Origin: an uncultured Candidatus Saccharibacteria bacterium
GTDB lineage: Bacteria > Patescibacteriota > Minisyncoccia > Minisyncoccales > JANBVM01
Assembly (NCBI GenBank): GCA_964514375.1
Contig: CAZEQH010000003.1
Span: 12 to 64,011 of the forward strand
Reading direction: 5' to 3'
Length of the DNA stretch: 64,000 nucleotides
Shown here: piece after piece, positions 1-64,000 of the stretch
Numbering within the stretch: the first letter of the stretch is position 1
Layout: every line of letters begins with the position of its first letter
The notes under the pieces: model-generated
The model's database searches: none
The model's input: the letters and a program-made list of their open reading frames with translations, nothing else
Told to the model about the DNA's origin: nothing
Position numbers and translations under genes: made by a program

Positions 1-42
1 CCGCCAGCGTTCATCCTGGACCAGGATCAAATCCTCAGAATG
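1..42 (-). rRNA. rrs: 16S rRNA, 5' end only (gene runs off the left edge)
   Basis: Reverse complement reads CATTCTGAGGATTTGATCCTGGTCCAGGATGAACGCTGGCGG. This aligns to the universal SSU 5' end (E. coli AAATTGAAGAGTTTGATCATGGCTCAGATTGAACGCTGGCGG). Confidence 0.8.
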
Positions 43-138
43 AACAAAATTAGATATGAGTAAAACTCATTTTCTAATTTGACGTAATCGGGACAACTTA
101 AAAAGACTCTTTAGTTTTAACGTTCTTCTGCAAGTTGT

Positions 139-167
139 ATTCTATAAAATCTTTCGTCTTCTGTCAA
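139..167 (-). promoter_or_regulatory. Candidate sigma70-type promoter for the rRNA operon
   Basis: On the minus strand: TTGACA (167..162), a 17-nt spacer, then TAGAAT (144..139). It sits about 100 nt upstream of the mature 16S 5' end. Confidence 0.5.
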
Positions 168-188
168 TGCTGATATCAAAAAAAATAA

Positions 189-261
189 GCCACCTCGCGG
201 ATTCGAACCGCGGACCTAAGGTTTACAAAACCTTTGCTCTAACCAACTGAGCTAAGGTGGC
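189..261 (-). tRNA. tRNA-Thr (anticodon UGU)
   Basis: The reverse complement folds as a cloverleaf: acceptor GCCACCT/AGGTGGC, D arm GCTC-AGTTGGTTA-GAGC, anticodon arm AAGGT-TTTGTAA-ACCTT, T arm CGCGG-TTCGAAT-CCGCG. No encoded CCA. Confidence 0.9.
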
Positions 262-263
262 GG

Positions 264-611
264 TTATTTCCTGGTAGCTCTTTTTACTTCATCCCAATAA
301 CCCTCGTCTTCCTCTATCTTCTTCTTCTGATTATTTTCCTTAATCTTCTGCAGCCAGGAAAAAGTCTTATAGTCTGTCTTTAAAGATAAGATTCTGATCT
401 TCTTTAAAGCTTTTTCCAGAAATAAACTGGAAGAAAATCCTTTCCAAGGGTTGATGCCGCTTATCCTTTCGTGAAGGGTAAGTCCCGGAATCCTCTCCTT
501 GACTGCCTCTTCAGGAAGAGCGGCAACAGAAGGCATCTTTCTCAAAACAATCCCTCCTAATCCTAAAGAGCTTCCTAAAAAAACAATGAAAGCTAAGGCA
601 TCATAGCTCAT
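264..611 (-). CDS. Small hypothetical membrane protein (115 aa, one N-terminal TM helix)
   Basis: ORF whose start overlaps the tsf stop (ATGAGCTATGA). Hydrophobic N-terminus AFIVFLGSSLGLGGIVL. No recognisable family. Confidence 0.5.
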   Translation of the reverse strand: MSYDALAFIVFLGSSLGLGGIVLRKMPSVAALPEEAVKERIPGLTLHERISGINPWKGFSSSLFLEKALKKIRILSLKTDYKTFSWLQKIKENNQKKKIEEDEGYWDEVKRATRK

Positions 612-1044
612 ATCTTGTGAAAGCTTCTAAAGTAATGTTTTCTCCGAACTTTGAGATATATTCTGTGATTAAATCCTTGATGCTTTTGGATTGGTCTTTT
701 ATCCAGGGCTGTTCCAGTACTTCGTCTTCCGAAGGCATGGCAGCTATCTGAAGACAAAGTTCATGAGCCAGATTTTTAAAGTCTTCCGAACGGGCTACAA
801 AATCGGATTCGCAGTGCAGTTCTATCAGGACTCCCACCTTGCCTCCGGAATGTATATAACTGTCGATGATTCCCTCGCTAGTTGTGCGGCTGGCTCTTTT
901 GGCGGCTAATTTTTGCCCCTGTTCTTCCAAGATCTTCCTGGCCTTCTCCATGTCACCACCAGCAGACTCCAAAGCCTTCCGGCATTCCATAATAGAGACC
1001 TCCGTTTTGTCACGCAGTTCTTTTATTTTACCTATGGACACCAT
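601..1044 (-). CDS. tsf: Elongation factor Ts, short form (147 aa)
   Basis: N-terminal UBA-like motif IKELRDKTEVSIMECRKALESAGGDMEKA, then the core GVLIELHCESDFVARSEDF. Lies immediately downstream of rpsB, the conserved rpsB-tsf order. Confidence 0.85.
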   Translation of the reverse strand: MVSIGKIKELRDKTEVSIMECRKALESAGGDMEKARKILEEQGQKLAAKRASRTTSEGIIDSYIHSGGKVGVLIELHCESDFVARSEDFKNLAHELCLQIAAMPSEDEVLEQPWIKDQSKSIKDLITEYISKFGENITLEAFTRYEL

Positions 1045-1077
1045 AATAACTTAAAAATATTTAGTATTATATTAGCT

Positions 1078-1863
1078 TTATTTTTCCTTGCTGTCAGTGG
1101 CACCTTCCTCTTTTTCTTTTTGTTTCTGCGCTTCTTCTTTTCTTATATTTTTATTTTCTTCCAGAGCATTAAGGGCAGTTTCTTTTGCCTTCTCCAAGAT
1201 GTATCTTACCGCACTCACCGCATCATCGTTAGCAGGAATAAGGTAGTCCGCCAGAACAGGATTGGTATCGGTATCAGCAACACCGATAATGGGAATGCTT
1301 TTTTCCTTTGCTTCCTTTACCGCTAAATCGTCCTTTCTCATACTGAGGACGAAAATTACATCAGGAAGTTTTTCCATATCCTTAAGCCCTCCGAATTTCC
1401 CGTTGAAGTCTTTTAGCTCCTGGCTCATCTTTGCCTGTTCCTTCTTGGTATATTTTTCAAGCTCTCCCTTGTCTTTTTTTACCTGCAGGTCTTTGAAATA
1501 ATCTATCCTCTTCCTGATCACCTCGAAATTAGTGAAAGTGCCGCCAATCCACCTTTCATTAACGTAAGGGAAACCGCACTGTTCGGCAAAATCCTTGACC
1601 ATTGTCTTGGCTTGAACCTTGGTACCCACTACCAGCAGAACCTTCCCTTGTGAAACGGTCTGCCATAAGAACTTTAAAGCAGCCTCCAACTTCTCCTTTG
1701 TCTTATCAAGGTCCAGAATATTAATGGCATTTCTAACACCGTATAAATACGGCTCCATCTTAGGATGGATCTTTGAAGTCTTGTGTCCAAAGTGAAGACC
1801 GGCCTGAGCCATCTCTTCGATGCTCAGGTCAGGTATTCTTAATTTTATTTCTTTTTCGCTCAT
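1078..1863 (-). CDS. rpsB: 30S ribosomal protein S2
   Basis: Typical S2 sequence (AGLHFGHKTSKIHPKM, YVNERWIGGTFTNF, IPIIGVADTDTNP). Confidence 0.95.
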   Translation of the reverse strand: MSEKEIKLRIPDLSIEEMAQAGLHFGHKTSKIHPKMEPYLYGVRNAINILDLDKTKEKLEAALKFLWQTVSQGKVLLVVGTKVQAKTMVKDFAEQCGFPYVNERWIGGTFTNFEVIRKRIDYFKDLQVKKDKGELEKYTKKEQAKMSQELKDFNGKFGGLKDMEKLPDVIFVLSMRKDDLAVKEAKEKSIPIIGVADTDTNPVLADYLIPANDDAVSAVRYILEKAKETALNALEENKNIRKEEAQKQKEKEEGATDSKEK

Positions 1864-2018
1864 AATAAACTAATTTTATATAGTATATCATATAAAGATA
1901 TTTTTCAAGACTGGCGACCAAAAGGAGGAAAAGTCCTGTCTAAAGAGTCCTCAGCCTTGCTTTTTAAATAATATCTGATAACATATAATATTCATAAAAA
2001 CTGATATTTTAGAGACTT

Positions 2019-2273
2019 ATGAAAAAAGAAATTCATCCTAAATACCACGCCGATACCAAGGTGAAGTGTGCCTGCGGCAATACTTTTACCGCCAGCTCCA
2101 CAAAAGAATATATTGAAACTGAAATCTGCTCTGCATGTCATCCTTTCTACACCGGTAAAGAAAAAATTATCGATACCGTAGGCCAGGTTCAGAAATTCAG
2201 GAGAAGGTTGGAGAAGAAAGTGGAACCCAAAACTAAAAAGAAGAAAGGTAAAAAAAATAAGAAGCAAGCTTAG
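2019..2273 (+). CDS. rpmE: 50S ribosomal protein L31 (Zn-binding type A) with Lys-rich tail
   Basis: [10 protein letters not shown]...CACG...[11 protein letters not shown] is the L31 signature. Confidence 0.95.
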
Positions 2274-2330
2274 TTAATCCCTCTATAAAAACATTAATTT
2301 AATGCCTATTAAGAGGCTTTTGAAATTGTT

Positions 2331-3056
2331 ATGCAGTCGGTAATAATAGAAATCAGAGCCGGAGCCGGAGGAGAAGAAGCCGCGCTGTTCGCAGCCAGCC
2401 TCTTTAAGATGTACTGCAAATATGCACAGTATAAAGGCTGGAAGCAGAAATTACTGGATTCACATCCCACTGATTTAGGCGGTTTAAAGTATGTGGCCTT
2501 CGAGCTGAAAAGCGGAGACGCCTATTCAGAACTCAAGTATGAAGGAGGAGTCCACAGAGTGCAGAGAATACCTGAGACAGAAAAGTCAGGACGCATTCAT
2601 ACCTCCACGGCTACCGTAGCGGTCCTGCCCAAGCCGGACGACGTTGATGTAAAAATCAGGCCGGAAGAGCTTAGAATTGATTATTTCAGGGCCTCTGGTC
2701 CCGGAGGACAGTATGTCAATAAGAAGGAAACCGCTGTTAGGATTACCCATATCCCTACCGGCATAGTAGTAAGCTCTCAGAGTGAAAGAAATCAGTTGCA
2801 AAACAAGGAAAATGCCATGACCCTGCTGTCAGCCAAAATCCTTGAGGAAAAAGAGAGGAAGAAAATGCAGTCTTTGAGCAGCGAAAGAAGGTCCCAAATA
2901 GGAGGTGGAGGAAGGGAAGAAAAAATAAGAACCTACAACTTTCCCCAGGATAGAATAACCGACCATAGAATTAAAAAAAGTTGGTATAAAATAGAAAAAA
3001 TCCTGGACGGCGATTTGGGAAAGATAGTGGAAACCCTAAATAAAAAAATGAGGTAA
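2331..3056 (+). CDS. prfA: Peptide chain release factor 1 lacking the N-terminal domain 1 (241 aa)
   Basis: P-x-T tripeptide context RIPETEKSGRIHTSTATVAVLP, GGQ motif SGPGGQYVNK, and an RF1-like C-terminus. The ORF begins at the equivalent of about residue 105-115 of E. coli RF1. In-frame stops lie in the 57 bp upstream. Confidence 0.85.
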   Translation: MQSVIIEIRAGAGGEEAALFAASLFKMYCKYAQYKGWKQKLLDSHPTDLGGLKYVAFELKSGDAYSELKYEGGVHRVQRIPETEKSGRIHTSTATVAVLPKPDDVDVKIRPEELRIDYFRASGPGGQYVNKKETAVRITHIPTGIVVSSQSERNQLQNKENAMTLLSAKILEEKERKKMQSLSSERRSQIGGGGREEKIRTYNFPQDRITDHRIKKSWYKIEKILDGDLGKIVETLNKKMR

Positions 3057-3103
3057 AAACCCCTCCATGGAAAAGCAAAGCATAGGTTAAATCCTATGCT
3101 TTT

Positions 3104-4588
3104 TTAATCGAAAACTCCACTGTCAATATAATCCTGGAACTCAGCGGCATAATCCATAATGCCTTCATGATGCTGGCCTGAGCTGTCCGTCCATCCGTAG
3201 ACATAAGCTTTTCCTCCTGCTTGGATACATCGGGAAGTCATACTGCTGGTTCCGCAGAGATAGGCGGTAGCTGCTCCTATTTCGTCATACATCTTCTGAG
3301 AATCCGCTCCCCAATCGGAAAGATAAAGACCGGCGGCCAGAAAAGCGTCTTGAATCCTCCAGGGGTTGGCAGGCTTATTGCCTGTAATCGCCTCTATCCT
3401 GCCCTTGTATCCCAAGTCCAACCAGGTACTGGGCATAAATTGGGCGGGACCCATAGCTCCTCCCATTTGCACCTTCCCATTCCCTACCCAGCAGGATACG
3501 GGTACATTATCCTCATCCATACCCAATTCAGCAGTAACTTTTAGAAAAGAGGGCCATTGAGTCTTGGACATAACAGTTTTCCATGATATGCCAGGATACT
3601 GACAGTAGGAACAATTACACTGTCCTACATTCTGTCCTATCCTGGATTCCACCTGCAGCAATCCCATAAGAAAAGCAGGACGTACTCCAGTTACTCCTTC
3701 CACGTATTTAGCCAAAGCATAGGCCTCTTCCAAGGTAGGAGCCTCTGATTCCGGAATCTGAGCCAGTCTGAATATTCTCTTTCTGATTTCCTGAGCGTTA
3801 GCGTTAACTTCTGCCAGATATTCTTCATAAGCCGCTTTTTCTCCCTGAACCTTAGCTAGAAGATATTGCTTTTCCTGTTTGACCTGTTCTCCCTCCTGCT
3901 GCTGCAGCCTCTGAATGAGCACCTGTCTCTCCAGATCCTCCTTTTCTCCATCGAGAGAATTTTTCTGATCCTCCAGGTAGGATTTTAATTCCTTGATATT
4001 GTCCAGAAGTTCCTGATTCCTGGCACCCAGAACCTCTAGAGACATAAGGTCGCTGAAGAAATCTGAGAAATTATCTTCCGCCAGCAGAATCTCCATAACA
4101 GATTTTTGGTCTTCTTCATGAACCGTTCTCAAGATGTTAACCAGATGGTCTTCTACGTCGCTGATTTTTATGGAAGTCTTATCTATGGAGGCTTCCGTAT
4201 CCTGAACTTGTAATCCCAGGTCCTTGACTATAAGATTACTCTGGTAAATCTGGTTCTTAAGCTGATTGACGCGGCTGCTCAAAAGGTAAACCTCGTTCTG
4301 ATAGCTTTTTTCTTTTGTTTTGGCGCCTTGTATGTCCTGTTCCAGTTGAGAGCTAGCATCTTCATAATAAGCCTTGCATTTTTCCAGCAGCTGCTGACAA
4401 GCCTCCTGAGAAATAATGTTGCATTCCTTATCAATATTATCCAGCTCACATACGGTTTCCAAATCTTCTCCGAAACTCTGTCCTTGTGTGACTGACGCCC
4501 ACACTAAAAAACTCCCCAGTAATATTACGGTTGTCAAAGATATGAACAGCCATATGGGGAATTTTTCTTGATTATAGAAACGATTCAT
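3104..4588 (-). CDS. Membrane-anchored coiled-coil protein with C-terminal lytic transglycosylase-like (MltB/SLT_2-like) domain
   Basis: N-terminal TM helix, about 250 aa of heptad-rich sequence, then LLQVESRIGQ ... GAMGPAQFMPSTW, which resembles lytic murein transglycosylase motifs. Confidence 0.65.
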   Translation of the reverse strand: MNRFYNQEKFPIWLFISLTTVILLGSFLVWASVTQGQSFGEDLETVCELDNIDKECNIISQEACQQLLEKCKAYYEDASSQLEQDIQGAKTKEKSYQNEVYLLSSRVNQLKNQIYQSNLIVKDLGLQVQDTEASIDKTSIKISDVEDHLVNILRTVHEEDQKSVMEILLAEDNFSDFFSDLMSLEVLGARNQELLDNIKELKSYLEDQKNSLDGEKEDLERQVLIQRLQQQEGEQVKQEKQYLLAKVQGEKAAYEEYLAEVNANAQEIRKRIFRLAQIPESEAPTLEEAYALAKYVEGVTGVRPAFLMGLLQVESRIGQNVGQCNCSYCQYPGISWKTVMSKTQWPSFLKVTAELGMDEDNVPVSCWVGNGKVQMGGAMGPAQFMPSTWLDLGYKGRIEAITGNKPANPWRIQDAFLAAGLYLSDWGADSQKMYDEIGAATAYLCGTSSMTSRCIQAGGKAYVYGWTDSSGQHHEGIMDYAAEFQDYIDSGVFD

Positions 4589-4598
4589 AGGAAAGAGG

Positions 4599-5282
4599 TT
4601 ATTGGCCTTCTTTCTTTCCGCCAGCCGGAGGCTGCCCTGCTTCTCCGCCGGTTGGCGGATTCTCGGCTTCTTTCTTCGTTACAGGGGCTTTCTCCTCCAG
4701 AGGGGCTTTCTCTATTTCCTCCACTTTTTCCGGGGGAGATACGGAAATCAATATCTCTTCCGGATCCCTTAAAATCTTGACTCCTTCCGGTACTTCCAAA
4801 TCTCCAACCAGAATAACATCGTCAAACGTCTCTAATTTCTTAATGTTTACCTTAACGTCCTGCGGCAGCTTCTGGGGCAGAGCCTTCACTTCAATCTCGG
4901 ATATGTTCTGTACGAGCGTACCTTCCATGTTTTTAACGGCCGGCGCTATACCTTCCAGAACTATGGGAACGGTAACTTCCGTTTCCTCCTTCAGCAGGGG
5001 TTGATAGAAATCTACATGAGTAGGCTTTCCGCTCAAAGGTCCGTACTGAACGTCATGGATTAAAACCAGAACCTCTTCTTTCTTGTCTTTAACCTTCAAA
5101 GATACCAATGAGCTTTCTCCGGCTTTCTTTAGAACGCTTTCAAAATCTTTAAGCTGCACTTTGAGGTTGAGATTTTCCTTTATCTCAGGACCGTACAAAA
5201 CCGCAGGAATGGATTTTTCCTTGCGAAGGCTTTTTGTTCCCTTTTTAACTTTTTTCCGCAATTCGGATGAGAGAGAAATCAT
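4599..5282 (-). CDS. rplY: 50S ribosomal protein L25 / general stress protein Ctc
   Basis: N-terminal LRKEKSIPAVLYGP plus the two-domain Ctc architecture. Pro/Gly-rich C-terminal tail. Confidence 0.9.
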   Translation of the reverse strand: MISLSSELRKKVKKGTKSLRKEKSIPAVLYGPEIKENLNLKVQLKDFESVLKKAGESSLVSLKVKDKKEEVLVLIHDVQYGPLSGKPTHVDFYQPLLKEETEVTVPIVLEGIAPAVKNMEGTLVQNISEIEVKALPQKLPQDVKVNIKKLETFDDVILVGDLEVPEGVKILRDPEEILISVSPPEKVEEIEKAPLEEKAPVTKKEAENPPTGGEAGQPPAGGKKEGQ

Positions 5283-5422
5283 GATAAATTAAGATTATTC
5301 TCGTATGTCATGAAAATACCCTAAGGATCCATAAAGCCCTGTGGAATTATGCCTTTACCTGGGGCTCTTTATTTACGGCTATTATATTAGCAAGGAAAAT
5401 TAAAAAATGCAATTGCCATCTT

Positions 5423-6352
5423 TTACCTTCCCTTCTCGTATATCCTGAAAGCCTCCTTCACGGTCTTGTTCTCTACGGTTATGGCATAAATTGCATTACA
5501 CATACTAACCGCTTCCGAAAAGCTTTTCTGGTGGATGTTCCTGCCGGTTGCGTTCCCGGACACCCCGACTTGAATCTGGTCGTAAAGCCTCTGAAGAAAT
5601 CCCTTAACATCTACGGAGGAACCGCCCGCGCACACCACCTTTGTCCTGCCGGCTGCCAAAACGGCTTCCTTTAAGGGTTCTGCCAGATACTCACCATCTT
5701 TCTTAGGTGCATTGATTTTCACGAAATCGCTTCCCAGGCAGGCTGCCACCCCAGTAGCTCCTGCCAGCAGATGAGGATCTTTCTCGTCCGGCACCGCCTT
5801 TCCTCTCGGGTAGATCCACAAAACAGTAAGAAGACCGTTCTTATGAGCTTCGTAAACCATTCTGGAAGCCTCCCTGAGCATTTCTGCCTCAAATTCGCTT
5901 CCCAGATAGATGGTATAACCTACTGCCATTATCTTTAAGCCCGAAATCTTTCTGAATTCAACCGCTTCCGATACGTCAATGACTTTTCCGTTCAGAGGGT
6001 CACGCTGTTCCGCCTTAACCAGGTTTGACTTGGAGTTGAGCTTAATAAGGTATTGAATATTCTTGTAATCCTTTCCATATTTGGCTATCAGCCCTAATTG
6101 GGTCGCCAGAACCCCTATTTTGGCTTTATTAGCCACGCGGAACAGGTGCTCTGGTGAAGCATCGTCCAGATGGATTTCTTCCCCATAAAAATCATTGTTT
6201 AGATGCTCTATCTTCTGGTCCCCGGCAAAGAGCATCAGCCTTCCGGAACCGCGGGTCACGTTTAGGAAATTGGCAGTGTAGGTTTTCTTCATCTTCTCGG
6301 GAACATCGGCCGGAATCTTTACGTCTTTGGACGTTACTTTTGCTTTTTTCAT
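5423..6352 (-). CDS. Class I fructose-bisphosphate aldolase, DhnA/FbaB (archaeal) type
   Basis: DhnA-family features (LMLFAGDQKIEH, VGYTIYLGSE, DFVKINAPK with the candidate Schiff-base Lys). Adjacent to fbp. Confidence 0.75.
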   Translation of the reverse strand: MKKAKVTSKDVKIPADVPEKMKKTYTANFLNVTRGSGRLMLFAGDQKIEHLNNDFYGEEIHLDDASPEHLFRVANKAKIGVLATQLGLIAKYGKDYKNIQYLIKLNSKSNLVKAEQRDPLNGKVIDVSEAVEFRKISGLKIMAVGYTIYLGSEFEAEMLREASRMVYEAHKNGLLTVLWIYPRGKAVPDEKDPHLLAGATGVAACLGSDFVKINAPKKDGEYLAEPLKEAVLAAGRTKVVCAGGSSVDVKGFLQRLYDQIQVGVSGNATGRNIHQKSFSEAVSMCNAIYAITVENKTVKEAFRIYEKGR

Positions 6353-6358
6353 AGAATT

Positions 6359-7249
6359 TTATTTCTTTTTAGCTAATTTTTTCTCCAGTTTACCTATCAG
6401 GTTCTTGCTGCCCACGTAGGTAGGAGTCCGCTGCTGCAAAGATGTATACTCGACTTTAAGAATGGACTCTTTCCCGTTGGAAGACCTGCCTCCAGCCTGC
6501 TCGATGATAAATGAAATGGGATTGGACTCAGACACTATCCTGAGTTTCCCGTTAGGCTTACCTTTAAGCGCTGGGTAAGCAAAAATACCTCCGTAATGCA
6601 GAATCTGATTGGCGTCTCCCACAAAAGAGCCGCCGTATCTCAATTTATACCCGCTTTGTTCAACTTCCTCTACAAACCCTTTAAACTCCGGCAGCCAGTC
6701 TTTTCTCAACCCTCCCACGCTGTACAGCTTGCCCTTCTGGGGAATTTTCATGTTGGAATTGGTGAGTATGAAACCTTCTGTGGTAAGCATAAACTCTTGT
6801 ACGCCCTTTTTGGTGGCATAAACCAGTGTGTCTACCGGTCCGTAAAGCATATACATAGCCGCTTCTAAATTTTTACCCGGCGCGGGCAGTTCCCTTTTGT
6901 AAATTCCTATAATGGTACCCACCAAATTGTTACTTTCGATATTGGAAGAACCGTCCAAAGGATCCAGTGTGATATTAAAAATTCCTCCTTTGCTCATCTC
7001 CACAATGTCTGGTTCTTCTTCAGATGCCAGACCTTTAACCAGACCCGTCTTTTTGAGCTCTGAGATAATAAACTGGTTAGCCCAATCATCAACTACAAGT
7101 TGGACTTCGCCGTATACGTTTTTCATGTTGGTACTGCCTCTCCTGTAAGGAAGTTCTCTCCTTATCATTTCGCACATCTTGCTGATTTCGAATATCAGAG
7201 ATGCCAATTTCCTGTCATTATTTTTAAGTAGGTGCTGCTTTAATAACAT
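6359..7249 (-). CDS. fbp: Fructose-1,6-bisphosphatase class 1
   Basis: LASEEEPD...DPLDGSSNIESN...GTIIGIY metal-binding motifs of FBPase I. Confidence 0.85.
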   Translation of the reverse strand: MLLKQHLLKNNDRKLASLIFEISKMCEMIRRELPYRRGSTNMKNVYGEVQLVVDDWANQFIISELKKTGLVKGLASEEEPDIVEMSKGGIFNITLDPLDGSSNIESNNLVGTIIGIYKRELPAPGKNLEAAMYMLYGPVDTLVYATKKGVQEFMLTTEGFILTNSNMKIPQKGKLYSVGGLRKDWLPEFKGFVEEVEQSGYKLRYGGSFVGDANQILHYGGIFAYPALKGKPNGKLRIVSESNPISFIIEQAGGRSSNGKESILKVEYTSLQQRTPTYVGSKNLIGKLEKKLAKKK

Positions 7250-7291
7250 GTTGATAAATTTTTATTTTTAAATGCTTCGGTAAGCTCAGAA

Positions 7292-9685
7292 TCAACTATG
7301 AGTCCGCCGAAGAGTTGACCTTTTTTGGGCAAGAGACAGGCTGGTTTTTATGACCGTGTCGGGATTAAGGGATATCGCCCCTATCCCCTGCTTTAATAGA
7401 AATTCGGCAAATTTGGGGAAATAACTGGGGGCCTCCCCGCAGATACCGACATATTTTTTCTGCTTGTTACATTCGGCAATCGCCGCAGCAATCATTTTTT
7501 TCACCGCCTTATTACGCTCGTCACCAATATAGGCGATCTTAGCGCTGTCCCTATCCATTCCCAGGGTAAGCTGGGTAAGATCGTTGGAACCGATACTCAT
7601 ACCGTCAAATATCTCCAGAAATTCCTTGGCCAGAATAACATTGGAGGGTATTTCACACATGACGATAACCTTGAGATTATCCTTGCCTTTTTTTAATCCG
7701 CTCTTAGCCATAATGTCCAACACCTTTTTCCCCTCTTCGGGGGTCCGACAGAACGGAACCATTACCCAGATGTTTTTCAGACCGAAAACCTCTCTCGCTT
7801 TTTTAAGGGCCTGGCATTCCATCTCAAAAGCCGGCTGATATTCTTTATCATAATACCTTGATGCCCCCCGCCAACCGATCATGGGATTGGATTCTTCCGG
7901 CTCAAATTCTCTACCTCCGATGAGGGAGGCATACTCGTTGCTTTTAAAATCGGAAAGCCTGACTATCACGCTCTTGGGATAGAAAGCTGCTGCTATCTGA
8001 GCAATACCTTCGGCCAGCTTGTCGATAAAATATTCTTTCTTGTCCTTATATCCGGAGGTTAATTCTTCTATTTTTTCTTTCACCTTTCTGTCTTTTATTT
8101 TATCGTAATAATACAGGGCCAAGGGGTGTATTCTTATTTTCTCGGCAATAATAAATTCTTCCCTGGCAAGACCTACACCGTCTGCGGGCAGGAAAGAAGC
8201 CTTAAAAGCCGCTTCCGGCGCTCCTAAGTTTAGCACAATCTTAACCGGTAGATCCGGAATCTTTTTGAGGTCGTATTTCTTTACCCGGAAAGGAATCTTT
8301 CCCGCAAAAATCCTTCCTTTAGTACAGTCTACCGTTACTTCCATGCCCGTCTTAAGAACCTTAGTGGACTCTTTGGTACCTACTATACAAGGGATACCCA
8401 ACTCCCGGCTGACAATGGCTGCATGGGCTGTCTTCCCACCTTCGTCGGTCACAATAGCGGCAGCCATTCTCATGATAGGCACCCAGTCAGGATCGGTCAT
8501 GGTGGTAACCAATACCTCCCCTTTCTTAAACTCCCCTATCTTGGAAACGTGGGGTATTACTTTTACCTTACCCTGTCCTATCTTGTTACCTATGGAAATA
8601 CCGGTCAGAATGGGCTTTTCCTTGACTTTAATTTCATATTCCTGATAACTCTTTCCAAGATTAGGAGTATGAACGGTTTCGGGCCTTGACTGCACAATAA
8701 ACAGCTTCCCGGTATTGCCGTCTTTGGCCCATTCAATGTCCTGGGGAAACCTGTAATAATCCTCTATTTCAGCTGCCCATCCTGCTAGGGTGAGTACCTC
8801 CTGGTCCGTAAGAGAAAGCTTTTTCTGTTTATCAGGCTCTACGTTCACTTCTTTAAGCCCTCCGCTTTTACCGTAGACGTATTTTTTATTCTTCCTCCCT
8901 AGATTCTTTATGATGATTGACTTGTATCCTTTCTTGAGAGTAGGCTTAAACACGTAGAACTCGTCGGGAGTAATCTTTCCCTGGACTATCATTTCCCCTA
9001 CTCCGAAGATAGAGTTTATCAGAATTACGTTACTAAAACCCGTTTCCGTGTCAATAGTGAACATCACTCCCGAAGAAGCAAGGTCTGACCTAACCATTTT
9101 CTGCACTCCAACGGATAGCGCTATCTTCAGTTGCTTGAATCCCTTTTCCTCACGGTAGGATATGGCTCTGTCGGTAAAAAGAGAAGCCAAACATTTCTTG
9201 ATAGTCTTCATCAGTTCCCTTTCTCCTTTGACGTTTAGGAATGTTTCCATCTGACCGGCAAAGGAAGCGGTTTTCAGGTCTTCCGCAGTGGCAGATGATC
9301 TTACGGCCACATCCGTTGCCTTTTCGCGGTAACTCCCGGACAACTTTCTGTAATTCTTAACTATTTCTTCCTTAAGGTCCTTGGGGAACTCACTTTTAAG
9401 AATCATGTCTCTGGCAGCCTTACCGGTTTTCTTCAAACTGTCCAGGCTTCCCGGATTGAATTTTTTAAAAACCTCTTTCAGCTGCTCATCAATGCAGTTT
9501 TCTTTGAGAAAATACCAATAGGCGTAAGAAGTCAAAGCAAAACCGTTGGGAATATTAATACCCTTATTGGTCAAATTGGAATACATTTCCCCAAGAGAAG
9601 CGTTTTTCCCTCCTACCAGCGGAGTATCCTTTTTGGATATTTCGCTGAACCACAATACGTACTTTTTATTTTTTTCCTTTTCCAT
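7292..9685 (-). CDS. ppsA: Phosphoenolpyruvate synthase (pyruvate, water dikinase)
   Basis: 797 aa. N-terminal ATP-grasp VGGKNASLGEM, phosphohistidine region GGKTAHAAIVSRELGIPCIVG, C-terminal PEP-utilising domain. Confidence 0.9.
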   Translation of the reverse strand: MEKEKNKKYVLWFSEISKKDTPLVGGKNASLGEMYSNLTNKGINIPNGFALTSYAYWYFLKENCIDEQLKEVFKKFNPGSLDSLKKTGKAARDMILKSEFPKDLKEEIVKNYRKLSGSYREKATDVAVRSSATAEDLKTASFAGQMETFLNVKGERELMKTIKKCLASLFTDRAISYREEKGFKQLKIALSVGVQKMVRSDLASSGVMFTIDTETGFSNVILINSIFGVGEMIVQGKITPDEFYVFKPTLKKGYKSIIIKNLGRKNKKYVYGKSGGLKEVNVEPDKQKKLSLTDQEVLTLAGWAAEIEDYYRFPQDIEWAKDGNTGKLFIVQSRPETVHTPNLGKSYQEYEIKVKEKPILTGISIGNKIGQGKVKVIPHVSKIGEFKKGEVLVTTMTDPDWVPIMRMAAAIVTDEGGKTAHAAIVSRELGIPCIVGTKESTKVLKTGMEVTVDCTKGRIFAGKIPFRVKKYDLKKIPDLPVKIVLNLGAPEAAFKASFLPADGVGLAREEFIIAEKIRIHPLALYYYDKIKDRKVKEKIEELTSGYKDKKEYFIDKLAEGIAQIAAAFYPKSVIVRLSDFKSNEYASLIGGREFEPEESNPMIGWRGASRYYDKEYQPAFEMECQALKKAREVFGLKNIWVMVPFCRTPEEGKKVLDIMAKSGLKKGKDNLKVIVMCEIPSNVILAKEFLEIFDGMSIGSNDLTQLTLGMDRDSAKIAYIGDERNKAVKKMIAAAIAECNKQKKYVGICGEAPSYFPKFAEFLLKQGIGAISLNPDTVIKTSLSLAQKRSTLRRTHS

Positions 9686-11600
9686 CTTTTTTAATTACTT
9701 CCTTAATTTGTTTAACAGAAGAGGGATTAGACAGGGTCGAGAGGTCTCCCAGAGGTTCTCCCGTAAATAACCGCCTCAGAATCCTCCTCATTATCTTACC
9801 GCTTCTTGTCTTGGGTAAGTCTCTCACCAGATAGACCTTCTCCGGAAGAGCTATGGGTCCTATCTCCTGCCGAACCAGAAGAACTAATTCTTTTGACAGT
9901 TCTTTAATCTTTACCTTCCCGTTGGCAACAACAAAAACCACGGGCACTTCACCCTTTATCTGATGGGGCATGCCTACCACGGCGCACTCAGCCACTTTTT
10001 TATTTTTGGAAAGGATGTTCTCCAATTCTCCGGTACAGACCCTGTGCCCCGCTACTTTAATAACGTCATCCGCCCTGCCCAGAATCCTGATTAACCCGTT
10101 GCTGTCTTTGAACGCCTTATCTTCGGTAAAATAAACCTTGTCTCCGTATTCGCTCCAGTAGGTCTTTTTATATTTGGCAGGGTTTTTATAAACTCCCCTG
10201 AGCAATCCCGGGTTGAAAGGAGGGAAAATCACTAAATTGCCCTCCTTATTGGCGGATACATGCTTGCCTTTGTCGTTCAGAATATCAAATCTGATTCCCG
10301 GAAAAGGCAGACCTGCATAAGCTGGCTTAAAAGGTCCTATCCCGGGCAGGGAAGTAATGAGAATGCCTCCTGTTTCTGTCTGCCACCAAGTGTCCACAAT
10401 GGGGCACCTCTTTTTGCCTACTTGCCGGTAATACCAAAGCCAGGAACTCTCATCAATGGGCTCTCCCACAGAACCCAAGAGCCGCAAGGTGTTAAAATTA
10501 TGCTTCTTTAATATTTCCCCTCCATACTTCTGGAACATCCTGATGGCTGTGGGAGCCGTGTAGAAAATGGTAACGCCGTGCTTTTCGATAAGGTCGGCCC
10601 AGCGGTCATAATTAGGCCAATCGGGAGCTCCCTCGAAAATAAACACCGTAGCCCCGTTCAATAAAGGAGAATAAACGGTATACGTATGGCCCGTAATCCA
10701 ACCCACATCGGCCGTCGACCAGAAAATATCATTGTCCTTCAAATCGAAAATCAATCTTCCTGTCCACAATGCCTGTACCGTATAGCCGCCGCAGACATGT
10801 ACACACCCTTTTGGTTTCCCGGTGGAGCCAGAAGTATAAAGTATAAACAGGGTATCTTCGCTGTTCATGACAGCCGGCTCACACTCATCTTTCTGGCCCT
10901 TTTCCAGTTCTTCCCACCAGAGATCTCGACCCTTTTCCCAGGGAATCTTATTACCCGCCCTTTTGACTACTATCATCTTCTTGACGTTAGTATCCTTCAG
11001 CCCTGCTACCGCTTTCCTATATAAGTCTATAATTTTGCCCCGGCGATAATAACCGTCGGCTGTAATTAGAATTTTAGCCTGCGTGTCCTGCAGCCGTACC
11101 TTTAAGGCATTGGAGGAGAAGGCGGAGAAGACCACGCTGTGGACTGCTCCTATCCGGGCACAGGCCAGCATGGATATCACTACTTCGGGAACCATAGGGA
11201 GGTAAATGCCCACCTTATCGCCTTTTTTCACTCCTAAACCCTTCAAGGCATTGGCAACCTTGTTAACCTTCCTGTAAAGCTGATAATAAGTAAAAATCCT
11301 GGGCTTTTCCTCAGGCAGTTCTGATTCCCAGATAAGGGCTACCTTATTCTTCCTGTCCTGCAGGTTCATATCCAGGGCATTGTAGGTAATGTTCAATTTC
11401 CCGTCTTCAAACCACTTAAAATATGGCGGTTTGTGTGAAAAAACCTTCTTGGGCTCCTTGAACCAGATTATTTCTTTCGCCAACTCTCCCCAAAATTCCA
11501 AGGGATTTTTCAGGGCATTACGGTAAATTTTCTTATTATCAACCCATGCCTGCTTTTTAAAGTTCTGATCGGGATAATAAAGTTTTCCTTTCTTTTTCAT
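9666..11600 (-). CDS. acs: Acetyl-CoA synthetase (AMP-forming)
   Basis: 644 aa with ILYTSGSTGKPKG, WWQTETGG and the C-terminal SGKIMRR motif. The stop overlaps the ppsA start by 20 nt. Confidence 0.9.
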   Translation of the reverse strand: MKKKGKLYYPDQNFKKQAWVDNKKIYRNALKNPLEFWGELAKEIIWFKEPKKVFSHKPPYFKWFEDGKLNITYNALDMNLQDRKNKVALIWESELPEEKPRIFTYYQLYRKVNKVANALKGLGVKKGDKVGIYLPMVPEVVISMLACARIGAVHSVVFSAFSSNALKVRLQDTQAKILITADGYYRRGKIIDLYRKAVAGLKDTNVKKMIVVKRAGNKIPWEKGRDLWWEELEKGQKDECEPAVMNSEDTLFILYTSGSTGKPKGCVHVCGGYTVQALWTGRLIFDLKDNDIFWSTADVGWITGHTYTVYSPLLNGATVFIFEGAPDWPNYDRWADLIEKHGVTIFYTAPTAIRMFQKYGGEILKKHNFNTLRLLGSVGEPIDESSWLWYYRQVGKKRCPIVDTWWQTETGGILITSLPGIGPFKPAYAGLPFPGIRFDILNDKGKHVSANKEGNLVIFPPFNPGLLRGVYKNPAKYKKTYWSEYGDKVYFTEDKAFKDSNGLIRILGRADDVIKVAGHRVCTGELENILSKNKKVAECAVVGMPHQIKGEVPVVFVVANGKVKIKELSKELVLLVRQEIGPIALPEKVYLVRDLPKTRSGKIMRRILRRLFTGEPLGDLSTLSNPSSVKQIKEVIKKDGKGKK

Positions 11601-11652
11601 AGATTTAATATATTTTAACAGTTATTTTTATATATTTTAAGTATAGCGTAAT

Positions 11653-11680
11653 TAAAAAAGAGAGGCAAAAGCTCTCTTTG
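11653..11680 (-). terminator. Candidate intrinsic terminator after gap
   Basis: Stem AAGAGAG (11658..11664) / CTCTCTT (11672..11678) with a 7-nt loop. On the minus strand it is followed by a T-run. Confidence 0.5.
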
Positions 11681-11712
11681 GGGATAAAAAATCTTTACAA
11701 GGTAGGACAAGA

Positions 11713-12738
11713 TTACTTTAGTTTCTTAGCTAAGAATTCCGCAAAATCCGCCAATCGGGAAGCATAACCGTGTTCGTTATCATACCAGGCAAGCACCTTA
11801 ACCAGATTACCCATGGCATTGGTAGAACCAGAATCGACAACTGCGGAAAATGAGTTTCCTATGTAGTCTGAAGAAACGAGTGGAGCATCTTCTACTCCCA
11901 GAATACCGGCCAGCCTTGGCTCCTGCGACGCCTTCTTGAACAAGTAATTAACTTCTTGGGCGGTAGTCTCTTTTTCTACCTGACAGACCAGGTCTACTAT
12001 GGAAACAGTGGGCGTGGGGACTCTCAAGGCAATACCGTCCAGTTTTCCCGCCAGTTCCGGTATTACATTACCTATGGCCTTGGCGGCTCCCGTAGTGGTA
12101 GGGATAATGTTCAGGGCGGCCGCTCTGGCACGCCTCAAATCTTTGTGGGGCAGGTCAAGAATCTTCTGGTCATTGGTATATGAATGAATGGTAGTCATAA
12201 ATCCTTTCACTATTTTGAAATTGTCATTCAAAACTTTTGAAACGGGTGCCAGACAGTTGGTAGTGCAGGAAGCCATATCGTAAACGTTATGGTCTTTAAT
12301 ATCAAGCTTGTCTTCGTTAACTCCCAGGACGTAGGATGGAATTTTTTCCGGATTCTTGGAAGGAGCGGAGATAACTACCTTTTTGGCGCCGGCTTCCAAG
12401 TGTTTAGCAGCGCCTTCATAATCCCTAAAAACTCCGGTGGACTCGATTACAATGTCTATCCCCATCTTCTTCCACGGAAGAACAGACGGATCCTTTTCGG
12501 CAAATATCCTGATACCGTCCTCCCCATTAGTCCCGTTGACAAAGAGTTTGTCACCGCGGGCTTTTACCTGTTTTTTGTAAACCCCATAAATAGAATCGTA
12601 TCTCAAGAGATGCGCTAAAATCTCGGGTTCCGTTAAATCATTAATAGCTGCCACTTCTATGTTGGGGCGCTTTTCCATAAGCTGGCGGAAAACGGCTCTT
12701 CCTATTCTCCCAAAACCGTTGATGGCAATTTTTTTCAT
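11713..12738 (-). CDS. gap: Glyceraldehyde-3-phosphate dehydrogenase (type I)
   Basis: MKKIAINGFGRIGR Rossmann start and the catalytic SCTTNCLAP. I place the start at the second Met (12738), which has GGAAGAGGA upstream. The track ORF extends 21 codons further, to 12801. Confidence 0.9.
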   Translation of the reverse strand: MKKIAINGFGRIGRAVFRQLMEKRPNIEVAAINDLTEPEILAHLLRYDSIYGVYKKQVKARGDKLFVNGTNGEDGIRIFAEKDPSVLPWKKMGIDIVIESTGVFRDYEGAAKHLEAGAKKVVISAPSKNPEKIPSYVLGVNEDKLDIKDHNVYDMASCTTNCLAPVSKVLNDNFKIVKGFMTTIHSYTNDQKILDLPHKDLRRARAAALNIIPTTTGAAKAIGNVIPELAGKLDGIALRVPTPTVSIVDLVCQVEKETTAQEVNYLFKKASQEPRLAGILGVEDAPLVSSDYIGNSFSAVVDSGSTNAMGNLVKVLAWYDNEHGYASRLADFAEFLAKKLK

Positions 12739-12838
12739 ATCGTTTAAATTCCTCTTCCTATTTATTAATCCATTATATAAATAATCTTCAATTATGTCCA
12801 AAAAAAATACAGCTTCGCGCCGTATTTTTTCCTTTTAG

Positions 12839-13066
12839 TTAGAATTTGAGCAGTTGGGAAATCCTCACCTTGTCAAAACCGACAACTATCTCTCCATCAA
12901 TGTCTATGACGGGAACTCCCATCTGGCCCGACTTTTCAATCATTTCTTCCCTGGCCTCTACGTTTTCTGCGACATCCAGGTCTTCAAATTCTATCTTGTG
13001 GTCTTTGAGAAACTGCTTCAAGCTGACGCAGAAAGGACAGGCCCTGGTACTATATACTTTTATCAT
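12839..13066 (-). CDS. Glutaredoxin-like protein (NrdH/Grx family, CPFC)
   Basis: 75 aa. MIKVYSTRACPFC active site and the GVPVIDIDGE motif. Confidence 0.8.
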   Translation of the reverse strand: MIKVYSTRACPFCVSLKQFLKDHKIEFEDLDVAENVEAREEMIEKSGQMGVPVIDIDGEIVVGFDKVRISQLLKF

Positions 13067-13084
13067 AAACTAAGATTTTTTATG

Positions 13085-14074
13085 TTATTCGCAGCTTCCA
13101 CTGCTTGCAGTACCTTCATCCATTCCGAAACCGGCAGAAAAAGCGGTATCGGACAGAGTCTGAGAACAGGCCGCCGGAGGAGAATCAAAGGCGTTACAGA
13201 CTGCTTCTTTCAAGCTCTCAGGAGAACGGGAGGGCAGATTAACTACCGCATCGTTAATCACCAAGGTAGGAGACCCGCCTACTCCATACTGCTCGTTCAA
13301 ATCCTTCTGAACGTTGAACAGCGGATAATTTCCGCTCAACCAGGTGCTCTGGTCTGCAAACTGGCTGTAGATATCATACTGCTGGTCTGTTGCTTGGACG
13401 CAGCTGTCTATTTCACTTTTATTGATACCTGCTTGCTGAAAACATTTTTCTGAATCACCATCCTGGACAAAACAGGAAAGATAGTCTGTGTATTTGTCCT
13501 TTTCGTCCTGCTGGATACAGTATTGGTTAAGGTTTTCTGCAATCTCTTTCTCGCCGTGCATAATATAATCCACGAAATATACTCCCATATCGGCTTGGGC
13601 ACTTAATAGATTATAGACAGGGATAAACATCTTTTCAGCCTGAAGGCCGTAGGGACAATAGGACATCACGAAAAGCTTGACATCAGGCTTTGTCCTAGAC
13701 TGTACTTCGGTTGATGTGGCAGCCTGGCCGTTCCCCTGAACTGCTGCCATATCATACCCTTCCGGGAAAAGGTATTTGCCATCCTGGCTGATGTAAGAAT
13801 CGTATTCCTGGTCGTCTATTTTGATTGTTATTTTATATATGCTGCCTTCGTCATTCACCGATACCAGAGAAGCGCTCCTTCCCTGAGGCTCTAAAATGTT
13901 TTTGTTAATGAAATCGAGCGCCTTTTGGCCTGCATCCGCAGAAGATAAAACTTCAGAACTGCTCCCGGCGTTACTTCCCTTATTGAAAAAGAGGAAATAA
14001 CCTCCAATGAGCAGTACGCCGGCCAGGGCTACAACCATTAACGGTATTAATAGTTTTGGTTTTTCTTTGGTCAT
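13085..14074 (-). CDS. Membrane-anchored extracytoplasmic thioredoxin-fold protein (DsbA-like, CPYG)
   Basis: N-terminal TM anchor. FVMSYCPYGLQ motif in the C-terminal half, plus several further Cys. Confidence 0.55.
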   Translation of the reverse strand: MTKEKPKLLIPLMVVALAGVLLIGGYFLFFNKGSNAGSSSEVLSSADAGQKALDFINKNILEPQGRSASLVSVNDEGSIYKITIKIDDQEYDSYISQDGKYLFPEGYDMAAVQGNGQAATSTEVQSRTKPDVKLFVMSYCPYGLQAEKMFIPVYNLLSAQADMGVYFVDYIMHGEKEIAENLNQYCIQQDEKDKYTDYLSCFVQDGDSEKCFQQAGINKSEIDSCVQATDQQYDIYSQFADQSTWLSGNYPLFNVQKDLNEQYGVGGSPTLVINDAVVNLPSRSPESLKEAVCNAFDSPPAACSQTLSDTAFSAGFGMDEGTASSGSCE

Positions 14075-14137
14075 GTTTTAATATTGTTATTTTTTATATG
14101 GCTCAATTATAGCAGAAATGCCTATCTTGTAAAGATT

Positions 14138-14341
14138 TCACATCCCATTAAGCTCCTTTAATAAATTGTCCGTGTCTATGCCGTATTGTTGACAGACTTC
14201 ACCTATCTTCAATTTTTCCATTTCCATCTTGGCAAATGGGCAGGTCAAACAGGGCAGGTTATACTTTGCCAAAATCTCCTGACTGCCAGGATTCTCTAAA
14301 ATATCGGCCAGAATCGAATCTTTAGTGAATTTTTTCTCCAT
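14138..14341 (-). CDS. DUF1858-like small redox-disulfide domain protein
   Basis: 67 aa. The pattern ILAKYNLPCLTCPFAKME...LKIGEVCQQYGID resembles the hybrid-cluster-protein-associated DUF1858 domain. Confidence 0.6.
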   Translation of the reverse strand: MEKKFTKDSILADILENPGSQEILAKYNLPCLTCPFAKMEMEKLKIGEVCQQYGIDTDNLLKELNGM

Positions 14342-14407
14342 AATAAAGGATTTTATTGTTTTTATTATTTATGTCCTATCTATCGATAGGACAATGTAGG
14401 ACAAGAG

Positions 14408-14456
14408 GTTCGGAGTTCGGGGTTCGGAGTTCGAAGAAGGAAGTTCGAAGTTCGAA
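14408..14456. repeat. Tandem heptad tract GTTCGRR x7 (one unit degenerate)
   Basis: GTTCGGA GTTCGGG GTTCGGA GTTCGAA GAAGGAA GTTCGAA GTTCGAA. Related tracts occur at 17765..17786, 22797..22845, 43127..43149 and 63812..63839. Confidence 0.85.
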
Positions 14457-14466
14457 GACTAAATGA

Positions 14467-14599
14467 GGTAAGTGGTTGCAGGGTGGTCTTAAAGCCGGAG
14501 CGGGCATGGTTTTGCGGCTCTGCCGCAAAGAGCAAATGCCTTAAAGGCCTGCGAACTCTGCTCGCCGGGCAGAGCGAACGACCCTGAAACCAGCTTACC
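14467..14599. repeat. 133-nt GC-rich hairpin-rich repeat module 'S', copy 1 (candidate structured RNA)
   Basis: About three-quarters identical by eye to 22863..22995. Contains the perfect hairpin TTTGCGGC-TCT-GCCGCAAA, the hairpin CTCTGC-N7-GCAGAG, and a long closing stem GGTAAG..CAGGGT / ACCCTG..CTTACC. Confidence 0.8.
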
Positions 14600-14616
14600 G
14601 AACGACACGCTTCAGA

Positions 14617-15369
14617 CTAAGTTGCCAGCCAGCCTCCGTCAACTACCACCACAGACCCTGTCATGTAGGAAGAATCATCTGAAGCTAAAAATAGTACCGC
14701 CTTTGACACCTCCTCAGGCCTGCCCATTCTGTGCATGGGTATCCTGGCCAGGGTTCCTTCCATGGCCTTCTCATCACTGGAAGCTGCCATGGGCGTATCA
14801 ATGGCTCCCGGGGCTATGGCGTTCACCCTTACGTTGTAAGGCGTCATTTCCAGAGCCAGGGCTTCTGTCATGGCGATTATGCCTCCCTTGGAAGCACAGT
14901 AGTGAACTATACCAGGAAACCCCACCCCCACCTGTCCCATTCCTATGGAAGCGATATTAACTATGGAGCCCGATTTCTGCTTCACCATCTCTTTGGCGCA
15001 AGCCTGGGCGCAGAGAAAGTATCCTTTCAGATTAACATCCATAACTTTGTCCCAATCTTCTTCTGTAAGCTCAAGAAATGGCTTGAATGTTAATATGCCT
15101 GCGTTGTTAACTAAGATATCTATCCTGCCGAAAGTGTCCAGGACCTTTTTTACCATCTGCTCTACTTCTTCCTTACTGCTTACATCGCACTTTACTGCCA
15201 ATGCCTCCCCTCCCTTCTTTTCTATCTCTCCTGCCACCTTCTGACAGTCTTCCAAAGAGATATCGGAAACCACTACCTCAGCTCCCGCCTCAGCCAGAGT
15301 TAGGGCGTGGGCTTTGCCCATGCCTCTCCTGGCACCCGTAATAATTGCTACCTTGTTTTTTAAATTCAT
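14617..15369 (-). CDS. Short-chain dehydrogenase/reductase (FabG / glucose 1-dehydrogenase-like)
   Basis: TGARRGMG cofactor motif, NNAG, and the catalytic YCASKGG. Confidence 0.85.
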   Translation of the reverse strand: MNLKNKVAIITGARRGMGKAHALTLAEAGAEVVVSDISLEDCQKVAGEIEKKGGEALAVKCDVSSKEEVEQMVKKVLDTFGRIDILVNNAGILTFKPFLELTEEDWDKVMDVNLKGYFLCAQACAKEMVKQKSGSIVNIASIGMGQVGVGFPGIVHYCASKGGIIAMTEALALEMTPYNVRVNAIAPGAIDTPMAASSDEKAMEGTLARIPMHRMGRPEEVSKAVLFLASDDSSYMTGSVVVVDGGWLAT

Positions 15370-15404
15370 AAAATTATAAATTTGCTTATCTTCGACCTTT
15401 TGCT

Positions 15405-16562
15405 TTAAGCAAAAGCCAATAATTCAGGTTTTATCATCATAACCAGTCCCAAAACTAATAGTACCACTGCTGAAATCAGCTTTACGGCCTTAAGATATTT
15501 CTCGGAAACCTGGGTAATACGCAGAGTGGCAGCCGCCAGGAGAAAAATTATAAAATCGTCAAGCATATACAGAATAACGTATATAAAAAGATAGAAATAA
15601 TAAGAAGTGCTGGAAAGGTTAAAGGAGGTCAGTATTTTAATGAAAGCTAAGGGAAAGCCGAAGGAGCAAACCAGCTCCACAAGATTTATACCGGCTGCCA
15701 CCATGGATACTCCGGCCAGCATTAAAATCAGGGATTTCTTGGAATCGGTAAGGGCCTGCATTTTGGAAAACATTTTCTGCTCCCATCTGCTGAACCAGTT
15801 TCCTTTTCCCGCATCAACCTGACATACCTTGCAGATAATGCCGTGGAAGTAATCCTTCAGCATAAAAGCCGCAAACAGGATAATAATCAATCCCACTAAG
15901 TTGGTAATAAAGTTTATCTTCTCCAGTACCAAAAACAGGTTAAAAGAGGCCGTAATAAACACAAAATAAACTATTCCTGAAACAAGAATAAAAGTGCCCC
16001 CTATCCACAGGACCTTTTCCCTGGCGCCTGTAGCTATCAGCGAAGTGAGCAAAAAACCCAAAGCCACCATGGCACAGGCATTGAATCCATCCAACCCCCC
16101 CATCACTACCGCCAGCGTCAGAGGAGAAAGCCGCGACAGAGAAATCTTACCCAGTATAGGAACTTTAATCACGGCAGCGGAAGTGCTGGCTGAGCCTCCC
16201 AGACATTCTACCAGGCACGCTTCTATATTTTCTCCTATCTTTTTATCAAAACCGATAAAATATTTTTGAGGCGTGAACAGCACAGGAACCATTCCCCATT
16301 CCTCTTTGGGAACTCCGTACTCCTGGTAGAATTGAACCAGGATATCCTGATTTTCGGAATGATATGCTATTTCATATCCGTTTACTTTAAGTTCGGGATA
16401 CTTCTCCTCAAGCACATCCAGAAAAGCTCTTTCCTCCTTGCAGTGCGGGCAGGTACTACTGTAAAAGAAAGTAAATTCCAACGGCTCTGCAGCCGAAACC
16501 GCCTGCCCTACAAGAGCACTCATTAAAGTAATCACAAATAGAAATGGGATTATTTTTTTCAT
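15405..16562 (-). CDS. Signal peptide + thioredoxin-like domain (CPHC) fused to a CcdA/DsbD-like polytopic membrane domain
   Basis: FFYSSTCPHCKEE in the N-terminal third, then 6 or more TM helices including GLDGFNACAM, which is similar to the CcdA-family motif. Confidence 0.6.
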   Translation of the reverse strand: MKKIIPFLFVITLMSALVGQAVSAAEPLEFTFFYSSTCPHCKEERAFLDVLEEKYPELKVNGYEIAYHSENQDILVQFYQEYGVPKEEWGMVPVLFTPQKYFIGFDKKIGENIEACLVECLGGSASTSAAVIKVPILGKISLSRLSPLTLAVVMGGLDGFNACAMVALGFLLTSLIATGAREKVLWIGGTFILVSGIVYFVFITASFNLFLVLEKINFITNLVGLIIILFAAFMLKDYFHGIICKVCQVDAGKGNWFSRWEQKMFSKMQALTDSKKSLILMLAGVSMVAAGINLVELVCSFGFPLAFIKILTSFNLSSTSYYFYLFIYVILYMLDDFIIFLLAAATLRITQVSEKYLKAVKLISAVVLLVLGLVMMIKPELLAFA

Positions 16563-17743
16563 AATGTTTTTGCTCTGCTTTTATAATCAAGGGATAATAC
16601 CGAACCGCCTTTCAAAGCCGCTTCTATCATGCCGCTGGCGTCTAATTTTTCTTCCTCATTCTCCACCTCTTTCAGGTTGGCTTTGGTCTCAGGACGCGAA
16701 GGGAGAAATCTCACACAACAATCTTCATGGGGTAAAATAGAAATTTCGAAAGTATGGATTTCTTTCGCTTTTCTTATTATCTCGTCTTTATCCTGGCATA
16801 TCAAGGGTCTCAAAACGGGAAGCGCTGCCGTATCATCAATAGCTCTAATGTTTTCCAGGGTTTGGGAGGCCACCTGCCCCACGCTTTCCCCTGTTATTAA
16901 AGCCTGAACCCTTTCTTTTGCGGCTATTGCCTGGGCAATCCTTATCATGAATCTGCGATACAGGATGACCCTGAGTTTAGCTTTGGTGCTCAACATTATC
17001 TCTTTCTGAATGTCAGAGAAAGGAATCAAATAAAGCTTTGCCCCGAACTGGTATCTGGAGAGAAGAGAAACCATCTCTTTGACCTTTTCTATGGAAGCCC
17101 GGCTGGTATAAGGATAGGCGTGAAAATGAATAAAAATTACCTTAATTCCCCTCTTCATAGCCAGGAAAGAAGCAACTGGAGAGTCTATGCCCCCTGAGAT
17201 AAGGGCTACCGCCCTGCCGCTTGCCGTTACCGGAAGACCCCTCAATCCTTCTATCCTCTGCAGATATAGGAAAGCATAATCTTCAGCTATTTCTATGAAA
17301 AGGTTCAAATCTGGTTTTTCCAGACTGACTTCTTTCTTCAGCTTTTTTATGACGGTTTCCCCTACCTTGGCGTTTATTTGCTGGGATGTCAAAGGAAAAT
17401 CTTTATTAGATCTCTGGGTTGATATCCTGAAACTTTTGAATTTCCTGCCGCGCAGCATATCTAGCGCTTTACTCTCTATAACGGAAATGTCCTGCCTGCA
17501 GGAAGCGGCAAAAGAAAAATAAGCAATACCGAATACATGTCTTAAATTATCTGAAATAATATCTTCTTTTTTTTGTTCTTCCCCGGTCAGTTTGATTATA
17601 ATCCTCCCCGATATCCTTTTAACCGAACTGAAGCTTCGTTCGGGAAGGGATTTTTTTATATTCGATATTAATTTCTCTTCAAAAAACTTACGGTTCTTTC
17701 CTTTTAATCCTATTTCGTCATAGTGGCATATAATATAATCCAT
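16559..17743 (-). CDS. thiI: tRNA 4-thiouridine synthase ThiI
   Basis: N-terminal ferredoxin-like/THUMP region (YDEIGLKGKNRKFFE) and PP-loop ALISGGIDSPVA. 4-nt overlap with the downstream gene. Confidence 0.9.
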   Translation of the reverse strand: MDYIICHYDEIGLKGKNRKFFEEKLISNIKKSLPERSFSSVKRISGRIIIKLTGEEQKKEDIISDNLRHVFGIAYFSFAASCRQDISVIESKALDMLRGRKFKSFRISTQRSNKDFPLTSQQINAKVGETVIKKLKKEVSLEKPDLNLFIEIAEDYAFLYLQRIEGLRGLPVTASGRAVALISGGIDSPVASFLAMKRGIKVIFIHFHAYPYTSRASIEKVKEMVSLLSRYQFGAKLYLIPFSDIQKEIMLSTKAKLRVILYRRFMIRIAQAIAAKERVQALITGESVGQVASQTLENIRAIDDTAALPVLRPLICQDKDEIIRKAKEIHTFEISILPHEDCCVRFLPSRPETKANLKEVENEEEKLDASGMIEAALKGGSVLSLDYKSRAKTL

Positions 17744-17750
17744 AATATAT

Positions 17751-17975
17751 GTTCAAATTTTAATGTTTGAAGTTCGATGTTACGAATCAATAATTCAGAC
17801 AGTTCTCGAGGGAGACGCTTCGCAGCCGAGCCCGGTCGTAGATAACGTTTCACTTCTAATAAACTGAGGCTCGGCGAGAAATAGAAGCAGCGGTGAAAAA
17901 GTAATTGTAGCTGTTTTAAGCCGACTTCGTGTCACCCTCGGCTGCAGCCTACGGGCGAGGCCCGAAAGAAATGAC
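17751..17975. repeat. Composite intergenic repeat block (degenerate heptads, 8-bp GC stem, module 'M' fragment)
   Basis: GTTTGAAGTTCGATGTTACGAA heptads. Stem GCCGAGCC (17825..17832) / GGCTCGGC (17868..17875). 17928..17963 CGTGTCACCCTCGGCTGCAGCCTACGGGCGAGGCCC matches 23003..23086 and the reverse complement of 63854..63917. Confidence 0.8.
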
Positions 17976-17992
17976 TGAATGACCATAAAATA

Positions 17993-19045
17993 TTATGATA
18001 TTTCTCCTCCGCCTAAGACCTCCATGCCCTTGTAAAAGACCGCTGACTGTCCAGGCGTGACGGCCCGCTGAGACCTCTCAAAGGCCAAGTGATATCTTCC
18101 ACCCTTTAAAGAAAGCAGGGTCGGCACAGCTTTATGTTTATATCTTATCTTAGCTTTCATGGCAACGGGCAGGACGGGCGCCTTTCCCGATATCCAGCTT
18201 ACTTTTCTTATGAAGGCCTCTTTTCTGTAAAGATCTCTTTCGTCTCTAGTAACAACCAGTATGTTTTTCTTAATTCTTTTATCTGCTACATAAAAGGGCC
18301 CGCCGGCGAGCCGAATGCCCCTTCTCTGGCCGATAGTATAAAACCAAAGGCCCTGATGCTTCCCTAAAATCTTTCCCTTCTTATCTATAATCCTGCCGGG
18401 ATTTGTTTTTAGGTGACTTTTTAAAAAATCCTCTGTTTTACGTTCTATAAAGCATACTTCCTGAGACTCCGGAATTTCTGCTATCGGAAGACCGAACTTG
18501 ACGGCCATCTTCCTAACTTCAGTTTTCTTATATCCTCCAACCGGAAACATAACATTCTTTAAAAGCTTCTGGTTAAGCCGCCACAGGAAATAAGACTGAT
18601 CCTTGTTTTCGTCTTTGGCTTTCAATAGTCTGATTTTTCCTTTCCTCGTATCTAATCTGGCATAGTGGCCAGTAGACAGAAATCCACCGTTTTTTCCTTT
18701 AACTTTTTGAAAAAGCAGTTTGAATTTTATTTCCCGGTTGCATGTAATGCAGGGGTTGGGAGTGATACCCTTCTTATAATCTTTTATAAAGCTATCGACA
18801 ACTATTTTATTGAATTCTTCTTCTAAATCAACTGTCTTAAAAGAAATCTCCAGAATTTCGGCTATTCTGCGGGCTCTTTTTTCAGATTCTTTTACAGTTC
18901 TTCCGGTTCCGAGCCTCATAAAGACGGTTGTCACATCCAAATCCCCTGATTCCTTTAGAAGGGCAGCTGATACCCCTGAATCTATTCCACCGGAAAGAGC
19001 ACAAACTACCTTTTTTTTCTTATTGAAATTTTGTTTACTATTCAT
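17993..19045 (-). CDS. mnmA: tRNA-specific 2-thiouridylase MnmA
   Basis: PP-loop VCALSGGIDSGVSA, conserved NPCITCN, and GHYARL. Confidence 0.9.
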   Translation of the reverse strand: MNSKQNFNKKKKVVCALSGGIDSGVSAALLKESGDLDVTTVFMRLGTGRTVKESEKRARRIAEILEISFKTVDLEEEFNKIVVDSFIKDYKKGITPNPCITCNREIKFKLLFQKVKGKNGGFLSTGHYARLDTRKGKIRLLKAKDENKDQSYFLWRLNQKLLKNVMFPVGGYKKTEVRKMAVKFGLPIAEIPESQEVCFIERKTEDFLKSHLKTNPGRIIDKKGKILGKHQGLWFYTIGQRRGIRLAGGPFYVADKRIKKNILVVTRDERDLYRKEAFIRKVSWISGKAPVLPVAMKAKIRYKHKAVPTLLSLKGGRYHLAFERSQRAVTPGQSAVFYKGMEVLGGGEIS

Positions 19046-19554
19046 TTCCCGAGAGCTCTTTTCCTAATTTCTACGTAATCCTGATATTTTTCCTCAATAA
19101 GTTTCAGTTCTTTTTGTATCCGTTCGTGCCTGGCTGTAAGTTTCTCCGGTATATCTTTCTTTTTCTTGAAAAGATAATCGTAAACGGCTTCCGATAAAGC
19201 ATCGGCGGCCAGTACGGAACAGTGAAGCTTGATAGGCGGAAGACCTCCCAGTGAATCCGCTATTTCCTTCTTATTAATATCCAAGGCCTCCTCTATAGTT
19301 TTACCCTTAGCTAAATCCGTTATAACGCTGCTGGTGGCCACCGCGGCCACACATCCGAAGGTTTCGAATTTAATTTCCTTAATTATCTCCTTGCCTTTCC
19401 TGTTCTTGCCGACTTTAATGTAAACCCACATTACGTCGCCGCAGAAGATGTTCCCCACCTTACCGATACCGTCCGCATTCTTTATCCTGCCGAAGTTATG
19501 GGGATTCTTAAAATGCTGGATGACTTTTTTTGTATATTCTTTGTTGTCTGGCAT
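19042..19554 (-). CDS. nifU: Fe-S cluster scaffold, NifU/IscU N-terminal type
   Basis: Three ligand Cys in the canonical contexts (NIFCGDVM, FGCVAAVATSS, KLHCSVLA). Confidence 0.85.
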   Translation of the reverse strand: MPDNKEYTKKVIQHFKNPHNFGRIKNADGIGKVGNIFCGDVMWVYIKVGKNRKGKEIIKEIKFETFGCVAAVATSSVITDLAKGKTIEEALDINKKEIADSLGGLPPIKLHCSVLAADALSEAVYDYLFKKKKDIPEKLTARHERIQKELKLIEEKYQDYVEIRKRALGK

Positions 19555-19574
19555 AAATTTATCAATGATAAGTT

Positions 19575-20741
19575 TTAGCGGGAAAATGGTGATATTTTCC
19601 TCAAATTTTCCACTGCCTGAGGAAGCACTTTCAGGACGTAATCTATCTCTTCCTTAGTGGTCTGCCTGCCCAGACTTAATCTAAGGGAGCCGTGTATTTG
19701 ATGGGGCTTGAGGCCTATAGCTTGCAGTACGCGGCTCGGTTCTAATTTTTTGGAGGAACAAGCAGAACCCGTAGAAACTGCGATACCCATCAAATCAAGC
19801 TGCATCATTAAAGATTCTCCTTCCACAAAGAAAAAGGAAATATTAACGTTATTGGGCAGTCTTTTGACCGCATGACCGTTGAGTTGGGTGTCCTTCACTT
19901 CTGTGAGGATGCCTGAAATAAGTTTGTCGCGGAGATGGGAAAGTCTTTCGGCTTCCGATGCCATTTCTTCCCTGCACAGTTCACAGGCCTTGGCGAAGCC
20001 GGCAATGGCCGGAACGTTCACTGTGGAACTTCTATATCCGGATTCATGTCCTCCTCCGTGCAGAAGGGGCTCTATCTTAACTTTCTTTCTTTTAAACAGG
20101 CAGGCCGCTCCCTTGGGACCATACATCTTATGGGAGCTGGCAGTAAGCAGGTCTATATTCATTTTATCGACATCGATGGGAATTTTTCCGAAGCTTTGGG
20201 CGGCATCGGTATGAAAGAAAACTGCGGCCTTCCTGCAGACGGCTCCTATCTCCGCAATGGGCTGTATGGTTCCTATCTCGTTGTTGGCATGCATAACAGA
20301 CACAAGAATCGTTTCTTTCCGCAAGGCCTTCTCTACATCCTTTGGGTCTACCAGGCCGTATTTATCCACCTTAAGCTCTGTTATTTCAAATCCCTGAAGC
20401 CCGAGCCAATGGGCGCTTTCCGCAATGCAGGGATGTTCTACGGCGGAAATTATTATATGTTTTCCCCTGGATTTATTGGCAAAGGCAACTCCCTTCAGTG
20501 CAAAATTATTGGCTTCGGTGGCAGAACCTGTAAAAATTACCTCATCCCTTTGGGCGCCCATCAGGGAAGCCACCTTCTCCCTGCTGTTTTCTAAGACCTC
20601 TTTAGCTGCCTGTCCGAAGCTGTGCAGAGACATGGTATTGCCGAAACTCTTCTTAAAATGAAGAATCACCTCTTTCATAACTCTGGAGTCAAGAGGGGTG
20701 GCAGCAGCATAATCCAAATATATTCTTTTTCTTTTGGCCAT
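19575..20741 (-). CDS. nifS: Cysteine desulfurase NifS/IscS (class V aminotransferase)
   Basis: PLP Lys context SSHKMYGPKG and active-site loop STGSACSS. Confidence 0.9.
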   Translation of the reverse strand: MAKRKRIYLDYAAATPLDSRVMKEVILHFKKSFGNTMSLHSFGQAAKEVLENSREKVASLMGAQRDEVIFTGSATEANNFALKGVAFANKSRGKHIIISAVEHPCIAESAHWLGLQGFEITELKVDKYGLVDPKDVEKALRKETILVSVMHANNEIGTIQPIAEIGAVCRKAAVFFHTDAAQSFGKIPIDVDKMNIDLLTASSHKMYGPKGAACLFKRKKVKIEPLLHGGGHESGYRSSTVNVPAIAGFAKACELCREEMASEAERLSHLRDKLISGILTEVKDTQLNGHAVKRLPNNVNISFFFVEGESLMMQLDLMGIAVSTGSACSSKKLEPSRVLQAIGLKPHQIHGSLRLSLGRQTTKEEIDYVLKVLPQAVENLRKISPFSR

Positions 20742-20752
20742 TGTTTAAAATA

Positions 20753-21169
20753 TCAGGCGATTAAATCCTCTAAAGTCACCGAATCCAAGGCGGCATTTAA
20801 GGCCCGTTGGATTTTAGTCCAGGCTCCTACCGCCCGGCATTTTTTTCTTTTGGGGCATTTGTATTTCTCCCTCGAAGCAGAAGCAAGACACCTGACAACC
20901 GCTGTAGTCTTTTCCAAAGCCGCTGCTACTTCCCCTACGCTGATTTTATCTGCAGAACGATTCAGAAGATATCCTCCCTTGGCTCCACGCTTTGATTTCA
21001 GAAGTCCCTTCCTCTCCAACCGGGAAACTACCTTTTCCAGATAATCAAAGGGGATATTTTCCTTGTCAGAAATTTCCTTTATGGAACAAATCTTTTTTTC
21101 TTTTGCAGAGGCTGCAGCCAGATATATCATGGCTCTTAATCCGTACTGGGTTTTCCTGGAAAATTTCAT
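20753..21169 (-). CDS. Rrf2-family transcriptional regulator (IscR-like, Cys-containing)
   Basis: MKFSRKTQYGLRAMIYLA winged-helix start typical of Rrf2. Cys residues in the C-terminal half. First gene of the nifS-nifU-mnmA-thiI run. Confidence 0.85.
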   Translation of the reverse strand: MKFSRKTQYGLRAMIYLAAASAKEKKICSIKEISDKENIPFDYLEKVVSRLERKGLLKSKRGAKGGYLLNRSADKISVGEVAAALEKTTAVVRCLASASREKYKCPKRKKCRAVGAWTKIQRALNAALDSVTLEDLIA

Positions 21170-21173
21170 AATT

Positions 21174-21198
21174 AAAACCGACTATATCAGTCGGTTTT
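21174..21198. promoter_or_regulatory. Perfect 10-bp inverted repeat (candidate Rrf2 operator) between the -10 box and the start codon
   Basis: AAAACCGACT-ATATC-AGTCGGTTTT, immediately downstream of the -10 hexamer and 5 nt upstream of the Rrf2 ATG (21169). Confidence 0.45.
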
Positions 21199-21227
21199 AA
21201 TATATACAATTAATTGAGGGGTGTCAA
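21199..21227 (-). promoter_or_regulatory. Candidate sigma70-type promoter of the Rrf2-nifS-nifU operon
   Basis: On the minus strand: TTGACA (21227..21222), a 17-nt spacer, then TATATT (21204..21199). The -35 box sits inside the hairpin TTGAGGG-N7-CCCTCAA, which could also terminate the ferredoxin gene. Confidence 0.5.
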
Positions 21228-21254
21228 CCCTCAAAAAGTTAAAGAAAGTCTGGC

Positions 21255-21437
21255 CTACCCCTCAACTTCTTCAATGGCCCCGTAGGGACAGACTGTTTCC
21301 CCTCCGCACTCCTCCATGGCAGCCGAATCAATGATGTGGGATTTGCCGTCTTTATCCCAATCAGCCCCTTTCGGACAAACCGAAATACAGACTCCGCAGC
21401 TTATGCATTTATCTTTGTTGACTTGGAATTTTGCCAT
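21255..21437 (-). CDS. Small 4Fe-4S ferredoxin
   Basis: 60 aa. CISCGVCISVCP cluster motif plus distal Cys. Confidence 0.8.
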   Translation of the reverse strand: MAKFQVNKDKCISCGVCISVCPKGADWDKDGKSHIIDSAAMEECGGETVCPYGAIEEVEG

Positions 21438-21501
21438 ATTTTTGTATTAAAGAATTGGTCTCAGACCTTTTGTTAACCTTAATTTTTTACAGACAATAAC
21501 T

Positions 21502-21529
21502 ATTATATCAGGATAGTTCAGACAGACAA
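21502..21529 (-). promoter_or_regulatory. Candidate extended -10 promoter for the ferredoxin gene
   Basis: On the minus strand: TTGTCT (21529..21524), a 16-nt spacer, then TGATATAAT with TATAAT at 21507..21502. Confidence 0.45.
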
Positions 21530-21531
21530 AA

Positions 21532-22749
21532 TCACGCCTTTCTTTTTCCTCTGCCGGCCGCCTTTAATACTCTGGCCATCAGCGTGATTTGTTTTATCGT
21601 ACCCAACCCTCCCTTACTGCATGATTTTTCGGAAAACTTCTTAACGTCATCTTCCGCCGCCCCGGAGATAAGAACAGGAATCTGCTCCTTGCAATGCCTC
21701 TTTAAAGAACAGCAGGTTGAATGGTCGCCCGTCACCACGATAATCGTATCTTTCAGCCTTAAAAATGGACCAAAGTGACTGTCTATCTTTTCTATGAATT
21801 TCTTTTTCCCTTTGAAATCTCCGTCTTCCGCCAGACTGTCCGTGGCCTTGATATGCAGAAAGACGAAATCATACTCCTTCAAGGCCTTAAGAACGGCTTT
21901 CACCTTGCCTGTCAGGTTAGTGGAAACCAGTCCGTTGGCTCCCTTAACCTTAAGCACCTTCATACCGAGAATCTCCCCTATCTGCTTATAGAGTATTTTG
22001 CCTGCAACACAGCAGGCCTTCAGGCCGTATCTTGCCGAAAATGAAGGTATCTTTCTGGGAGAGCTCGCTCCCCGCACTAAAATATAATTTGCCTGAGGCA
22101 GCCCTCTCTTTTTTCTGGCCTCGTTGAGGGGATGAACTTTTAAAATCTCGTGTGCTCTCTCTAAAAACTCATTCAATACCTGAGCCGTAAAGGCAGACTC
22201 CTTGCTTTTATCCAAGGGTACTATTTTAGTTACCCTGCTGCCCAAGTGCGCATAATGAGGGTCTCCGTCTGAAATTTTACTGCTCAATCTCTTACCCCTC
22301 ATCACTATACCCACCCTGTGTTCGCCAGCTGGCTTAATAAGGAAACTGACATTCTTTATTTTCATTCCGGATAAAGCCGCTACCAGGGGACCTGTCTCTT
22401 TTATCCTGCCTGCCCGACGGTTCACAATGTTGAGGTCCTTGCCGACGGTACTGAAATTTCCCCTCAAAGCCACGTCTCCTTTTTTAAGCTTGATACCTGC
22501 TCCCTTGGCAGTAAATATCCCCCTGGCTAACTCCAGTTTGTGGGGATTATATCCGAAAAGCGCAAAATGGGATTCTTCCGAGGTGGGAAGGGCTTTGGTA
22601 AAATAAGGGTCCAATAATCCGCATCGACCCTTTTGAGCCAAGCCGTCAAGATTGGGAGTAACTGCGGCCTCCAGGGGCGTACGGTTTTTGAGTTCTTTAA
22701 TGGGTTTATCTCCTAATCCGTCTAAGACGATAAATAGTATTTTGTTCAT
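21532..22749 (-). CDS. apgM: 2,3-bisphosphoglycerate-independent phosphoglycerate mutase, archaeal ApgM type
   Basis: MNKILFIVLDGLGDKP...LEAAVTPNLD metal-site motifs. I use the internal Met at 22749. The 113 upstream codons of the track ORF are translated repeat DNA. Confidence 0.85.
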   Translation of the reverse strand: MNKILFIVLDGLGDKPIKELKNRTPLEAAVTPNLDGLAQKGRCGLLDPYFTKALPTSEESHFALFGYNPHKLELARGIFTAKGAGIKLKKGDVALRGNFSTVGKDLNIVNRRAGRIKETGPLVAALSGMKIKNVSFLIKPAGEHRVGIVMRGKRLSSKISDGDPHYAHLGSRVTKIVPLDKSKESAFTAQVLNEFLERAHEILKVHPLNEARKKRGLPQANYILVRGASSPRKIPSFSARYGLKACCVAGKILYKQIGEILGMKVLKVKGANGLVSTNLTGKVKAVLKALKEYDFVFLHIKATDSLAEDGDFKGKKKFIEKIDSHFGPFLRLKDTIIVVTGDHSTCCSLKRHCKEQIPVLISGAAEDDVKKFSEKSCSKGGLGTIKQITLMARVLKAAGRGKRKA

Positions 22750-22789
22750 AAGCGGGTTCCCTCCTTCGCTCTCACGAGCTTCGGAAGGG

Positions 22790-23095
22790 CGAAGCGAGGT
22801 TCGAAGATTATATGTTATAGACTTCGAGGGTCGAAGATAATATGTATTCGGGGTTTTTGTGAGGTAAGCAGGTTTCAGGGTGGTCTTGAGGCCTGAGCGG
22901 GCACGGTTTTGCGGCTCTGCCGCAAAGAGCGAAGGATTCAACACCAGTGAGCTCTGCTCGCTGGGCAGAGCGAACGACCCTGGAGCCTGTTTGCCGAACA
23001 ATCGTGTCACTCTCGGCCGTAAACCGGACACGAGCGAGGCCCTCGGCTGTAGCCTACGGGCGAGGCTCGAGGGAACCGCCTGAAACACCTATAGA
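22790..23095. repeat. Composite intergenic repeat block (TCGAAG-containing units, module S copy 2, module M)
   Basis: 22801..22815 TCGAAGATTATATGT and 22831..22845 TCGAAGATAATATGT. Module S at 22863..22995. Module M at 23003..23086. Confidence 0.85.
22863..22995. repeat. 133-nt repeat module 'S', copy 2 (candidate structured RNA)
   Basis: Same length as, and collinear with, 14467..14599. The 19-bp closing stem is fully paired only if read as plus-strand RNA (15 Watson-Crick + 4 G-U pairs). Confidence 0.8.
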
Positions 23096-23103
23096 TAATG
23101 TAA

Positions 23104-24354
23104 TTAAAGCAGCTCTTCGATGGCGGAAAGGCGGTTGTATTTGGCCACCCTCTCGCCGCGGGCAGGAGCCCCGGTTTTAATGAAGTCTGCGGATATCCCT
23201 ACTGCAAAGTCTGCTATAAAGTCATCTGTAGTGTCCCCAGACCTGTGGGAAACTACTATTTTCCATCCGAACTCCTTTGCCAAACGGGCAGCTTCCAGTG
23301 CCTCTGAAACCGTTCCTATCTGATTGATTTTAAGAATCATGGAATTGACCGCCTTTTTTTCTTCAGCTTCCTTTATTCTGACAGGATTGGTTACCAGCAG
23401 GTCGTCTCCGATAATCATAATCTTTTTCCCTAAGTCTTCTGTAATCTTCCGGAACCCTTCCCAATCCTCCTCAGCAAATGGGTCTTCTATGCCGGAAATA
23501 GGATACTTAGAAATCAAGCTGCCGTAATACCTGAGTAAACCCTCTCTGGTGAATACGCCCATCTGCAGTCTATATTTATCATGTTCTAAAAACTGAGAGG
23601 CCGCCACATCAAGTATGACTTTAACTTCGCTTTCGTATCCCAAACCTTTCAGGGCTGACAAGATAAGTTCCAAAGCCTGCTCGGGCACGATGAGAGGAGG
23701 TGCGAAACCGCCTTCGTCCCCTAAATTAGTGGCCAGCTTTCCGTATCTTTCCAGGAGGATTTTTTTAAGCTGCTGGTAAGTCTCCGCACCGATGCGCAGA
23801 TTGTCCGAAAAAGCCTGTTTGCCGGGAGCTATCATAAACTCCTGAAAGTCCAGTCTGTTCCCCGCATGAGCGCCTCCATTGATGATGTTGAAGGAAGGGA
23901 AAGGTATTTTTAGAGAAACTGCCGGCAATTTGTATTCTCGTCCCTTCCCGTTGATATATTGAAAAAGAGGCAGTTTTTCTGCCTGTGAAGCAGCCTTGCA
24001 CACTGCCAGAGAAACGGCACAGATAGCATTGCCTCCAAGGCTGGATTTATTATCGGTAGCGTCCATTTCCTTCATCAGGCCGTCAATCTCCATCTGGGCG
24101 GTGGATTTTATCCCTAAAAGCCGGGGTGCTATGATGTTGTTGATGTTATCTACGGCTTTCAGAACTCCCTTGCCGAAATACGCCTTCTCCTTATCTCTCA
24201 GCTCTACTGCCTCATATTTACCCGTAGAGGCGCCGGAGGGGACAGAGGCTGCAGAAATACCGCCGCCTGTTTCCACCTCCACTTCTATGGTCGGGTTTCC
24301 CCTGGAATCCAATATTTGCCTGGCTCTTATTTTTTTTACTTTAGAAGAAGACAT
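23104..24354 (-). CDS. eno: Enolase
   Basis: 416 aa. RQILDSRGNPTIEVEV, SHRSGDTTD and KTGAPARGERVAKYN motifs. Confidence 0.95.
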   Translation of the reverse strand: MSSSKVKKIRARQILDSRGNPTIEVEVETGGGISAASVPSGASTGKYEAVELRDKEKAYFGKGVLKAVDNINNIIAPRLLGIKSTAQMEIDGLMKEMDATDNKSSLGGNAICAVSLAVCKAASQAEKLPLFQYINGKGREYKLPAVSLKIPFPSFNIINGGAHAGNRLDFQEFMIAPGKQAFSDNLRIGAETYQQLKKILLERYGKLATNLGDEGGFAPPLIVPEQALELILSALKGLGYESEVKVILDVAASQFLEHDKYRLQMGVFTREGLLRYYGSLISKYPISGIEDPFAEEDWEGFRKITEDLGKKIMIIGDDLLVTNPVRIKEAEEKKAVNSMILKINQIGTVSEALEAARLAKEFGWKIVVSHRSGDTTDDFIADFAVGISADFIKTGAPARGERVAKYNRLSAIEELL

Positions 24355-24362
24355 AATAAAAT

Positions 24363-25283
24363 TTAGGGCAATCTCTGGAGGTAATCAAAAGCGGCCAGAG
24401 CGGCTTTAGCTCCTTCTCCGCAGGCCGTAACTATCTGTTTAAATTTTCCTATATTAACGTCGCCCGCAGCAAAGAGACCTGGGCTTTTAGTCTGGTAAGT
24501 TTCGAAATCGACAATTATCTCATCGTTCTCATTGAAATCCACCAACCCCTTTACGAAAGAGGTGGTCGGCTGATATCCTATCTCCACAAATACACCCTCC
24601 ACTTTTAAGTTCTTGTTTTCTCTGTTTTCTCTGTCTTCGTAAGCAATGGAATTAACAAACCTTCCTCCTTCTATCTTTTCCAGTTTGGCCTGAGTGATAA
24701 TAGTAGTTTTGCCGCCCTTTTCAACAAGAAGCTGGTTTTCCGAATCTGCCTTTATGGTGGGACCGTACTCCAGGATATATATCTTCTTTGCTATGTTTCC
24801 CATAAACAAAGCCGTTTCAAAAGCTGCGTTTCCTCCGCCGATAATGGCTATATCCTTACCGCCAAAAAGCGGCCCGTCGCATAAAGCACAGTAGCTCACG
24901 CCCTTGCCCAAAAATTTCTTCTCTCCCGGCACTTCCAGGGGCCTAGGGTCTGACCCTGAAGCCACTACTACCGATTTGGCTTCAAAAACTTTTTTGTCGG
25001 TGGTATAAACTGAGAATAAATCTTTACTTTTTTTTATGTTGACCACCTCATTAATTTCTATTTTTATCTTTTGTTTTTCAAGCTGCTTTTTCATCCTTTT
25101 AATCAAATCCCCCGCCTTGACATTGCCGAAACCGGGATAATTCCTGATAGGAATAACCTTTTTAGCCATATTGCCTCCAAAAGTTTTCGTTACCATTAAG
25201 ACGTCGAGGCTCTGTCTGGAAGCATAAATACCAGCTGTCATTCCAGCTGGCCCGCCTCCGATTATAATGAGGTCATGCGGCAT
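24363..25283 (-). CDS. trxB: Thioredoxin-disulfide reductase
   Basis: GGGPAG FAD motif, redox CALCDG, and a second GGGNAA dinucleotide fold. Confidence 0.9.
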   Translation of the reverse strand: MPHDLIIIGGGPAGMTAGIYASRQSLDVLMVTKTFGGNMAKKVIPIRNYPGFGNVKAGDLIKRMKKQLEKQKIKIEINEVVNIKKSKDLFSVYTTDKKVFEAKSVVVASGSDPRPLEVPGEKKFLGKGVSYCALCDGPLFGGKDIAIIGGGNAAFETALFMGNIAKKIYILEYGPTIKADSENQLLVEKGGKTTIITQAKLEKIEGGRFVNSIAYEDRENRENKNLKVEGVFVEIGYQPTTSFVKGLVDFNENDEIIVDFETYQTKSPGLFAAGDVNIGKFKQIVTACGEGAKAALAAFDYLQRLP

Positions 25284-25285
25284 AC

Positions 25286-26161
25286 TTAATGTAATACTTC
25301 GGGAATAGCCTTAATGACTTCTGTGGCTGACAGCCCTTCCTTCATCCTGGAGGCAGCCAATTCTCCCGCCTTGCCGTTGACAAAAACTGCTGCCTGGGCG
25401 GCTTTGAAGGGTTCTATCCTCCTGGCCAATAAAGCTCCGCATATCCCGGCCAGAGTGTCTCCGGTGCCTCCAACGGACATATAAGGGCTTCCCGATTCGT
25501 TGAGGACGGCTTCCTTGCCGTTAGAAATAATATCCGGTTTTTCCTTAAGAAGAATGGTTGTTTGGAGACGAAGCGCCTCCTCTTTTACTGCCTGTATTTT
25601 AGCTCCGTGTTCAAACTCTCTGATATCTCGTCCGGTGAGCATCATAAATTCATAAAGGTGGGGAGTGATAAGAAAAGGTTTTCCTTTAATTACTTCTGTC
25701 CTACTGCCTACGGCGTGTATAGCATCGGCGTCTATAACGACCGGTATATTTACCCTGCTGAGATATTCCAAAATAACCTCCTGCGTTTCTTTGCTCCTGC
25801 CCGCCCCGCCGCCTATGACGGCGGCTACGTTCCCTCTGGCAACACTTTCTGCTGCCTTGGTCATGGCAACCAATTCAGCCAAATGGCTGCCGTTCAGCCA
25901 TTTGCCTTCCAGCGGATAAGCGGCCATGTTGGGAGAAAAAGAGGCTATGATGTCTGCTGCCCTTCTGGGAGCTATAATCCGCACCATGTCCACTCCGGCA
26001 TTGAATGCCGCCATAGCGGACAGGGCCGGAGAACCTGAATAAAATTCAGAGCCCCCTATTACTATAAGGAGTCCGAACTCGTATTTCCTGTAATAAACTT
26101 CTCTTTTCCTCTCCGGAAAAATTTCCTTTAGAATTCCTTTGGTAACTTTATCCATTGTCAA
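25286..26161 (-). CDS. nnrD: ADP-dependent NAD(P)H-hydrate dehydratase (YjeF C-terminal family)
   Basis: VIGGSEFYSGSPALSAMAA and GGTGDTLAG motifs of the YjeF_C carbohydrate-kinase fold. Confidence 0.8.
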   Translation of the reverse strand: MTMDKVTKGILKEIFPERKREVYYRKYEFGLLIVIGGSEFYSGSPALSAMAAFNAGVDMVRIIAPRRAADIIASFSPNMAAYPLEGKWLNGSHLAELVAMTKAAESVARGNVAAVIGGGAGRSKETQEVILEYLSRVNIPVVIDADAIHAVGSRTEVIKGKPFLITPHLYEFMMLTGRDIREFEHGAKIQAVKEEALRLQTTILLKEKPDIISNGKEAVLNESGSPYMSVGGTGDTLAGICGALLARRIEPFKAAQAAVFVNGKAGELAASRMKEGLSATEVIKAIPEVLH

Positions 26162-26173
26162 AGTAGATGTCTA

Positions 26174-27676
26174 TTAAATTACTTTTCTTCTTAAAAAGGT
26201 GGGTTTTTCCCAGAGCTCCTCTTTGGATATTATTTCCGCTTCCTCTTTCTCCTTATCCCTCTTAATCTGAAGGGCATTTTTCCTTACCCTCTGCTTTTCT
26301 TTTTTTTCTTCTACAGACGGCTCACTCTCACTTGGAGCGGATTTTGGGGAAATATTTTTTATTTTTACCTCTATTTTTCCTTTTTTCGCCTCCTCTGCCG
26401 CGGCCTGCCTTCTCCTCTTTTTTTTCTTTGTCCCTCTCTTTTTCGTTTTAATCTTCTCTGACTTTTTCTTTCTCTCAGGTCGGGGAACGGGCCGAACAGT
26501 CCCTTCTGCCTTCTTCTCCTCCTTCTGCTTTTTAGGAGTTTTCCTCTTTTTGGCCGGCTTTTTCTTAGGTAAACTTTTGCCCGCCTTCTTACCTTTTCCC
26601 TTCAAAAAACCCCTCGCCCTGCAACTCGTTGCCAATAATGTCACTTTAATATGGGGACCCTTCTTGATGTTAGATATTCCAAAGATAATTCTGGCCTCCT
26701 TGTGGGCCTTCTCTGCGATAATTCCGGAAATCTGATTTACTTGAGACAAAGAAAGGTCTTTTTTGCCGGAAATATTAAATAGTATACCTCTGGCGCCCCC
26801 TATGCTGTAGGGATACAATGGAGAGCTTATCACCCTGCTTATCATCTCTTCTTCCTTTTCCCTACCCAAATTCACGGAACTAAGATAGGTAAGCTTTCCC
26901 CTTCTGCTGAAAACGGTCCTCAAGTCTGCAAAATCAATGTTTATCATGCCGGGCTCATATATTATCTCTATCAAGCTCTGTATTGATTCTGACAATTTCT
27001 TGTTTATGGCAGAAAGCGCGCTGTTTAAGGGCGCCGTCCTCTCTATGATTTGGAAAATTCTTTCGTTGGGGATTACCGAGAAAGCATTAACCCTCCTCTT
27101 GACCTTTCTTAAGGAAGTTCTGGCTATCTCCATTTTTTTCTCTCCCTCAAACTCAAAGGGAAGAGTAAAAATACCGTAGGTGAGATTACCCATGTCTCTT
27201 GATATTTTGGCAAAAACAGGAGCCGCCCCAGAGCCTAACCCTCCTCCCAGACAGGCCACTAAAATGACAAAATCCTGCCCCTTTAATATCTCTTTTATCC
27301 TTTCCCTCTCTTTATTAGCGGCAGCCTCTCCTATTTCAGGATCCATGCCGGTTCCCAAGCCGTGGGTAAATTCTTTGCCGAAATGAAACTTAGAAATCTT
27401 CCGGGGAAGTCTCTTTAATGCCCTTACGTCGCTGTTGGCGGCGTAAAATGAAGCACCCTTTACGCTCTGGGCTATTTCGGAAACAATGGAACTTCCTCCT
27501 CCTCCTATGCCTATCAGTCTCACCTTGATCCTTTTGAGTTCATCTGGTTTCATTTTCTTTTTGGACAGCTCTTTTGCAGCCTTGTTTTTTACTGCCGGTT
27601 TCCGAAGAGGTTTTTTCCTCTTGGCTACATTCTTTTTCAGGTTCTTTTTTGAAGTTTTGATTGTCTTTTTAGCCAT
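26174..27676 (-). CDS. ftsZ: Cell division GTPase FtsZ with Lys-rich N- and C-terminal extensions
   Basis: IGIGGGGSSIV and GLGTGMDPEIG...GGGLGSGAAP tubulin-signature region. The start is set at MAKKTIK (27676). The track ORF runs to 27757, overlapping the upstream gene. Confidence 0.85.
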   Translation of the reverse strand: MAKKTIKTSKKNLKKNVAKRKKPLRKPAVKNKAAKELSKKKMKPDELKRIKVRLIGIGGGGSSIVSEIAQSVKGASFYAANSDVRALKRLPRKISKFHFGKEFTHGLGTGMDPEIGEAAANKERERIKEILKGQDFVILVACLGGGLGSGAAPVFAKISRDMGNLTYGIFTLPFEFEGEKKMEIARTSLRKVKRRVNAFSVIPNERIFQIIERTAPLNSALSAINKKLSESIQSLIEIIYEPGMINIDFADLRTVFSRRGKLTYLSSVNLGREKEEEMISRVISSPLYPYSIGGARGILFNISGKKDLSLSQVNQISGIIAEKAHKEARIIFGISNIKKGPHIKVTLLATSCRARGFLKGKGKKAGKSLPKKKPAKKRKTPKKQKEEKKAEGTVRPVPRPERKKKSEKIKTKKRGTKKKKRRRQAAAEEAKKGKIEVKIKNISPKSAPSESEPSVEEKKEKQRVRKNALQIKRDKEKEEAEIISKEELWEKPTFLRRKVI

Positions 27677-27731
27677 TGTTTTAGTATAAGCCGTTAAGAT
27701 TATTAGGTCAATTAATGGTTTCTTGTTTAAA

Positions 27732-28601
27732 TTAGCCCTTATTGAATTTTTCTTCAAGCGCTTTCAGACGTTCTTTCAGCTCTATCATTTTTAATTCCCT
27801 GCCTGTAGCCAGCTTATTGAATTTCTCCAGCTCTTCCATTTTGACCTCCAGTTCCTTTTTCCTTTCCTCAAGCTCCATGGTTCTCTCTTTTACCTTGTCT
27901 TTAAGATTTTCCGAGAGGTCCTCCAGTTCTTCGGTCCTCGCCCTCACCTTAATTTCCAGGGTTGTTTTCTGTTCTTCCAAAGCTTCGCTGATTCTTTCCA
28001 GTTCAACGCTTTTCCTCTTCAAGATATCCGTAAAAAGATTAGCCGCCACTCCGATGCCAAAAAAAGTGGCTCCGGCTAACAAAATGTTATTAGTTACGTA
28101 TTTGAAATTTTTATAAAGAGGAAAACCTAAATCAAAGTAAGCATGAAAAGGCACCAACCCAGAGTAAGGCAGAGCCACTAGAAGGGCATAGCTTATAGTC
28201 GTCAAGGCGCAGACAGCCAAGGCTTTTTTTCTCGGCAGTACAATACTGGCGTAAACTACCGGGAACAGAAAGAAAACTGAACCCATCCATTCCACTCCTC
28301 CCGCCAGGTAGACTATCGCAGTAATAGACAGAAGTTCAATAAAAACATCGTAGAAAAAGTACAGGCTTTCTATGGTTTTGGCCTTAGTTTGCTTCTTCAC
28401 CAGCATTCTAAAAGCAAAAGCCGATAATAAATAGAAAGACAGCACCGAAAGTATCAGGTTTACGTTTTCATAAAACGAAAGCAAGCCTGTCAGCTTCATC
28501 AGAAAAACAGCTGCCAGAAAAGCAACCAGAGTGACCTCTCTTGGCAAAAAGGTTGCAGAAACTCTAGCCAGGATATCCTTGAATTCTTCCCGATGGGTCA
28601 T
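27732..28601 (-). CDS. Polytopic membrane protein with C-terminal coiled coil (unknown function)
   Basis: About 6 predicted TM helices followed by 90 aa of E/K-rich heptads. Located immediately upstream of ftsZ. Confidence 0.5.
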   Translation of the reverse strand: MTHREEFKDILARVSATFLPREVTLVAFLAAVFLMKLTGLLSFYENVNLILSVLSFYLLSAFAFRMLVKKQTKAKTIESLYFFYDVFIELLSITAIVYLAGGVEWMGSVFFLFPVVYASIVLPRKKALAVCALTTISYALLVALPYSGLVPFHAYFDLGFPLYKNFKYVTNNILLAGATFFGIGVAANLFTDILKRKSVELERISEALEEQKTTLEIKVRARTEELEDLSENLKDKVKERTMELEERKKELEVKMEELEKFNKLATGRELKMIELKERLKALEEKFNKG

Positions 28602-28662
28602 ATTTCTATTTAATTATAATTGATTTTTTAGCAGATAAAAAGCAAACATTATCCCTTCTACT

Positions 28663-28690
28663 TGACTTTTTAAAACGGCGTGGTAGTATG
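28663..28690 (+). promoter_or_regulatory. Candidate extended -10 promoter
   Basis: TTGACT (28663..28668), a 16-nt spacer, then TGGTAGTAT with the -10 box TAGTAT at 28685..28690. Confidence 0.45.
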
Positions 28691-28803
28691 AAGATTAGAT
28701 TATAAGTCGGGGAGTTAATAATTTCGTTAATAAAGCGACTTGGTAATCAAAAGGTCGCTTTTTAACTAAAGCACATCGATAGAAGAGTTAAATATTAAGT
28801 TTC

Positions 28804-28974
28804 ATGTTTGACAATTCAAATTCAGATTTCACCCCAAGACCAATGGTCAAGGGAAGCTGGAAATGCGCCGACTGTGGAGCAGAAATAACGGAACTTCCGT
28901 TCCAACCCTCAGGGGACAGACCCGTCTACTGCAGGGAATGCCACAGAAAACGAAGATCTAAAAACTTCAGATAG
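28804..28974 (+). CDS. 56-aa zinc-ribbon protein (CxxC...CxxC), below the ORF-track length cut-off
   Basis: ATG at 28804, TAG at 28972. Translation MFDNSNSDFTPRPMVKGSWKCADCGAEITELPFQPSGDRPVYCRECHRKRRSKNFR. The same C-x2-CG...F-[QK]-P...RPVYC-x2-C motif ends the ATPase at 54106..55782. A strong terminator follows. Confidence 0.55.
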   Translation: MFDNSNSDFTPRPMVKGSWKCADCGAEITELPFQPSGDRPVYCRECHRKRRSKNFR

Positions 28975-28985
28975 GCGAAACCAAT

Positions 28986-29017
28986 AAAAACCCCGCGGGA
29001 AAACCCGCGGGGTTTTT
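28986..29017. terminator. Bidirectional intrinsic terminator between convergent genes
   Basis: AAAAA-CCCCGCGGG-AAAA-CCCGCGGGG-TTTTT. Perfect 9-bp GC stem with an A-run on one side and a T-run on the other. Confidence 0.85.
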
Positions 29018-29040
29018 AGTTAAATTAAAAAGTTGAGCAA

Positions 29041-31563
29041 TTAAGACCCGTTTTTCAGCGTCCAATAACGGAAATAAATAAGCTTGACCGCTTCGCTCAC
29101 GGTAAAATAAATAACAATTAAAGATAATACAATGAGGAGTTCCGGAAGGGCGGGGGCAACCAGATGGAATGTCTCCTGCCCCAAAGCCGTAAACGGCAGG
29201 CCGACCGTGATGAGCAGAGTGAGAACTGAAACGGCCGCCAGAGAAAAACTCGGACTCCTCGCTTTGAAAAATATGTGAAAAGTTCTTACGGAGAAAATCA
29301 GTGCAATCTCCGTTAAAATACTTTCTGTGAACCAGAGTGTCCGGAGCAGGGATGGGGCGACATTGTGAAAAATTGCGAAGAAAATGAAGTCAAAGATGGT
29401 ACTAGTAAGCCCCAGGAGAACTATAAGTAATATTACTTTATTCAATTGATAAAACTTAGGCTTCTTCAACTCTTCAACGTCAACTCTGTCTGACGCCACA
29501 GCAACCAAAGGAAAATCCGACAGCATATTTACCAACAAAATCTGCACTGGAAGCATGGGCAGGAATGGTATTATCAGGGAAATAATAGCTATGGAATAAA
29601 AATTTCCAAAATTACTCGCCAAAGTGCATTTTATGTATTTGTTAATATTGGAGAAAATATTCCTACCCTGCTTAATTCCCTCCACAATGACTTTTAGGTC
29701 CTTTCTGAGCAGTACGATATCGGCAATCTCCCGGGAAACATCGGCGGCGCTCTGTACGGCAATGGCCAGATGTGAGGCCTTCAAGGCGGGTGCGTCATTA
29801 ACCCCTTCCCCCAGAAACCCAACTTCATGCTTCTCCCCCAAAGACTTTACTATCCTGTATTTGGTATTAGGAGAAACCCTGGCAAAGACTGAAAAATTTT
29901 CGCAGGCCCTTTCAAAATCTTCTGAAGAATAAGAGTCTATGGTCTCTCCTAGAATGACTTCCTCCTGATTTTCAATCAAACCAATTTCTTTTGCCACTTG
30001 TCCGGCTACTTCCTTGCTGTCGCCGGTCAGTATCTTAACCTGTACGCCCAGCTTACCCGCAAGCGCAATAGCTTCCTTGGCAGTTTCCTTCAGGGGGTCA
30101 AAAAAAGAAAAATAACCGAGGAAATTCATCCCTTCTTCGTCTTCCTCATAAAAATTATCTCTATTAAAATGCTTGAAGGCCAAGGCCAAAATTCTTTTCC
30201 CTTCCTTGCCCTTCTTTTCCATCTCCGCTTCTATTTTCTCTCTACTGCCTTCAAACTTAGAACATAGGCTTAAAATCGATTCCGGTGCCCCCCTGCTGAT
30301 TAAAACTCTTTCTCCTCTGGAATCTTCCATCAACACGCTGTTTCTCAACCTTAACAGGTCAAACGATTTTTCCGCAACCAGCTTGAATTTCTCCAATGAT
30401 TTACGGATTTTCTTAGGAGCTACCTCAAAAAGGGCCATATCGAAGGGATTCAAGCTTGATTCAATCTCCTCTTCTATATAAGCCGAGGATAAAAGTCCGT
30501 AGAGCAGGCATTTATTTTTATCCGAGGAATAACTATTTTCCAATTTAAGCTTATTTTTAGTTAAAGTGCCCGTCTTGTCGCTGCAAAGTATTTCTATGTC
30601 TCCCAGGTCTTCTACGGCCGACAATCTCTTCACCACCACTTTCTTCTTGGCTAATTTCAGAGCTCCGCTGGAAAGGGCAAAAGTAATAATCAGGGGAAGG
30701 GCCTCCGGAATAATACTCACCGTGAGGGCTATGCAGAAAAGCAGGAAATCGAAAAGGCCGGCTGTTCCCTTAACTGCAAGATTAGCCAGAAAAATGATGA
30801 CGATAGTAATTACGACTATCCTTAGTATGAGGTGGGAAAAACTCAAAAGGTTCTTTTCATAAAGGCTTTCGCGAGCGATTGTCGAAGTCAATTTAGTAAT
30901 CTCTCCCAGAGCTGTTTCCTTTCCCGTTGCCACTACCACTCCTACGGCTTCCCCGGAAACAACAGATGTCCCGCTGAAAACTATGTTGGATGCCTTAAAA
31001 AGTTCTTCTGCCTTTTCCGGAAGAAAATTGGAATTTTTAGGAACGGAAATTGATTCCCCACTTAACACTTCTTCATCAACGGAGAAATTTTCTGCCTTCC
31101 ATACTCTCAAATCGGCCGGAACAATATCTCCCTGTTCCAATAGGACGATATCCCCTGGGACTAAAGATTTTCGGTCAACCGCCTTTTCCTTGCCGCCCCG
31201 CAAAATCCTTATCTTTGAAGGCAGATATTTTTTAAGCAGAGAAACCGCTCTCTTTGCCTTGGCTTCCTGGAAAAAACCCAATATAACATTGATAAAAACA
31301 AAAGCCAGAATGACCGCACCGTCAATCTTCTCGCCAATCAAGAAGGCTATAAGAGAAGCTGCGAAAAGGAGATATGAAAAGGGTGACTTGAATTGCCTTA
31401 AAAAAATATCTATCAGTCCCTCTTCCTTTATCTTTACCTCGTTCTGTCCGAACTTCTTTAAAAGCTCCGCTGTTTTTCTCGCGGAAAGGCCTTTTTCGGA
31501 AGTGCCCAAGAGCCCGAAAACCTCTTCAATACTCCTGGTTGTATATTCGGAAAATCGAGGCAT
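29041..31563 (-). CDS. Cation-transporting P-type ATPase (P2/P3-like; substrate not assignable)
   Basis: 840 aa. Phosphorylation motif CSDKTGTLTKN, TGD, and a GEGVNDAPALK hinge. About 10 TM helices. Confidence 0.9.
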   Translation of the reverse strand: MPRFSEYTTRSIEEVFGLLGTSEKGLSARKTAELLKKFGQNEVKIKEEGLIDIFLRQFKSPFSYLLFAASLIAFLIGEKIDGAVILAFVFINVILGFFQEAKAKRAVSLLKKYLPSKIRILRGGKEKAVDRKSLVPGDIVLLEQGDIVPADLRVWKAENFSVDEEVLSGESISVPKNSNFLPEKAEELFKASNIVFSGTSVVSGEAVGVVVATGKETALGEITKLTSTIARESLYEKNLLSFSHLILRIVVITIVIIFLANLAVKGTAGLFDFLLFCIALTVSIIPEALPLIITFALSSGALKLAKKKVVVKRLSAVEDLGDIEILCSDKTGTLTKNKLKLENSYSSDKNKCLLYGLLSSAYIEEEIESSLNPFDMALFEVAPKKIRKSLEKFKLVAEKSFDLLRLRNSVLMEDSRGERVLISRGAPESILSLCSKFEGSREKIEAEMEKKGKEGKRILALAFKHFNRDNFYEEDEEGMNFLGYFSFFDPLKETAKEAIALAGKLGVQVKILTGDSKEVAGQVAKEIGLIENQEEVILGETIDSYSSEDFERACENFSVFARVSPNTKYRIVKSLGEKHEVGFLGEGVNDAPALKASHLAIAVQSAADVSREIADIVLLRKDLKVIVEGIKQGRNIFSNINKYIKCTLASNFGNFYSIAIISLIIPFLPMLPVQILLVNMLSDFPLVAVASDRVDVEELKKPKFYQLNKVILLIVLLGLTSTIFDFIFFAIFHNVAPSLLRTLWFTESILTEIALIFSVRTFHIFFKARSPSFSLAAVSVLTLLITVGLPFTALGQETFHLVAPALPELLIVLSLIVIYFTVSEAVKLIYFRYWTLKNGS

Positions 31564-31587
31564 AGAGATTTGCTCCGTTCCGCCTGT

Positions 31588-32382
31588 TTATTTCAGGTAA
31601 TTGGACTGCACACCGGTTGATATCAGCTGATTTTGATAAAGCGTAACGGTGATGTTACCCACATATCCAGGCGCCACCTGGTACTGCGGGAAATATATTA
31701 TCAGTGCATTGTTGCTGAAGTTGAAGTTCCGGTAATTTTCCGCCGTGGGCGTAGTCCCCTGGCCTATCATCTGCTGGGTGCTGGTATTTATCTGCACTCC
31801 CTTGGATTCGAGGTCTGAACTAACGCTTTGAGCGGCCAGCGATGCCACCTTATCCAGGGCATCCTGGGAGGAACCCAAAAAATCATTGATGGTAATCTCC
31901 TTCTGCTGGGCCGCGTCATAGTTGAAGGCATAAATCTCGTTCAGGCCGTGCGCACCTCCGCTGAAATAATAAATGTTGATAACGAAACTCAGATAGCTGT
32001 TATTGGTCTGGGTGGGCGTCCATGTAGCGATGAAATTAAAGGGCTGTTCAGGAAACTCAGGGACCGGATTGTCGGGCATAGCCGTGGCCCTCCTGGCTTC
32101 CCAGTTGGCCGCTGCATTCGTCTTAAAGTCGTCCACCTGCTTGTTCATGAGGTCAGCAATTTTCTGATTGAAAGCTGCATCAACCCCGTTGAATCGGGGA
32201 TATTCGGCCCAGATATTGAAGAAGTTATCCTTTTGGGTAATAGATGCCACCGACATCTGCAGATAATTCTCTCCGAGCGGAACGCTGGTAGGAACGAACC
32301 GGCTGCAGTACTCAGCGGTCAAAACCACTCCTGCTCCAAACGCCACGAGTGCCGTCAATAACAGACAAATAATTTTTTTCAT
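31588..32382 (-). CDS. Secreted/lipoprotein-like DUF3298/DUF4163-type protein (RsiV/PdaC C-terminal-like)
   Basis: Signal peptide. YYFSGGAHGLN motif typical of DUF3298. Noticeably more GC-rich than its neighbours. Confidence 0.55.
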   Translation of the reverse strand: MKKIICLLLTALVAFGAGVVLTAEYCSRFVPTSVPLGENYLQMSVASITQKDNFFNIWAEYPRFNGVDAAFNQKIADLMNKQVDDFKTNAAANWEARRATAMPDNPVPEFPEQPFNFIATWTPTQTNNSYLSFVINIYYFSGGAHGLNEIYAFNYDAAQQKEITINDFLGSSQDALDKVASLAAQSVSSDLESKGVQINTSTQQMIGQGTTPTAENYRNFNFSNNALIIYFPQYQVAPGYVGNITVTLYQNQLISTGVQSNYLK

Positions 32383-32468
32383 ATTGACATTGTTTTAAAT
32401 ATTGTTACCGACCTTTGGTATATTGATTATATCGCCTGTTTTCAAAAAAGATACGTGGACTTGCCTTC

Positions 32469-32906
32469 TCAAGACTGGCTGACCCAAAACACCTTCTTGT
32501 CTTTTGTCCACTTTATAACACTGTCTTTTAGGGCTACAGGAAAAACATCTTCTTCGGCAAAATCCTCCATCTCAAGGAAGAAAAAGTCCAGATGGTCTTC
32601 CCGGCTCTTATCGGCAGCATTCTCGGCTTCGACCTGAAAAACCAGATTAAGCTCGTGGTGAAATTCTCCGTCTTCGCGGAATAAATTCTCCACGGCTCCT
32701 AAAAATGAGTTACTTTTGATATCGAGGTTCAGTTCCTCTTTTAATTCCCGTTCCAGCGCCTTTTCCGCCTGCTCTCCAAAATCAACGTGTCCTCCGGGGA
32801 AAAAGTAATAGTCTTTTCCTTTTCTCCTGCATACCAGAATTCTTCCTCCCTGTTGGATGACAGCTCTAACACAAAGTTCGAAATTTTTCTCAAAATTTTT
32901 GTCCAT
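32469..32906 (-). CDS. NUDIX hydrolase
   Basis: Nudix box GGHVDFGEQAEKALERELKEELNL. Confidence 0.85.
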   Translation of the reverse strand: MDKNFEKNFELCVRAVIQQGGRILVCRRKGKDYYFFPGGHVDFGEQAEKALERELKEELNLDIKSNSFLGAVENLFREDGEFHHELNLVFQVEAENAADKSREDHLDFFFLEMEDFAEEDVFPVALKDSVIKWTKDKKVFWVSQS

Positions 32907-33053
32907 GTGCTCAACTTTTTCGTCTGAAAAATAATTCTCATCTTATTTTCCCAACCTTCACCTATAGATCGTTCGCTCTTTTAACTATTATAGCACTATT
33001 ATGAGTTTAAAAACCAGCAAGACATAACAATGCGATGGAATCTGATGCCGCAC

Positions 33054-34655
33054 TTAAAATTGTCCGGGATTGAAAAAAGTACCGTCAACACAATTTCTAT
33101 TCCCTTTAGCGGTGGCACAGCTCCCGCACAGTCCCGTTCCGCATCTGGTCAAAAATTCTATAGAAGAGTATATTTTTTCCTGATTTACGTATTTCCTCTC
33201 TTTTTCTATGGCCGCCCTGACCATGCTTTCGGGACCGCAGTTAAGGCAGTATTCCGGGCCAAAATCCTCCATTACTCTTTCTATTATGTCTGTTACCAGA
33301 CCCCGGCGGCCTGTATCTCCCTTTTCCGTAACCAGATAAACCTCACGGCATACTTCTCTGAATCGCTTTGAATAGGACAAATGTTTCTTATCTTTAGCTC
33401 CCAATACAACAGCCGTATTTCTCTTGTTGTGTTTGGCAAAAAGATAAAGTGCGGCTATCCCGGCTCCTCCTCCCACCAACAAAATCTTTCCTTTAACATC
33501 GGGGGACTTACCGTAAGGCCCCCTAACATAAACCGTGCTTCCTTCTTTCATTTCGGCCAGTCCTCCGGTAAAACAACCTCTTTCTTTAATCAACAAGGTA
33601 AGCGGTGCATCGTCAAACACGGAAAAGGGCTTTTCCCCTTTATCGGGCAGCCATACAAATACAAACTGACCGGGCTTAACCTTTATATCTCTATCCAGCT
33701 CCAGAACAAATAAGTCTTCGGTAAGTTTCTTATTTTTTCTTATGATGCATTTTTTGTATTCCATATCCGGCCCGCCTTTCAAAATATCTTCCGCCTCATT
33801 GGTACCGTTCTCAAAATCCAGGAAGAGTTTATGAAAATATTTCTTAGTATTTTCCGTGTCCAGGCCAGCTAAGGCAGAGCCTATACCGAAGAAATCAGCC
33901 CCTGCTTCCTGGTATTTCTTAACGTCAGCCGCCGTAGTGATACCTCCACAGGCTATTATGGGCAAATCTGTAATCTTTCTTACTTTCTTGACGCATTCTA
34001 TACCTGTTTCTAAGGTCGCTTTCCCGGAAACGCCTCCCATCCTATTGGAAAGGACGTGATGGCCGTCGTGAAGAAGTTCCACGGGTCCTTTGGTGTTGAT
34101 GGCCGTTATTCCCGAGGCCCCTCCGGCGATGGCATACCTTACCGTATCTTCCACAGGCAGGTTGGGGGATATTTTTACGAATACCGGTTTTCCGCAAGAG
34201 GCAGCGGCTTTAGCTAATTTTTTCACCAACTTTTTATCCTGTCCTACGGCTTGGCCGTAACCTTCGGCATGAGGACAGGAAACGTTCAGCTCAAAGCCGG
34301 CGGCATAACCTTTAAGGATTTCCACAATCTCCCCTATTTCCTCTTCCTTGTTCCCGAATATGGAAATCAACAGAAATTTATCTTCAGGGATAGCTATCCC
34401 AGACAATTCCCTGGCGAATTCTTCCGCTCCCGGATTCCTGAGTCCCACCGCGTTCACAAATGAAAAAGGAGCGTATTGGGCAACAATAGGCTCCTTATTT
34501 CCTTCTCTGGCGTTTCTCCCTATGCTTTTGGTGGTAATGATGCCGAGCTCGGGAATCTCTCTGGCAAATTTTTCAATAACGGCTCCTTTTGTTGTGACGA
34601 TACCGGAAGGTATGGTAAAAGGACCGCTGATTTCTTTAGTAAAAATCTTGAACAT
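33054..34655 (-). CDS. Fused dihydroorotate dehydrogenase-like protein: PyrD (class 1B catalytic) N-terminal + PyrK (FAD/2Fe-2S electron transfer) C-terminal
   Basis: The N-terminal half has the TIM-barrel DHOD motifs (ELNVSCPH, GGVSG, GGITTAADV). The C-terminal half has the ferredoxin-reductase fold (GQFVFVW, LLVGGGAGIA) and the CGTGLCGSC cluster motif. Confidence 0.8.
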   Translation of the reverse strand: MFKIFTKEISGPFTIPSGIVTTKGAVIEKFAREIPELGIITTKSIGRNAREGNKEPIVAQYAPFSFVNAVGLRNPGAEEFARELSGIAIPEDKFLLISIFGNKEEEIGEIVEILKGYAAGFELNVSCPHAEGYGQAVGQDKKLVKKLAKAAASCGKPVFVKISPNLPVEDTVRYAIAGGASGITAINTKGPVELLHDGHHVLSNRMGGVSGKATLETGIECVKKVRKITDLPIIACGGITTAADVKKYQEAGADFFGIGSALAGLDTENTKKYFHKLFLDFENGTNEAEDILKGGPDMEYKKCIIRKNKKLTEDLFVLELDRDIKVKPGQFVFVWLPDKGEKPFSVFDDAPLTLLIKERGCFTGGLAEMKEGSTVYVRGPYGKSPDVKGKILLVGGGAGIAALYLFAKHNKRNTAVVLGAKDKKHLSYSKRFREVCREVYLVTEKGDTGRRGLVTDIIERVMEDFGPEYCLNCGPESMVRAAIEKERKYVNQEKIYSSIEFLTRCGTGLCGSCATAKGNRNCVDGTFFNPGQF

Positions 34656-34744
34656 AATTTAGGTTTTATTGATTCTACTCCTTCGGCAAGCTCAGGACAA
34701 GTCACGTCGCTCCCGAGCGACGCGGCAAAAAACCTTTTATTGTG

Positions 34745-35797
34745 TTACTCTTTGCGCTGTAAATCAGTTCCGCAGTCAGGACACTTTAAACTGGAACACG
34801 GCACTCCTCTTTCATGGGGAATCTGATAACCGCATTTAGGACAGGCACACATTCCTCCCGGACCCTTACCTTCCGCCTCCTCTATTTTCTCCTTAAATCT
34901 GCCTTTCCTCTGCCAACCGTACGCCTGGCCGAAAGCCGGCCTGTAAAATCCGGTTTCAATGTCATGGCTTTTAATTTGGATGGCCACGTAAGAAAGATTT
35001 CCAATCTCTTCCATAAGCTCCTTCCTCAGCTTCTCGGAGGTTTCGGCAGCTTCTTTAACCTTCAAATTGCTCGGCAGCTTTATTTCTAAATTGGCGGTAA
35101 CAACAGAGCCCTTCTTCTGCGTTTTAAGAGAGTTTATCTCAACGTTTAGTTTCCCGGCAACATCTCTTATCCTTTTCTCCGTCTCTTCCCCTGCTGAAAC
35201 ATCAAGCAGGGAATCGGCCACGTCTCTCCCTAACGAAAAAGACTCCTTTATAATGTAAAGGCCTATTAAAAAGGCTAAAACCGAATCTGCGTAAATGAAA
35301 TATCTCGTCAGGAACAAACCCACGAAAACCGCCAGAGAAGTAAAGACATCTATCCGGGAATGGAAACCATCCGAGAGCAGGCTGACGGAATTTTCCTCTT
35401 TGCCGAAATGAATTTTTAATCTAGACATCACCTCATTCACTACCGCAGAAAACATCATCATTCCGAAAGCGGCATAGCTCAGTTTTATTTTTTCAAGTTC
35501 AAAAAGGTTTTGGTACGATTCATAAATAATGCCCAAGCCCGTGGCAAAAAGGATTAAAGTTATAACGGCGCCTGCCAGAACCTCGAATTTATAATGTCCG
35601 TAAGGATGTTTCTGATCGCCGGGTTTTTTCGCAACTTTAATGCCGAGATAACTGATAACCGAAGAAAAAATATCCATCAGGGAATGAGTGCCCTCAGCTA
35701 AAATAGCGGCTGAATTAGAAATCAAGCCTACGGTAATTTTACCTGCTGCTAAAACTACATTAGCTGCTATGGAGGCTGCGGCAATTTTCTCCTTCAT
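34745..35797 (-). CDS. Cation diffusion facilitator (CDF) transporter with C-terminal 4-Cys zinc-ribbon tail
   Basis: 6 TM helices with HSLMD and HSRID metal-site motifs, a cytoplasmic CTD, then an extra tail ending CACPKCGYQIPHERGVPCSSLKCPDCGTDL. Confidence 0.85.
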   Translation of the reverse strand: MKEKIAAASIAANVVLAAGKITVGLISNSAAILAEGTHSLMDIFSSVISYLGIKVAKKPGDQKHPYGHYKFEVLAGAVITLILFATGLGIIYESYQNLFELEKIKLSYAAFGMMMFSAVVNEVMSRLKIHFGKEENSVSLLSDGFHSRIDVFTSLAVFVGLFLTRYFIYADSVLAFLIGLYIIKESFSLGRDVADSLLDVSAGEETEKRIRDVAGKLNVEINSLKTQKKGSVVTANLEIKLPSNLKVKEAAETSEKLRKELMEEIGNLSYVAIQIKSHDIETGFYRPAFGQAYGWQRKGRFKEKIEEAEGKGPGGMCACPKCGYQIPHERGVPCSSLKCPDCGTDLQRKE

Positions 35798-35805
35798 TTT
35801 TTTTA

Positions 35806-36666
35806 TTAATTTATTTGACTGATTATTTTCCTGAATAATCCCCGGTATTTGGGATTAACCTCAACCACCGGCTTCATTTTTATCATCGCATCAACAAAGT
35901 CCTTCCTGTAAGGAATCCGGCCGATAACGGGGATTCTATTGTTTTTGGCAAATCTTTCTATTTTAGAACAAAACTTTTTTTCCAGGTCGTATTTATTAAT
36001 AATAATGCCGTGCTTTATCTTAAAATGATTAGCCAGGTACAAAACGCGCTTTAAGTCATGCAAGGCTGACGGAGTCGGCTCCGTTACGCCCGCTATGTAA
36101 TCCGTGCCCACCAAAGAAGCAATCACCGGGCAGCCGATACCGGCTGCAGAATCTATGATTATTGTTCCGGCCTGCAATTTTTTGTTGATTATTTCGGCAT
36201 ACTTTCTGACTTCCGCTACTACTTCCCCGGAGGCAAGCTCTCCTAATTTTAATTCTCCGGAAACAAGATTAACCTTATGATTCCTACCGGTATAAACCGT
36301 TCCTATCTCTTTCCTTGTTTCGGTGATAGCACCGGATGGACAAGCTACAACGCAGGCTTTACAACCGATACAAACATCCTTAATAAAGGCTGGATATCTC
36401 CCTTTTGCAAAAACTATGGCGTTCTGTTTGCAGACTGAGGCGCACTTTCCGCATTTACTGCACTTTGTAAAATCCCACTTGGGTATGGGCTGGTAGACTT
36501 TGGTATATCTTTTCCTCTTTACGGAAAGCATCAAATGGTCGTTAGGGCATTCAACGTCAGCGTCTATCAGCATCACCTTATTATTTCCGGCAAATTCTAC
36601 AGCCAAAGAAACCGCCACCATTGATTTTCCTGTTCCTCCTTTTCCTCCGGTAATTGCAATTTTCAC
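35806..36666 (-). CDS. MinD/ParA-type P-loop ATPase with inserted 2x[4Fe-4S] ferredoxin domain (COG1149-like)
   Basis: Deviant Walker A GGKGGTGKS. CSKCGKCASVC and CIGCKACVVACP motifs. Confidence 0.8.
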   Translation of the reverse strand: MKIAITGGKGGTGKSMVAVSLAVEFAGNNKVMLIDADVECPNDHLMLSVKRKRYTKVYQPIPKWDFTKCSKCGKCASVCKQNAIVFAKGRYPAFIKDVCIGCKACVVACPSGAITETRKEIGTVYTGRNHKVNLVSGELKLGELASGEVVAEVRKYAEIINKKLQAGTIIIDSAAGIGCPVIASLVGTDYIAGVTEPTPSALHDLKRVLYLANHFKIKHGIIINKYDLEKKFCSKIERFAKNNRIPVIGRIPYRKDFVDAMIKMKPVVEVNPKYRGLFRKIISQIN

Positions 36667-36674
36667 GGCCTTCT

Positions 36675-37181
36675 CTACTCGGGCAGAACGCCCAAGGTGT
36701 TATTAAACCTGTTTATATAATTAAAGAGTCCTATTACCGAGACAACTTCTACAATCTGAGCCTCACCAAATTTCTCTTTAAGTTTTTCGAACAGTTCCGG
36801 CTCATCGAGATGGCCGTCCAGCGTCACGTCTTTCACCAGTGCTAAGATTTCCCGCTCTTCCTCGGGTAATTCCTTGATGTCCCCTATCGTCTTTTCATCC
36901 GCTCCCAGTTTCTTCAGCATTTTTTCCGTCACGTCTATGCAGAATGGGCACTTTAGGGTCTGCGAAACCACCAATGCTATTTTCCACTTTAACAGCGGCT
37001 CTATCTTGCCCTGTTTCATTATGGTATTGAAGAGTTCGTTAAATTCTTTTAAAACTTCGGGTCTATGGGCCATGACCTTTGCCCACTCTGGAACCTTTCC
37101 GGTGACCTCCTCAAATTTCTCATATACTTGGCGAGCCGTCTCCTCTGTTTGTCCTTTCTCTAAGGAAGAAATTAAAGCCAT
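36675..37181 (-). CDS. Carboxymuconolactone decarboxylase / AhpD-like family protein (CPFC)
   Basis: 168 aa. All-helical AhpD-like pattern with KCPFCIDV. Confidence 0.7.
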   Translation of the reverse strand: MALISSLEKGQTEETARQVYEKFEEVTGKVPEWAKVMAHRPEVLKEFNELFNTIMKQGKIEPLLKWKIALVVSQTLKCPFCIDVTEKMLKKLGADEKTIGDIKELPEEEREILALVKDVTLDGHLDEPELFEKLKEKFGEAQIVEVVSVIGLFNYINRFNNTLGVLPE

Positions 37182-37361
37182 AAATTTTATTATATGTTTA
37201 TTATATTAATTGAAGGGGTCGTTCTCCTCCATTATTTCTACCCTTTTCTCCATCTCTCGTTTTTCTTCTTCCGAAAGTCCTTCTGTATCTTTTTTTTCTC
37301 TTTCTCTTTTGCTTTTTTCTCCTTGCATACGTCTTTGAATTACATTATTCCATTATTTTTT

Positions 37362-37709
37362 TTAGGATTTGAAACCTTCCGCGTCCGCTTTTTTAATCTT
37401 GCCACTTTCCCATATTTCAAAAATTTCTCTGACCGTTTTTGCTTGGCCGATATAAACCTTAATCCCCAGCTTTTTAGATAAAACTACGGCCTTTGGGCCG
37501 ATGTCTTTACATAACAAAACATCTGCCCCGTGTTCTTTTATCAACTCGGGTGGCAGACCGTTGCCACCCATATCTTCGCTGACATTATCTATAATGTCCA
37601 AAACTTCACCCTTTTCATTAAGAAAAGTGTATGTTTGACAACGGCCGAAATGCTCAGCTACCGCATCCTCAATTCCATTTTTTCCATCCGTTGGAATCGC
37701 TATTTTCAT
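37362..37709 (-). CDS. NifB/NifX-type (dinitrogenase FeMo-cofactor-binding domain family) protein
   Basis: MKIAIPTDG...HFGRCQTYTF...GADVLLCKDIGPKAV is the typical Nitro_FeMo-Co domain. The start is set at the second Met (37709), 1 nt after the upstream stop. The track ORF starts at 37739. Confidence 0.8.
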   Translation of the reverse strand: MKIAIPTDGKNGIEDAVAEHFGRCQTYTFLNEKGEVLDIIDNVSEDMGGNGLPPELIKEHGADVLLCKDIGPKAVVLSKKLGIKVYIGQAKTVREIFEIWESGKIKKADAEGFKS

Positions 37710-37710
37710 G

Positions 37711-38049
37711 TCAATTAATTTTTTTAATCTTTTCGTCAATAAATTCCTGCAAAACTTTCTCTATCGTACCGTCTCCAGCGTAAACGCCTATATCAAATTG
37801 TTTTAATACATCTAAGGCTCTCGGACCAACATTCTTTGTAATCACGGCTTTGATATCTTTTTCCGCCATTAACTGGGCGGCCGAGATACCCGCCTGACCC
37901 AACTGTTTCGCGATTTTATTCTCTATAACTTCTGTTTTTTGAATCTTTCCGTCTTTAATTTCGGCAATGACAAAATAAGGGCATCTGGCGAATACATCGC
38001 TAATGTTATCCGTAAGCTCTTTTCCGGCTGAACTTATTGCTATTTTCAT
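37711..38049 (-). CDS. NifB/NifX-type domain protein (paralog)
   Basis: MKIAISSAG...FARCPYFVIAE...IKAVITKNVGPRAL. Same domain as the downstream paralog. Confidence 0.8.
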   Translation of the reverse strand: MKIAISSAGKELTDNISDVFARCPYFVIAEIKDGKIQKTEVIENKIAKQLGQAGISAAQLMAEKDIKAVITKNVGPRALDVLKQFDIGVYAGDGTIEKVLQEFIDEKIKKIN

Positions 38050-38218
38050 ATTATTTCAATAATTATATTTTAGAATTTAAACATAATATAAATGGCCGAC
38101 TTTTATAATACCCTACATTTTGAATATACACCCATAATTATCGCCAGTCAATAACCAAAAATCACCTTCGGTAGGGAAAGGAGAATTAATCGTTAACATA
38201 CTTGGTATAAGAAATCTA

Positions 38219-38641
38219 TTATTTCCAGCTGATGAGCAGGGCACCGGCTGTTACCAGCACTGCCCCGAGAGCCAACTGCCACGTTAATTTATCTCCCAAA
38301 ATAAGCACCGAGAAAATTACCACAAAAACTATGCTTGTCCTATCTAAAGCCGCCACTCCGGGAGCCGGGCCGTTCTTTAGGGCGAAAAAATAAAAAAGCC
38401 AGGACAAAGCTCCTGCTATTCCGGATAGTACGATAAAAAGAAATGTTTTGCTTTTTATCTCAGAGATGAGCTTGAACTTCCCTATTATCAGGGAAAGTCC
38501 GGTCAGGAACACGGCCATTATCAGGGACCGGACGGTGGTGGCCAAAGTGGAATCAATCTCAGAAACCCCTATCTTACCGAAGATAGCCACCAGGGCCGCG
38601 AAAATAGCCGATAAAATTGCGAATATAAACCAGGTCTGCAT
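38219..38641 (-). CDS. Small EamA-like (DMT superfamily) 4-5 TM transporter
   Basis: 140 aa. A single EamA-type repeat pattern (FAILSAIFAALVAIFGKIG...). Confidence 0.65.
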   Translation of the reverse strand: MQTWFIFAILSAIFAALVAIFGKIGVSEIDSTLATTVRSLIMAVFLTGLSLIIGKFKLISEIKSKTFLFIVLSGIAGALSWLFYFFALKNGPAPGVAALDRTSIVFVVIFSVLILGDKLTWQLALGAVLVTAGALLISWK

Positions 38642-38759
38642 GATGCTTCTTTATCTATGTTAATTTACAAGCAGGTAATGTGCAATAGATAAGGAAGATT
38701 TTATATAAAACAAATAAAAAAGAGAGAGGGCTTTGCCTCTCAAAAAATTTAGTTAAATA

Positions 38760-39125
38760 TTAGAATATCTGGCATTTCGGATACATTTCTTTCGGGTGCC
38801 TCTGGGCGGTCATCTTGTCTTTCCTTAGGGTAAGACTCTGCCTGTTGCTGGTAAATCTTTCGCACCTGAAACCATTTGCATCTACGACTAAAAAAATACA
38901 GCATTTTTCCAATTTCCCCATTCCGCATTTTTCAGGGTCTGCCTTGGGCATCTCCACTTCAATGATCTCCAAGTCTTTAAATTTAGTTCCATCAGCGAAA
39001 TAATCACCTTCGTAATTAACCAGAGCTTCGTCATCCAGACAGCATCCGTAATTATCCGGCACGGTAAAACCGATTTCTCCTGTTCTCTTATTCCTGACAA
39101 TCTTTCCTATAGGTATATAATCCAT
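38760..39125 (-). CDS. Hypothetical Cys-rich protein (121 aa)
   Basis: Clean ORF with 8 Cys, including two CC pairs. No family recognised. Confidence 0.5.
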   Translation of the reverse strand: MDYIPIGKIVRNKRTGEIGFTVPDNYGCCLDDEALVNYEGDYFADGTKFKDLEIIEVEMPKADPEKCGMGKLEKCCIFLVVDANGFRCERFTSNRQSLTLRKDKMTAQRHPKEMYPKCQIF

Positions 39126-39244
39126 TTTTATCTTCTTCCTTTCCTTATTTAATTAGAAGGAGCTTGCTCCTCCTTCCGCTTTTTATCAAAGACAGCCCTG
39201 AAAGTCAAAACCCGGGCCAGGCGCCCAGACTATAATATATGAAG

Positions 39245-39652
39245 TTAATTAAAGGGATTGAATCCCTGTTTGCGTAAATTCTGGTTCGGGAGAAAAAGAG
39301 GTTGGGGAGGATTATTCCAGTCAAACCACCCCCATTCTTCACTTTGGTCCGGTTCCATAACTTTCACTTCCCCATAATCATAATCTGCAATCACAAACAG
39401 AGTAACGTAGTGTTTCCCTTCCACTTCGAACACATCATTAGTAAACGGCCCCCGTCTGGTGTTCTTAATGTGTATGCCGACTTCTTCCAGAGTTTCTCTT
39501 CTCGCGCACTCTTCTATGCTTTCGTTAAATTCCAAATGCCCTCCCGGAAAACACCAAGAACCTTCGCCGTGCGCATTCTTCCTTTTCCCGTATAAAACCT
39601 TCCCGTCTTTGATGATTAATACTCCGACTCCTACGTGAGGTATTTTATTCAT
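39245..39652 (-). CDS. NUDIX hydrolase
   Basis: Nudix box GGHLEFNESIEECARRETLEEVGI. Confidence 0.85.
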   Translation of the reverse strand: MNKIPHVGVGVLIIKDGKVLYGKRKNAHGEGSWCFPGGHLEFNESIEECARRETLEEVGIHIKNTRRGPFTNDVFEVEGKHYVTLFVIADYDYGEVKVMEPDQSEEWGWFDWNNPPQPLFLPNQNLRKQGFNPFN

Positions 39653-39668
39653 ATGTTTGCTTTTTTAT

Positions 39669-40028
39669 TTATTCCGTCCAGTCGAGCTGACTTTCGGAAA
39701 TGTTAAGCGACCTTGCATATTCTTTGATTTTTTCTCTTTCCTTTTTGTCTCCCTTCTCGTATTTAAAAACCTTACCAGGAAACATCAGATAAACCTTGTT
39801 GTCCACTGAAAAGTTGATATACCATCTCGGCTTCAGGACACCGCTTAATCTTTCGGCTGTTTCATCGGCTTCATCGGCCTCTCCTTTAAAATAAACGGCA
39901 GTCCAAACGTCCGGCTGGTAATCGGCAGCGTTCTCAACGTTCCAGGTTTCTGTTTTCACCACCTCCAAATCTTCCAAGACGCTTTCGTCTTTTAAGCTTT
40001 CTTTAAGTAATATGCCTTTGAACTTCAT
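39669..40028 (-). CDS. Hypothetical protein (119 aa)
   Basis: ORF packed tightly between the CYTH and Nudix genes (11- and 16-nt gaps). No family recognised. Confidence 0.5.
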   Translation of the reverse strand: MKFKGILLKESLKDESVLEDLEVVKTETWNVENAADYQPDVWTAVYFKGEADEADETAERLSGVLKPRWYINFSVDNKVYLMFPGKVFKYEKGDKKEREKIKEYARSLNISESQLDWTE

Positions 40029-40039
40029 ATATTATTAAA

Positions 40040-40615
40040 TCACATCTCTTCAAATTTTACTTCCTCGGGGAAAAGCAGCTGGAAGGGGTAGCCGACATAA
40101 TTCCTCTTGATTTTGCCGCACCCCGCTTTTTTCAGGAACTCCACCATTTCTTCGGTCACTTTTTTGGGTTCTATCTCCTTGTCCTTGCCTATGTACTCAA
40201 TCTCCACGAAATCCCCCAGTCCTTTAACCGAGTCCACTGCAATTTCATAATCCTTGTAAGTCCAGATTCTCCTCAGCTTGTCTACTTGCACGAGGGGTTT
40301 GAAGTTGAGCGTACCCAATATTTTTTTGAGCTGGACCAAGTCCCCTATCTCAGTTTCATATTCATCGCAGTAATTGCTCTTGCCGTCTTCGTCATAATGC
40401 CAGTTTTTGTAATTCAGAGAGAATTTGCCTCCCGAATTCCTTAACCTCAGCCACTCCTTTATCGGCCGAACCTCAATGAAACTGCGGTTAGCTGGAGAAA
40501 AATACTCGTCTTTCTGCTGCTTTTCTCCATTGAAATCAGCATTCTTTTCCAAAAGCGCCAGCAAGGGTTGGCTGTTTTCAATTTTTACCTGGATTTCTAT
40601 TTCCACATTTTCCAT
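40040..40615 (-). CDS. CYTH-domain protein (CyaB-like class IV adenylate cyclase / triphosphate tunnel metalloenzyme)
   Basis: An N-terminal E-x-E-x-K-type strand (VEIEIQVKI) and alternating charged beta-strand pattern over about 190 aa, typical of CYTH. Assignment is by pattern only. Confidence 0.6.
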   Translation of the reverse strand: MENVEIEIQVKIENSQPLLALLEKNADFNGEKQQKDEYFSPANRSFIEVRPIKEWLRLRNSGGKFSLNYKNWHYDEDGKSNYCDEYETEIGDLVQLKKILGTLNFKPLVQVDKLRRIWTYKDYEIAVDSVKGLGDFVEIEYIGKDKEIEPKKVTEEMVEFLKKAGCGKIKRNYVGYPFQLLFPEEVKFEEM

Positions 40616-40629
40616 AGTTAGTTCAAGAC

Positions 40630-41082
40630 TTAAATGTTTTTAAATTTTAATACCTCAAAACCTTTTTTAATATAAGCTTTGACGTTGGGAGGATATTCGA
40701 AATCATTAATGTCTTCCTCTGAAATCCACTTAATATCTATTGTGTCTTCCAGTGGCCTTGCCTCTCCTGATTTCCAATGGCACAGAAAAAGCAACATTAT
40801 TACATGATGTCCTGTAGAACGAATAAAAGTGTTATTAGACAGGAGAACGACATCATTATTAATTTCAATGCCCGTTTCCTCCAATATCTCTCTGTGTAAC
40901 GTTTTTTCAATAATATTCCAAACGTTTCCCTCTGTGCGGTCCACTTTACCTCCGGGTATACTCCATCTGCCCGGCTCATGGCTTTCTCCGAAGCTGCGCC
41001 GGGAAATCAAAATCCTACCGTCCTTCTCTACAACGGCATTGACCAACACGATATGCGTTTGGCCTTTTGCTAAATCAGCCAT
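40630..41082 (-). CDS. NUDIX hydrolase
   Basis: Nudix box PGGKVDRTEGNVWNIIEKTLHREILEETGI. Start set at MADLAKG (41082). The track ORF extends to 41142. Confidence 0.8.
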   Translation of the reverse strand: MADLAKGQTHIVLVNAVVEKDGRILISRRSFGESHEPGRWSIPGGKVDRTEGNVWNIIEKTLHREILEETGIEINNDVVLLSNNTFIRSTGHHVIMLLFLCHWKSGEARPLEDTIDIKWISEEDINDFEYPPNVKAYIKKGFEVLKFKNI

Positions 41083-41204
41083 ACTATTCCATTTTAGCAG
41101 AAAATAGTCTGCTGAGTTAAGAATAAAAAAAATGGGTGCCATTAAAAATAAGCACCCTGATTACTTCTTTAAGAAAGGCATCGTATTAAAATTCTTTACC
41201 AATT

Positions 41205-42284
41205 CTATTCTCGTTTTGGCACAGGATAAACGCCTGCCCATTTTTTCTCTCCCTTTTTGGCCCTTGTAATTTTAATAACGCTTTCTATTCTGGCTATTTC
41301 ATCATCTTCTCTTTTTGCAACACGGTCTAATGCGTCCTCAATTGTCGGGACCTCAGGCGTGGGTTTGAAATTACCTTTGCGGCATATTTTTTTACCGCTT
41401 TTTAAAGTAAATATGACTTTGTATACTCCCTCGGCACTGTGGGATTTTTTGCCTTTTGGTTTTAACTTGCCAATAAACTTACTCCCGTCTATAAAATCAA
41501 TGGTGAATTCCGATGTCGTTCCTGTTAATAGCATCTTGAATTTATCGATAGCATCCTGTATCCACAACTCCTTATCGTCCAAAGGACGAGGCATTTCGCC
41601 AAAATAATTCTTATGTTCATCCCAAACGGTTCCGTCATCCCAATAGACTATACGATGTTTTTTGTCTTCTCCGCATAAAAGCATACCCATACAGGTTTTT
41701 ATGGTCGGAAAACCATCATAATCCCTTACCACAAACTTACGATTAAAGCGGAAGATTGGGTCTTCAGCCATGTATTCAGAAAAAACAAAGTCACCAATGA
41801 TTATTTGCTCGCCAAAAGCATAAAACCAAGGGCTAAGCCCGTAGCAAGCAACTCTACGGATAAAGCCTTCCTCTTCAGTTATCCGTTTTGACTTACCGAA
41901 ACCAGCGCTCCAATTTTTTTCCCAAGCAGAAATTGCATTCCCAAGAGTTGAAAACTCACAAAATTCAGAACCGCCACAATTGTTGTATTCATGAATTACA
42001 TAGCCGCATCTTCCCTCTGGCGGATTCTTAATTTCCAAAGCCTCGATATAACCAAACGGACCTCCAGCATATTTGTGCTGTTCAATATCAAACCGCGTAT
42101 ATCTGCCAAATCCTCCATGTCCGACGTTAACTTCCTTGGTGATGGGGATTTCAATGGTTCTAATATTCTCTAAAAATTCTTTTACCTTATCAACGTCTTC
42201 TGAACGGCAGGAAAATTCAACCAATTGTCCGATACCAGTCTTTCCTTCGCCATAAGTATAAGACCTAAATTTATCTTCACTCAC
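41205..42284 (-). CDS. Hypothetical soluble protein (359 aa)
   Basis: Long clean ORF with no TM segments and no recognisable motif. First gene after a strong terminator. Confidence 0.55.
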   Translation of the reverse strand: MSEDKFRSYTYGEGKTGIGQLVEFSCRSEDVDKVKEFLENIRTIEIPITKEVNVGHGGFGRYTRFDIEQHKYAGGPFGYIEALEIKNPPEGRCGYVIHEYNNCGGSEFCEFSTLGNAISAWEKNWSAGFGKSKRITEEEGFIRRVACYGLSPWFYAFGEQIIIGDFVFSEYMAEDPIFRFNRKFVVRDYDGFPTIKTCMGMLLCGEDKKHRIVYWDDGTVWDEHKNYFGEMPRPLDDKELWIQDAIDKFKMLLTGTTSEFTIDFIDGSKFIGKLKPKGKKSHSAEGVYKVIFTLKSGKKICRKGNFKPTPEVPTIEDALDRVAKREDDEIARIESVIKITRAKKGEKKWAGVYPVPKRE

Positions 42285-42380
42285 TTTCTTGCACCTCTTT
42301 TATTTATTATGTTCCCTATGAAATTGTAAAAGAAAATCCCTTAAGGATACTGTAGCTTAATCTTTTTATCTAAAAAGTCA

Positions 42381-42407
42381 AAAAAAACCGCCCGGTGGGC
42401 GGCTTTT
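42381..42407 (-). terminator. Intrinsic terminator after the RRM-protein gene
   Basis: The minus strand reads CCGCCC-ACC-GGGCGG followed by TTTTTTTT. Confidence 0.8.
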
Positions 42408-42490
42408 CATTTAGGGTTCTAATATCAGAACCGTCTGATGTTCCGTTTCCAAATAAAAAATCTTCTTTTTCAAGAAGATTTTTTAATGAT

Positions 42491-42829
42491 TTAGTAACGG
42501 TCCCTACGGCCACCGAATCCCCGCCTGTCTCCGCCTCCACCGCCGTAATCGCGCTTAAATCTACCCTGGCTGGGACGAGACTCTTTCGGACGAGCTTCGT
42601 TTACCGTAATGGTTTTTCCGTCAAGCTCTGTACCGTTGAGAGTTTCAATGGCTTTTTGGGCCTCTTCTTCGGTTGACATCTCTACAAAACCGAATCCCTT
42701 GGAACGCCCGGACATTCTATCAAAGATAATGTCCGCTGTTTCAACGGTCCCTACCTGGGAAAAAGTTTCCTTCAGGGTTTCGTCCGTGGTTTCGTAGGAT
42801 AATCCTCCTACAAATAGTTTTTTTGCCAT
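42491..42829 (-). CDS. RRM-type RNA-binding protein with Gly/Arg-rich tail
   Basis: RNP2 LFVGGL and RNP1 KGFGFVEM motifs. C-terminal GGGGGDRRGFGGRR. Confidence 0.9.
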   Translation of the reverse strand: MAKKLFVGGLSYETTDETLKETFSQVGTVETADIIFDRMSGRSKGFGFVEMSTEEEAQKAIETLNGTELDGKTITVNEARPKESRPSQGRFKRDYGGGGGDRRGFGGRRDRY

Positions 42830-43049
42830 AAAATATTTATTTATATGAATAACACTAGCAAGCCGACCTTCCTATTTTATATCTCCAAGTTAATAAGCAA
42901 AGAAAATTAAATAAGAAACTTACTATTCTAAAACGATATCTCAAAATCAAGAAAAAATCAAGCTTCAATGAATTTGACTCTAATATTGTGCGTGGGTTAA
43001 TTGTCAGCAATCCTGGTCTCGAAAGCTTTGCCCTGACCTTGTCGAAGTG

Positions 43050-43120
43050 TTGCCAGGCTAGGATTCGAACCTAGATTACTGCGTCCAGAGCGCAGCGTCC
43101 TACCATTAGACGACCCGGCA
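43050..43120 (-). tRNA. tRNA-Gln (anticodon CUG)
   Basis: The reverse complement folds as a cloverleaf: acceptor TGCCGGG/CCTGGCA, anticodon arm CTGCG-CTCTGGA-CGCAG, T arm CTAGG-TTCGAAT-CCTAG. Confidence 0.85.
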
Positions 43121-43126
43121 ATGAAT

Positions 43127-43190
43127 GTTCAAAAGGTTCGAAGTTTGAAGCTCGCCCTGCATCCTACGTGGTGCGGGGTTTGATGTTAGA
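43127..43190. repeat. Repeat-family fragment directly upstream of tRNA-Gln
   Basis: GTTCAAA..GTTCGAA GTTTGAA heptads, then the GC hairpin CCCTGCA-N10-TGCGGGG. Confidence 0.6.
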
Positions 43191-43219
43191 TGTTAGTGAT
43201 TGGCAGCAGTCCTGTCAAA

Positions 43220-44128
43220 TTAATCTTCCAGATATTTGTGCACGGCAATGAGGCTGGAACCCATCCCCAGGACAATTCCCGTAGCCAGCTGGGTAAAAAG
43301 AATAGTCCAAACATTGCTCTGAAAAAGAGCGAAGACGTTGAGGTCGGTAAAGAAGTTCTCGATCTTGGGACTCAGAACCCAGAAAAAGGCCGCCATAAGC
43401 AGGAAGGAGATGGCCGTGGCTAAAATGCCGCAGATGGCTCCCTGGGCCAGGAAAGGGCCTCTGATGAACCAATTGGAAGCGCCCACCAGTTTCTGCACCT
43501 TAATTTCCTTTCTGGAGTTATAAATGGAAAGCCGGATGGTGTTGTAGGTTACGGCCACGGCCACCCCCACAAGGATAACGGCAATGCCTGCGCCTATCCG
43601 GGAAATAATGGAGTTAAAGGAATTCATCTTATCGATGACCACCTTCCTCTGGAAATAATCCACCTTTTCTATGGCGTTAATGAATTCGGGATTCTCCAGG
43701 AAATCAGATACTTTGTTATATTGGGTTGGGTCCCAGGCCTTAATGTTCAAGGATGCCAGGAAAGGATTTCTCCCCAGTTCATCTATTGACTGCATCAATA
43801 ACGATTCGTCCTGGTGCCTGTCTGTAAACTCCTCTAAAGCTTCCTCCTGAGAGACATATTCCACACTTTTCACTTCGGGAAAAGTGGCTAGCTGCTGCCT
43901 TATCTTTAGAATGTCTGTTTCCTCTATGCCCTCCTTGAAATAAACGGAAACGTCTATCTTCTCTTCCAGTTTGCTTATCAGGATTTGACTGATGTCCTTG
44001 AACAGGAAAAGAGAGCTGACCAGGGTAATGGACAGAAACAGAATGAAGACGGTAGCTGCTACTATTTCCCCGTCCCGGGAAAAGCTCTGCAACCCATAAC
44101 GTATTATTCTTCTTATTGCTGTAAACAT
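43220..44128 (-). CDS. ftsX: Cell division permease FtsX
   Basis: 302 aa. N-terminal TM helix, periplasmic domain, then 3 C-terminal TM helices. Downstream of ftsE. Confidence 0.85.
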   Translation of the reverse strand: MFTAIRRIIRYGLQSFSRDGEIVAATVFILFLSITLVSSLFLFKDISQILISKLEEKIDVSVYFKEGIEETDILKIRQQLATFPEVKSVEYVSQEEALEEFTDRHQDESLLMQSIDELGRNPFLASLNIKAWDPTQYNKVSDFLENPEFINAIEKVDYFQRKVVIDKMNSFNSIISRIGAGIAVILVGVAVAVTYNTIRLSIYNSRKEIKVQKLVGASNWFIRGPFLAQGAICGILATAISFLLMAAFFWVLSPKIENFFTDLNVFALFQSNVWTILFTQLATGIVLGMGSSLIAVHKYLED

Positions 44129-44161
44129 ATTCTCAATATTACTTATTGTTGAATGGTATGT

Positions 44162-44860
44162 CTATAGTACGAACCTGCCTCTCATATCATCCCTTATCAT
44201 CCGGCCGTTGTCCAGCGTTATTACCCTCCTCCCCAGCCTGTTAATTACGTCTTTGTTGTGGGTGGCTAAGATAATAGTGGTGCCCAGTTCGTGTATCTTA
44301 AGCAAAAGTTCAACGATTTCCAGGGTGTGATAGGGGTCAAGATTGCCCGTAGGCTCGTCTGCCAGTATCACATCGGGCCTGTGGATAAGAGCCCTGGCTA
44401 TGGCCACTCTCTGTTTTTCTCCACCTGAAAGCTCTGCCGGAAAATTATTAGCCTTGTTTCTCAAACCTACAATCTCCAGTATTTTGGGAACGTCCCTGGC
44501 TATCTCCTTTTCCGAGGCGCCGATTACTTCCATAACATAGGCGATGTTTTCATAAGCGGTCTTAGCCGGAAGCAGCTTGTAATCCTGGAAAACCACTCCT
44601 ATCTTTCTGCGTAGGTCGGGCAGGGCGTCGGGGCCTATCTTATGGATGTTCTGCTCTTCAAAATAGACCCGGCCTGAGGTGGGATACTCCTCGGCCAGCA
44701 GCAGCCTGAGCAAGGTAGTTTTGCCGGAACCTGACTTTCCCACCAAGGAAACAAATTCTTTAGGTTCCACTTCAAAGGAAACCTCATCCAAAGCTACCGT
44801 CGGCTTACAGCCGGGCAGGTTCGCATTATATATTTTGGTAACTTTTTGAAACTTAATCAC
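44162..44860 (-). CDS. ftsE: Cell division ATP-binding protein FtsE
   Basis: Walker [13 protein letters not shown] signature LSGGEKQR, Walker [12 protein letters not shown]. Confidence 0.9.
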
Positions 44861-44873
44861 TTTTATTGATGGT

Positions 44874-45948
44874 TTATTCTTTGAGCCTTATCTCTGCCTG
44901 GACAAACTCTTCCAGGTCTCCGTCCAGTACTTTTTCCACCTGGGTCGTCTCTACTCCAGTCCTAACGTCTTTGACCAGTTTGTAGGGATGAAGAACATAA
45001 TTCCTTATCTGGTTTCCCCAACTGGCTGAGACCCTTCCTCCTTTAATCTGAGACACGGCTGTTTTCCGTTTTTTTTGATAATAATCGTAAATCCTGGAAT
45101 AGAGAAGCTCCATGGCCTTCTCCCGATTTTGGACCTGTGACCGTTCCGACTGACAGGAAGCCGCTATGCCTGTTGGCAGATGGCTAATCCTGACAGCTGT
45201 TTCCCTCTTGTTGACGTACTGTCCTCCGGGACCGGAAGCCCGGTAAAAATCGGTTTTCAGGTCTTCCTCTTTTATATTTATGTCTGACTTGGAAAAGTCT
45301 TTAATCTTGGGAGTAATTTCAACCAGGCAGAAAGAGGTATGGCGCAGACTCTTGGCAGAAAAAGGGGAAATCCTTACCAGCCGGTGCACTCCGCTTTCCT
45401 TTTTAAGCAGGCCGTAGGCATATTTACCCATCACTTCAAGGACAGCTGTTTTGATTCCAATTCTGCCTTCAGGGCCACCTCCTTCTCCGAACGATTGGTG
45501 AAGGATTGTCGCCTTGAACCTTTTTATTTGGCAGTACCTTTCGTACATCCTCAGCAGCATAGCCGCCCAGTCTTCAGCATCCTGCCCTCCGGCTCCCGAA
45601 TAAATGGAAAGAAGTGCTCCGCCTTCGTCGTATTTTCCGGAAAAAAACAGCATCGTTTCCTTCTCGGTAATCTTTGCCGCAAGGCTTTTCAATTCCGTTT
45701 CGTTCCCTTCTTTTAATTCAGTTATTCTTTTTTGAAGTTCCCTAAAATCTTCGGTCTCTTCTTTCAGCTCGTTGAACTCCTGGGAAAATTTTACCGCCTT
45801 TTCCTTGTCCTGCCAGAGAGCAGGGTCCTGCATTTCCTCTTCCAGCTCTTTTAATCTCTTTTCTTTAGCGGCAAAGTCAAAGACGGTCCGCCAAAAGGCG
45901 GATTTTATCCTGCAGTTCTTTGACTTTTCCCGTTTGCTCTTCTTCCAT
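44874..45948 (-). CDS. prfB: Peptide chain release factor 2, expressed via programmed +1 frameshift
   Basis: ATG at 45948. 23 codons (MEEEQTGKVKELQDKIRLLADRL) end at CTT TGA C (45882..45876). The +1 frame continues DFAAKEKRLKELEEE-MQDPALW into the 319-aa track ORF. SPF and GGQ motifs are present. Confidence 0.9.
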
Positions 45949-45991
45949 AATATCCAAGCTTTCTGTAATTAGATTATATAGTAAAAACCCC

Positions 45992-46022
45992 AAAAATTAA
46001 AGAGTCTTTTTTTAGAGACTCT
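45992..46022 (-). terminator. Candidate terminator after the tRNA pair
   Basis: Stem AGAGTCT (46001..46007) / AGACTCT (46016..46022). On the minus strand it is followed by TTAATTTTT. Confidence 0.45.
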
Positions 46023-46035
46023 CCAATGCGCTTTG

Positions 46036-46107
46036 AGCCGCCTCTCGGGTTTGAACCGAGGACCTAACGCTTACGAAGCGTTTGCTCTACCACTGAGCTA
46101 AGGCGGC
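46036..46107 (-). tRNA. tRNA-Thr (anticodon CGU)
   Basis: Cloverleaf: acceptor GCCGCCT/AGGCGGC, anticodon arm AACGC-TTCGTAA-GCGTT, T arm CTCGG-TTCAAAC-CCGAG. Confidence 0.9.
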
Positions 46108-46128
46108 ATAAAAATTAGGATGCTTTTG

Positions 46129-46199
46129 AGCAGGTGACGGGAATCGAACCCGCATAGCTTGCTTGGGAAGCAAGTACACTGCCATTGTGTTACACCTGC
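46129..46199 (-). tRNA. tRNA-Gly (anticodon CCC)
   Basis: Cloverleaf: acceptor GCAGGTG/CACCTGC, anticodon arm CTTGC-TTCCCAA-GCAAG, T arm GCGGG-TTCGATT-CCCGT. Confidence 0.85.
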
Positions 46200-46217
46200 C
46201 TGTTCTGGAGGATTATT

Positions 46218-46628
46218 CTACTGCGGGTTCATCCTTTCCCAAATACTCTTAATTTCATCCCATAACTTTTCCGAGAAACTCTTTTCGATCGAGGCTTGTT
46301 CTGCAGAATTCTCCGGAGGCGGAATAACCACTACGGCATTTTCTCCTTCTTTAACGTATCCCTGCCCTCGGGCTTTCTCCTCCCAGTAGACATCTTTCTG
46401 GGTTTCCGAAATACCTGTTTCAAATTTTTCTTTCTCTTCCTCCAGGGTCTGGATCTGCGCCTTCAGGTCGTCTATTTTCTGGTTCAGCTCGTCTCTCTTC
46501 CTGCCCATCTTCACGTTTGAATAAATAAGAGCTCCTGCAAAAAATGCTACCAACAGGAAGAGCACTACCCAAAAAATGATGTCTTCTTTGGCGGAGGTCT
46601 TTCTTTTTTTATTTGATTTTGGTATCAT
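46218..46628 (-). CDS. FtsB/DivIC-like septum formation protein (bitopic, coiled coil)
   Basis: From the internal Met (46628): basic N-terminus, one TM helix, then the coiled coil RKRDELNQKIDDLKAQIQTLEEEKEKF. The track ORF extends to 46733. Confidence 0.6.
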   Translation of the reverse strand: MIPKSNKKRKTSAKEDIIFWVVLFLLVAFFAGALIYSNVKMGRKRDELNQKIDDLKAQIQTLEEEKEKFETGISETQKDVYWEEKARGQGYVKEGENAVVVIPPPENSAEQASIEKSFSEKLWDEIKSIWERMNPQ

Positions 46629-46887
46629 AGATTTGACAAAATGTGCTTGTCTCAAAAAAATGATAAGTAATAAATCAAAAAAAGCAATCAGGTTCTTTTG
46701 GATTATCGTAGTCAGTCTGGTAGTACTCAGCACTATCCTCTTTTTGATACAGCCTCTCTTTGGATACTAATAGAATTTTAGATAATTTTCAATCCGCAGC
46801 CGTAACTTTTTGTTGCGGCCTTTTCTTGACAATTGCCTGGACGGGATGTAAAAGATTAATTACAACAGAAGAATAGATGTTTAAAAA

Positions 46888-47211
46888 ATGAGTTGGAATA
46901 TGGAATTTTTGGAAACAGCAGGAATATCTCCTACTATCATAAAAGAAAGAAAAATAAACGAACCAATATTAAAGATGGTTAACCTTTATAGAAAACCCGA
47001 AGGACTGAGAAAGATATTCTTAGAAACAGCGACAGACAAGCCAGATATTCTCAAAATAGAAGACGTTACCGAAACAGTAAGCACAGTTTTTTTAGATAGT
47101 GAAGACATAGATAAGGTAATTAAGAAAGAAATCGGAGAGAAATATAAGGTAACTACGTTAAGGGTAAATTTTGCCCATAAATTTCTAAAGGTAGTAGGGA
47201 CTAATAAATAA
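46888..47211 (+). CDS. Orphan hypothetical protein (107 aa), one of very few plus-strand ORFs
   Basis: Non-overlapping ORF in a gap between minus-strand genes, followed by a hairpin and T-run. No family recognised and no strong promoter or SD seen. Confidence 0.4.
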   Translation: MSWNMEFLETAGISPTIIKERKINEPILKMVNLYRKPEGLRKIFLETATDKPDILKIEDVTETVSTVFLDSEDIDKVIKKEIGEKYKVTTLRVNFAHKFLKVVGTNK

Positions 47212-47264
47212 AATATTTTTTATTTAACAGACGACTTCAGTTAAAAAAGCTTTAGTCGTTTTTT

Positions 47265-49037
47265 TTAACTTTTAAACATCTCTAAAAATACCTCGGAAGG
47301 GATATGTACCTCTCCCCTTGCTTTCAATTTCTTTTTTCCTTTCTTCTGCTTTTCCAGCAGTTTCTTCTTGCGCGTATAATCTCCCCCGTAAAGCGGAGCG
47401 GTAACGTCTTTCCTCTTGGCTTTTTTCGTTTCCCGGGCTATTATCTTCCCGGAAAGGGCTGCCTGAATGGCCACGGAAAAAAGCTGATTAGGAAGGATAT
47501 CCTTAAGTTTTGCGGTCATTTTTTTACCTTCGGCAAAGGCATCTTCCCGGTCAACAATCCTGGAAAAGATATCTTCTTTTTTCCCGGCAATCAGGATATC
47601 CAGCTTAATCAGGTCTCCTCTGCGGTATCCCAGAACCTCATAATTCATGGAGGCAAATCCCTGGGTGACTCCCTTAAGCTTATCAAAAAATCCTGCTATC
47701 ACCTTTCTCAAGGGAACCTCATAAACCAGTACCAATCGTTCCTGCCCAAGATATCTGGTGTCCATCTGAACCCCCTTCGTTGATTCCAGTATATCCAGTA
47801 CTTTGCCGAGATAATCAGCCGGAGTAATAACTTCAAGTTTAGCCCAGGGCTCCTGGATTTCCCGTATTCCAGAGATATCGGGCCAATCGGCGGCAGAATA
47901 AATGAATTCTTCTTTCCCGTTATCGTGGATTATTTTATAAACCACCGAGGGCGTGGAGATTATAAGGTCTAAATCGTACTCCCTCCTTATCCTCTCGCAG
48001 GTTATCTCAGCGTGCAGAGAACCCAGAAACCCGCACCTGAAACCGCGGCCCAGGAATTCCTTTTTCTCCACTTCAAAGGTAAGGGCGGCGTCGTTCAATT
48101 TCAGCTTATTAAGTGCATCCTTTAAAGTTTCGAAATCATCAGGGTCCTCCGGGTACAGGGAAGCAAAAACCATTGGTTTGGCCTTCTTGTATCCTGACAA
48201 AGGAATAATGTCACGGGTCTTAGGTTTTGTGATGGTTTCCCCTGTACTGATTTGGGTAGATTCCTTTACGCCTGTGGCTATATATCCTATTTCTCCGGCC
48301 TTCAATTCCTTACAGGCCTTTAGGGTAGGAGAAAAATAACCTACTTCCCTAACCTGGGTTTCTATGCCGGCCTGCTTCAGATAAATCTTTTCCCCTGCTT
48401 TAATATTCCCGTCAAACAGTCTCACGTAGGCTATTATACCTTTATAGGAGTCGTAGGCAGAATCGAAAATAAGGGCTTTAAGGGGTTTGTCTGAGTCACC
48501 CTCGGGCGGAGGAACCATCTTGACCACCGCCTCGAGAAGGTCCCTAACGTTGGTGCCGAGTTTTCCGGAGATAGCGAATATCTTTTCTATCGGTACTCCG
48601 AGAAGCTCTGATATTTCCCTTTTGGTTTCTTCGGGTTTGGAATATGTCAGGTCTATCTTGTTGATGGCAGGGATAATGACCAGATTTTCTTTTCTAGCAA
48701 GCTCCAGATTGGCCAAGGTCTGGGCCTGGACCCCCTTGGAAACGTCTACCAGAAGGATTCCTCCTTCCACTGCCGCCAGACTTCTGGAAACCTCATAGTT
48801 AAAATCAACGTGTCCCGGAGTGTCGATAAGGTTAAGGGTATAAGGACCAAATTTCATTTTCACGGGCTGCATTTTAATGGTGATGCCCTTTTCTCTTTCC
48901 AAGTCCATCATATCAAGGAATTGGGAGCGCATTTTCTCTTTGGGGACGGTATTAGTTAATTCTAAAAACCTATCTGCCAAGGTAGATTTTCCATGGTCTA
49001 TATGTGAAATGATGACAAAGTTTCTTATATTTTCCAT
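47265..49037 (-). CDS. lepA: Translation elongation factor 4 (LepA)
   Basis: G-domain IISHIDHGKSTLADR and DTPGHVDF, plus the LepA-specific C-terminal domain. Confidence 0.95.
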   Translation of the reverse strand: MENIRNFVIISHIDHGKSTLADRFLELTNTVPKEKMRSQFLDMMDLEREKGITIKMQPVKMKFGPYTLNLIDTPGHVDFNYEVSRSLAAVEGGILLVDVSKGVQAQTLANLELARKENLVIIPAINKIDLTYSKPEETKREISELLGVPIEKIFAISGKLGTNVRDLLEAVVKMVPPPEGDSDKPLKALIFDSAYDSYKGIIAYVRLFDGNIKAGEKIYLKQAGIETQVREVGYFSPTLKACKELKAGEIGYIATGVKESTQISTGETITKPKTRDIIPLSGYKKAKPMVFASLYPEDPDDFETLKDALNKLKLNDAALTFEVEKKEFLGRGFRCGFLGSLHAEITCERIRREYDLDLIISTPSVVYKIIHDNGKEEFIYSAADWPDISGIREIQEPWAKLEVITPADYLGKVLDILESTKGVQMDTRYLGQERLVLVYEVPLRKVIAGFFDKLKGVTQGFASMNYEVLGYRRGDLIKLDILIAGKKEDIFSRIVDREDAFAEGKKMTAKLKDILPNQLFSVAIQAALSGKIIARETKKAKRKDVTAPLYGGDYTRKKKLLEKQKKGKKKLKARGEVHIPSEVFLEMFKS

Positions 49038-49041
49038 ACTG

Positions 49042-50688
49042 TCAGGACTTACGGAATAAAAAGATTACTTCTTTCGCTTCTTCCAATCCTAAAACCAGGT
49101 TTGTGGCCTCATAAACCAGAAATCCGATGATGGAAACCGCCGCCGCCTTCGACAAAGCACCTTCCAGGGTACCAGCGTCCAGAGCAGATGATACCCTATC
49201 GGAAACTGCGATACTGACTACCGCCATTACGAGAGATGCTAAAAATATCTTTACGAGGAAACTGGAGATGTTCTTGGTTTCAGGCTTCTCTGCTTTTCTC
49301 CCGAAAAAAATAACGAGGAGGATGAGCTGAAATATACTGCTGATAGAAAATGCCAAGGGTAATCCTAGGACCGAAATTCCCTGAACATTCGGCAGATTAA
49401 AACTTTCTATCAGGAAGCCGTGCAAAAAGTTATTGTTTTCCAAAATTCCGGTGAGGGCCAGGCTGAGAACGATATTGACGGCCATGGAAATAACGGCAAT
49501 CTGGGTAGGCGTCCTGGTGTCCTGGAGGGCAAAGAAGGCTCTGAAAAAAATCAATATCAGGCCCGAGGCAAAGACTCCAAAACAGAACAGCCCGATGGCG
49601 GCAGCCGTCAGATCGGCTGCGGCTGCGGAAAACTGTCCGTGCCTCAATAAAACCGTAACTACCTCATTCCTCAGAATGAACATCAAAATACTCGTAGGAA
49701 TTATCAGATACAAAGCCTGCCTCACAACGGACAGGAAGCCTTCTATAAATTCTTCCTTCCTGTGCTCCGCCCAATGCTTGGAAAGAGTGGGAAAAACAGC
49801 CATGGCAAAAGAGGCCGCAATAATTCCTATGGGAAAATATTGGATGTTATTGGCAAAATTGAATACCGAGATGGAACCTTCCGGCAAAGTGGAAGCAATG
49901 GCGTTAATGACAATAAGATTTATCTGGGAAGCTGCGATGCCGAAGGTTCTGGGAACCATCAGCAGAAATGCTTTTTTTATCCTGCTGTCCTTAAAATCCA
50001 GTATCGGCCTCCATGAAAACCCGCACTGCAAAGCGGCCGGCACCTGAACGGCAAAATGTAAAAAAGCTCCCATGACAACGCCTAAAGCAACCCCCAGAAT
50101 ACCCATCCTGGGCGCTAAGAAAACGATACCGAATATTATTCCCAGGTTGTAGAAAACCGGACAGAGGCTGTATACCAGAAAGCGGTTAAAGTACTGCAGG
50201 ACGCCGGAGAGCATAGAGCTAAGCCCGAAAAAAATAGGGCTTAAGAACATCAGGCGAGTAAGGGTAATAGTTTCCCGAACCTGCCAAGGTTCAAAGCCCG
50301 GAGCAATCAGCACAACCAGTTGAGGAGTAAGCAGGAAAAGAAAAAAACTGACGGCTATCAGCATGACCAAGAATACGTTCAAAGAGTTAACGGCAAAATG
50401 CCAAGCTTCCTTTTCGTCCCGTGAAAAATATTCCGAAAAAAGAGGCAGGAAAGCCACCAGTACCCCGCCCAATATCAAAACATTATATACTAAATCCGGC
50501 ACCTTGAAAGCGGCAAAATAAACATCCAGTTCCGGTCCCGCTCCAAAGCTCCTGGCCAAAAGCCAATCCCTTGCTATGCCTAAAATGCGGCTCACTAAGG
50601 CAGAAACAGCCAGGATGCCTCCTGCCTGAGCTACGGTATTTGTTTGGTGATTTAAAAACCTATTCAAGGGCATATTTCTGAATGTCAT
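49042..50688 (-). CDS. murJ: Lipid II flippase MurJ (MviN)
   Basis: 548 aa, about 14 TM helices. N-terminal LSRILGIARDWLLARSFGAG is typical of MurJ. Confidence 0.9.
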   Translation of the reverse strand: MTFRNMPLNRFLNHQTNTVAQAGGILAVSALVSRILGIARDWLLARSFGAGPELDVYFAAFKVPDLVYNVLILGGVLVAFLPLFSEYFSRDEKEAWHFAVNSLNVFLVMLIAVSFFLFLLTPQLVVLIAPGFEPWQVRETITLTRLMFLSPIFFGLSSMLSGVLQYFNRFLVYSLCPVFYNLGIIFGIVFLAPRMGILGVALGVVMGAFLHFAVQVPAALQCGFSWRPILDFKDSRIKKAFLLMVPRTFGIAASQINLIVINAIASTLPEGSISVFNFANNIQYFPIGIIAASFAMAVFPTLSKHWAEHRKEEFIEGFLSVVRQALYLIIPTSILMFILRNEVVTVLLRHGQFSAAAADLTAAAIGLFCFGVFASGLILIFFRAFFALQDTRTPTQIAVISMAVNIVLSLALTGILENNNFLHGFLIESFNLPNVQGISVLGLPLAFSISSIFQLILLVIFFGRKAEKPETKNISSFLVKIFLASLVMAVVSIAVSDRVSSALDAGTLEGALSKAAAVSIIGFLVYEATNLVLGLEEAKEVIFLFRKS

Positions 50689-50770
50689 TTCCTCCCTTTT
50701 ACTAAAATCAGTATAGAATAAAGAACGCTTTTTGTATATGTTTTTAGTGGAAAATATGGGGAAATCTTTA

Positions 50771-50799
50771 TTGACAATAAACTTAATAATTGATATAAT
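50771..50799 (+). promoter_or_regulatory. Consensus sigma70 promoter of rnpB
   Basis: TTGACA (50771..50776), a 17-nt spacer, then TATAAT (50794..50799). The P1 stem of RNase P RNA starts 6 nt downstream. Confidence 0.7.
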
Positions 50800-50804
50800 A
50801 GGGT

Positions 50805-51257
50805 GTCCTAGTAAGCTGGGCGATTACTCTTTTGATTATCTAATCAAAAGGGAGGAAAGTCCGAACACTCTCTCATGGCTGGAGCTAATGAGCTTATCTG
50901 CCATGGATAAAAGGGTAGGGGGTAACACCCCCCGGCTGAGAAGCCAGAGGTGCGAGCAGAGACGCCACGGTTCGAAAGAACTGAGGTATCCGATTACGGA
51001 TAAGCTGCCTATAAATGACCGCTCTGCGGGCAGGAAATGGCAGGTGAAACGGCTAAATCCTTATCGAGTGCAAGAACAAACCTCTGACAGGAAAAGGATA
51101 ACCATGTGTACCCAAAAGGTGCTTATATCCTACCTGCTGAGGGAAAAGTAGTTCGCAGGAGCCGTGAGGAGACTCGCGGCCAAGATAAATGATCGCCTAT
51201 CTCTTAGATTTATTCTGAGAGAAAACAAAATTCGGCTTATAGGCTTACTAGGACATC
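50805..51257 (+). ncRNA. rnpB: RNase P RNA (bacterial type)
   Basis: P1 pairing GTCCTAGTAAGC (50805..) with GCTTACTAGGAC (..51254). Conserved GGAGGAAAGTCCG (50851..50863) and ACAAAATTCGGCTTATAG near the 3' end. The ORFs 50732..51151 and 51164..51502 are therefore spurious. Confidence 0.85.
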
Positions 51258-51286
51258 AAAAAAACCCACTGGTAGTGGGCTTTTTT
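51258..51286. terminator. Bidirectional intrinsic terminator (rnpB / rnhA convergent)
   Basis: AAAAAAA-CCCACT-GGT-AGTGGG-C-TTTTTT. Confidence 0.75.
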
Positions 51287-51304
51287 GGTTGCCGCACGAT
51301 ATTG

Positions 51305-51748
51305 TTAGAAAAGTTTATTTTCCTTCTCCTTTTCATCCAGAGCTTCGTTGACCAAGGCGTCTGCCTCCTTATTCTTTTCCCGCGAGACCTGCCTGAAAGA
51401 TACCTTCTGAAAATCCAATTTCAAATTCCACAGCTCAATAAAGAGTTTCTGAATTTTCTCATCCAGGATTTTATATTCCCCTTTGAGCTGTTTTACCAGT
51501 AGTTCGGAATCTGATGTTACAGTTATTTCGCTGGCCTTGGCCATTTTTTTCCCGAAGAGGTGCTTGAATTTCTGTAAGCCGAAAATAACCGCCTGATATT
51601 CCGCCTCGTTATTAGTCAGTCCTTCGCCCAGATATTGGGAATACTTTTTGAAAAACTGCCCCTTTTCGTTGCAAAAAACAACGCCCGCTGCTGCGGGACC
51701 AGGGTTTCCTCTGGAACCTCCGTCGGTGTATATTGTTATTTTCTTCAT
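51305..51748 (-). CDS. rnhA: Ribonuclease HI
   Basis: IYTDGGSRGNPGPAAAG and NNEAEYQAVI motifs, with the catalytic D/E/D pattern. Confidence 0.85.
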   Translation of the reverse strand: MKKITIYTDGGSRGNPGPAAAGVVFCNEKGQFFKKYSQYLGEGLTNNEAEYQAVIFGLQKFKHLFGKKMAKASEITVTSDSELLVKQLKGEYKILDEKIQKLFIELWNLKLDFQKVSFRQVSREKNKEADALVNEALDEKEKENKLF

Positions 51749-51852
51749 AAGTTCTTTATAAGATATTTCTTGAAAAGTTCTTTATAAGACAATTCTTGAA
51801 AAGTTCTTTATAAGATATTTCTTGAAAAGTTCTTTATAAGACAATTCTTGAA
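51749..51852. repeat. Perfect tandem duplication 2 x 52 bp (four 26-bp sub-repeats)
   Basis: 51749..51800 is identical to 51801..51852. Each copy is AAGTTCTTTATAAGATATTTCTTGAA + AAGTTCTTTATAAGACAATTCTTGAA, which differ at 2 positions. The distal copy encodes the last 14 codons and the stop of the DHH gene. The proximal copy fills the whole gap up to the rnhA ATG. Confidence 0.95.
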
Positions 51853-52959
51853 ATCTTCGAGATTACCATTTTTTATTCTGAAGCCGGAAGCTGCCGGATG
51901 ACCGCCGTAAGTAAGAACATACTCTTCGCACTTTTTCATAAGAGCTACGCTGTCAACGTCTTTAGGAACCCTCACCGTCCCCTGGCTTTCACTCTCCAGC
52001 ATCTTATAGATAAAAGTAGGTTTTGCAAATTCCCTGCATACTATAGAGGCAACTGAGGAGATAAGGGGATATTCCCATTCATAATCCCCTTCAAATATTA
52101 TGGGGCCTTTTTTCATAGCTAACCTTTTTTTCACCTCCAGAACGGTGTTCTCTATTTTTGCTTTCCTCTCTGCGTTTTTTTTCCTCAAGTCAAGGATTAT
52201 CTCCCGGGCCTTTTCTTCCGAAGAAACCGTTAACAGCCGGAAAGACGAAGGGAATCCCTGCTCCACATCCCTGACATTTAGAATGGAAATTATTTTATAA
52301 ACCTTCTGGTTGAGTTCGTATTTCTGCAAGAAATCAGCCGAGAATAAGGCCTTAATGCCCGGTCTCCAGGAATCTTTTAGATAATCCAGACCTTCCTCTA
52401 TAAACAACTCGTTTTCGTCCTCCTTGGGCATCATATCCGCCATGGTGGCCAGAGCCGTAAGCTCTATGAGGCTTTTCCTAAGACCGGCGCCCATCGCCTC
52501 TCCAAGCAGGGCTTCTGCGAGCTTGAAAACTACGCCGGCTGCGGCCAATTCCTTAAAGGGGTAATTGTCTCCCGGCTGTTTTGGGTCAACCACTATATCC
52601 GCCTCCGGGATGCGGTCCAAAATTTCGTGATGGTCCACCACTATCACGCTGAACCCCATCTGTCTGGCTTTTTTTATTTCAGTAAAATTACCTATACCGC
52701 AGTCAACAGTAATAAGGAGAGACGGGGCAAGTTTACCCAGGATACTGAGGGCATTCCCGGTAAGTCCGTATCCCTCCTTTTCCCTGTCGGGAAAATAAAT
52801 AGCAGAGATTTCTCCGCCTAAAGTCTTAATCGCCTCCTCTAATATGATAACTGAAGTTACACCGTCCAGGTCCGCATCTCCATAAAGGATTATTCTTTCT
52901 TTATTATCCTTCGCGGCCTCCCGAATGCGCTCCGCAGCTTTCTTCAGGTTCTTAATCAT
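51808..52959 (-). CDS. DHH/DHHA1 phosphoesterase (short RecJ-like / NrnA-like)
   Basis: ILYGDADLDGVTS, DCG, VVDHH and GGHPAASGF motifs. Confidence 0.8.
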   Translation of the reverse strand: MIKNLKKAAERIREAAKDNKERIILYGDADLDGVTSVIILEEAIKTLGGEISAIYFPDREKEGYGLTGNALSILGKLAPSLLITVDCGIGNFTEIKKARQMGFSVIVVDHHEILDRIPEADIVVDPKQPGDNYPFKELAAAGVVFKLAEALLGEAMGAGLRKSLIELTALATMADMMPKEDENELFIEEGLDYLKDSWRPGIKALFSADFLQKYELNQKVYKIISILNVRDVEQGFPSSFRLLTVSSEEKAREIILDLRKKNAERKAKIENTVLEVKKRLAMKKGPIIFEGDYEWEYPLISSVASIVCREFAKPTFIYKMLESESQGTVRVPKDVDSVALMKKCEEYVLTYGGHPAASGFRIKNGNLEDFKNCLIKNFSRNIL

Positions 52960-54109
52960 CTGAATTTAACGCTGCAATGCCAGGCAGTTTATCTCCGGCC
53001 AAAAATTCCAGCATGGCCCCTCCTCCAGTCGATAGAAAGTCGAATCTGCCGGTCATACCAAACTGGTCAATGGCAGAAACCGTCTCCCCGCCGCCCGCCA
53101 CTTTAAAAGCAGAATGATTTCTGGTAATCGCCTCTGCTATATCCCTGGTCCCCTTTTCAAACCTCTCATCTTCGTGCATACCCAGAGAACCGTTCCATAA
53201 AATGGTTTTAGCGGATTCTATTATCCTTTTGAAAATTCTTCTGGTATAGGGGCCTATATCGTAAACCGCCTCCTCCTTCCTCAAGGTGCCCAACCCGGCT
53301 TCACGATAATATTTTTCTTTCGGGTCTTTGAGTGCTATCACCCCGTCCACAGGCAAGTGAAGTTTCGGATCCATAATATCAATCTCGTCCAGCATCTTTA
53401 TACCGGAAACGTCCCGGCCAATGATTATCTTCTTCTCGGCAAACAGTATCTCGCCTAGTTTACTCCCCAGGAGCACGTGGTCTGCTATCTTCAGGATGTT
53501 GAGGATAGTCTTTATCTTGGTTTCAATCTTTATCCCCCCGATGACGGCCACAAAGGGATGTTCTGGTTTTTCCAACAGAGACGTAAAGATTTCAATTTCT
53601 TTTTCCAGTAAAAAGCCCGGCGCCTTCATACAGGGAAAATTATTAGCTACCCCTACTATTGAGGCATGCGCTCTGTGGCAGGCCGAGAAGGCCTCATTAA
53701 CATAAACATCTCCCATTTTCGATATTTCTCTGGCAAACACCGCCTCGTTTGCCTTCTCTCCATCATGAAATCTTAAATTTTCAAGCAGAATTACCTGACC
53801 AGGTTCCATTTTCCTCGTTGTTTCCAAAGCTCCTTTGCTTGGATAGTCGTCGATGAACCCCACCCTTAACTTCAGCAACTCCTCAAGTCTGGGCAGAATG
53901 TACTGCAGGCTTACCTTCTTATCCCTGGTTTCCAAATGGCTCATCAAGATAACCTTAGCTTTCTCCTTTATCAGGTACTGTATGGTAGGAAGCGCCTTAA
54001 CCATTCTAAAATCATCTAGAATCTTGTTATCATCAGAGAGCGGGAGATTGAAGTCGCACCTCACCAGTGCCCTTTTGTTTTTTACGGCCAAGTCCTTTAG
54101 TTTTTTCAT
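52952..54109 (-). CDS. pgk: Phosphoglycerate kinase
   Basis: RCDFNLPL N-terminal motif and C-terminal STGGGAMLEFLAG. Confidence 0.95.
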   Translation of the reverse strand: MKKLKDLAVKNKRALVRCDFNLPLSDDNKILDDFRMVKALPTIQYLIKEKAKVILMSHLETRDKKVSLQYILPRLEELLKLRVGFIDDYPSKGALETTRKMEPGQVILLENLRFHDGEKANEAVFAREISKMGDVYVNEAFSACHRAHASIVGVANNFPCMKAPGFLLEKEIEIFTSLLEKPEHPFVAVIGGIKIETKIKTILNILKIADHVLLGSKLGEILFAEKKIIIGRDVSGIKMLDEIDIMDPKLHLPVDGVIALKDPKEKYYREAGLGTLRKEEAVYDIGPYTRRIFKRIIESAKTILWNGSLGMHEDERFEKGTRDIAEAITRNHSAFKVAGGGETVSAIDQFGMTGRFDFLSTGGGAMLEFLAGDKLPGIAALNSDD

Positions 54110-55782
54110 TGTTCCTCCTTTTTAAGCGCCTTAACTAAGGCTTTTTTAAGCTCGTCTATGTCAACCTTCTTCTTGGGTTTTTTGACGGGCTTTTCCTTTT
54201 CTGATTTATTTTTGGAAGGGGAAAAGGATACCGGTTCCAACTGGCTGGCTTTCTCCAGAGAAATGGTGCTTACATTCTCCTGCTGTTCTATCTTTTTGAG
54301 ACAGGGCTTACAGTATACCGGCCTGACCCCATCCGGCTTGAAAGTAACCTTGGTATCTTTTCCGCACATAGCACACTGGGCGTCGTAGAGAGTGATCTGC
54401 CTTTCCGGAACAGTTTTTACCTGTTTAGCTGAAGAGACCGGCTTCTTTTCTTCAATCGTCTCTTCCATCAGAACTCCGCTCCAGCGGTTTATCTTATCTT
54501 CCACCAGTCCTCTTTCTACTCCATACCTTTCCCTGGAAACCTTGATAATTTTTTCCGTGCTGGAAGGTTCTGTCACGGCGAACGGCGGCAGGGTCTTGGC
54601 GGAAAACGGGCGGCCGGCTATACCGTCCACCATTAATTTAATATAGACGTTGTATTTTCCTAAATTCACCAAATCCTCTGCCGTCAGTTCGGGAATGAAT
54701 TCCTTCTCCAAATATTCTGCATCTTCCGCTCCCACTCTGAAAGTGATAATAGTGCCTACATTTCCGAAAATCGCATCCCTTACCCTGGTGCTTCTTCCGT
54801 TAGGCGTCATCTCCTCAAGCTGGGCAATATATTGGTTGGCTAACGTTAAAGAAAGCCTGTATTTTCTTGCTTCAGACAGTATGGAAGCAAAAGCCTCGGT
54901 GGCGAAATTTTGAAATTCGTCCACATACAGGAAAAAATCCTTTCTTTTCGCCTCCGGTATGTCAACACGGGACATGGCGGCCAACTGGAGTTTGGTAATC
55001 AAAAGAGCTCCCAACAGCTTGGAATTATCCTCTCCCATCTTTCCCTTGGAAAGATTGGCAATAAGAATCTTGCCGTCATCCATCATCTTCCTCATGTCGA
55101 TCTTAGACTTCACCTGGCCGATGATGTTCCTTATCAATGGATTGGCAATGAGCTGGCCTATTTTGTTCTGAATGGCGGCGGTCGCCTCCACTTCGTACCT
55201 CTGGGTATAGCGGGCGAATTCATTCACCCAAAAAGATTTTACCACAGGGTCTCTTATCTTCTGCACTATTTTTTTACGGAATTCCGCGTCAGCCAGCATC
55301 CTGTTAACTCCCAACAACGTTGAGTTAGGATACTCCAGAAGGGCCATAATGGCGTTGCTTAAGATATATTCCATCCTGGCTGACCACACGTCCGGCCACA
55401 TCTTCTTGAATACCTCCATCAGTCCTGAAGAAACCAAGTGCTTGTATTCCGAACCCACATTTTCCATAACATTAAAAGCAATGGGATACTTTATGTCAGA
55501 CGGATTAAAATAAACAACATCGTTTATCCTGCTGGAAGGTATGGAGTTTAAAACTTCTTCTGCCGCCTCACCGTGAGGGTCAATAAAACCTACTCCCCTC
55601 CCGGCCTTGATGTCCTGGATAATCATGTTGGTTACCATGGCCGTCTTTCCCATGCCTGTTTTTCCCACAACATAAACATGCCGGCGCCTGTCGTCGGCCT
55701 TGATGCCTACACTCTCTTTCTGGTCGCGAAAAGTAGTTTCCGCAAAAAATACTATGGCTTCTTCTTCGTTTTTTTTGGCCAT
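54106..55782 (-). CDS. TraD/VirD4-like (type IV coupling protein / FtsK-HerA superfamily) P-loop ATPase with C-terminal zinc ribbon
   Basis: Walker A VVGKTGMGKTAM and Walker B FFLYVDEFQNF. LTLANQY...TIITFRVG resembles T4CP/TraG-D C-terminal motifs. The tail is CAMCGKDTKVTFKPDGVRPVYCKPC. No TM anchor of its own. Confidence 0.7.
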   Translation of the reverse strand: MAKKNEEEAIVFFAETTFRDQKESVGIKADDRRRHVYVVGKTGMGKTAMVTNMIIQDIKAGRGVGFIDPHGEAAEEVLNSIPSSRINDVVYFNPSDIKYPIAFNVMENVGSEYKHLVSSGLMEVFKKMWPDVWSARMEYILSNAIMALLEYPNSTLLGVNRMLADAEFRKKIVQKIRDPVVKSFWVNEFARYTQRYEVEATAAIQNKIGQLIANPLIRNIIGQVKSKIDMRKMMDDGKILIANLSKGKMGEDNSKLLGALLITKLQLAAMSRVDIPEAKRKDFFLYVDEFQNFATEAFASILSEARKYRLSLTLANQYIAQLEEMTPNGRSTRVRDAIFGNVGTIITFRVGAEDAEYLEKEFIPELTAEDLVNLGKYNVYIKLMVDGIAGRPFSAKTLPPFAVTEPSSTEKIIKVSRERYGVERGLVEDKINRWSGVLMEETIEEKKPVSSAKQVKTVPERQITLYDAQCAMCGKDTKVTFKPDGVRPVYCKPCLKKIEQQENVSTISLEKASQLEPVSFSPSKNKSEKEKPVKKPKKKVDIDELKKALVKALKKEEQ

Positions 55783-55788
55783 GATCGT

Positions 55789-57165
55789 TTATTCTTCCTT
55801 GGGCAAATCGGGAGCCGGTTTCCTCCTGGATTCTATCCTGGACACACCAGGCACGGGTGACACCTCCCATGATGGGAAATGATAAAGAGATGCCATCTCC
55901 TCTATATTCAATATGAACTTTCCCGGTCCCGGTGATCTTGGAAAGTAAGGAGGCACCCTGATAAGATAATTCCTGAATAGTTTTCTCTGTCTCAGATACA
56001 TTCTCCTGGGGCGGAGCAAATTCATAGGCAAAAACCAGGACTTGTGTATCTTGGTGAGATTTATGGCGGGGATCAGGGTGTTCAGGTTTTCTGTGGCATA
56101 ACTTCCGAAAAAGGCAAAAGCCAGCCTAAGCTTGGATTTCTGCCAGTATCCCCTCTTACCTGAAAATACAAATCTGATGTTGGTGGAAAAGCCCGGCTTA
56201 GATATTTTTCTTTCAACCGCCTCAATCGTATCTCGTTCTCCGGGAGTCAACCTCATCTCAGGGGCAAAATATGTTTCCTGAGCGGTCTTTTCCACGGTGG
56301 GAGTCTCGGGCACCTTGCCGGTCACCAGAAAATCCATCGCTTCAAATACCATGGGCCTGAATTTCATTTTTTCCGTACCCCCCGCAGACACCTCTCTCCT
56401 GGCCAGTTTGTCCCTCAACTGTTTGCCGAGATCAATCCAATTGCTCTCATTCTGCGTTAAGGGAGTACAGGTCATTTGTATCCAGAAGTGTTCCTTGGGC
56501 CCCACCACGCTGAGAGCCTCCAAGAGGTTTGCCACCGGATCTATCTTTTGTTCCGGAAGCTCAGTTTCTCTCTCAAAATCTCTATAGGTAAGAAGAGGGT
56601 AGGCGTTTTCTTCGGGTTTATCCTTTAAGAATTTGTAACTTGCTCCCCATAAATCCCAATCCTCGTTAGGAATATCCTGCGGGACGGATTTGGTGTAATC
56701 ATCAACTTGAGTAATCTCAATGCTGGGAAACTCAGCATAAAAAGCGGATTTCACAGAATCTGCATATGCCTCGTGAACCCTGATATAAAAATGAACCTTT
56801 CCCTCAAAGGAAGCTATCTCGAAGGATATGGATGTCTGTATCTGCCCTTCTATCCATTTTTCCCACCAGTCAGGGGGTTGATAGATAGAACTATGCACGC
56901 TGTTCATTACCTTTTCCATGGCCCTCATCGGCTTGGGATTCTCCTTGGGTAATTTTATCTCATATAGAGTGGGCTGGTAAACCGTAACCAGCCAGTTTTC
57001 AATCCTCCACTGCTCCCAGAGAAATAAAAAAGGCTTTTGCAGTGCAAAAGGCAGTAAAAACCACCACCAGTTTCTGATTATCTGCCAGAGAGGCCCGATG
57101 ACCGTATCGATGGCGGTTTGTTGAATTTCAGGATAAATCCCCAACAAAAAAGTAAAAGAAAACAT
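55789..57165 (-). CDS. Membrane-anchored protein of unknown function, translationally coupled partner of the ATPase
   Basis: 458 aa. Trp-rich N-terminal TM segment(s) (IIRNWWWFLLPFAL), then a soluble domain. 6-nt gap to the ATPase and 3-nt gap from the upstream gene. Confidence 0.5.
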   Translation of the reverse strand: MFSFTFLLGIYPEIQQTAIDTVIGPLWQIIRNWWWFLLPFALQKPFLFLWEQWRIENWLVTVYQPTLYEIKLPKENPKPMRAMEKVMNSVHSSIYQPPDWWEKWIEGQIQTSISFEIASFEGKVHFYIRVHEAYADSVKSAFYAEFPSIEITQVDDYTKSVPQDIPNEDWDLWGASYKFLKDKPEENAYPLLTYRDFERETELPEQKIDPVANLLEALSVVGPKEHFWIQMTCTPLTQNESNWIDLGKQLRDKLARREVSAGGTEKMKFRPMVFEAMDFLVTGKVPETPTVEKTAQETYFAPEMRLTPGERDTIEAVERKISKPGFSTNIRFVFSGKRGYWQKSKLRLAFAFFGSYATENLNTLIPAINLTKIHKSWFLPMNLLRPRRMYLRQRKLFRNYLIRVPPYFPRSPGPGKFILNIEEMASLYHFPSWEVSPVPGVSRIESRRKPAPDLPKEE

Positions 57166-57168
57166 CTT

Positions 57169-58146
57169 TTAAGCCTCTTTTATGGTGTATCTACCTTCAG
57201 GGTTTCTTTCAAAGATATTGTTATTGCTTAGGTTCAGCAGTATGGTATTCTTTTTGATAATCCTCTGCTCTAAAACCTTATTGATAATTTCTTTTTTACC
57301 AAGGGGCTGTCCTGACTCTTTTAATACTTTCTCTATCACGTCCTTAACCTGTCCGGGATAATAACCCCATTCCGCAAGGGCGTAGATACCCCTGCCCACC
57401 AAAATAAATCTGTTGTCCTTTATCAGTTCATTATGAACGGTTTGTACGTGCCCCCCGTCTATCATCTGGGCTACCTTGGTAAAATGAAGAGGCCTTCCGG
57501 CCTTCTTTAAAGAGATGTAAGCCTTGTCTTTTACGCCCTTGGGATTGATTTCCGGCCAACGGGCAAGACCGTACAGTCCGGCATCGTTGCTCTGGATATT
57601 GCTGGCTGCCCCAAGATAAGAAGCCAACACCTTCTTGTCCACGGGAACATAGCCTTCAAGCTCAACCAACGGAACCGGCTCCTCTCTTTCTTCCAGTTTT
57701 TTCATCACCTCTTCCACAACTCTTTTGGCATGCAGAAGATTCTCTTTACTCAATATCCACAAATTATGAAAACCGTCTGCTTTATTAAACCTATTAATAT
57801 TACCATCCAGGTTCAAGAGGAAAAAAACCTCGTTTTTGCTGTCCTGGCCTCCCAACTCCTCCAATAGTTCGTTTTCGCTGCGCAGACCGCCGAATTTTTT
57901 TAAGCGCCTTTCAAAGTTTTCAAAAACTTTTTTATATTCTTTAGTATGGGATTTCACCTTCTTTATGGCAGAAACCTCTATCTGTCTTATTCTTTCCCTG
58001 GAAAGTCCAAAACTATTTCCTATAGACTCCAGGGTTTCTTTGGTCTGGCCGCCAAGACCAAAACGGCGAGATAAGATTTCTTTTTCTCGCTTTTTTAAAT
58101 TAGAAAGCAGTTCCGAACATATTTTTAGGTAATCAAATTTATTCAT
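57169..58146 (-). CDS. Sigma-70 region 4-like HTH fused to a HARE-HTH-like domain (DNA-binding protein)
   Basis: N-terminus LSRRFGLGGQTKETLESIGNSFGLSRERIRQIEVSAIKKV (sigma region 4 pattern). The C-terminal half GRPLHFTKVAQMI...FILVGRGIYALAEWGY resembles the HARE-HTH of RpoE-delta. Confidence 0.6.
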   Translation of the reverse strand: MNKFDYLKICSELLSNLKKREKEILSRRFGLGGQTKETLESIGNSFGLSRERIRQIEVSAIKKVKSHTKEYKKVFENFERRLKKFGGLRSENELLEELGGQDSKNEVFFLLNLDGNINRFNKADGFHNLWILSKENLLHAKRVVEEVMKKLEEREEPVPLVELEGYVPVDKKVLASYLGAASNIQSNDAGLYGLARWPEINPKGVKDKAYISLKKAGRPLHFTKVAQMIDGGHVQTVHNELIKDNRFILVGRGIYALAEWGYYPGQVKDVIEKVLKESGQPLGKKEIINKVLEQRIIKKNTILLNLSNNNIFERNPEGRYTIKEA

Positions 58147-58206
58147 GGTTTTGAAAACTTAAAAATTTAATATTGAATGCCCTGTGCAAAAAGACCAGGT
58201 TTCTTT

Positions 58207-58235
58207 ATTTAAACATTTCTTCAAAAAATCGTCAA
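58207..58235 (-). promoter_or_regulatory. Candidate promoter for the sigma-like / membrane / ATPase run
   Basis: On the minus strand: TTGACG (58235..58230), a 17-nt spacer, then TTAAAT (58212..58207). Confidence 0.4.
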
Positions 58236-58251
58236 GGGACTAACCGATTAC

Positions 58252-58917
58252 TCACAGCCCGGAGAGAAGAGCAGAAACTATTCCTACCAAAAAAATGCCG
58301 TCGAACACTCCGGCTCCTCCTATGGAAAGGAGGCCGCCGTATTTTCTTATGTTCCAGAGATTAAGAAGGTCAGCTCCTATTAAGCTTCCCAGGACCCCCG
58401 AGATGAAAGCCGTGGGGGCGGCAAATCCAGGCGCCAATATCATGGAGAAAATGGCAGAAAAGGCAGGAGGAATCAGAGCAGGCAGCATTACTCCCCTGCC
58501 CGGGACCGCTTTGGAAAAGACCCTGCAGATAATAATCATCAATCCCAAGGCAATAAAGACGGGTTTCAGAACAAATCCTTTGATATAAATTTGATAAAGA
58601 AAATATAATGACAAGAGGATGGGAATTACCGCCCCTCCCACATTTATGGCAAGATAACTGGTTTCTACCATAGGAACGCTGAACAATCCAAAGAGCCCCC
58701 TTGATTCGTGCACTGTAACCCTCTCTTTCCTGGTCAGGGGAATGTTAATTAAAGAGCCTATCAGTATCAGAAAAAGAATAATGACGGTGTTGTGCGGAGA
58801 AATGCCCAGGTTAGAAAAACCCACCACGATGATATGAAAATACGCCAGCAGAAGCAGGAATGGCAGGGATAAAGCAAATACAAGGAATAATAGAATGGCT
58901 ATGGGAATAAAAAACAT
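58252..58917 (-). CDS. Polytopic membrane protein (DUF1614-like)
   Basis: 221 aa, 6 or more TM helices with Gly-rich C-terminal helices. The family call is from overall pattern only. Confidence 0.5.
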   Translation of the reverse strand: MFFIPIAILLFLVFALSLPFLLLLAYFHIIVVGFSNLGISPHNTVIILFLILIGSLINIPLTRKERVTVHESRGLFGLFSVPMVETSYLAINVGGAVIPILLSLYFLYQIYIKGFVLKPVFIALGLMIIICRVFSKAVPGRGVMLPALIPPAFSAIFSMILAPGFAAPTAFISGVLGSLIGADLLNLWNIRKYGGLLSIGGAGVFDGIFLVGIVSALLSGL

Positions 58918-58960
58918 AAAGACTCGATGCTAATGACGACTGCTAATTCTGCACCAAAAT

Positions 58961-59455
58961 TTAACCGAATCGCTGCCATTCGGTTTTTTTGCCCGTTCGT
59001 TGATTTTGAGCCATGGCTAATTCATCATAGATTCCATCAATCAATCGGTAGTTTTTTGCTTCTTCAAGGCTCACCCAGGCATACTTGTCTAATTCTTCCG
59101 GTTGTAACGTAATTTCTCCGGAGACATAATCTGCCATACATGATATTACTAAAGACGGACTTCCGTCTCCGTGTACGGTCGCCAGACTAGTAACGTAATA
59201 GATATTGTTTATCTCTATTCCCACTTCTTCTTTTACCTCGCGCCGCAGCGTTCTCTCCAGAACGTTGTACCAATAATGTTCAGTGTCTTTAGGCAGTTTT
59301 AAATAGTCGCTTGTTTCCATTTTACCGCCGGGCACCGTCCACATTCCAGGAAATCTCTTTTTATTTAAAGAACGTCTCGTAATCAAATATTTGCCGTCTT
59401 TTACGATAATGGCGGTAATTACCACTTCGTGCAGATACTGATTGCCTATGTCCAT
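58961..59455 (-). CDS. NUDIX hydrolase
   Basis: Nudix box PGGKMETSDY...LERTLRREVKEEVGI. Confidence 0.85.
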   Translation of the reverse strand: MDIGNQYLHEVVITAIIVKDGKYLITRRSLNKKRFPGMWTVPGGKMETSDYLKLPKDTEHYWYNVLERTLRREVKEEVGIEINNIYYVTSLATVHGDGSPSLVISCMADYVSGEITLQPEELDKYAWVSLEEAKNYRLIDGIYDELAMAQNQRTGKKTEWQRFG

Positions 59456-59474
59456 TTTTTTATTTTATCACTCT

Positions 59475-61928
59475 TTACTTTCCGCAGCACTTTTTGTATT
59501 TTTTCCCACTGCCGCAGGGACAGGGGTCGTTTCTGCCTGGCTTGTTCTGCTGAGGAATATGTTTCTTCTGCTGTTTGTCTTCCTCCTTCTTCAGCGATAT
59601 CTCGGCCTTCATAAGGGCATTGGCTGCGGTAAAATCAATGGCAGCCAGCAGTCGCTTGAACATGTCTAAGCTTTCCTTTTTGTATTCCAACAGAGGATCT
59701 TTCTTTCCGTACGCCCTCAATCTCACGGAATCCCTTAGATACTCCATATTTTCCAAGTGCTCCATCCAGAGCATGTCCAGCACCCTCAAATAGATAACCT
59801 TGGCCACGTTGTTCATATTTTTTTCACCTATCTTTGCTGTCTTGGCCTCATACTCTTTCACCGGGAGGTTCGCTTTCTTAATTATCTCCCTGATGAAGGA
59901 AATCAATTCTCCTTGCTTCTCCTTATGTAAAATTTCCTCTCTCCTCTTATAAATGACTTCCCTGTGTTTGTTCAAAACATCGTCATACTCCAACACCCTC
60001 TTTCTGATATCAAAGTTGGCGCCTTCTATCCTGGACTGGGCCTCTTCAATAACCTTGGACACCAGACCGGATTCAATGGGCTGGTCTTCCGGAAGATTGA
60101 GTTTTTCCACCAAGCTCTTGGTCCTATCACCTCCGAATATTCTCAAGAGGTCATCTTCCAGGGAAAGGAAAAATTGACTGGATCCCTCGTCTCCCTGCCT
60201 GCCCGACCTTCCTCTCAGCTGATTGTCTATCCGCCTGGCTTCGTGTCTTTCTGTGCCTGTTACGTGCAGGCCTCCTGCCTTTTTCACCTTTTCTGCTTCC
60301 TCTGCATCCGGAGGATTCCCTCCCAGAATAATATCCACTCCTCTTCCTGCCATGTTGGTAGCTACGGTAACCGCCTTAAGTCTTCCTGCCTGGGCAATAA
60401 TCTCAGCTTCCCTTTGGTGGTTCTTAGCATTCAAAACCTGATGAGATATTCCCTCTTTTTCTAAAAGTTTGGAGAGATATTCGTTTTTGTCTACAGAGCG
60501 CGTACCCACCAGCATGGGCTGTCCCTTGGCATTCCTTTCCGCAATATCCTTTACCAGAGCTTTGAATTTACCATGCACAGTAGCATAAACCTTATCCGCC
60601 ATGTCATCCCTTATCACCGGCTTGTTGGTAGGAACAACTACTACCCTCAATTTGTATACGGAGTCAAATTCCTCCGCAGAACTTAAGGCAGTACCCGTCA
60701 TGCCGGCAAGTTTCCCATACATTCTAAACAGATTCTGGAAAGTAATGGAGGCCATAGTCAGGGATTCCGGCTTAACCGGAACGTTTTCCTTTGCCTCAAC
60801 CGCCTGATGCAGGCCGTGAGACCAGCGCCTTCCGGGCATAAGGCGGCCCGTAAATTCATCTATAATGACAATCTCCCCGTCCTTAACAATATAGTCCCTG
60901 TCGCGGGCAAATAGAGGCTTTCCGTCTGCGGGATTTATAGCCTGTGCCCTGAGAGCCTGCTCCAAGTGATGAAGATATCTGGCGCCCTTCTGTTCATAAA
61001 TATTTTTAACCCCAAGAATACTCTCCACCTTACTGATTCCGTCTTCTGTAATACTTACCACCTTCAGCTTCTCGTCTATGGTGTAGTCCTTCTCGGGTTT
61101 TAGTCTCGGAATGATTGAGGCGAAGTCCTTGTACCATTTAGAACTCTCCGTATCGGGAGCGGAAAGAATCAAAGGAGTTCTCGCCTCATCTATGAGAATG
61201 GAATCTACTTCGTCAATAATGCAGTAATTAGAATCTCTTTGGGCCCTCTGGGAAAATTCATAGGCCATGTTGTCTCTTAAATAATCAAAACCGAATTCGT
61301 TGTTGGTGCCGTAAGTGATATCAGCCGCATAGGCCTCCTGCCGGGAACACGGCCGCAGAAAATCCTCCACTACGTAAAACCCTCCCAAGGTATCCCTCAT
61401 CTCTTCCTTGTCTTCCTCTGGTTTCTTGTAATCAGGGTCGTACAAAAAAGACTGCTCATGGTTAAGACACCCTGTGGTAAGCCCCAGGGCATAATATATC
61501 TGTCCCATCCAGACGGTATCCCTTCTAGCCAGATAATCATTGACTGTAACCAGGTGGCATCCCTTGCCTTCCAGGGCGTTCAAATAAAGAGGCAGGGTGG
61601 CGGCCAGGGTTTTTCCTTCACCGGTTTTCATCTCGGCTATCTTACCCTCGTGCAGTACTATTCCCCCCACCAGCTGGCAGTCGTAATGTCTTTGGCCTAA
61701 AACTCTCTTAGACGCCTCTCTTATCGCGGCGAAAGCTTCCGGGAGCAAATCGTCCAGGGTTTCACCCTTGTCTAATCTTTCCTTAAAATACTTGGTTTTT
61801 TCTTTCAGCTGCTCATCGGAAAACTCCCCAAACTCCTTTTCGAGGTTATTAATCTTATCTACCAGAGGCTGTACTTTCTGTATGTATTTTTGGTTGGCAT
61901 CGCCTAATATTTTGTCGAAAATAGACAT
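59475..61928 (-). CDS. secA: Preprotein translocase ATPase SecA
   Basis: 817 aa. MKTGEGKTL Walker A, DEVDSILIDEARTPL, and the C-terminal zinc motif CPCGSGKKYKKCCG. Confidence 0.95.
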   Translation of the reverse strand: MSIFDKILGDANQKYIQKVQPLVDKINNLEKEFGEFSDEQLKEKTKYFKERLDKGETLDDLLPEAFAAIREASKRVLGQRHYDCQLVGGIVLHEGKIAEMKTGEGKTLAATLPLYLNALEGKGCHLVTVNDYLARRDTVWMGQIYYALGLTTGCLNHEQSFLYDPDYKKPEEDKEEMRDTLGGFYVVEDFLRPCSRQEAYAADITYGTNNEFGFDYLRDNMAYEFSQRAQRDSNYCIIDEVDSILIDEARTPLILSAPDTESSKWYKDFASIIPRLKPEKDYTIDEKLKVVSITEDGISKVESILGVKNIYEQKGARYLHHLEQALRAQAINPADGKPLFARDRDYIVKDGEIVIIDEFTGRLMPGRRWSHGLHQAVEAKENVPVKPESLTMASITFQNLFRMYGKLAGMTGTALSSAEEFDSVYKLRVVVVPTNKPVIRDDMADKVYATVHGKFKALVKDIAERNAKGQPMLVGTRSVDKNEYLSKLLEKEGISHQVLNAKNHQREAEIIAQAGRLKAVTVATNMAGRGVDIILGGNPPDAEEAEKVKKAGGLHVTGTERHEARRIDNQLRGRSGRQGDEGSSQFFLSLEDDLLRIFGGDRTKSLVEKLNLPEDQPIESGLVSKVIEEAQSRIEGANFDIRKRVLEYDDVLNKHREVIYKRREEILHKEKQGELISFIREIIKKANLPVKEYEAKTAKIGEKNMNNVAKVIYLRVLDMLWMEHLENMEYLRDSVRLRAYGKKDPLLEYKKESLDMFKRLLAAIDFTAANALMKAEISLKKEEDKQQKKHIPQQNKPGRNDPCPCGSGKKYKKCCGK

Positions 61929-61948
61929 GTTGGTTCTTTATTATAGGG

Positions 61949-61957
61949 ATTATATCA
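61949..61957 (-). promoter_or_regulatory. Candidate extended -10 element upstream of secA
   Basis: The minus strand reads TGATATAAT about 21 nt upstream of the secA ATG. It is preceded by a weak hairpin and T-run that could terminate hpf. Confidence 0.4.
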
Positions 61958-62025
61958 AAAAAAATAAAGCCCCGATAAACGGGTTTATTGCTTCAATCCG
62001 CAAGGGAAAAAATAAAAACCTGGTC

Positions 62026-62412
62026 TTAAGCCCGCCCCTTCTTTTCCGATATTCTCCTTTTCCGGCCTCGCGCTTTTCTTTTCTCCTTCTTCAGCTCTAT
62101 CTGGAGTTCGTCTTTCATTTTCGTTATGGCAGATTCCAAGCTCTGAGAAACAGCCTTGGCCACAACTTCATGTTTGGGAAATTTCAGTATGGTCTCTGCC
62201 ATGAATACCTGTCCTTTTTTGTGATGCCGGGTGGTTTTTCCGATTTCCACCCAGGCCTCAGCCGGAGATTTCACCTTGCCTGAAGAGGGGCTGACATAAT
62301 TGCCGTCGTACAAGCTATCAATAAATTTCTCAACGGAATTAACTTTCTCTTCAATAAAATCCCTAACAGCGGGTTTTAATTCTATGTCTTTTGTTTTAAT
62401 ATTTATCCTCAT
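62026..62412 (-). CDS. hpf: Ribosome hibernation promoting factor (short HPF/RaiA) with basic tail
   Basis: MRINIKTKDIELKPAVRDFIEEKV is the typical sigma-54 modulation protein/S30EA N-terminus. Confidence 0.85.
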   Translation of the reverse strand: MRINIKTKDIELKPAVRDFIEEKVNSVEKFIDSLYDGNYVSPSSGKVKSPAEAWVEIGKTTRHHKKGQVFMAETILKFPKHEVVAKAVSQSLESAITKMKDELQIELKKEKRKARGRKRRISEKKGRA

Positions 62413-62740
62413 AATAAAGGAAAGCCCGCCTATATTTTAATATCTTTACTGAAATTTTCAAGTATTGAAATTTTAGGCGGGGATAATTTTATTTCCTTTT
62501 CTTTGCTTTCTTTTTGGCTGCCTTTTTCTTCATGGGCTTCTTCTTCATGGGTTTCTTTTTCTTGGCTGCCTTTTTTGCTTTCTTTTTTGCCATGTAAATG
62601 TTTTTGAATAATTTGGAAAAAATTCGACCTTTATTTTTTAAAAAATTTAATATGTTATATTATTTTCTCATTTTTAAAAAGAGTATGTCAAGAAAAATAC
62701 TCTTCATAACTCTGATTTGGAAAAATAATTTATCCATCAA

Positions 62741-63706
62741 CTACTCCAAATATTGAAGCTCCTCCTCGAGGTTAATGCCGAATTTTTCCTTTACTTCCTG
62801 TTTGGCTAAGGCAATAAGTTCTTTCACTTCTTCTGCCTTGCCTCCTCCCAGATTGACGATGAAATTGGAATGTCTTTCCGAGATTTTTACGTTTCCTATT
62901 CTTCTGCCGGCCAATCCGGATTCCGCGATGAGCCTGCCGGCAGGCAGGCCCTCGGCCATAGGCCGGCCGCGGGCGAGGCCTTCAGGCTTTTCTTTATCCG
63001 TGCTCTCTTTTTCCGATGAAGGATTCTTAAAGATACTGCCGGCTGAAGGAAATTCTAAGGGATGCTTTTTCCTGCGATAATCAACGTACTCCGCCATCTC
63101 TTCTGCACCTTTTTTCTTGTCCCCCTTCTTTAAACGAATCTTACAGGACAAAACTATCAAATTAGCATTTTTCTTGAAGACACTGCTGCGGTAGGAAAAA
63201 TCACAATTAGCTTTACTGATATTTCTTATTTTACCCGTTTCCGAGTCGAAAGCCTCCACCTCCTCCACAACATCCTTCATGGAACCATACCAGGCCCCGG
63301 CATTCCCTCTCACCGCTCCCCCGACGGTTCCGGGAATTCCAGCCGCCCACTCCAATCCCGTTAATCCCGCCTCATTGGATTCTTTAATTAATTTATCCAG
63401 AGAAAGTCCTGCTCCAGACACGGCATAATCATCTTTTATTTCAAACTCTGCGTTTTTTACTTTGATTATCAGACCGTTGAAACCCTTATCGGAAATCAAC
63501 AGCTTACTGCCCCCTCCTATTAGGTAAAACGGAATACCCAGCTCCACTGCGGCCTTGACTCCTTGGATAACTTTTTCTTTTGTATTGGCCGCCAAAAAAA
63601 ATCTGGCCGGCCCTCCAATCCGGAAAGTAGTATGGTTTTCCAAAAGCACCTGATATTCAACGCCGGGTAATTTTTCCCTGATTTTATTATCAATTTCCGT
63701 ATTCAT
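62741..63706 (-). CDS. murB: UDP-N-acetylenolpyruvoylglucosamine reductase MurB, with an about 20-25 aa GC-rich insertion
   Basis: FAD-binding RIGGPARFF, YLIGGGSKLL, GIPGTVGGAVRGNAGA, and C-terminal AGSIFKNP...AGRLIAESGLAGRRIG. The segment between FKNP and AGRLI is about 20 aa longer than in the canonical MurB I recall. Confidence 0.9.
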   Translation of the reverse strand: MNTEIDNKIREKLPGVEYQVLLENHTTFRIGGPARFFLAANTKEKVIQGVKAAVELGIPFYLIGGGSKLLISDKGFNGLIIKVKNAEFEIKDDYAVSGAGLSLDKLIKESNEAGLTGLEWAAGIPGTVGGAVRGNAGAWYGSMKDVVEEVEAFDSETGKIRNISKANCDFSYRSSVFKKNANLIVLSCKIRLKKGDKKKGAEEMAEYVDYRRKKHPLEFPSAGSIFKNPSSEKESTDKEKPEGLARGRPMAEGLPAGRLIAESGLAGRRIGNVKISERHSNFIVNLGGGKAEEVKELIALAKQEVKEKFGINLEEELQYLE

Positions 63707-63811
63707 AACTCAAAGGGCCGGGAGAGTTAACTCCTAGGTAAGTCTATGTGAGTGCTGCCTCCCGGCCCAATTTTAATTATTACACACGGATTTTCAAAAA
63801 ACAACAAGAAA

Positions 63812-63917
63812 GTTCGAGGTTCGGAGTTCGGTGTTCGGTGTTTGCAATTAGGATTCAGGCGGTTGCCGAGGGCCTCGCCCGTAGGCCTAGCCTCCGGGCT
63901 ACGGCCGAGGGGGACAC
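63812..63917. repeat. Composite intergenic repeat block (heptads + inverted module M)
   Basis: GTTCGAG GTTCGGA GTTCGGT GTTCGGT (63812..63839). The reverse complement of 63854..63917 matches 23003..23086 (GTGTC-CTCGGCCGTA..GCCTACGGGCGAGGC..AACCGCCTGAA). Confidence 0.8.
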
Positions 63918-63944
63918 CCCACAACCAAACATCGAACGTCTACT

Positions 63945-63982
63945 CAAAAAACAACAGACACTGCTCGAGGAGTGTCTGTTGT
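63945..63982 (-). terminator. Intrinsic terminator for a gene beyond the right edge
   Basis: Perfect 12-bp stem ACAACAGACACT (63951..63962) / AGTGTCTGTTGT (63971..63982) with an 8-nt loop. On the minus strand it is followed by TTTTTT. Confidence 0.7.
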
Positions 63983-64000
63983 CGACTTACAGGAGTTCTC

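Follow-up and report, generated by a model that had tools for sequence, protein, structure and literature searches.

The structured module that occurs twice in the window (the whole stretch of DNA that was analysed, 64,000 nt) probably represents a new family of MITE/ERIC/Correia-like intergenic repeats, here called element A, in one narrow lineage of ultra-small, Nealsonbacteria-like bacteria; we put the probability of this reading at roughly 60%. With the same confidence we describe the family as small, lineage-restricted, non-coding, GC-rich repeats of ~140 nt that are dispersed between genes and that behave as mobile repeats of MITE/ERIC type, not as a free-standing RNA gene. Names attached to homologues place the host near 'Ca. 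Nealsonbacteria', within the Patescibacteria/Parcubacteria, and literature searches turned up no account of repeats of this kind in the CPR. The five known copies occupy four independent sites, spread over two or three genomes.

Two collinear modules at 14467–14599 and 22863–22995 had been described in a sequence-only reading of this DNA, and they are true copies of one family. Their likeness runs a few bases past the closing stem (TGA/GG...CC/GAAY), and further in some copies. Comparison by blastn of 14464–14603 with 22860–22999 gave 83.7% identity over 141 columns (E 8e-37), so the likeness noted by eye stands, but the figure of about three-quarters was too low and becomes ~84%. All three long identical blocks that had been listed are present in both copies, as are the hairpins TTTGCGGC-TCT-GCCGCAAA and CTCTGC-N7-GCAGAG. 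Neither blastn nor a covariance-model scan with filters off, degenerate copies included, revealed a third copy in the 64-kb window. The full-length copies are as follows.

14464–14606, plus strand: element A copy 1, type I, full length 143 nt (covariance model 153.9 bits; blastn against copy 2)
22860–23002, plus strand: element A copy 2, type II, full length 143 nt (covariance model 159.3 bits)

Chance similarity or an assembly artefact has next to no chance of explaining the pair. The source is a metagenome-assembled contig, and nothing else favours an artefact; against it stand the E value between the copies, the related copies in other samples and in another MAG, and the recovery of copy 1 elsewhere. 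An independent JGI assembly contains copy 1 identically, and a Logan assembly includes its start and then breaks inside the element. The independent assemblies exclude the artefact reading.

Element A is predicted to fold strongly on the plus strand, with −65.9 kcal/mol for copy 1 (z −5.0) and −73.0 kcal/mol for copy 2 (z −6.1) relative to dinucleotide shuffles; the minus-strand values are −58.1 and −48.5 kcal/mol, respectively. The RNAalifold consensus comprises four helices, in which the closing stem P1 encloses two branches, one formed by an inner helix P2 that surrounds the hairpin P3 and the other by the separate hairpin P4. P3 is TTTGCGGC-TCT-GCCGCAAA and P4 is GCTCTGCTC-GCY-GGGCAGAGC in the consensus. 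The termini are imperfect inverted repeats of 18–19 nt (GGTAAG...CTTRCC) that close the two-branched fold; the P1 arms read GGTAAG...CAGGGT and ACCCTG...CTTRCC, and every one of the five copies has 15–19 of these positions paired. In copy 2 the stem has the 19 of 19 pairs counted earlier, 15 Watson–Crick and 4 G-U on the plus strand. Two differences that had been read between the stems, a swap of T-A to A-T and a bulged G that becomes a C-G pair, hinge on how the arms are set in register about a 1-nt indel. The central 22 nt, thought to be completely different between the copies, turned out to be the 3' strand of P2, which still pairs with a conserved 5' strand. The parts of the fold are placed as follows.

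14467–14484, plus strand: copy 1, P1 5' arm, pairing with 14581–14599 (one bulge, one G.A mismatch)
14511–14529, plus strand: copy 1, P3 hairpin (RNAalifold)
14555–14575, plus strand: copy 1, P4 hairpin (RNAalifold)
14581–14599, plus strand: copy 1, P1 3' arm (pair table)
22863–22881, plus strand: copy 2, P1 5' arm or terminal inverted repeat, pairing with 22977–22995
22882–22893, plus strand: copy 2, P2 5' strand, pairing with 22934–22945 (RNAalifold, pair table)
22908–22926, plus strand: copy 2, P3 hairpin TTTGCGGC-TCT-GCCGCAAA (pair table)
22934–22945, plus strand: copy 2, P2 3' strand, the 'variable central segment' (RNAalifold, pair table)
22951–22971, plus strand: copy 2, P4 hairpin GCTCTGCTC-GCT-GGGCAGAGC (RNAalifold, pair table)
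22977–22995, plus strand: copy 2, P1 3' arm (pair table)

Both window copies lie between minus-strand genes, and the neighbours are housekeeping genes throughout. Copy 1 separates the stop codon of a FabG-like SDR gene (14617) from the start of a DUF1858 gene (14341), and copy 2 separates the stop codon of enolase (23104) from the start of apgM, an archaeal-type phosphoglycerate mutase gene (Pfam annotations) whose true start at 22749 is preceded by GGAGGG. Across all sites, element A is found 4–110 nt past the stop codon of a minus-strand gene. Sigma-70-like promoters of the downstream minus-strand genes are predicted between element and gene at 14377–14350 and 22834–22807, and these are the sole promoter-like sites of the two spacers. 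The 64-kb window encodes no transposase, integrase, RAYT or stand-alone reverse transcriptase. Plasmid and phage collections held no DNA match to the element (blastn), and scans of viral contigs for its core patterns gave either no match or chance matches.

The expectation of further copies was borne out in part: three lie outside the window, one on a metagenome contig and two in a sister MAG, but the element is absent, by covariance model and nhmmer, from ~150 kb of relatives whose apgM products are 55–71% identical. An invariant 26-mer of the element, searched exactly, had 0 matches in GTDB species representatives and one in JGI metagenomes, on contig L001 (Ga0315536_1000555), where a full copy is flanked by an AmmeMemoRadiSam radical-SAM gene on one side and a Memo-like gene on the other, each encoded on the strand opposite to the element. 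This copy has three uncompensated mismatches inside P1. Outside its closing stem is a 9-nt inverted repeat, ACAAAGTGA / TCACTTTGT (L001, 2045–2220), whose 3' arm holds the stop codon of the radical-SAM gene. Contigs L017 and L022 are identical to known copies, L017 to that of L001. Extending the DNA beyond the window by ~1.6–2.8 kb per side via edge proteins yielded no new copy.

The sister MAG, GCA_964566875.1 (hereafter species R), was recovered via apgM, which is 86% identical; its ThiI is 77% identical. Its copy upstream of apgM is a 104-nt form that has lost 33 nt internally and with them the whole P4 hairpin, and its second copy lies between MnmA and ThiI and continues on a neighbouring contig (L015/L016). 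In both, P3 reads TTTGCAG(T)-TTTTAA-(G)CTGCAAA, a double change from G-C to A-U. Contigs repeatedly end inside element A: both ends of the 4,983-nt species R contig L003 do so, as do L015 and L016, and L002 and L023, Logan and JGI contigs from the species of the window itself, stop there too. Repeats behave in this way in short-read assembly, which accounts for the breaks.

A minus-strand ORF at 21532–23088, publicly called by JGI as P0001 with 518 aa, runs through copy 2 by a 113-codon extension of apgM across element A and a neighbouring repeat module, B. We rejected a coding role for the element because species R has in-frame stops and the copies differ by 1-nt indels; the 518-aa apgM call is an over-extension through repeats A and B.

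Two subtypes of the element can be told apart. Type I (copy 1 and the L001 copy) has the flanks ...AATGA / GAAYGAY, and type II (copy 2 and the two copies of species R) has GGGGTYTYTGTGA / GAACAAT. Variants in P3 are common to each genome, but the subtypes cross genomes in P1 and in the flanks, a combination that points to concerted evolution or to a lineage-specific master copy as its probable source. Between species the copies are 83–90% identical, whereas four-fold degenerate sites of the window species and species R are 48% identical. Such a difference is not what neutral decay would leave; it implies that the copies are under constraint, evolve in concert or are still active.

Occupancy of the sites changes between the sister species. 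In the MnmA–ThiI spacer, species R has element A and the window has modules B and C without it; in the FabG–DUF1858 spacer, the window has element A and species R has module C plus a duplicated FabG 3' end in its place. Two sites are therefore filled in one sister species and empty of A in the other. Element A matches MITEs in its length of 104–143 nt, its non-coding nature, its terminal inverted repeats and its dispersed copies, which are present in one related genome and absent from another. No autonomous element sharing these termini came to light, and a search for a target-site duplication established none; the bases TGA and GAA that flank the element are invariant in all copies and may belong to the element itself or represent a 2-bp duplication of GA. 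AGACTAA occurs as a 7-nt direct repeat at copy 1 but at none of the others.

The spacers themselves are new. Gene order is kept in relatives with apgM 64–71% identical, where enolase and apgM overlap by 4 nt (ATGA; L020, L021 and L008) or stand ~50 nt apart (L004). In L020 the MnmA–ThiI spacer is 10 nt and that between a hypothetical gene and DUF1858 is 22 nt; the corresponding window spacers measure 354 nt (enolase–apgM), 249 nt (MnmA–ThiI) and 275 nt (before DUF1858). FabG is an extra gene of the window's lineage at the DUF1858 junction relative to L020. Because the same genes overlap or abut in relatives from which the element is absent, the spacers are lineage-specific insertions. Element A thus sits, in mosaic with other repeat modules, in insertions that split formerly coupled genes.

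Two of these modules adjoin the window copies of element A.

14408–14457, plus strand: GTTCGRR heptamer-like run adjoining copy 1, recurring at 63803–63842 beside module B
23040–23073, plus strand: GC-rich repeat module B, sharing a spacer with copy 2 and 45 nt to its 3' side

The GTTCGRR run is a module separate from element A, as species R has it at this locus but lacks A there; it stands upstream of the DUF1858 promoter, and its species R counterpart is at about 3540–3580 of L015. Module B, with the sequence CCCTCGGCTGYAGCCTACGGGCGAGGCYCGA, has other copies at 17935–17968 (plus strand) and, inverted, at 63853–63910, and it is not significantly structured relative to shuffles. Module C is about 140 nt long. 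It occupies about 17795–17935 of the window, in the MnmA–ThiI spacer, and about 3290–3480 of L015 in the FabG–DUF1858 spacer of the sister MAG, where it is accompanied by a ~35-nt duplication of the FabG 3' end and by an N-run flanked by duplicated sequence. Elsewhere in the window, five tandem 26-nt units of TTCTTGAAAAGTTCTTTATAAGAYAW, in two alternating variants, span 51715–51870, covering the start of an RNase H-like gene (51305–51748, minus strand) together with sequence upstream of it, and could be operator or iteron-like. At 14350–14400 (minus strand), the predicted DUF1858 promoter is overlapped by GTCCTATCGATAGATAGGAC, a palindrome of operator type that has a half-site, GTCCTAC, close by; the sister MAG conserves a related arrangement.

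Signals expected of an RNA gene were sought at the copies. As the sequence-only reading had stated, no conserved promoter lies upstream: neither copy has a sigma-70-like promoter on the plus strand. No terminator-like site was found at either window copy on either strand, and the two spacers that hold the element contain no canonical intrinsic terminator and no T-run after the stem. The RNase P RNA gene at 50808–51255 (plus strand) served as a positive control, with a 12/12 promoter, TTGACA-17-TATAAT, at 50771–50799 and a terminator at 51265–51279 made of a hairpin followed by a T-run. It is of bacterial type A, scores 105 bits, barely above threshold, carries large insertions, and is encoded opposite to nearly all genes. 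Several protein genes in the window also end in strong intrinsic terminators. At the gathering threshold, Rfam 15 matched only the RNase P RNA and four tRNAs in the whole window; around copy 1, at E values up to 10, only chance matches of ≤16.3 bits appeared, so that the check proposed earlier matched the element to no known family. Neither flank, 5' or 3', is conserved throughout the five copies. The suggestion of an independently transcribed antisense RNA is therefore not supported, as no copy has a promoter or terminator even though RNase P RNA has textbook ones. Its counterpart in the same reading, a REP-like dispersed repeat, is supported by the additional copies, the contig breaks, the gain and loss at sites, the deletion variant and the absence from more distant relatives.

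We infer that element A spread, and may still spread, as DNA in the manner of MITE, ERIC and Correia elements, by means of a transposase or recombinase that would be encoded elsewhere. After insertion between co-directional genes it would be co-transcribed in the minus-strand operon RNA, where its long hairpin may have at most a cis role as a processing, stability or insulation signal. Several observations count against a mobile repeat. The plus strand of the element is opposite to both flanking genes at 4/4 sites, all of them between co-directional housekeeping genes. In the window the minus strand encodes 61 of the 63 long ORFs and the GC skew stays negative from end to end, and with such extreme strand bias gene-relative and replication-relative orientation are inseparable for any element there. 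Pair-keeping changes on both sides of helices and an excess of G-U over A-C on the plus strand would fit a selected plus-strand RNA fold. The window has no transposase, no target-site duplication was established, and the known copies number five at four sites. The identity of copies between species, far above that of four-fold sites, counts on this side as well.

A reading to which we give a small chance is that the copies are paralogous small structured RNAs made from the plus strand, antisense to the operons, and acting in trans or as antisense regulators. Plus strands fold better than minus strands in copies 1 and 2, and RNase P RNA shows that this genome, for all its minus-strand bias, does encode RNA genes on the plus strand. 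Pair statistics were taken from a hand-curated alignment of the five copies, MAFFT having misaligned the deletion variant and a composite copy. Standard pairs fill 205 of 223 helix cells (92%), compared with 32–49% when partners are slid by 1–3 columns, and 43 of 2000 column shuffles reach 92%. Both sides changed with pairing kept at one pair in P3 (G-C to A-U, both species R copies) and two in P2 (exchanges of G-C and A-U), and two P1 pairs show the series U-A / U.G / C-G. Sliding the partners gives 0–1 pairs changed on both sides instead of three, but with five sequences 863 of 2000 shuffles reach the observed count; mutation templated by a hairpin can be a further source of apparent compensation. 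On the plus strand, 16 cells at 10 positions are G-U and 4 cells at 3 positions are A-C. The strand-specific G-U signature claimed earlier is thus real as a count, but it is not significant (p about 0.1, a binomial estimate) once the G-richness of the plus strand (e.g., 49 G vs 35 C) is allowed for. Paired and unpaired columns are equally variable (31/96 and 13/47), which also speaks against this reading. In sum, compensatory changes and a plus-strand G-U excess are present, and with five copies they are not statistically decisive. Conservation far above the identity of four-fold sites is in favour of an RNA; the missing promoters and terminators, the variable flanks, the lack of an Rfam match, the copy entirely without P4, the position in spacers that are new insertions, and the absence from relatives with 64–71% protein identity weigh against it. 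RNA-level selection on the plus strand, which would make element A an undescribed ~140-nt class of branched ncRNA that multiplied in a Nealsonbacteria lineage and spreads like a mobile element, is improbable in our estimate. Such an ncRNA might, for example, regulate the invaded operons in antisense or serve an unlinked protein as its partner or guide.

A second alternative, compatible with the mobile-repeat reading and in itself rather unlikely, holds that element A is a domesticated cis-acting element of the minus-strand operon RNA. Its hairpin past the stop codon may protect the 3' end, serve as a processing site of RNase III type, or act as a terminator or insulator that uncouples the upstream gene from a downstream gene with its own acquired promoter; selection, beyond selfish spread, would then keep the element in place. 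The constant position, past a minus-strand stop and ahead of the sigma-70-like promoter predicted for the following gene, is what one would expect, as are spacers devoid of canonical intrinsic terminators in a genome that uses them elsewhere. Correia and ERIC elements are reported to act in cis as processing, stability or insulation signals. The minus-strand fold is still very stable (−48 to −58 kcal/mol), and sequence conservation is well above the neutral expectation. However, the wobble asymmetry favours the plus strand, as every G-U pair reads as an A-C mismatch in minus-strand RNA; no T-run follows the stem; close relatives express the same genes without any spacer; and one copy has lost a whole hairpin and another carries unrepaired P1 mismatches. 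On balance we retain the mobile repeat as the best reading.

The genomes of CPR/Patescibacteria are regarded as small and tightly packed, yet in this one narrow lineage a mosaic of repeat modules has separated translationally coupled housekeeping genes (enolase/apgM, MnmA/ThiI), and the downstream genes appear, from predicted promoters, to have gained their own. The family is a marker of recent genome dynamics that explains both the contig breaks and the over-extended apgM call, and it offers a test case for the co-option of structured repeats as RNA processing or insulation signals in reduced genomes. Were the ncRNA reading true, the compensatory changes, the G-U asymmetry, the uniform orientation and the conservation would be the first signs of function, and a fold expressed as plus-strand RNA would constitute a new RNA class.

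Several known systems were compared with element A and set aside. Integron attC sites share with it strand-asymmetric imperfect palindromes of 60–140 nt, a location directly past gene stops, and a variable centre. By inspection, however, the ends TGAGGTAAG...CTTRCCGAAC lack correctly placed R''/R' cores (RYYYAAC ... GTTRRRY) in either orientation, and the flanks are core housekeeping genes in conserved order, not cassettes. A diversity-generating retroelement (DGR) TR/VR pair was rejected by inspection, as the differences are not adenine-specific and both copies are intergenic; the only reverse-transcriptase-like Pfam match (RVT_3) falls on an RNase H-type protein. Likeness to a hammerhead, to group II domain V, or to C/D-box RNAs was rejected by eye. 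Multi-copy RNAs of Y-RNA-like or Qrr type resemble the element in length, in the end-to-end closing stem, and in helices with some compensatory change; element A differs by its lack of promoter, terminator and Rfam match, its whole-copy indel polymorphism, and its narrow phyletic range.

Closer parallels come from the structured repeats of other bacteria. REPs are simple hairpins of 20–40 nt with a conserved GTAG-type head and a link to RAYTs, whereas element A is a branched structure of 140 nt in a window without a RAYT; a REP/REPIN–RAYT system was rejected on the grounds of this branched fold, the lack of a near-perfect doublet palindrome, and the lack of a Y1-transposase-like gene in the window. 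ERIC/IRU elements (about 127 bp) and BIME/REP elements nevertheless share with it imperfect palindromes in transcribed intergenic regions past stop codons, conservation in related species, and mosaics with other modules (in this case modules B and C and the heptamer runs). Both ERIC and Correia elements come in size classes, full-length and internally deleted. The Correia elements of Neisseria (NEMIS/CREE), which are bacterial MITEs, are known for their size, terminal inverted repeats, dispersal, size classes and co-transcription, and in each respect element A is comparable: both are non-coding, roughly 105–155 bp long, closed into a long hairpin by inverted repeats, and dispersed in short intergenic regions near genes in full-length and internally deleted classes. 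They are also alike in proposed behaviour, in that both would be co-transcribed and would offer their stem as a processing target. The two share no sequence similarity, and no counterpart of the TA target duplication of Correia elements was established for element A, which further differs in its imperfect arms, an interior that forms conserved hairpins of its own, and its Patescibacteria host. In kind, element A joins the known structured intergenic repeats of bacteria; the family is new.

What the first reader, a model, noticed from the sequence alone, without database searches (positions are those of the whole stretch)
54106..57165. Orphan TraD/VirD4-like ATPase with zinc-ribbon tail and a coupled membrane partner, embedded in a housekeeping operon
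Seen:
- The 558-aa protein has Walker A GKTGMGKT and Walker B YVDEFQNF, with overall resemblance to T4SS coupling proteins of the FtsK-HerA superfamily.
- It has no TM segment of its own and ends in a CxxC...CxxC ribbon.
- It is preceded, with a 6-nt gap, by a 458-aa protein with a Trp-rich N-terminal membrane anchor and no recognisable domain.
- Both are wedged between a DNA-binding sigma-r4/HARE-HTH gene and pgk (4-nt overlap). The run continues into a RecJ-like nuclease and RNase HI.
- No VirB4, VirB6, relaxase, pilin or other T4SS/conjugation gene is present in the window.

Known: coupling proteins normally carry their own TM anchor and act with a full T4SS. Two-component membrane-protein + HerA/VirB4-like ATPase DNA import machines exist in archaea (the Ced system).

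Inference: the anchor may be supplied in trans by the 458-aa protein, forming a minimal nucleic-acid translocation module. That could mean DNA uptake in an organism dependent on scavenged nucleotides. The adjacency to RecJ-like and RNase H nucleases fits nucleic-acid processing but could be coincidental.
Basis: partly seen in the sequence, partly recalled or inferred. Interest (0 to 1): 0.6.

Follow-up and report, generated by a model that had tools for sequence, protein, structure and literature searches.

The report
Split type IV coupling protein, CPR
Two adjacent genes in this Patescibacteria genome are the two halves of one type IV secretion "coupling" ATPase that is a single protein elsewhere, are highly conserved, and travel with a DNA-binding gene, giving a handle on what the secretion system of these tiny bacteria transports.

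Summary
The ORFs, Walker motifs, zinc ribbon, 6-nt gap and housekeeping context are all as described.

- **The partner has a family.** The 458-aa partner belongs to Pfam DUF8128. Its confident model resembles only the VirB4 (TrwK) N-terminal region.
- **The pair is one protein, split.** The two window proteins abut exactly on single-chain DUF8128–T4CP proteins (725–1,140 aa). These occur in other Patescibacteria, Bacillus phages, and Clostridium and Actinobacteria plasmids.
- **The fused form belongs to T4SS loci.** It sits beside a chromosomal VirB3/VirB4 locus in one Patescibacteria contig. It fills the coupling-protein slot of an Embleya plasmid T4SS.
- **The split pair is core and vertically inherited.** It is retained in 78 of 78 species-level relatives whose contigs extend far enough. 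The ATPase is as conserved as SecA. In 4 of 5 distant lineages the pair stays together, and in 4 of 5 a sigma-r4/HARE-HTH gene lies upstream, although the flanks differ.
- **"Orphan" applies to the locus only.** Four of five related genomes checked carry VirB4 elsewhere.

Best reading: a two-chain coupling protein, probably serving the Patescibacteria T4SS. A T4SS-independent, exapted DNA translocase is not excluded. A Ced-like import machine is not supported. I rate this a new variant of a known kind.

The parts
54106..55782 (-). T4CP (VirD4/TraD)-like P-loop ATPase, 558 aa: the motor half of the split protein
   Evidence: Pfam TrwB_AAD_bind 3.5e-10, T4SS-DNA_transf 4.5e-10, TraG-D_C 2.9e-6. 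Profile against PDB sequences: TrwB 1e-6, DotL 1.5e-3. Foldseek on a weak model: DotL 2e-7, Cagbeta 1e-4, TrwB 1e-4, VirB4 C-terminal domain 3e-3. Median 67.5% identity across 69 species.
55642..55665 (-). Walker A GKTGMGKT (aa 40-47)
   Evidence: Read from the translation. G40, K41, T42, G43, G45, K46 are invariant in 38 homologs.
54904..54927 (-). Walker B YVDEFQNF (aa 286-293)
   Evidence: Read from the translation. V287, D288, E289, F290, Q291, N292, F293 are invariant.
54292..54390 (-). CxxC-x17-CxxC treble-clef zinc ribbon (aa 465-497)
   Evidence: Pfam zf_Tbcl_2 1.6e-12, TIGR04272 8.5e-13. C470, C473, C491, C494 are invariant. Present in 4 of 5 split-type ATPases compared (the window's plus three of four others) and in P0515. 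Absent from all fused forms examined.
54109..54291 (-). Lys/Glu-rich C-terminal tail (aa 498-558)
   Evidence: Read from the translation. Low pLDDT apart from a terminal helix. Its function is inferred only.
55789..57165 (-). DUF8128 (PF26449) protein, 458 aa: the N-terminal half of the split protein, an N-terminal hydrophobic helical hairpin followed by an alpha/beta body with a VirB4-N-terminal-like fold
   Evidence: Homologs carry PF26449. AF2 model pLDDT 83, pTM 0.79. Foldseek PDB: the top 14 hits are all R388 TrwK/VirB4, E 2e-5 to 7e-4. BFVD: phage G gp156 3e-16, phage JL 2e-14, VirB4-like gp155 4e-6. hhalign to the gp156 N-terminal half: 96% probability, E 4e-9.
56983..57132 (-). Trp-rich hydrophobic helix-turn-helix (aa 12-61), putative membrane anchor
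   Evidence: Model helices 12-41 and 43-61. The equivalent segment in homologs reaches KD 1.5-2.0. It is missing from the T4SS-adjacent fused forms P0507 and P0486, which start at HMM position 63.
55873..55911 (-). Conserved junction motif LNIEEMASLYHFP (aa 419-431) just before the split point
   Evidence: E422, E423, A425, H429 are invariant. The same motif is found in the fused proteins (ILNIEELASIFHLP in P0445; LNVQEMSQFIHLP in gp156) upstream of their Walker A.
57169..58146 (-). Sigma70-region-4 + HARE-HTH DNA-binding protein, 325 aa: the conserved third gene of the split-type module
   Evidence: Pfam Sigma70_r4 5.6e-13, HARE-HTH 8e-8. Directly upstream in 80 of 80 relatives and in 4 of 5 distant lineages with different flanks. 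Full-length orthologs at 32-36% identity. Not found next to fused forms.

Best explanation
The two genes encode one type IV coupling protein (T4CP) made as two polypeptides.

**Architecture**
- The DUF8128 protein supplies the membrane-proximal half: a hydrophobic N-terminal hairpin plus an alpha/beta body with the fold of the VirB4 N-terminal domain.
- The 558-aa protein supplies the VirD4/TraD-type hexameric motor, extended by a zinc ribbon and a charged tail.

**Shown**
- The halves are collinear with, and abut on, single-chain homologs.
- The gene pair is tightly coupled, vertically inherited and under housekeeping-level constraint.
- Single-chain relatives sit in genuine T4SS loci.

**Inferred**
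- The two chains assemble at the membrane, with DUF8128 tethering and docking the motor much as VirB3 and the VirB4 N-terminal domain do for VirB4.
- The complex recruits and energises substrate transfer through the Patescibacteria MPF-FATA-like T4SS, which is encoded elsewhere, typically near dnaA.
- The zinc ribbon and tail, together with the co-transcribed sigma-r4/HARE-HTH protein, provide substrate recognition, plausibly of nucleic acid. This would be analogous to the TraD tail binding the DNA-binding protein TraM.
For: **Identity of the ATPase**
-.

**Fold of the partner**
- VirB4/TrwK only in PDB.
- Fused phage proteins and VirB4-like gp155 in BFVD.

**One protein split in two**
- PHROG 5156 covers both proteins.
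- PF26449 co-occurs with PF10412, PF02534 and PF12696 in single chains, including Patescibacteria proteins.
- The split-type DUF8128 HMM hits the N-terminal halves of fused CPR proteins at 1e-15 to 9e-43. Their ATPase halves are 38-49% identical to the window ATPase.
- Exact junction: 384|388 on P0445 and 384|383 on P0472.
- Walker A lies at residues 335-428 in fused forms, 451 in TrwK/VirB4 and 130 in TrwB.

**Link to T4SS**
- Fused P0507 is adjacent to PrgI/VirB3, VirB4 and Peptidase_M23, next to dnaA/dnaN.
- The Embleya plasmid cluster reads PrgI, VirB4, fused T4CP, Replic_Relax, NlpC/P60.
- Phage G gp155 (VirB4-like) lies next to gp156.
- Four of five related genomes that hold the module are VirB4-positive.

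**Conservation**
- 78 of 78 loci whose contigs extend far enough.
- 4 of 5 distant lineages.
- Identity comparable to SecA.
- Operon-tight junctions.

**Precedent**
- TMD-less T4CPs with an adjacent membrane partner (PMC7434980).
Against: - The split pair is never next to virB4 in any locus examined. The window has no T4SS gene.
- PMC12102498 reports VirD4-type T4CP homologs in more genomes (2,918) than VirB4 (2,417). It notes that the T4CP of S. epibionticum is dispensable although the T4SS is essential, and that relaxases are essentially absent from the Patescibacteria clade.
- SecA-like conservation and a housekeeping operon are unusual for a conjugation-type coupling protein.
- The L103 adjacency is a single contig with fragmented gene calls.
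- The VirB4-N-terminal similarity rests on Foldseek alone: TM 0.30-0.37, and no sequence-level signal.
- The ATPase model is poor (pLDDT 58).
- No physical interaction was tested.
Confidence: 0.55

Rival explanations
1. Exapted, T4SS-independent housekeeping translocase. The split DUF8128-ATPase complex, guided by the sigma-r4/HARE-HTH DNA-binding protein, acts as a membrane-tethered DNA pump. It would be FtsK-like in logic (anchor, motor, wHTH targeting module) and would work in chromosome handling or DNA trafficking without the T4SS channel.
For: - The ATPase is as conserved as SecA.
- The module always sits in housekeeping operons and never beside virB4.
- The DNA-binding gene co-travels with the split form only.
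- The zinc ribbon is gained only in split forms.
- The literature reports T4CP homologs in more genomes than VirB4, T4CP dispensability for T4SS-dependent growth in S. epibionticum, and explicitly raises exaptation (PMC12102498).
Against: - Close fused relatives (48% identity) lie in a T4SS locus.
- DUF8128 contributes at most one hydrophobic hairpin per chain, and no channel protein is encoded nearby.
- No FtsK_SpoIIIE profile hit for the window ATPase.
- The sigma-r4/HARE gene could equally be a general transcription factor kept in the operon for regulation.
- MAG incompleteness can explain VirB4-negative genomes.
Confidence: 0.27
2. One reading: a minimal two-component DNA-import machine, analogous to the archaeal Ced system, that scavenges nucleic acids for a nucleotide-auxotrophic cell.
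For: - Membrane partner plus FtsK/HerA-superfamily ATPase, with nucleic-acid enzymes nearby.
- Weak NCBIfam CedD P-loop hit, 4.6e-7.
- Patescibacteria depend on external nucleotides (PMC12857230).
Against: - The CedD score is 28.9 bits against a cut-off of 600, on 60 residues only.
- The ATPase is VirD4-type, not VirB4/HerA-type like CedB.
- There is no polytopic CedA-like pore.
- RecJ-like and RNase H adjacency disappears in distant lineages.
- In S. epibionticum, ComEC-dependent transformation is dispensable, so DNA import is not essential for nucleotide supply (PMC12857230).
Confidence: 0.08
3. A remnant or domesticated piece of a mobile element or defence system (MADS mad8-like or HerA-like NTPase), with no core cellular role.
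For: - PADLOC mad8 2.2e-18 and weak HerA hits.
- Relatives are abundant on phages and plasmids.
Against: - No other mad or defence genes, integrase, or compositional anomaly. GC content is 0.44-0.46, like the rest of the window.
- Vertical inheritance with SecA-level constraint across at least 80 species.
- Catalytic motifs are invariant.
Confidence: 0.03

Closest known systems
VirD4/TraD/TrwB-type type IV coupling proteins (T4CP)
   Same: P-loop motor with VirD4-type profiles above Pfam cut-offs. The best sequence and structure matches are TrwB, DotL and Cagbeta. Fused relatives occupy the T4CP slot of T4SS clusters.
   Different: - About 400 aa of N-terminal region with a VirB4-like fold, instead of a ~100-aa two-TM domain (Walker A at 335-428 against 130 in TrwB).
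- Encoded here as a separate gene.
- Chromosomal, vertically inherited, and far from virB4.
- C-terminal zinc ribbon.
T4CPs lacking a TMD that pair with an adjacent membrane protein (TraJ/TraI of pIP501; TraG-TraJ pairs)
   Same: A soluble T4CP motor whose membrane association is supplied by the product of the neighbouring gene (PMC7434980).
   Different: The known partners are small membrane proteins (about 200 aa, up to five TM helices). Here the partner is 458 aa, mostly cytoplasmic, VirB4-N-terminal-like, and demonstrably the detached N-terminal half of a single-chain ancestor or relative.
VirB4 (TrwK) with VirB3, and the Patescibacteria TrsD + VirB4 arrangement
   Same: - The same two-part layout: a membrane-associated N-terminal alpha/beta domain followed by a C-terminal RecA-like ATPase.
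- The DUF8128 model matches only TrwK in PDB.
- In Patescibacteria, a VirB4-N-terminal-like protein (TrsD) is also encoded separately, next to VirB4 (PMC12102498).
   Different: - The motor is VirD4-type: no AAA_10, P-loop_TraG or CagE hit.
- CONJscan-based screening does not call DUF8128 as TrsD or VirB3.
- No sequence similarity to VirB4 N-terminal regions.
PHROG 5156 / Bacillus phage G gp156 and SPO1-like phage ~900-aa proteins; C. botulinum pCLJ 800-aa 'ATP-binding protein'
   Same: The same DUF8128 + T4CP-like ATPase combination, in one chain.
   Different: Only 24-28% identical, located on mobile elements, no zinc ribbon, no sigma-r4/HARE neighbour, function unknown.
Archaeal Ced DNA-import system
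   Same: A membrane component plus an FtsK/HerA-superfamily ATPase, outside a full T4SS.
   Different: CedB is VirB4/HerA-like and CedA is a polytopic channel protein. Neither feature is met here.

Membership tests
T4CP (VirD4/TraD/TraG) | VirD4-type nucleotide-binding domain with Walker A/B | tested here: met
   PF10412 39.8 bits (cut-off 20.5) and PF02534 39.4 bits (cut-off 20.1). TrwB 1e-6 by profile. Motifs invariant.
T4CP (VirD4/TraD/TraG) | All-alpha domain inserted in the NBD | tested here: inconclusive
   A helical block at aa 111-235 lies between Walker A and B in the model, but pLDDT is low. The TrwB_AAD_bind alignment spans profile positions 7-320 of 387.
T4CP (VirD4/TraD/TraG) | N-terminal transmembrane domain in the same polypeptide | tested here: not met
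   No TM-grade segment in the ATPase (KD max 1.17). The hydrophobic hairpin is on the DUF8128 protein.
T4CP (VirD4/TraD/TraG) | Genetic association with a T4SS and/or relaxase | tested here: not met
   None in the window or in any split-type locus. The feature is met only for fused relatives. VirB4 is present elsewhere in 4 of 5 related genomes.
T4CP (VirD4/TraD/TraG) | Couples a substrate to the secretion channel | not testable with these tools
   Requires genetics or biochemistry.
Pfam DUF8128 (PF26449) | Match to the family model | tested here: met
   Precomputed PF26449 on most of the 120 listed homologs, including the closest one (P0001, 90% identical). The model is absent from my local Pfam copy, so the window protein itself could not be scored.
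TMD-less T4CP + adjacent membrane partner (pIP501 TraJ/TraI type) | Soluble T4CP with the membrane protein encoded next to it | tested here: met
   6-nt gap. Adjacency in 78 of 78 loci and in 4 of 5 distant lineages.
TMD-less T4CP + adjacent membrane partner (pIP501 TraJ/TraI type) | The partner is a small, mainly membrane-embedded protein | tested here: not met
   The partner is 458 aa with about 390 aa of soluble alpha/beta domains.
VirB4 | VirB4-specific ATPase profiles (AAA_10, P-loop_TraG, CagE_TrbE_VirB, TraC_F_IV) | tested here: not met
   None reported at E <= 0.01 for the window ATPase, whereas the Embleya, phage G and L103 VirB4 proteins hit them.
VirB4 | N-terminal domain fold preceding the ATPase | tested here: inconclusive
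Ced DNA-import system | CedB/CedD-type ATPase and a CedA polytopic membrane protein | tested here: not met
   NF053655 scores 28.9 bits against a cut-off of 600, on the P-loop only. No polytopic membrane gene is in the module.
FtsK/SpoIIIE | FtsK_SpoIIIE motor profile, multi-TM N-terminus, gamma wHTH domain | tested here: not met
   No PF01580 hit for the window ATPase. FtsK is a weak structural match (E 0.4).
HerA-NurA | HerA profile with a NurA nuclease partner | tested here: not met
   Only a marginal DUF87 hit (27.2 bits). HerA is a structural neighbour (2e-5), but no NurA is present, and T4CP profiles score higher.
MADS defence system (mad8) | mad8 together with the other mad genes in a defence locus | tested here: not met
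   mad8 hit 2.2e-18, but there are no other defence genes and the context is housekeeping.

The most novel reading that the evidence does not exclude
The DUF8128-T4CP lineage may be a surviving intermediate between VirB4 and VirD4: a coupling-type motor that still carries the VirB4-type N-terminal domain. In Paceibacteria it would have been split, given a zinc ribbon, and tied to a sigma-r4/HARE-HTH DNA-binding protein. The result would be a three-part, T4SS-independent housekeeping DNA translocase (anchor + motor + DNA-targeting module, FtsK-like in logic) that is a core function of this phylum.
Probability: 0.2. Interest if true: 0.8.

Novelty: new variant of a known kind. Interest (0 to 1): 0.5.

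Why it matters
The T4SS of Patescibacteria is essential for epibiotic growth in the one species tested so far (Saccharibacteria), and what it transports is unknown. In every T4SS the coupling protein selects the substrate.

- **What was known.** VirD4-like genes are known to be near-universal in the phylum, but scattered away from virB4 and unexplained (PMC12102498).
- **What this analysis adds about the protein.** At least one such lineage is really a two-part protein. It has a VirB4-like N-terminal module (DUF8128), and it exists in both fused and split forms.
- **The link to a T4SS.** The fused form can sit in the T4SS locus.
- **What marks the split form.** It is under housekeeping-level constraint. 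It is co-transcribed with a dedicated DNA-binding protein and carries a zinc ribbon.
- **Experimental consequences.** These results give concrete, testable partners for pull-downs, depletion and DNA-binding assays.
- **Wider implications.** DUF8128 now has a candidate role. The results also bear on how VirD4 evolved from VirB4.

Tried and rejected
- **ATPase model.** The AF2 model from a shallow (~70% identical) alignment was poor (pLDDT 58). I used it only for ranking fold neighbours.
- **PDB by sequence.** Sequence and profile searches of PDB with the partner found nothing.
- **tblastn of the partner.** No match in phages or plasmids. Relatives there were found only through profiles, structure and PF26449.
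- **DUF8128 against VirB4 N-terminal regions.** A broadened DUF8128 profile against TrwK, Embleya VirB4, phage G gp155 and L103 VirB4 or its 431-aa neighbour gave no signal.
- **Individual long forms.**
  - The Bradyrhizobium long form showed no DUF8128 similarity.
  - The Haladaptatus and Microcystis-phage long forms showed none either.
  - The Embleya, pCLJ and CP-51 matches are weak but collinear. For the CP-51 type there is structural support from phage JL.
- **Small ORFs upstream of fused CPR genes.** They have no Pfam hit and no similarity to the sigma-r4/HARE protein.
- **Table S3.** It is truncated in the held copy, so T4CP calls in the specific Nealsonbacteria genomes could not be read.
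- **Promoter and terminator scan.** Not above shuffle expectation, so uninformative beyond the lack of an obvious internal terminator.
- **Literature.** No paper mentions DUF8128. Searches on HARE-HTH plus sigma, and on CPR FtsK, gave nothing relevant. The CPR pilus preprint is unrelated.
- **Rejected readings.** Defence island or MGE remnant (context and conservation), HerA-NurA (no NurA), and FtsK membership (no profile hit).

Full report
**1. Observation**

The finding is accurately placed.
- The ATPase ORF is 54106-55782(-), 558 aa. The partner ORF is 55789-57165(-), 458 aa.
- A 6-nt gap separates the two genes. A 3-nt gap separates the partner from the upstream sigma-r4/HARE-HTH gene (57169-58146). 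The ATPase overlaps pgk by 4 nt.
- Walker A (aa 40-47) and Walker B (aa 286-293) are invariant across 38 homologs.
- The CxxC-x17-CxxC element (aa 470-494) matches zf_Tbcl_2 and TIGR04272. A charged 64-aa tail follows it.
- The downstream genes are PGK, a DHH/DHHA1 protein and RNase H.
- I scanned 47 ORFs, essentially every ORF of at least 140 aa on the coding strand. They encode only housekeeping functions: glycolysis, FtsZ, FtsEX, ThiI, MnmA, IscS/NifU, SecA, MurB, MurJ, LepA, release factors, ribosomal proteins and NUDIX hydrolases. No T4SS, relaxase, pilin or competence gene is present.
- Base composition is uniform.

**2. The ATPase**

Pfam places it with VirD4/TraD-type coupling proteins, above the gathering thresholds: TrwB_AAD_bind, T4SS-DNA_transf and TraG-D_C.
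- NCBIfam gives only sub-threshold hits to VirD4/TraD models. The CedD hit covers the P-loop only.
- A 38-sequence profile finds TrwB (1e-6) and DotL (1.5e-3) in PDB.
- The AF2 model is poor (pLDDT 58). Even so, its best neighbours are DotL, HerA, Cagbeta and TrwB, with the VirB4 C-terminal domain behind them and FtsK far behind.

**3. The partner**

The partner is not domain-less. Its homologs carry Pfam PF26449 (DUF8128), a model that my local Pfam copy lacks.
- The family has 2,350 clusters at 50% identity.
- A 40-sequence alignment gave a confident model (pLDDT 83, pTM 0.79). It shows an N-terminal helical hairpin (aa 12-61) followed by alpha/beta domains.
- The hairpin region is TM-grade in homologs (KD 1.5-2.0). 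It scores lower in the Trp-rich window protein.
- Against PDB, the 14 significant Foldseek hits are all R388 TrwK/VirB4 chains (2e-5 to 7e-4). After them comes a sharp drop to unrelated ferredoxin-like folds.
- Against BFVD, the best hits are phage G gp156, a phage JL 913-aa protein and a phage Slash protein (3e-16 to 7e-13). Next come the VirB4-like phage G gp155 (4e-6) and a 'type IV transporter component'.

**4. One protein in two pieces**

Several independent lines show that the pair corresponds to a single polypeptide elsewhere.
- PHROG 5156, an 824-position profile, matches the partner at its N-terminal part and the ATPase at positions 407-819.
- Phage G gp156 (825 aa) aligns to the partner profile with 96% probability over residues 44-247. 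It aligns to the ATPase over residues 380-773.
- A database search with gp156 shows PF26449 recorded together with PF10412, PF02534 and PF12696 in many single chains of 725-1,140 aa. Some are annotated as Berkelbacteria, Falkowbacteria, Saccharibacteria and Gottesmanbacteria.
- The N-terminal halves of these CPR proteins match the split-type DUF8128 HMM at 1e-15 to 9e-43.
- Their ATPase halves are 38-49% identical to the window ATPase. The figures are 28-32% for the phage G, Embleya and Bradyrhizobium forms and 40% for a stand-alone Sulfitobacter plasmid ATPase.
- The two window proteins abut on the fused chains: residues 48-384 and 388-807 of P0445, and 96-384 and 383-810 of P0472.
- The conserved motif LNxEE(L/M)ASxxHxP lies just upstream of the junction in both forms.
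- Walker A lies at residue 335-428 in the fused forms, at 451 in TrwK/VirB4 and at 130 in TrwB/VirD4. The family thus combines a VirB4-like layout with a VirD4-like motor.

**5. Conservation and the real unit**

- In 80 species-representative genomes, the order sigma-r4/HARE, DUF8128, ATPase, PGK, DHH, RNase H is kept wherever the contig extends. The ATPase is present in 78 of 78 such loci.
- That sample is phylogenetically narrow (Paceibacteria), so I examined five lineages whose DUF8128 is only about 28% identical to the window protein.
- DUF8128 and the ATPase are adjacent in four of the five: L093, L095, L097 and L098. In L096, YceG follows DUF8128 instead.
- The sigma-r4/HARE gene is directly upstream in four of the five: L093, L095, L096 and L097.
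- Everything else around the module differs. The neighbours include SecDF, LeuRS, DnaX, RpiB/Rpe/transketolase, a Big_13 protein and thymidine phosphorylase.
- The sigma-r4/HARE proteins are full-length orthologs at 32-36% identity.
- The RecJ-like and RNase H neighbours are therefore lineage-specific synteny. The sigma-r4/HARE gene is part of the conserved module.
- The ATPase (median 67.5% identity) is as constrained as SecA (65.5%) and much more than PGK (43.8%). DUF8128 and the sigma-r4/HARE protein are at about 48%.
- The zinc ribbon occurs in 4 of 5 split-type ATPases compared and in P0515, and in none of the fused forms.
- Fused forms lack a sigma-r4/HARE neighbour.

**6. Link to type IV secretion**

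- On a ~1-Mb contig, the fused homolog P0507 (48% identical to the window ATPase) lies divergently beside PrgI/VirB3, VirB4 (AAA_10/P-loop_TraG) and a Peptidase_M23 gene, next to dnaN and dnaA.
- PMC12102498 reports that many Patescibacteria classes keep their T4SS genes near dnaA and dnaN, so this context fits.
- The gene calls on that contig are fragmented, probably by assembly frameshifts.
- On an Embleya plasmid, the long form (812 aa) occupies the T4CP slot of a cluster reading PrgI, VirB4, T4CP, Replic_Relax, NlpC/P60.
- In phage G, the fused gene follows a VirB4-like gene. In CP-51, a Replic_Relax gene follows it.
- Other fused CPR copies sit in housekeeping contexts.
- Per Table S1 of PMC12102498, four of five Nealsonbacteria genomes that hold the module are VirB4-positive. 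The exception is an incomplete assembly.
- The same paper counts 5,713 VirD4-type homologs in 2,918 of 3,035 genomes, only 148 of them near virB4.
- It also notes that the S. epibionticum T4CP is dispensable, although the T4SS is essential.
- It finds almost no relaxases and raises exaptation as a possibility.
- Its Table S3 shows solitary 't4cp1' calls with no TrsD or VirB3 call beside them. DUF8128 therefore went unrecognised by that screen.
- No paper in the library mentions DUF8128.

**7. Mechanism**

- **Shown:** a VirD4-type motor and a DUF8128 protein that together equal one fused protein; tight operonic coupling; vertical inheritance under strong constraint; fused relatives in T4SS loci.
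- **Inferred, assembly:** the two chains assemble at the membrane. DUF8128 would tether and dock the hexameric motor, in the way VirB3 and the VirB4 N-terminal domain do for VirB4.
- **Inferred, substrate:** the zinc ribbon and tail, plus the sigma-r4/HARE protein, would recognise the substrate, plausibly nucleic acid.
- **Precedent:** trans-supplied anchors are known for T4CPs (TraJ/TraI of pIP501, TraG-TraJ pairs; PMC7434980), so the principle is not new.
- **New here:** the size and fold of the partner, its origin as a detached half, the chromosomal core status, and the third gene.
- **Confidences:**
  - About 0.55 for a two-chain T4CP serving the Patescibacteria T4SS.
  - About 0.27 for a T4SS-independent, exapted translocase.
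  - About 0.08 for Ced-like DNA import. In favour of discounting it, ComEC-dependent uptake is dispensable in S. epibionticum (PMC12857230).
  - About 0.03 for a defence or MGE remnant.

**8. Verdict**

This is a new variant of a known kind: a split T4CP with a VirB4-like N-terminal module.
- T4CP homologs in this phylum, and trans-anchored T4CPs in general, are already known.
- The DUF8128 link, the fused/split relationship and the conserved three-gene module were not found in the searchable literature.
- They give direct experimental handles on the unexplained T4SS biology of Patescibacteria.
- Interest is moderate (0.5).

Noticed in passing
window 2331-3056 (+) and 44874-45833 (-): There are two release-factor genes. 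The + strand ORF starts at position 100 of the PCRF profile, so its 5' part probably lies in another frame. That would fit a prfB-type programmed +1 frameshift. It is also one of very few + strand genes in the window.
   Followed up: no
window 13085-14074, 15405-16562, 27732-28601, 41205-42284 (all -): Four sizeable ORFs (289-385 aa) have no Pfam hit at E <= 1e-5.
   Followed up: no
window 1-64000: Almost every gene is on the - strand, and GC skew is negative in every 2-kb bin. The window therefore lies on one replichore with co-oriented genes.
   Followed up: no
window 32469-32906, 40630-41142, 58961-59455: Three separate NUDIX hydrolase genes lie within 64 kb.
   Followed up: no
L104 2432-4921 and 5535-8348 (also L105): Berkelbacteria carry two fused DUF8128-T4CP paralogs in tandem (829 and 937 aa). 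Each is preceded by a small ORF with no Pfam hit, and SecDF is nearby.
   Followed up: partly
L096 5868-9253: In one distant lineage, the sigma-r4/HARE and DUF8128 genes are followed by YceG instead of the ATPase. The motor gene must be elsewhere or lost.
   Followed up: no
L103 1-7122: dnaA, dnaN and VirB4 are each called as two fragments on this ~1-Mb contig. These are probably frameshift errors of the assembly. This is a caveat for the T4SS-adjacent example.
   Followed up: no
L090 6932-8119 (Sulfitobacter mediterraneus plasmid NZ_CP081110.1): A stand-alone 395-aa ATPase without an N-terminal domain, partner or zinc ribbon is the closest non-CPR relative (40% identity, E 1e-90). It sits beside transposases, which suggests horizontal transfer.
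   Followed up: partly
L008 2753-6314; L091 5777-9295: The long DUF8128-like T4CP is followed by a Replic_Relax (PF13814) gene both in Bacillus phage CP-51 and on an Embleya plasmid. This recurrent pairing may mark the DNA-processing partner of the fused forms.
   Followed up: partly
window 54106-55782 (-): The PADLOC mad8 model (MADS defence system) matches the ATPase at 2.2e-18 over aa 27-382. mad8 therefore seems to be a short T4CP-like NTPase of the same broad family.
   Followed up: no
window 26174-27757 (-): The FtsZ ORF is unusually long (527 aa, TTG start as listed). The Tubulin domain begins only at aa 79 and a long C-terminal extension follows. The true start may be further downstream.
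   Followed up: no

What the first reader, a model, noticed from the sequence alone, without database searches (positions are those of the whole stretch)
62945..63019. murB appears to carry an in-frame copy of the GC-rich repeat module
Seen:
- Between the conserved MurB motifs AGSIFKNP and AGRLIAESGLAGRRIG lie 25 residues: SSEKESTDKEKPEGLARGRPMAEGL.
- The underlying DNA at 62948..62982 is GGCCCTCGGCCATAGGCCGGCCGCGGGCGAGGCC.
- It shares GGCCCTCGGC and CGGGCGAGGC (10 of 10 each, same order and strand) with the intergenic module at 23037..23066, GGCCCTCGGCTGTAGCCTACGGGCGAGGC.
- It is flanked by a perfect 14-bp palindrome, GCCTGCCGGCAGGC (62934..62947).
- It is far more GC-rich than the rest of murB. 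Another copy of the module lies about 150 bp upstream of the same gene.

Known: in the MurB sequences I recall (E. coli, B. subtilis) only about 5 residues separate these motifs. In-frame insertion of palindromic repeats into ORFs is documented for Rickettsia palindromic elements.

Inference: this may be an analogous repeat insertion that MurB tolerates in a surface loop.
Basis: partly seen in the sequence, partly recalled or inferred. Interest (0 to 1): 0.65.

Follow-up and report, generated by a model that had tools for sequence, protein, structure and literature searches.

The report
Mobile palindromic repeat inserted inside murB
The cell-wall gene murB of this ultra-small (Patescibacteria/CPR) bacterium carries an in-frame 30-base copy of a short GC-rich hairpin repeat that turns out to be scattered, almost unchanged, through the genomes and many housekeeping genes of very diverse CPR bacteria, and that I could not find described in the literature searched.

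Summary
Confirmed and extended. murB (62741-63706, minus strand) contains a 31-nt GC-rich block (62949-62979). The block coincides with a 30-nt length difference from the nearest ortholog (77% aa identity). A covariance model built only from copies in other genomes finds four significant hits in the window: three intergenic modules and this block (E about 7e-4). The block is 29/31 identical to a variant recurring in unrelated metagenome contigs. That variant, read in the same frame in other genes, encodes GLARGRA(T/M)AEG; murB encodes GLARGRPMAEG.

The family (arms CCCTCGGCC...CGGGCGAGGC, 26-48 nt) occurs in many CPR lineages, between genes and in frame inside GatA, GatB, UvrA, UvrC, UvrD-type helicase, LigA, TsaD, Dus and trigger factor. 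Genic copies are almost all of in-frame length (23/25 versus 17/60 non-genic, p=4e-8), so they are probably translated.

In an AlphaFold model the insert lies in the only disordered loop, at the site where MurB types I and II differ in length.

The mobilising machinery is unknown. Long-form copies sit beside small GIY-YIG nuclease genes at tRNA-Gln genes. The closest analogue is the Rickettsia palindromic elements, but this is not a member of that family. No publication was found.

The parts
62741..63706 (-). murB (UDP-N-acetylenolpyruvoylglucosamine reductase), 321 aa, host gene of the insert
   Evidence: ORF. Pfam FAD_binding_4 plus MurB_C. Best solved-structure matches are type II MurB 1HSK, 4PYT and 3TX1. 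The identical protein occurs in three other independent assemblies, with 0-1 SNP in the DNA.
62949..62979 (+). In-frame copy of the GC-rich palindromic element, written in element orientation; it is read on the minus strand as part of murB. Sequence: CCCTCGGCCATAGGCCGGCCGCGGGCGAGGC. The net insertion is 30 nt (10 codons) and splits a Gly codon, so PEGLPAGR becomes PE-GLARGRPMAE-GLPAGR. The insertion falls within residues 243-253.
   Evidence: Covariance-model hit of 25.6 bits, E=6.6e-4. 29/31 identity to the recurrent variant CCCTCGGCCATAGCCCGGCCACGGGCGAGGC. The 30-nt gap in the L001 ortholog lies exactly here. Precise one-base-shared insertion is inferred from the tRNA-Gln case in L014.
62945..63019 (-). 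Coding region of the whole variable loop (residues 230-254) between the strand carrying the catalytic Ser motif GSIFKNP and the helix AGRLIAE
   Evidence: Loop length ranges from 4 to 38 aa in 120 CPR MurB homologs. pLDDT is below 50 for residues 232-250, while the model mean is 91.8. Type II structures have 3-4 aa here and type I about 28.
62932..62945 (.). Perfect 14-bp palindrome GCCTGCCGGCAGGC; it encodes (L)PAGR(L) and is probably not part of the element
   Evidence: Located. The number of palindromes of this length in the window equals the shuffle expectation (5 versus 4.6). L001 has an imperfect version.
63872..63911 (-). Canonical long-form (40-nt) intergenic copy, 166-205 nt upstream of the murB start and inverted relative to the murB copy. 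The start of a second unit abuts it at 63865-63874.
   Evidence: Covariance-model hit of 60.2 bits, E=5.7e-12. Sequence. Also present in L003 and L004 with one SNP.
23011..23066 (+). Two tandem units between the enolase gene and the apgM gene: a diverged 29-31-nt unit at about 23011-23042 and a 27-nt unit at 23040-23066
   Evidence: Covariance-model hit of 39.5 bits for 23040-23066. The fuzzy-arm search finds 23011-23039. Smith-Waterman gives 24/30 against the murB block. Flanking genes are identified. The real apgM start lies downstream of the module.
17935..17961 (+). 27-nt intergenic copy just after the mnmA stop codon
   Evidence: Covariance-model hit of 35 bits, E=4.3e-6. Flanking genes MnmA and ThiI.

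Best explanation
The block in murB is a solo copy of a short, non-autonomous, GC-rich palindromic mobile element. The element has conserved arms CCCTCGGCC...CGGGCGAGGC and is 26-48 nt long. It is spread through Patescibacteria/CPR genomes.

Shown: a 30-nt copy of the 31-nt subfamily sits in a Gly codon of the loop between the catalytic-Ser strand and the following helix of MurB, on the lineage leading to this organism. It arrived there after the split from its nearest sequenced relative. Since then it has acquired two substitutions, one of them synonymous.

Inferred:
- Its length is a multiple of three and it has no stop codon in the frame used. It is therefore translated as ten extra residues (GLARGRPMAE).
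- It is tolerated because the loop is disordered, on the surface and naturally variable in length.
- It probably has no function of its own in MurB.
- Insertion is precise, with at most one shared C and no target-site duplication. The machinery is unknown. My working guess is an enzyme acting on the DNA hairpin in trans. The best candidate is the small (about 80 aa) GIY-YIG nucleases whose genes sit directly beside long-form copies at tRNA-Gln genes.
For: Membership of the repeat family:
- Exact arms are present.
- The covariance model built from other genomes finds only the three intergenic modules and the murB block in the window.
- The block is 29/31 identical to a recurrent variant.
- That variant read in the same frame in other genes gives GLARGRA(T/M)AEG (L083, L084, L099, L121).

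Insertion rather than ancestral loop:
- The 77%-identical ortholog lacks exactly 30 nt. Removing the element restores PEGLPAGR against PENFPAGR in the ortholog, with no further indel.
- More distant relatives have 12-15-aa loops without it.

Not an artefact: the same allele occurs in four independent assemblies.

General habit of the family:
- In-frame copies occur in GatA, UvrA and TsaD as extra residues relative to solved structures.
- They also occur in LigA, UvrC, UvrD-type helicase, trigger factor, GatB, Dus, a MiaB-like radical SAM enzyme and a PfkB kinase.
- 23 of 25 genic copies have in-frame length, against 17 of 60 non-genic copies (Fisher p=4e-8).
- All four stop-free frames are used, so the DNA rather than a peptide is what is conserved.

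Precise insertion: deleting two copies from a tRNA-Gln gene in L014 restores a detectable tRNA.

Tolerance: AlphaFold gives a mean pLDDT of 91.8, with only residues 232-250 below 50. The site is the indel that separates type I and type II MurB.

GIY-YIG link:
- 27 of 72 copies lie in a tRNA-Gln 5' fragment.
- About 17 of these are followed within about 20 nt by a GIY-YIG ORF.
- An intact tRNA-Gln gene lies next to these copies.
Against: - The inner stem of the murB copy is eroded. It does not fold better than shuffled sequence (z -0.6 to -1.5, against -4.3 for the canonical 28-mer). It is therefore probably immobile now.
- The covariance-model E-value is only about 1e-3 and roughly calibrated. 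The model's arms are invariant by ascertainment.
- Polarity rests on one close ortholog plus more distant outgroups in a hypervariable loop.
- Translation of the insert is inferred, not observed.
- No GIY-YIG gene and no transposase were seen in the 64-kb window or next to the short genic copies. No conserved target sequence was seen. The proposed mobilising enzyme is therefore speculative.
- Identical copies at the same UvrA site in two genomes whose flanks are only 66% identical do not fit simple neutral decay after a single old insertion.
Confidence: 0.8

Rival explanations
1. Local tandem duplication or slippage. The ten extra codons (EGLARGRPMA) would be a diverged duplicate of the following ten (EGLPAGRLIA), and the resemblance to the intergenic modules would be a by-product of GC-rich composition.
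For: The two 30-nt segments share 19/30 positions and the peptide pattern EGL..GR..A (read). Other CPR MurB loops also look like flank duplications: FSAGEL...FAAARL and GFLAGRL...FGAGEL.
Against: The block matches a 31-mer found in dozens of unrelated contexts at 29/31. It also scores significantly with a model built without any sequence from this genome. The repeated GGCCT at both ends follows from the palindromic arms. Removing exactly the element leaves an undisturbed alignment with the ortholog.
Confidence: 0.04
2. The loop including the element is ancestral, and the L001 lineage lost it by precise excision or deletion. On this reading the element is old in murB rather than a lineage-specific gain.
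For: Only one close ortholog is available. The element can evidently be delimited precisely, so precise loss is conceivable.
Against: The next relatives (56-58% identity) have 12-15-aa loops of the L001 type without the element. The copy is only 2/31 diverged from a common variant, while murB itself is 24% diverged from L001 at the DNA level. L001 has no copy anywhere in its 13.7 kb.
Confidence: 0.08
3. The element is removed at the RNA level, like a mini-intron, or otherwise not translated, so that MurB protein lacks the ten residues.
For: Copies sit in the D-loop and T-loop of an otherwise intact tRNA-Gln gene. Such a gene could work only if the inserts were removed. Arms are conserved at the nucleotide level in every frame.
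Against: Genic copies are strongly filtered for length divisible by three. This filter would be unnecessary if they were excised. The tRNA-Gln copies carrying inserts always lie beside an intact tRNA-Gln gene. Rfam has no match for the module near 23 kb or for the murB upstream region containing the 63872-63911 copy.
Confidence: 0.06
4. The insert is adaptive. Selection would have favoured an Arg/Gly-rich loop extension near the substrate-binding domain of MurB, convergent with the longer type I loop.
For: The loop reaches the length of the type I segment. Many CPR MurBs have independently long loops.
Against: The same DNA is found in at least 14 unrelated protein families and in four frames. 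The loop is predicted to be disordered. The closest relative does without it.
Confidence: 0.05

Closest known systems
Rickettsia palindromic elements (RPE)
   Same: Both are palindromic repeats of a reduced-genome, host-dependent bacterium. Both are found between genes and, unusually often, in frame inside housekeeping genes. There they add a peptide segment compatible with the protein fold (PMC10969869).
   Different: RPEs are about 100-150 bp, encode tens of residues and are confined to one genus. This element is 26-48 nt, adds 9-13 residues and has nearly invariant arms across many CPR classes. It forms tandem arrays and is linked to GIY-YIG genes at tRNA-Gln. No sequence relation is expected.
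REP/BIME elements with RAYT transposases (Enterobacteria, Pseudomonas)
   Same: Both are GC-rich imperfect palindromes of 20-40 nt. Both occur singly, in tandem or inverted just after stop codons. In both, a conserved mismatch makes the hairpin asymmetric, and a dedicated nuclease/transposase gene is flanked by copies (my recollection of the REP/RAYT literature).
   Different: REPs are extragenic by definition and species-specific. Their partner is an IS200/IS605-type tyrosine (Y1) enzyme. Here copies enter ORFs, the sequence is shared across a superphylum, and the only linked enzyme gene is a GIY-YIG nuclease. RAYT was not searched for systematically.
Mobile GC clusters of yeast mitochondrial DNA, and coding palindromes of other organelle genomes
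   Same: Both are short GC-rich palindromes in an AT-rich genome. Both occur as single elements and tandem arrays, and occasionally inside coding genes in frame (yeast var1, from my recollection). The search listed papers on coding palindromes in Nematomorpha mitochondria (PMC6649704) and palindromic repeats in Volvox organelle DNA (PMC2670323), known to me from their abstracts only.
   Different: Those are organellar rather than bacterial, with unrelated sequences. Yeast clusters show short target duplications, whereas none is seen here.
Type I versus type II MurB loop difference
   Same: The insert sits exactly where type I enzymes carry about 28 extra residues relative to type II.
   Different: The type I segment is an ordered, conserved substructure. 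Here the extra residues come from a repeat and are predicted to be disordered.

Membership tests
CPR GC-rich palindromic element family (defined in this report) | Both conserved arms, CCCTCGGCC at the 5' end and CGGGCGAGGC at the 3' end, in this order on one strand | tested here: met
   Exact at 62949-62957 and 62970-62979.
CPR GC-rich palindromic element family (defined in this report) | Significant score with a covariance model built from copies in other genomes | tested here: met
   25.6 bits, E=6.6e-4 over the window. It ranks fourth, after the three intergenic copies, and the next hit has E>2. E-values are rough.
CPR GC-rich palindromic element family (defined in this report) | Central part matches a recurrent length variant | tested here: met
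   29/31 ungapped identity to CCCTCGGCCATAGCCCGGCCACGGGCGAGGC (6 copies). 28/31 to the G-variant (27 copies).
CPR GC-rich palindromic element family (defined in this report) | Stable hairpin: outer 5-bp stem, conserved G.G mismatch, inner 4-6-bp stem | tested here: inconclusive
   The outer stem is intact. The inner stem is weakened by the A and G substitutions. Folding is no better than shuffles (z -0.6 and -1.5), against z -4.3 for the canonical 28-mer.
CPR GC-rich palindromic element family (defined in this report) | Genic copies have a length giving a net insertion divisible by three | tested here: met
   Net 30 nt relative to L001. 23 of 25 genic copies follow the rule.
Rickettsia palindromic elements | Element of about 100-150 bp belonging to the described RPE families | tested here: not met
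   The insert is 30-31 nt. Sequence homology to RPE consensus sequences was not tested.
Rickettsia palindromic elements | Host genus Rickettsia | tested here: not met
   The nearest named relatives of the MurB are Candidatus Nealsonbacteria / Patescibacteria. Family copies are in CPR metagenome-assembled genomes.
Rickettsia palindromic elements | In-frame insertion into ORFs at positions compatible with the fold | tested here: met
   This is a functional resemblance only.
REP / BIME | Extragenic location | tested here: not met
   The murB copy and at least 25 other copies lie inside ORFs. Three window copies are extragenic.
REP / BIME | Associated RAYT (IS200/IS605-like Y1 transposase) gene flanked by copies | not tested
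   Only the genes next to the window copies were scanned, and they showed no transposase. No systematic search for RAYT was made.
MITE (classical) | Terminal inverted repeats plus a target-site duplication of 2 bp or more | tested here: not met
   Removing the element while leaving one shared C restores a tRNA-Gln gene in L014. Any duplication is therefore at most 1 nt. The whole element is one hairpin rather than TIRs around a core.
DNA uptake sequences (DUS/USS) | About one copy per kb of a 9-12-nt motif | tested here: not met
   4-5 copies in 64 kb. The unit is a 26-48-nt hairpin.
MurB (UDP-N-acetylenolpyruvoylglucosamine reductase) | FAD_binding_4 plus MurB_C domains and the GSxFKNP Ser motif | tested here: met
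   Pfam hits of 2e-20 and 1e-29. The motif SAGSIFKNP is present. PDB MurB matches reach 4e-48.

The most novel reading that the evidence does not exclude
The murB insert is one visible footprint of an undescribed, superphylum-wide mobile system. Its two parts would be 26-48-nt GC-rich hairpin elements and, as their mobilising partner, small GIY-YIG nucleases nested between tRNA-Gln gene copies. This would be a REP/RAYT-like partnership built on a different enzyme class. It would continuously remodel CPR housekeeping proteins by 9-13-residue in-frame insertions. It would also keep its copies homogeneous, as in the identical copies at one UvrA site in genomes whose flanks are 66% identical.
Probability: 0.25. 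Interest if true: 0.85.

Novelty: new variant of a known kind. Interest (0 to 1): 0.7.

Why it matters
In-frame colonisation of essential genes by selfish palindromes has so far been documented mainly for Rickettsia. Finding the same habit in the Candidate Phyla Radiation matters for four reasons.

- Source of peptide insertions: the element is much shorter, and its sequence is nearly fixed across very distant lineages. This suggests that such elements are a recurrent source of the many lineage-specific peptide insertions seen in CPR proteins.
- Genome analysis: the element is a ready marker for horizontal exchange and for repeat-induced misassembly in CPR metagenome-assembled genomes.
- Testable enzymology: the link with GIY-YIG genes at tRNA-Gln offers a concrete hypothesis for how hairpin repeats move without a classical transposase.
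- MurB itself: the case pinpoints a loop that tolerates arbitrary ten-residue insertions next to the catalytic serine strand.

Tried and rejected
- Tandem duplication as the origin. Rejected because of the 29/31 match to a widespread 31-mer and the clean excision alignment.
- The 14-bp palindrome as part of the element or as a target. The number of such palindromes equals chance, and the palindrome encodes the conserved PAGR motif.
- Known RNA families. Rfam at gathering threshold over the whole window found only RNase P RNA and four tRNAs. E-value searches of 22740-23110 and 63690-64000 found nothing credible.
- Phage carriage. There were no exact copies in 2.9 million viral contigs.
- A partner enzyme in the window. 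No GIY-YIG ORF was found with an HMM built from the linked ORFs. The genes flanking the intergenic copies are enolase, apgM, ThiI, MnmA and an SDR.
- Copies in the nearest relative. There are none in the 13.7 kb of L001.
- A conserved target site or target duplication. None is visible in 72 flanks.
- Literature. Four searches aimed at the element itself found nothing relevant. These used CPR, Patescibacteria or Parcubacteria combined with palindromic, MITE or GIY-YIG. A search for the literal DNA and peptide strings also found nothing. Two further searches retrieved only the Rickettsia and organelle analogues.
- A locus excluded from the host-gene list. L035 shows a stop-free fusion of a UvrD-like N-terminus and MraW at the element. 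It may be a gene junction or a chimeric assembly.

Full report
**1. The observation**

murB is the ORF 62741-63706 on the minus strand. It encodes 321 aa with Pfam FAD_binding_4 and MurB_C domains. It matches solved MurB structures down to 4e-48.

They lie at 62947-62956 and 62970-62979 in murB, and at 23038-23047 and 23057-23066 in the intergenic module, all on the + strand.

GC content reaches 77% at 62930-62989, in a window of 43.8% GC. The 14-bp palindrome is at 62932-62945. Palindromes of that length are no more frequent in the window than in shuffled sequence.

**2. It is an insertion**

Among 7591 scored homologs, the closest relative other than the identical protein is P0002, at 77% identity. 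The next relatives are at 56-58%. The DNA of P0002 (L001, NCBI GCA_964566875.1) aligns with the window's murB at about 76% identity, with a single gap of exactly 30 nt.

If the element is deleted and one shared base kept, the window reads CCT GAA GGC CTG CCT GCC GGC AGG (PEGLPAGR). L001 reads CCA GAA AAT TTT CCC GCC GGA AGG (PENFPAGR). No other indel is needed. The element therefore split a Gly codon and added ten residues.

More distant relatives have 12-15-residue loops of the L001 kind. The identical protein is found in three further independent assemblies. Their DNA differs from the window by 0-1 SNP, so the insert is not an assembly artefact.

**3. It is a member of a repeat family**

Within the window:
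- Smith-Waterman search of the block against the rest of the window ranks the three GC-rich intergenic modules first. These lie near 23 kb, 63.9 kb and 17.9 kb.
- Six of 1000 shuffles reach the observed score.

Across genomes:
- I scanned 185,579 species-representative genomes for CCCTCGGCYGYAGCC-N(0-20)-TACGGGCGAGGC.
- The scan returned 72 copies in 68 stretches.
- Nearly all are in Patescibacteria/CPR metagenome-assembled genomes of many different classes, with host GC of 30-67%.
- The copies comprise 39 distinct sequences of 27-46 nt. They share invariant arms and a conserved G.G mismatch in the stem.

Covariance model:
- I built a model from these foreign copies only.
- In the window it finds four significant hits:
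  - 63872-63911: 60 bits
  - 23040-23066: 39.5 bits
  - 17935-17961: 35 bits
  - murB block 62949-62979: 25.6 bits, E=6.6e-4
- Everything else has E>0.1. Those weaker hits are reverse-strand echoes of the same copies or scattered sites with E>2.

Metagenome scan for mid-length variants:
- The 31-mer CCCTCGGCCGTAGCCCGGCCACGGGCGAGGC occurs 27 times.
- Its A-variant occurs 6 times.
- The murB block differs from the A-variant at two positions (29/31).
- In the coding frame one difference is synonymous (CGT to CGC). The other changes Ala to Pro.

**4. In-frame insertion is the family's habit**

About a third of the copies lie inside long stop-free frames. The peptides they add depend on strand and frame:
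- xLGRSPTGEA
- ASPVGLRPR
- GLARRATAEG or GLARGRATAEG
- PSAVALRAR

All four stop-free frames are used. The DNA, not a peptide, is therefore what is conserved.

Alignment to solved structures shows the peptides as extra residues:
- GatA against 2DF4
- UvrA against 9GXK
- TsaD against 8IEY

Pfam identifies further hosts: LigA (two copies), UvrC, a UvrD-type helicase, trigger factor, GatB, Dus, a MiaB-like radical SAM enzyme, an AIR-synthase-related protein and a PfkB kinase.

Length filtering:
- Of 25 clearly genic copies, 23 have a pattern length of 1 modulo 3. This corresponds to a net insertion divisible by three.
- Only 17 of 60 clearly non-genic copies do (Fisher p=4e-8).
- This filter is what one expects if the copies are translated. 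It argues against removal at the RNA level.

**5. Precision of insertion**

In L014 a second tRNA-Gln(CTG) gene carries one copy in the D-loop and one in the T-loop. Deleting both, while leaving one C at each junction, restores a tRNA that ARAGORN detects. Insertion is therefore clean, with at most a one-base overlap and no target-site duplication.

The same rule predicts a net 30 nt for a 31-nt pattern. That is exactly the murB gap.

**6. Where it sits in the protein**

An AlphaFold2 model built with 120 homologs has a mean pLDDT of 91.8. Only one segment falls below 50: residues 232-250. The loop lies between strand 221-224, which carries the GSIFKNP serine motif, and helix 256-262.

Loop length at this site:
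- Type II MurB structures have 3-4 residues here.
- A type I structure (3I99) has about 28.
- In 120 CPR homologs the loop ranges from 4 to 38 residues.

The site is a natural hot spot for length change. This fits a tolerated, probably neutral insertion.

**7. State of the copy**

The canonical 28- and 32-nt elements fold into strong DNA hairpins (z -4.3 and -3.1). The murB copy does not fold better than shuffles, because its two substitutions weaken the inner stem. I read it as a young but already decaying solo copy. It is 2/31 diverged, in a gene that is 24% diverged from its nearest relative.

**8. How it moves (inferred)**

What was not found:
- No transposase or GIY-YIG gene lies in the window.
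- No copies occur in viral contigs.
- No conserved target sequence was seen.

What was found for long-form copies:
- 27 of 72 interrupt the D-loop position of a 24-nt 5' fragment of tRNA-Gln (..GGGATCGT[element]TAATGGTAGGAC..).
- About 17 of these are followed within about 20 nt by an 80-aa ORF. Two representative ORFs were confirmed as Pfam GIY-YIG.
- An intact tRNA-Gln gene lies next to them (example L025).
- An HMM of these ORFs finds a GIY-YIG gene in 27 of the 68 genome loci.
- In another group the reverse-oriented element lies about 15 nt upstream of the GIY-YIG start (L015, L033, L063).

This recalls REP elements flanking RAYT genes, but with a different enzyme class. I rate the idea that these nucleases mobilise the element at about one in four.

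One result does not fit passive decay. Two UvrA genes (L022, L044) carry the element at the same site. It is identical over 33 nt, while the flanks are 66% identical. This suggests homogenisation, repeated site-specific insertion or selection on the DNA.

**9. Comparison with known systems, and novelty**

- The behaviour is that of the Rickettsia palindromic elements (PMC10969869). Size, host and sequence exclude membership.
- REP/BIME elements resemble it in size and hairpin form. They are extragenic and have tyrosine (Y1) enzyme partners.
- Classical MITEs have target duplications, which are not seen here.
- Mobile GC clusters of yeast mitochondria are a further analogue, from my own recollection.

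Four searches aimed at the element found nothing relevant. A search for the literal DNA and peptide strings also found nothing. Two further searches retrieved only the Rickettsia and organelle analogues. Rfam has no match.

I class the murB insert as a new variant of a known kind of event. The family behind it appears to be undescribed.

Noticed in passing
L025:2270-2660; also L010, L013, L024, L026, L032, L045, L047, L052, L060 and others: A fixed arrangement recurs in many CPR genomes. It consists of a 5' fragment of tRNA-Gln whose D-loop is interrupted by a long-form element, then an 80-aa GIY-YIG nuclease ORF starting about 15-25 nt later, then an intact tRNA-Gln gene. It looks like a nuclease cassette nested between tRNA-Gln copies.
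   Followed up: partly
L014:6685-7160: Tandem tRNA-Gln(CTG) genes flank a GIY-YIG ORF. The second tRNA carries two element copies, 41 nt in the D-loop and 26 nt in the T-loop. It becomes detectable as a tRNA again when both are deleted precisely.
   Followed up: yes
L022 and L044 (UvrA genes; element in the region joining the N-terminal ATPase part and the UvrB-interaction domain): The same 28-nt element sits at the same UvrA position in two genomes. The element plus 5 nt is identical (33/33), while the flanking coding DNA is only 66% identical. This suggests homogenisation, repeated site-specific insertion or selection on the DNA.
   Followed up: partly
L123: about 2180-2330 (murB loop of P0063; similar loops in P0055 and P0062): Other CPR MurBs carry a different palindromic insert in the same loop. 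It has the form GGGCGAAGA...TCTTCGCCC with an inner hairpin GAAGAGAAC-GAA-GTTCTCTTC. It encodes GEENKSSS...KKRTKFSSP between duplicated FSAGEL and FAAARL motifs. The loop seems to attract palindromes of more than one kind.
   Followed up: partly
window 14474-14603 and 22871-22999; heptamer-like GTTCGRR runs at 14405-14460, 22780-22840 and 63806-63845: A second repeat of about 130 nt (81-90% identical between its two copies) is made of several GC-rich hairpins. It is preceded by runs of GTTCGGA/GTTCGAA-like heptamers and sits next to the palindromic elements. Rfam has no match in 22740-23110. Its nature is unknown.
   Followed up: partly
window 63718-63770; L001:2724-2742 region; L123:1409-1465: A conserved hairpin of about 55 nt (GGCCGGGAGAGTTAACTCC...GTGAGTGC...CCTCCCGGCC) lies immediately upstream of the murB start in distant CPR genomes. 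In L123 it has the opposite orientation relative to murB. Rfam has no match. It could be a small RNA gene, a leader structure or an invertible hairpin.
   Followed up: partly
window 51715-51870: Tandem array of about five 26-nt units (TTCTTGAAAAGTTCTTTATAAGATAT), next to the RNase P RNA gene (50808-51255).
   Followed up: no
window 21532-23088 (minus strand): The mechanical 518-aa ORF with a GTG start runs through the repeat region. The real apgM gene starts at MNKILFIVLDGLGD, at about 22749, so the module near 23 kb is truly intergenic.
   Followed up: yes
window 62490-62594 (minus strand): A 34-codon lysine-rich ORF (MAKKKAKKAAKKKKPMKKKPMKKKAAKKKAKKRK) lies between murB and the hpf-like gene. 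It is called as a gene of 34-42 aa in L004 and L001.
   Followed up: no
L035:6563-7720: A stop-free frame joins a UvrD-like helicase N-terminal domain to an MraW/RsmH methylase fragment exactly at an element copy. This may be a gene junction read through, or a chimeric assembly caused by the repeat.
   Followed up: no
L048 (MAG labelled Woesearchaeota), L006/L009/L069 (labelled Edwardsbacteria), and several MAGs labelled Gammaproteobacteria or Saccharibacteria: Element copies occur in genome bins whose labels are not CPR Parcubacteria-type, one of them archaeal, with a GIY-YIG ORF adjacent in L048. This could reflect mislabelled or contaminated bins, or horizontal transfer to organisms sharing the habitat.
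   Followed up: no
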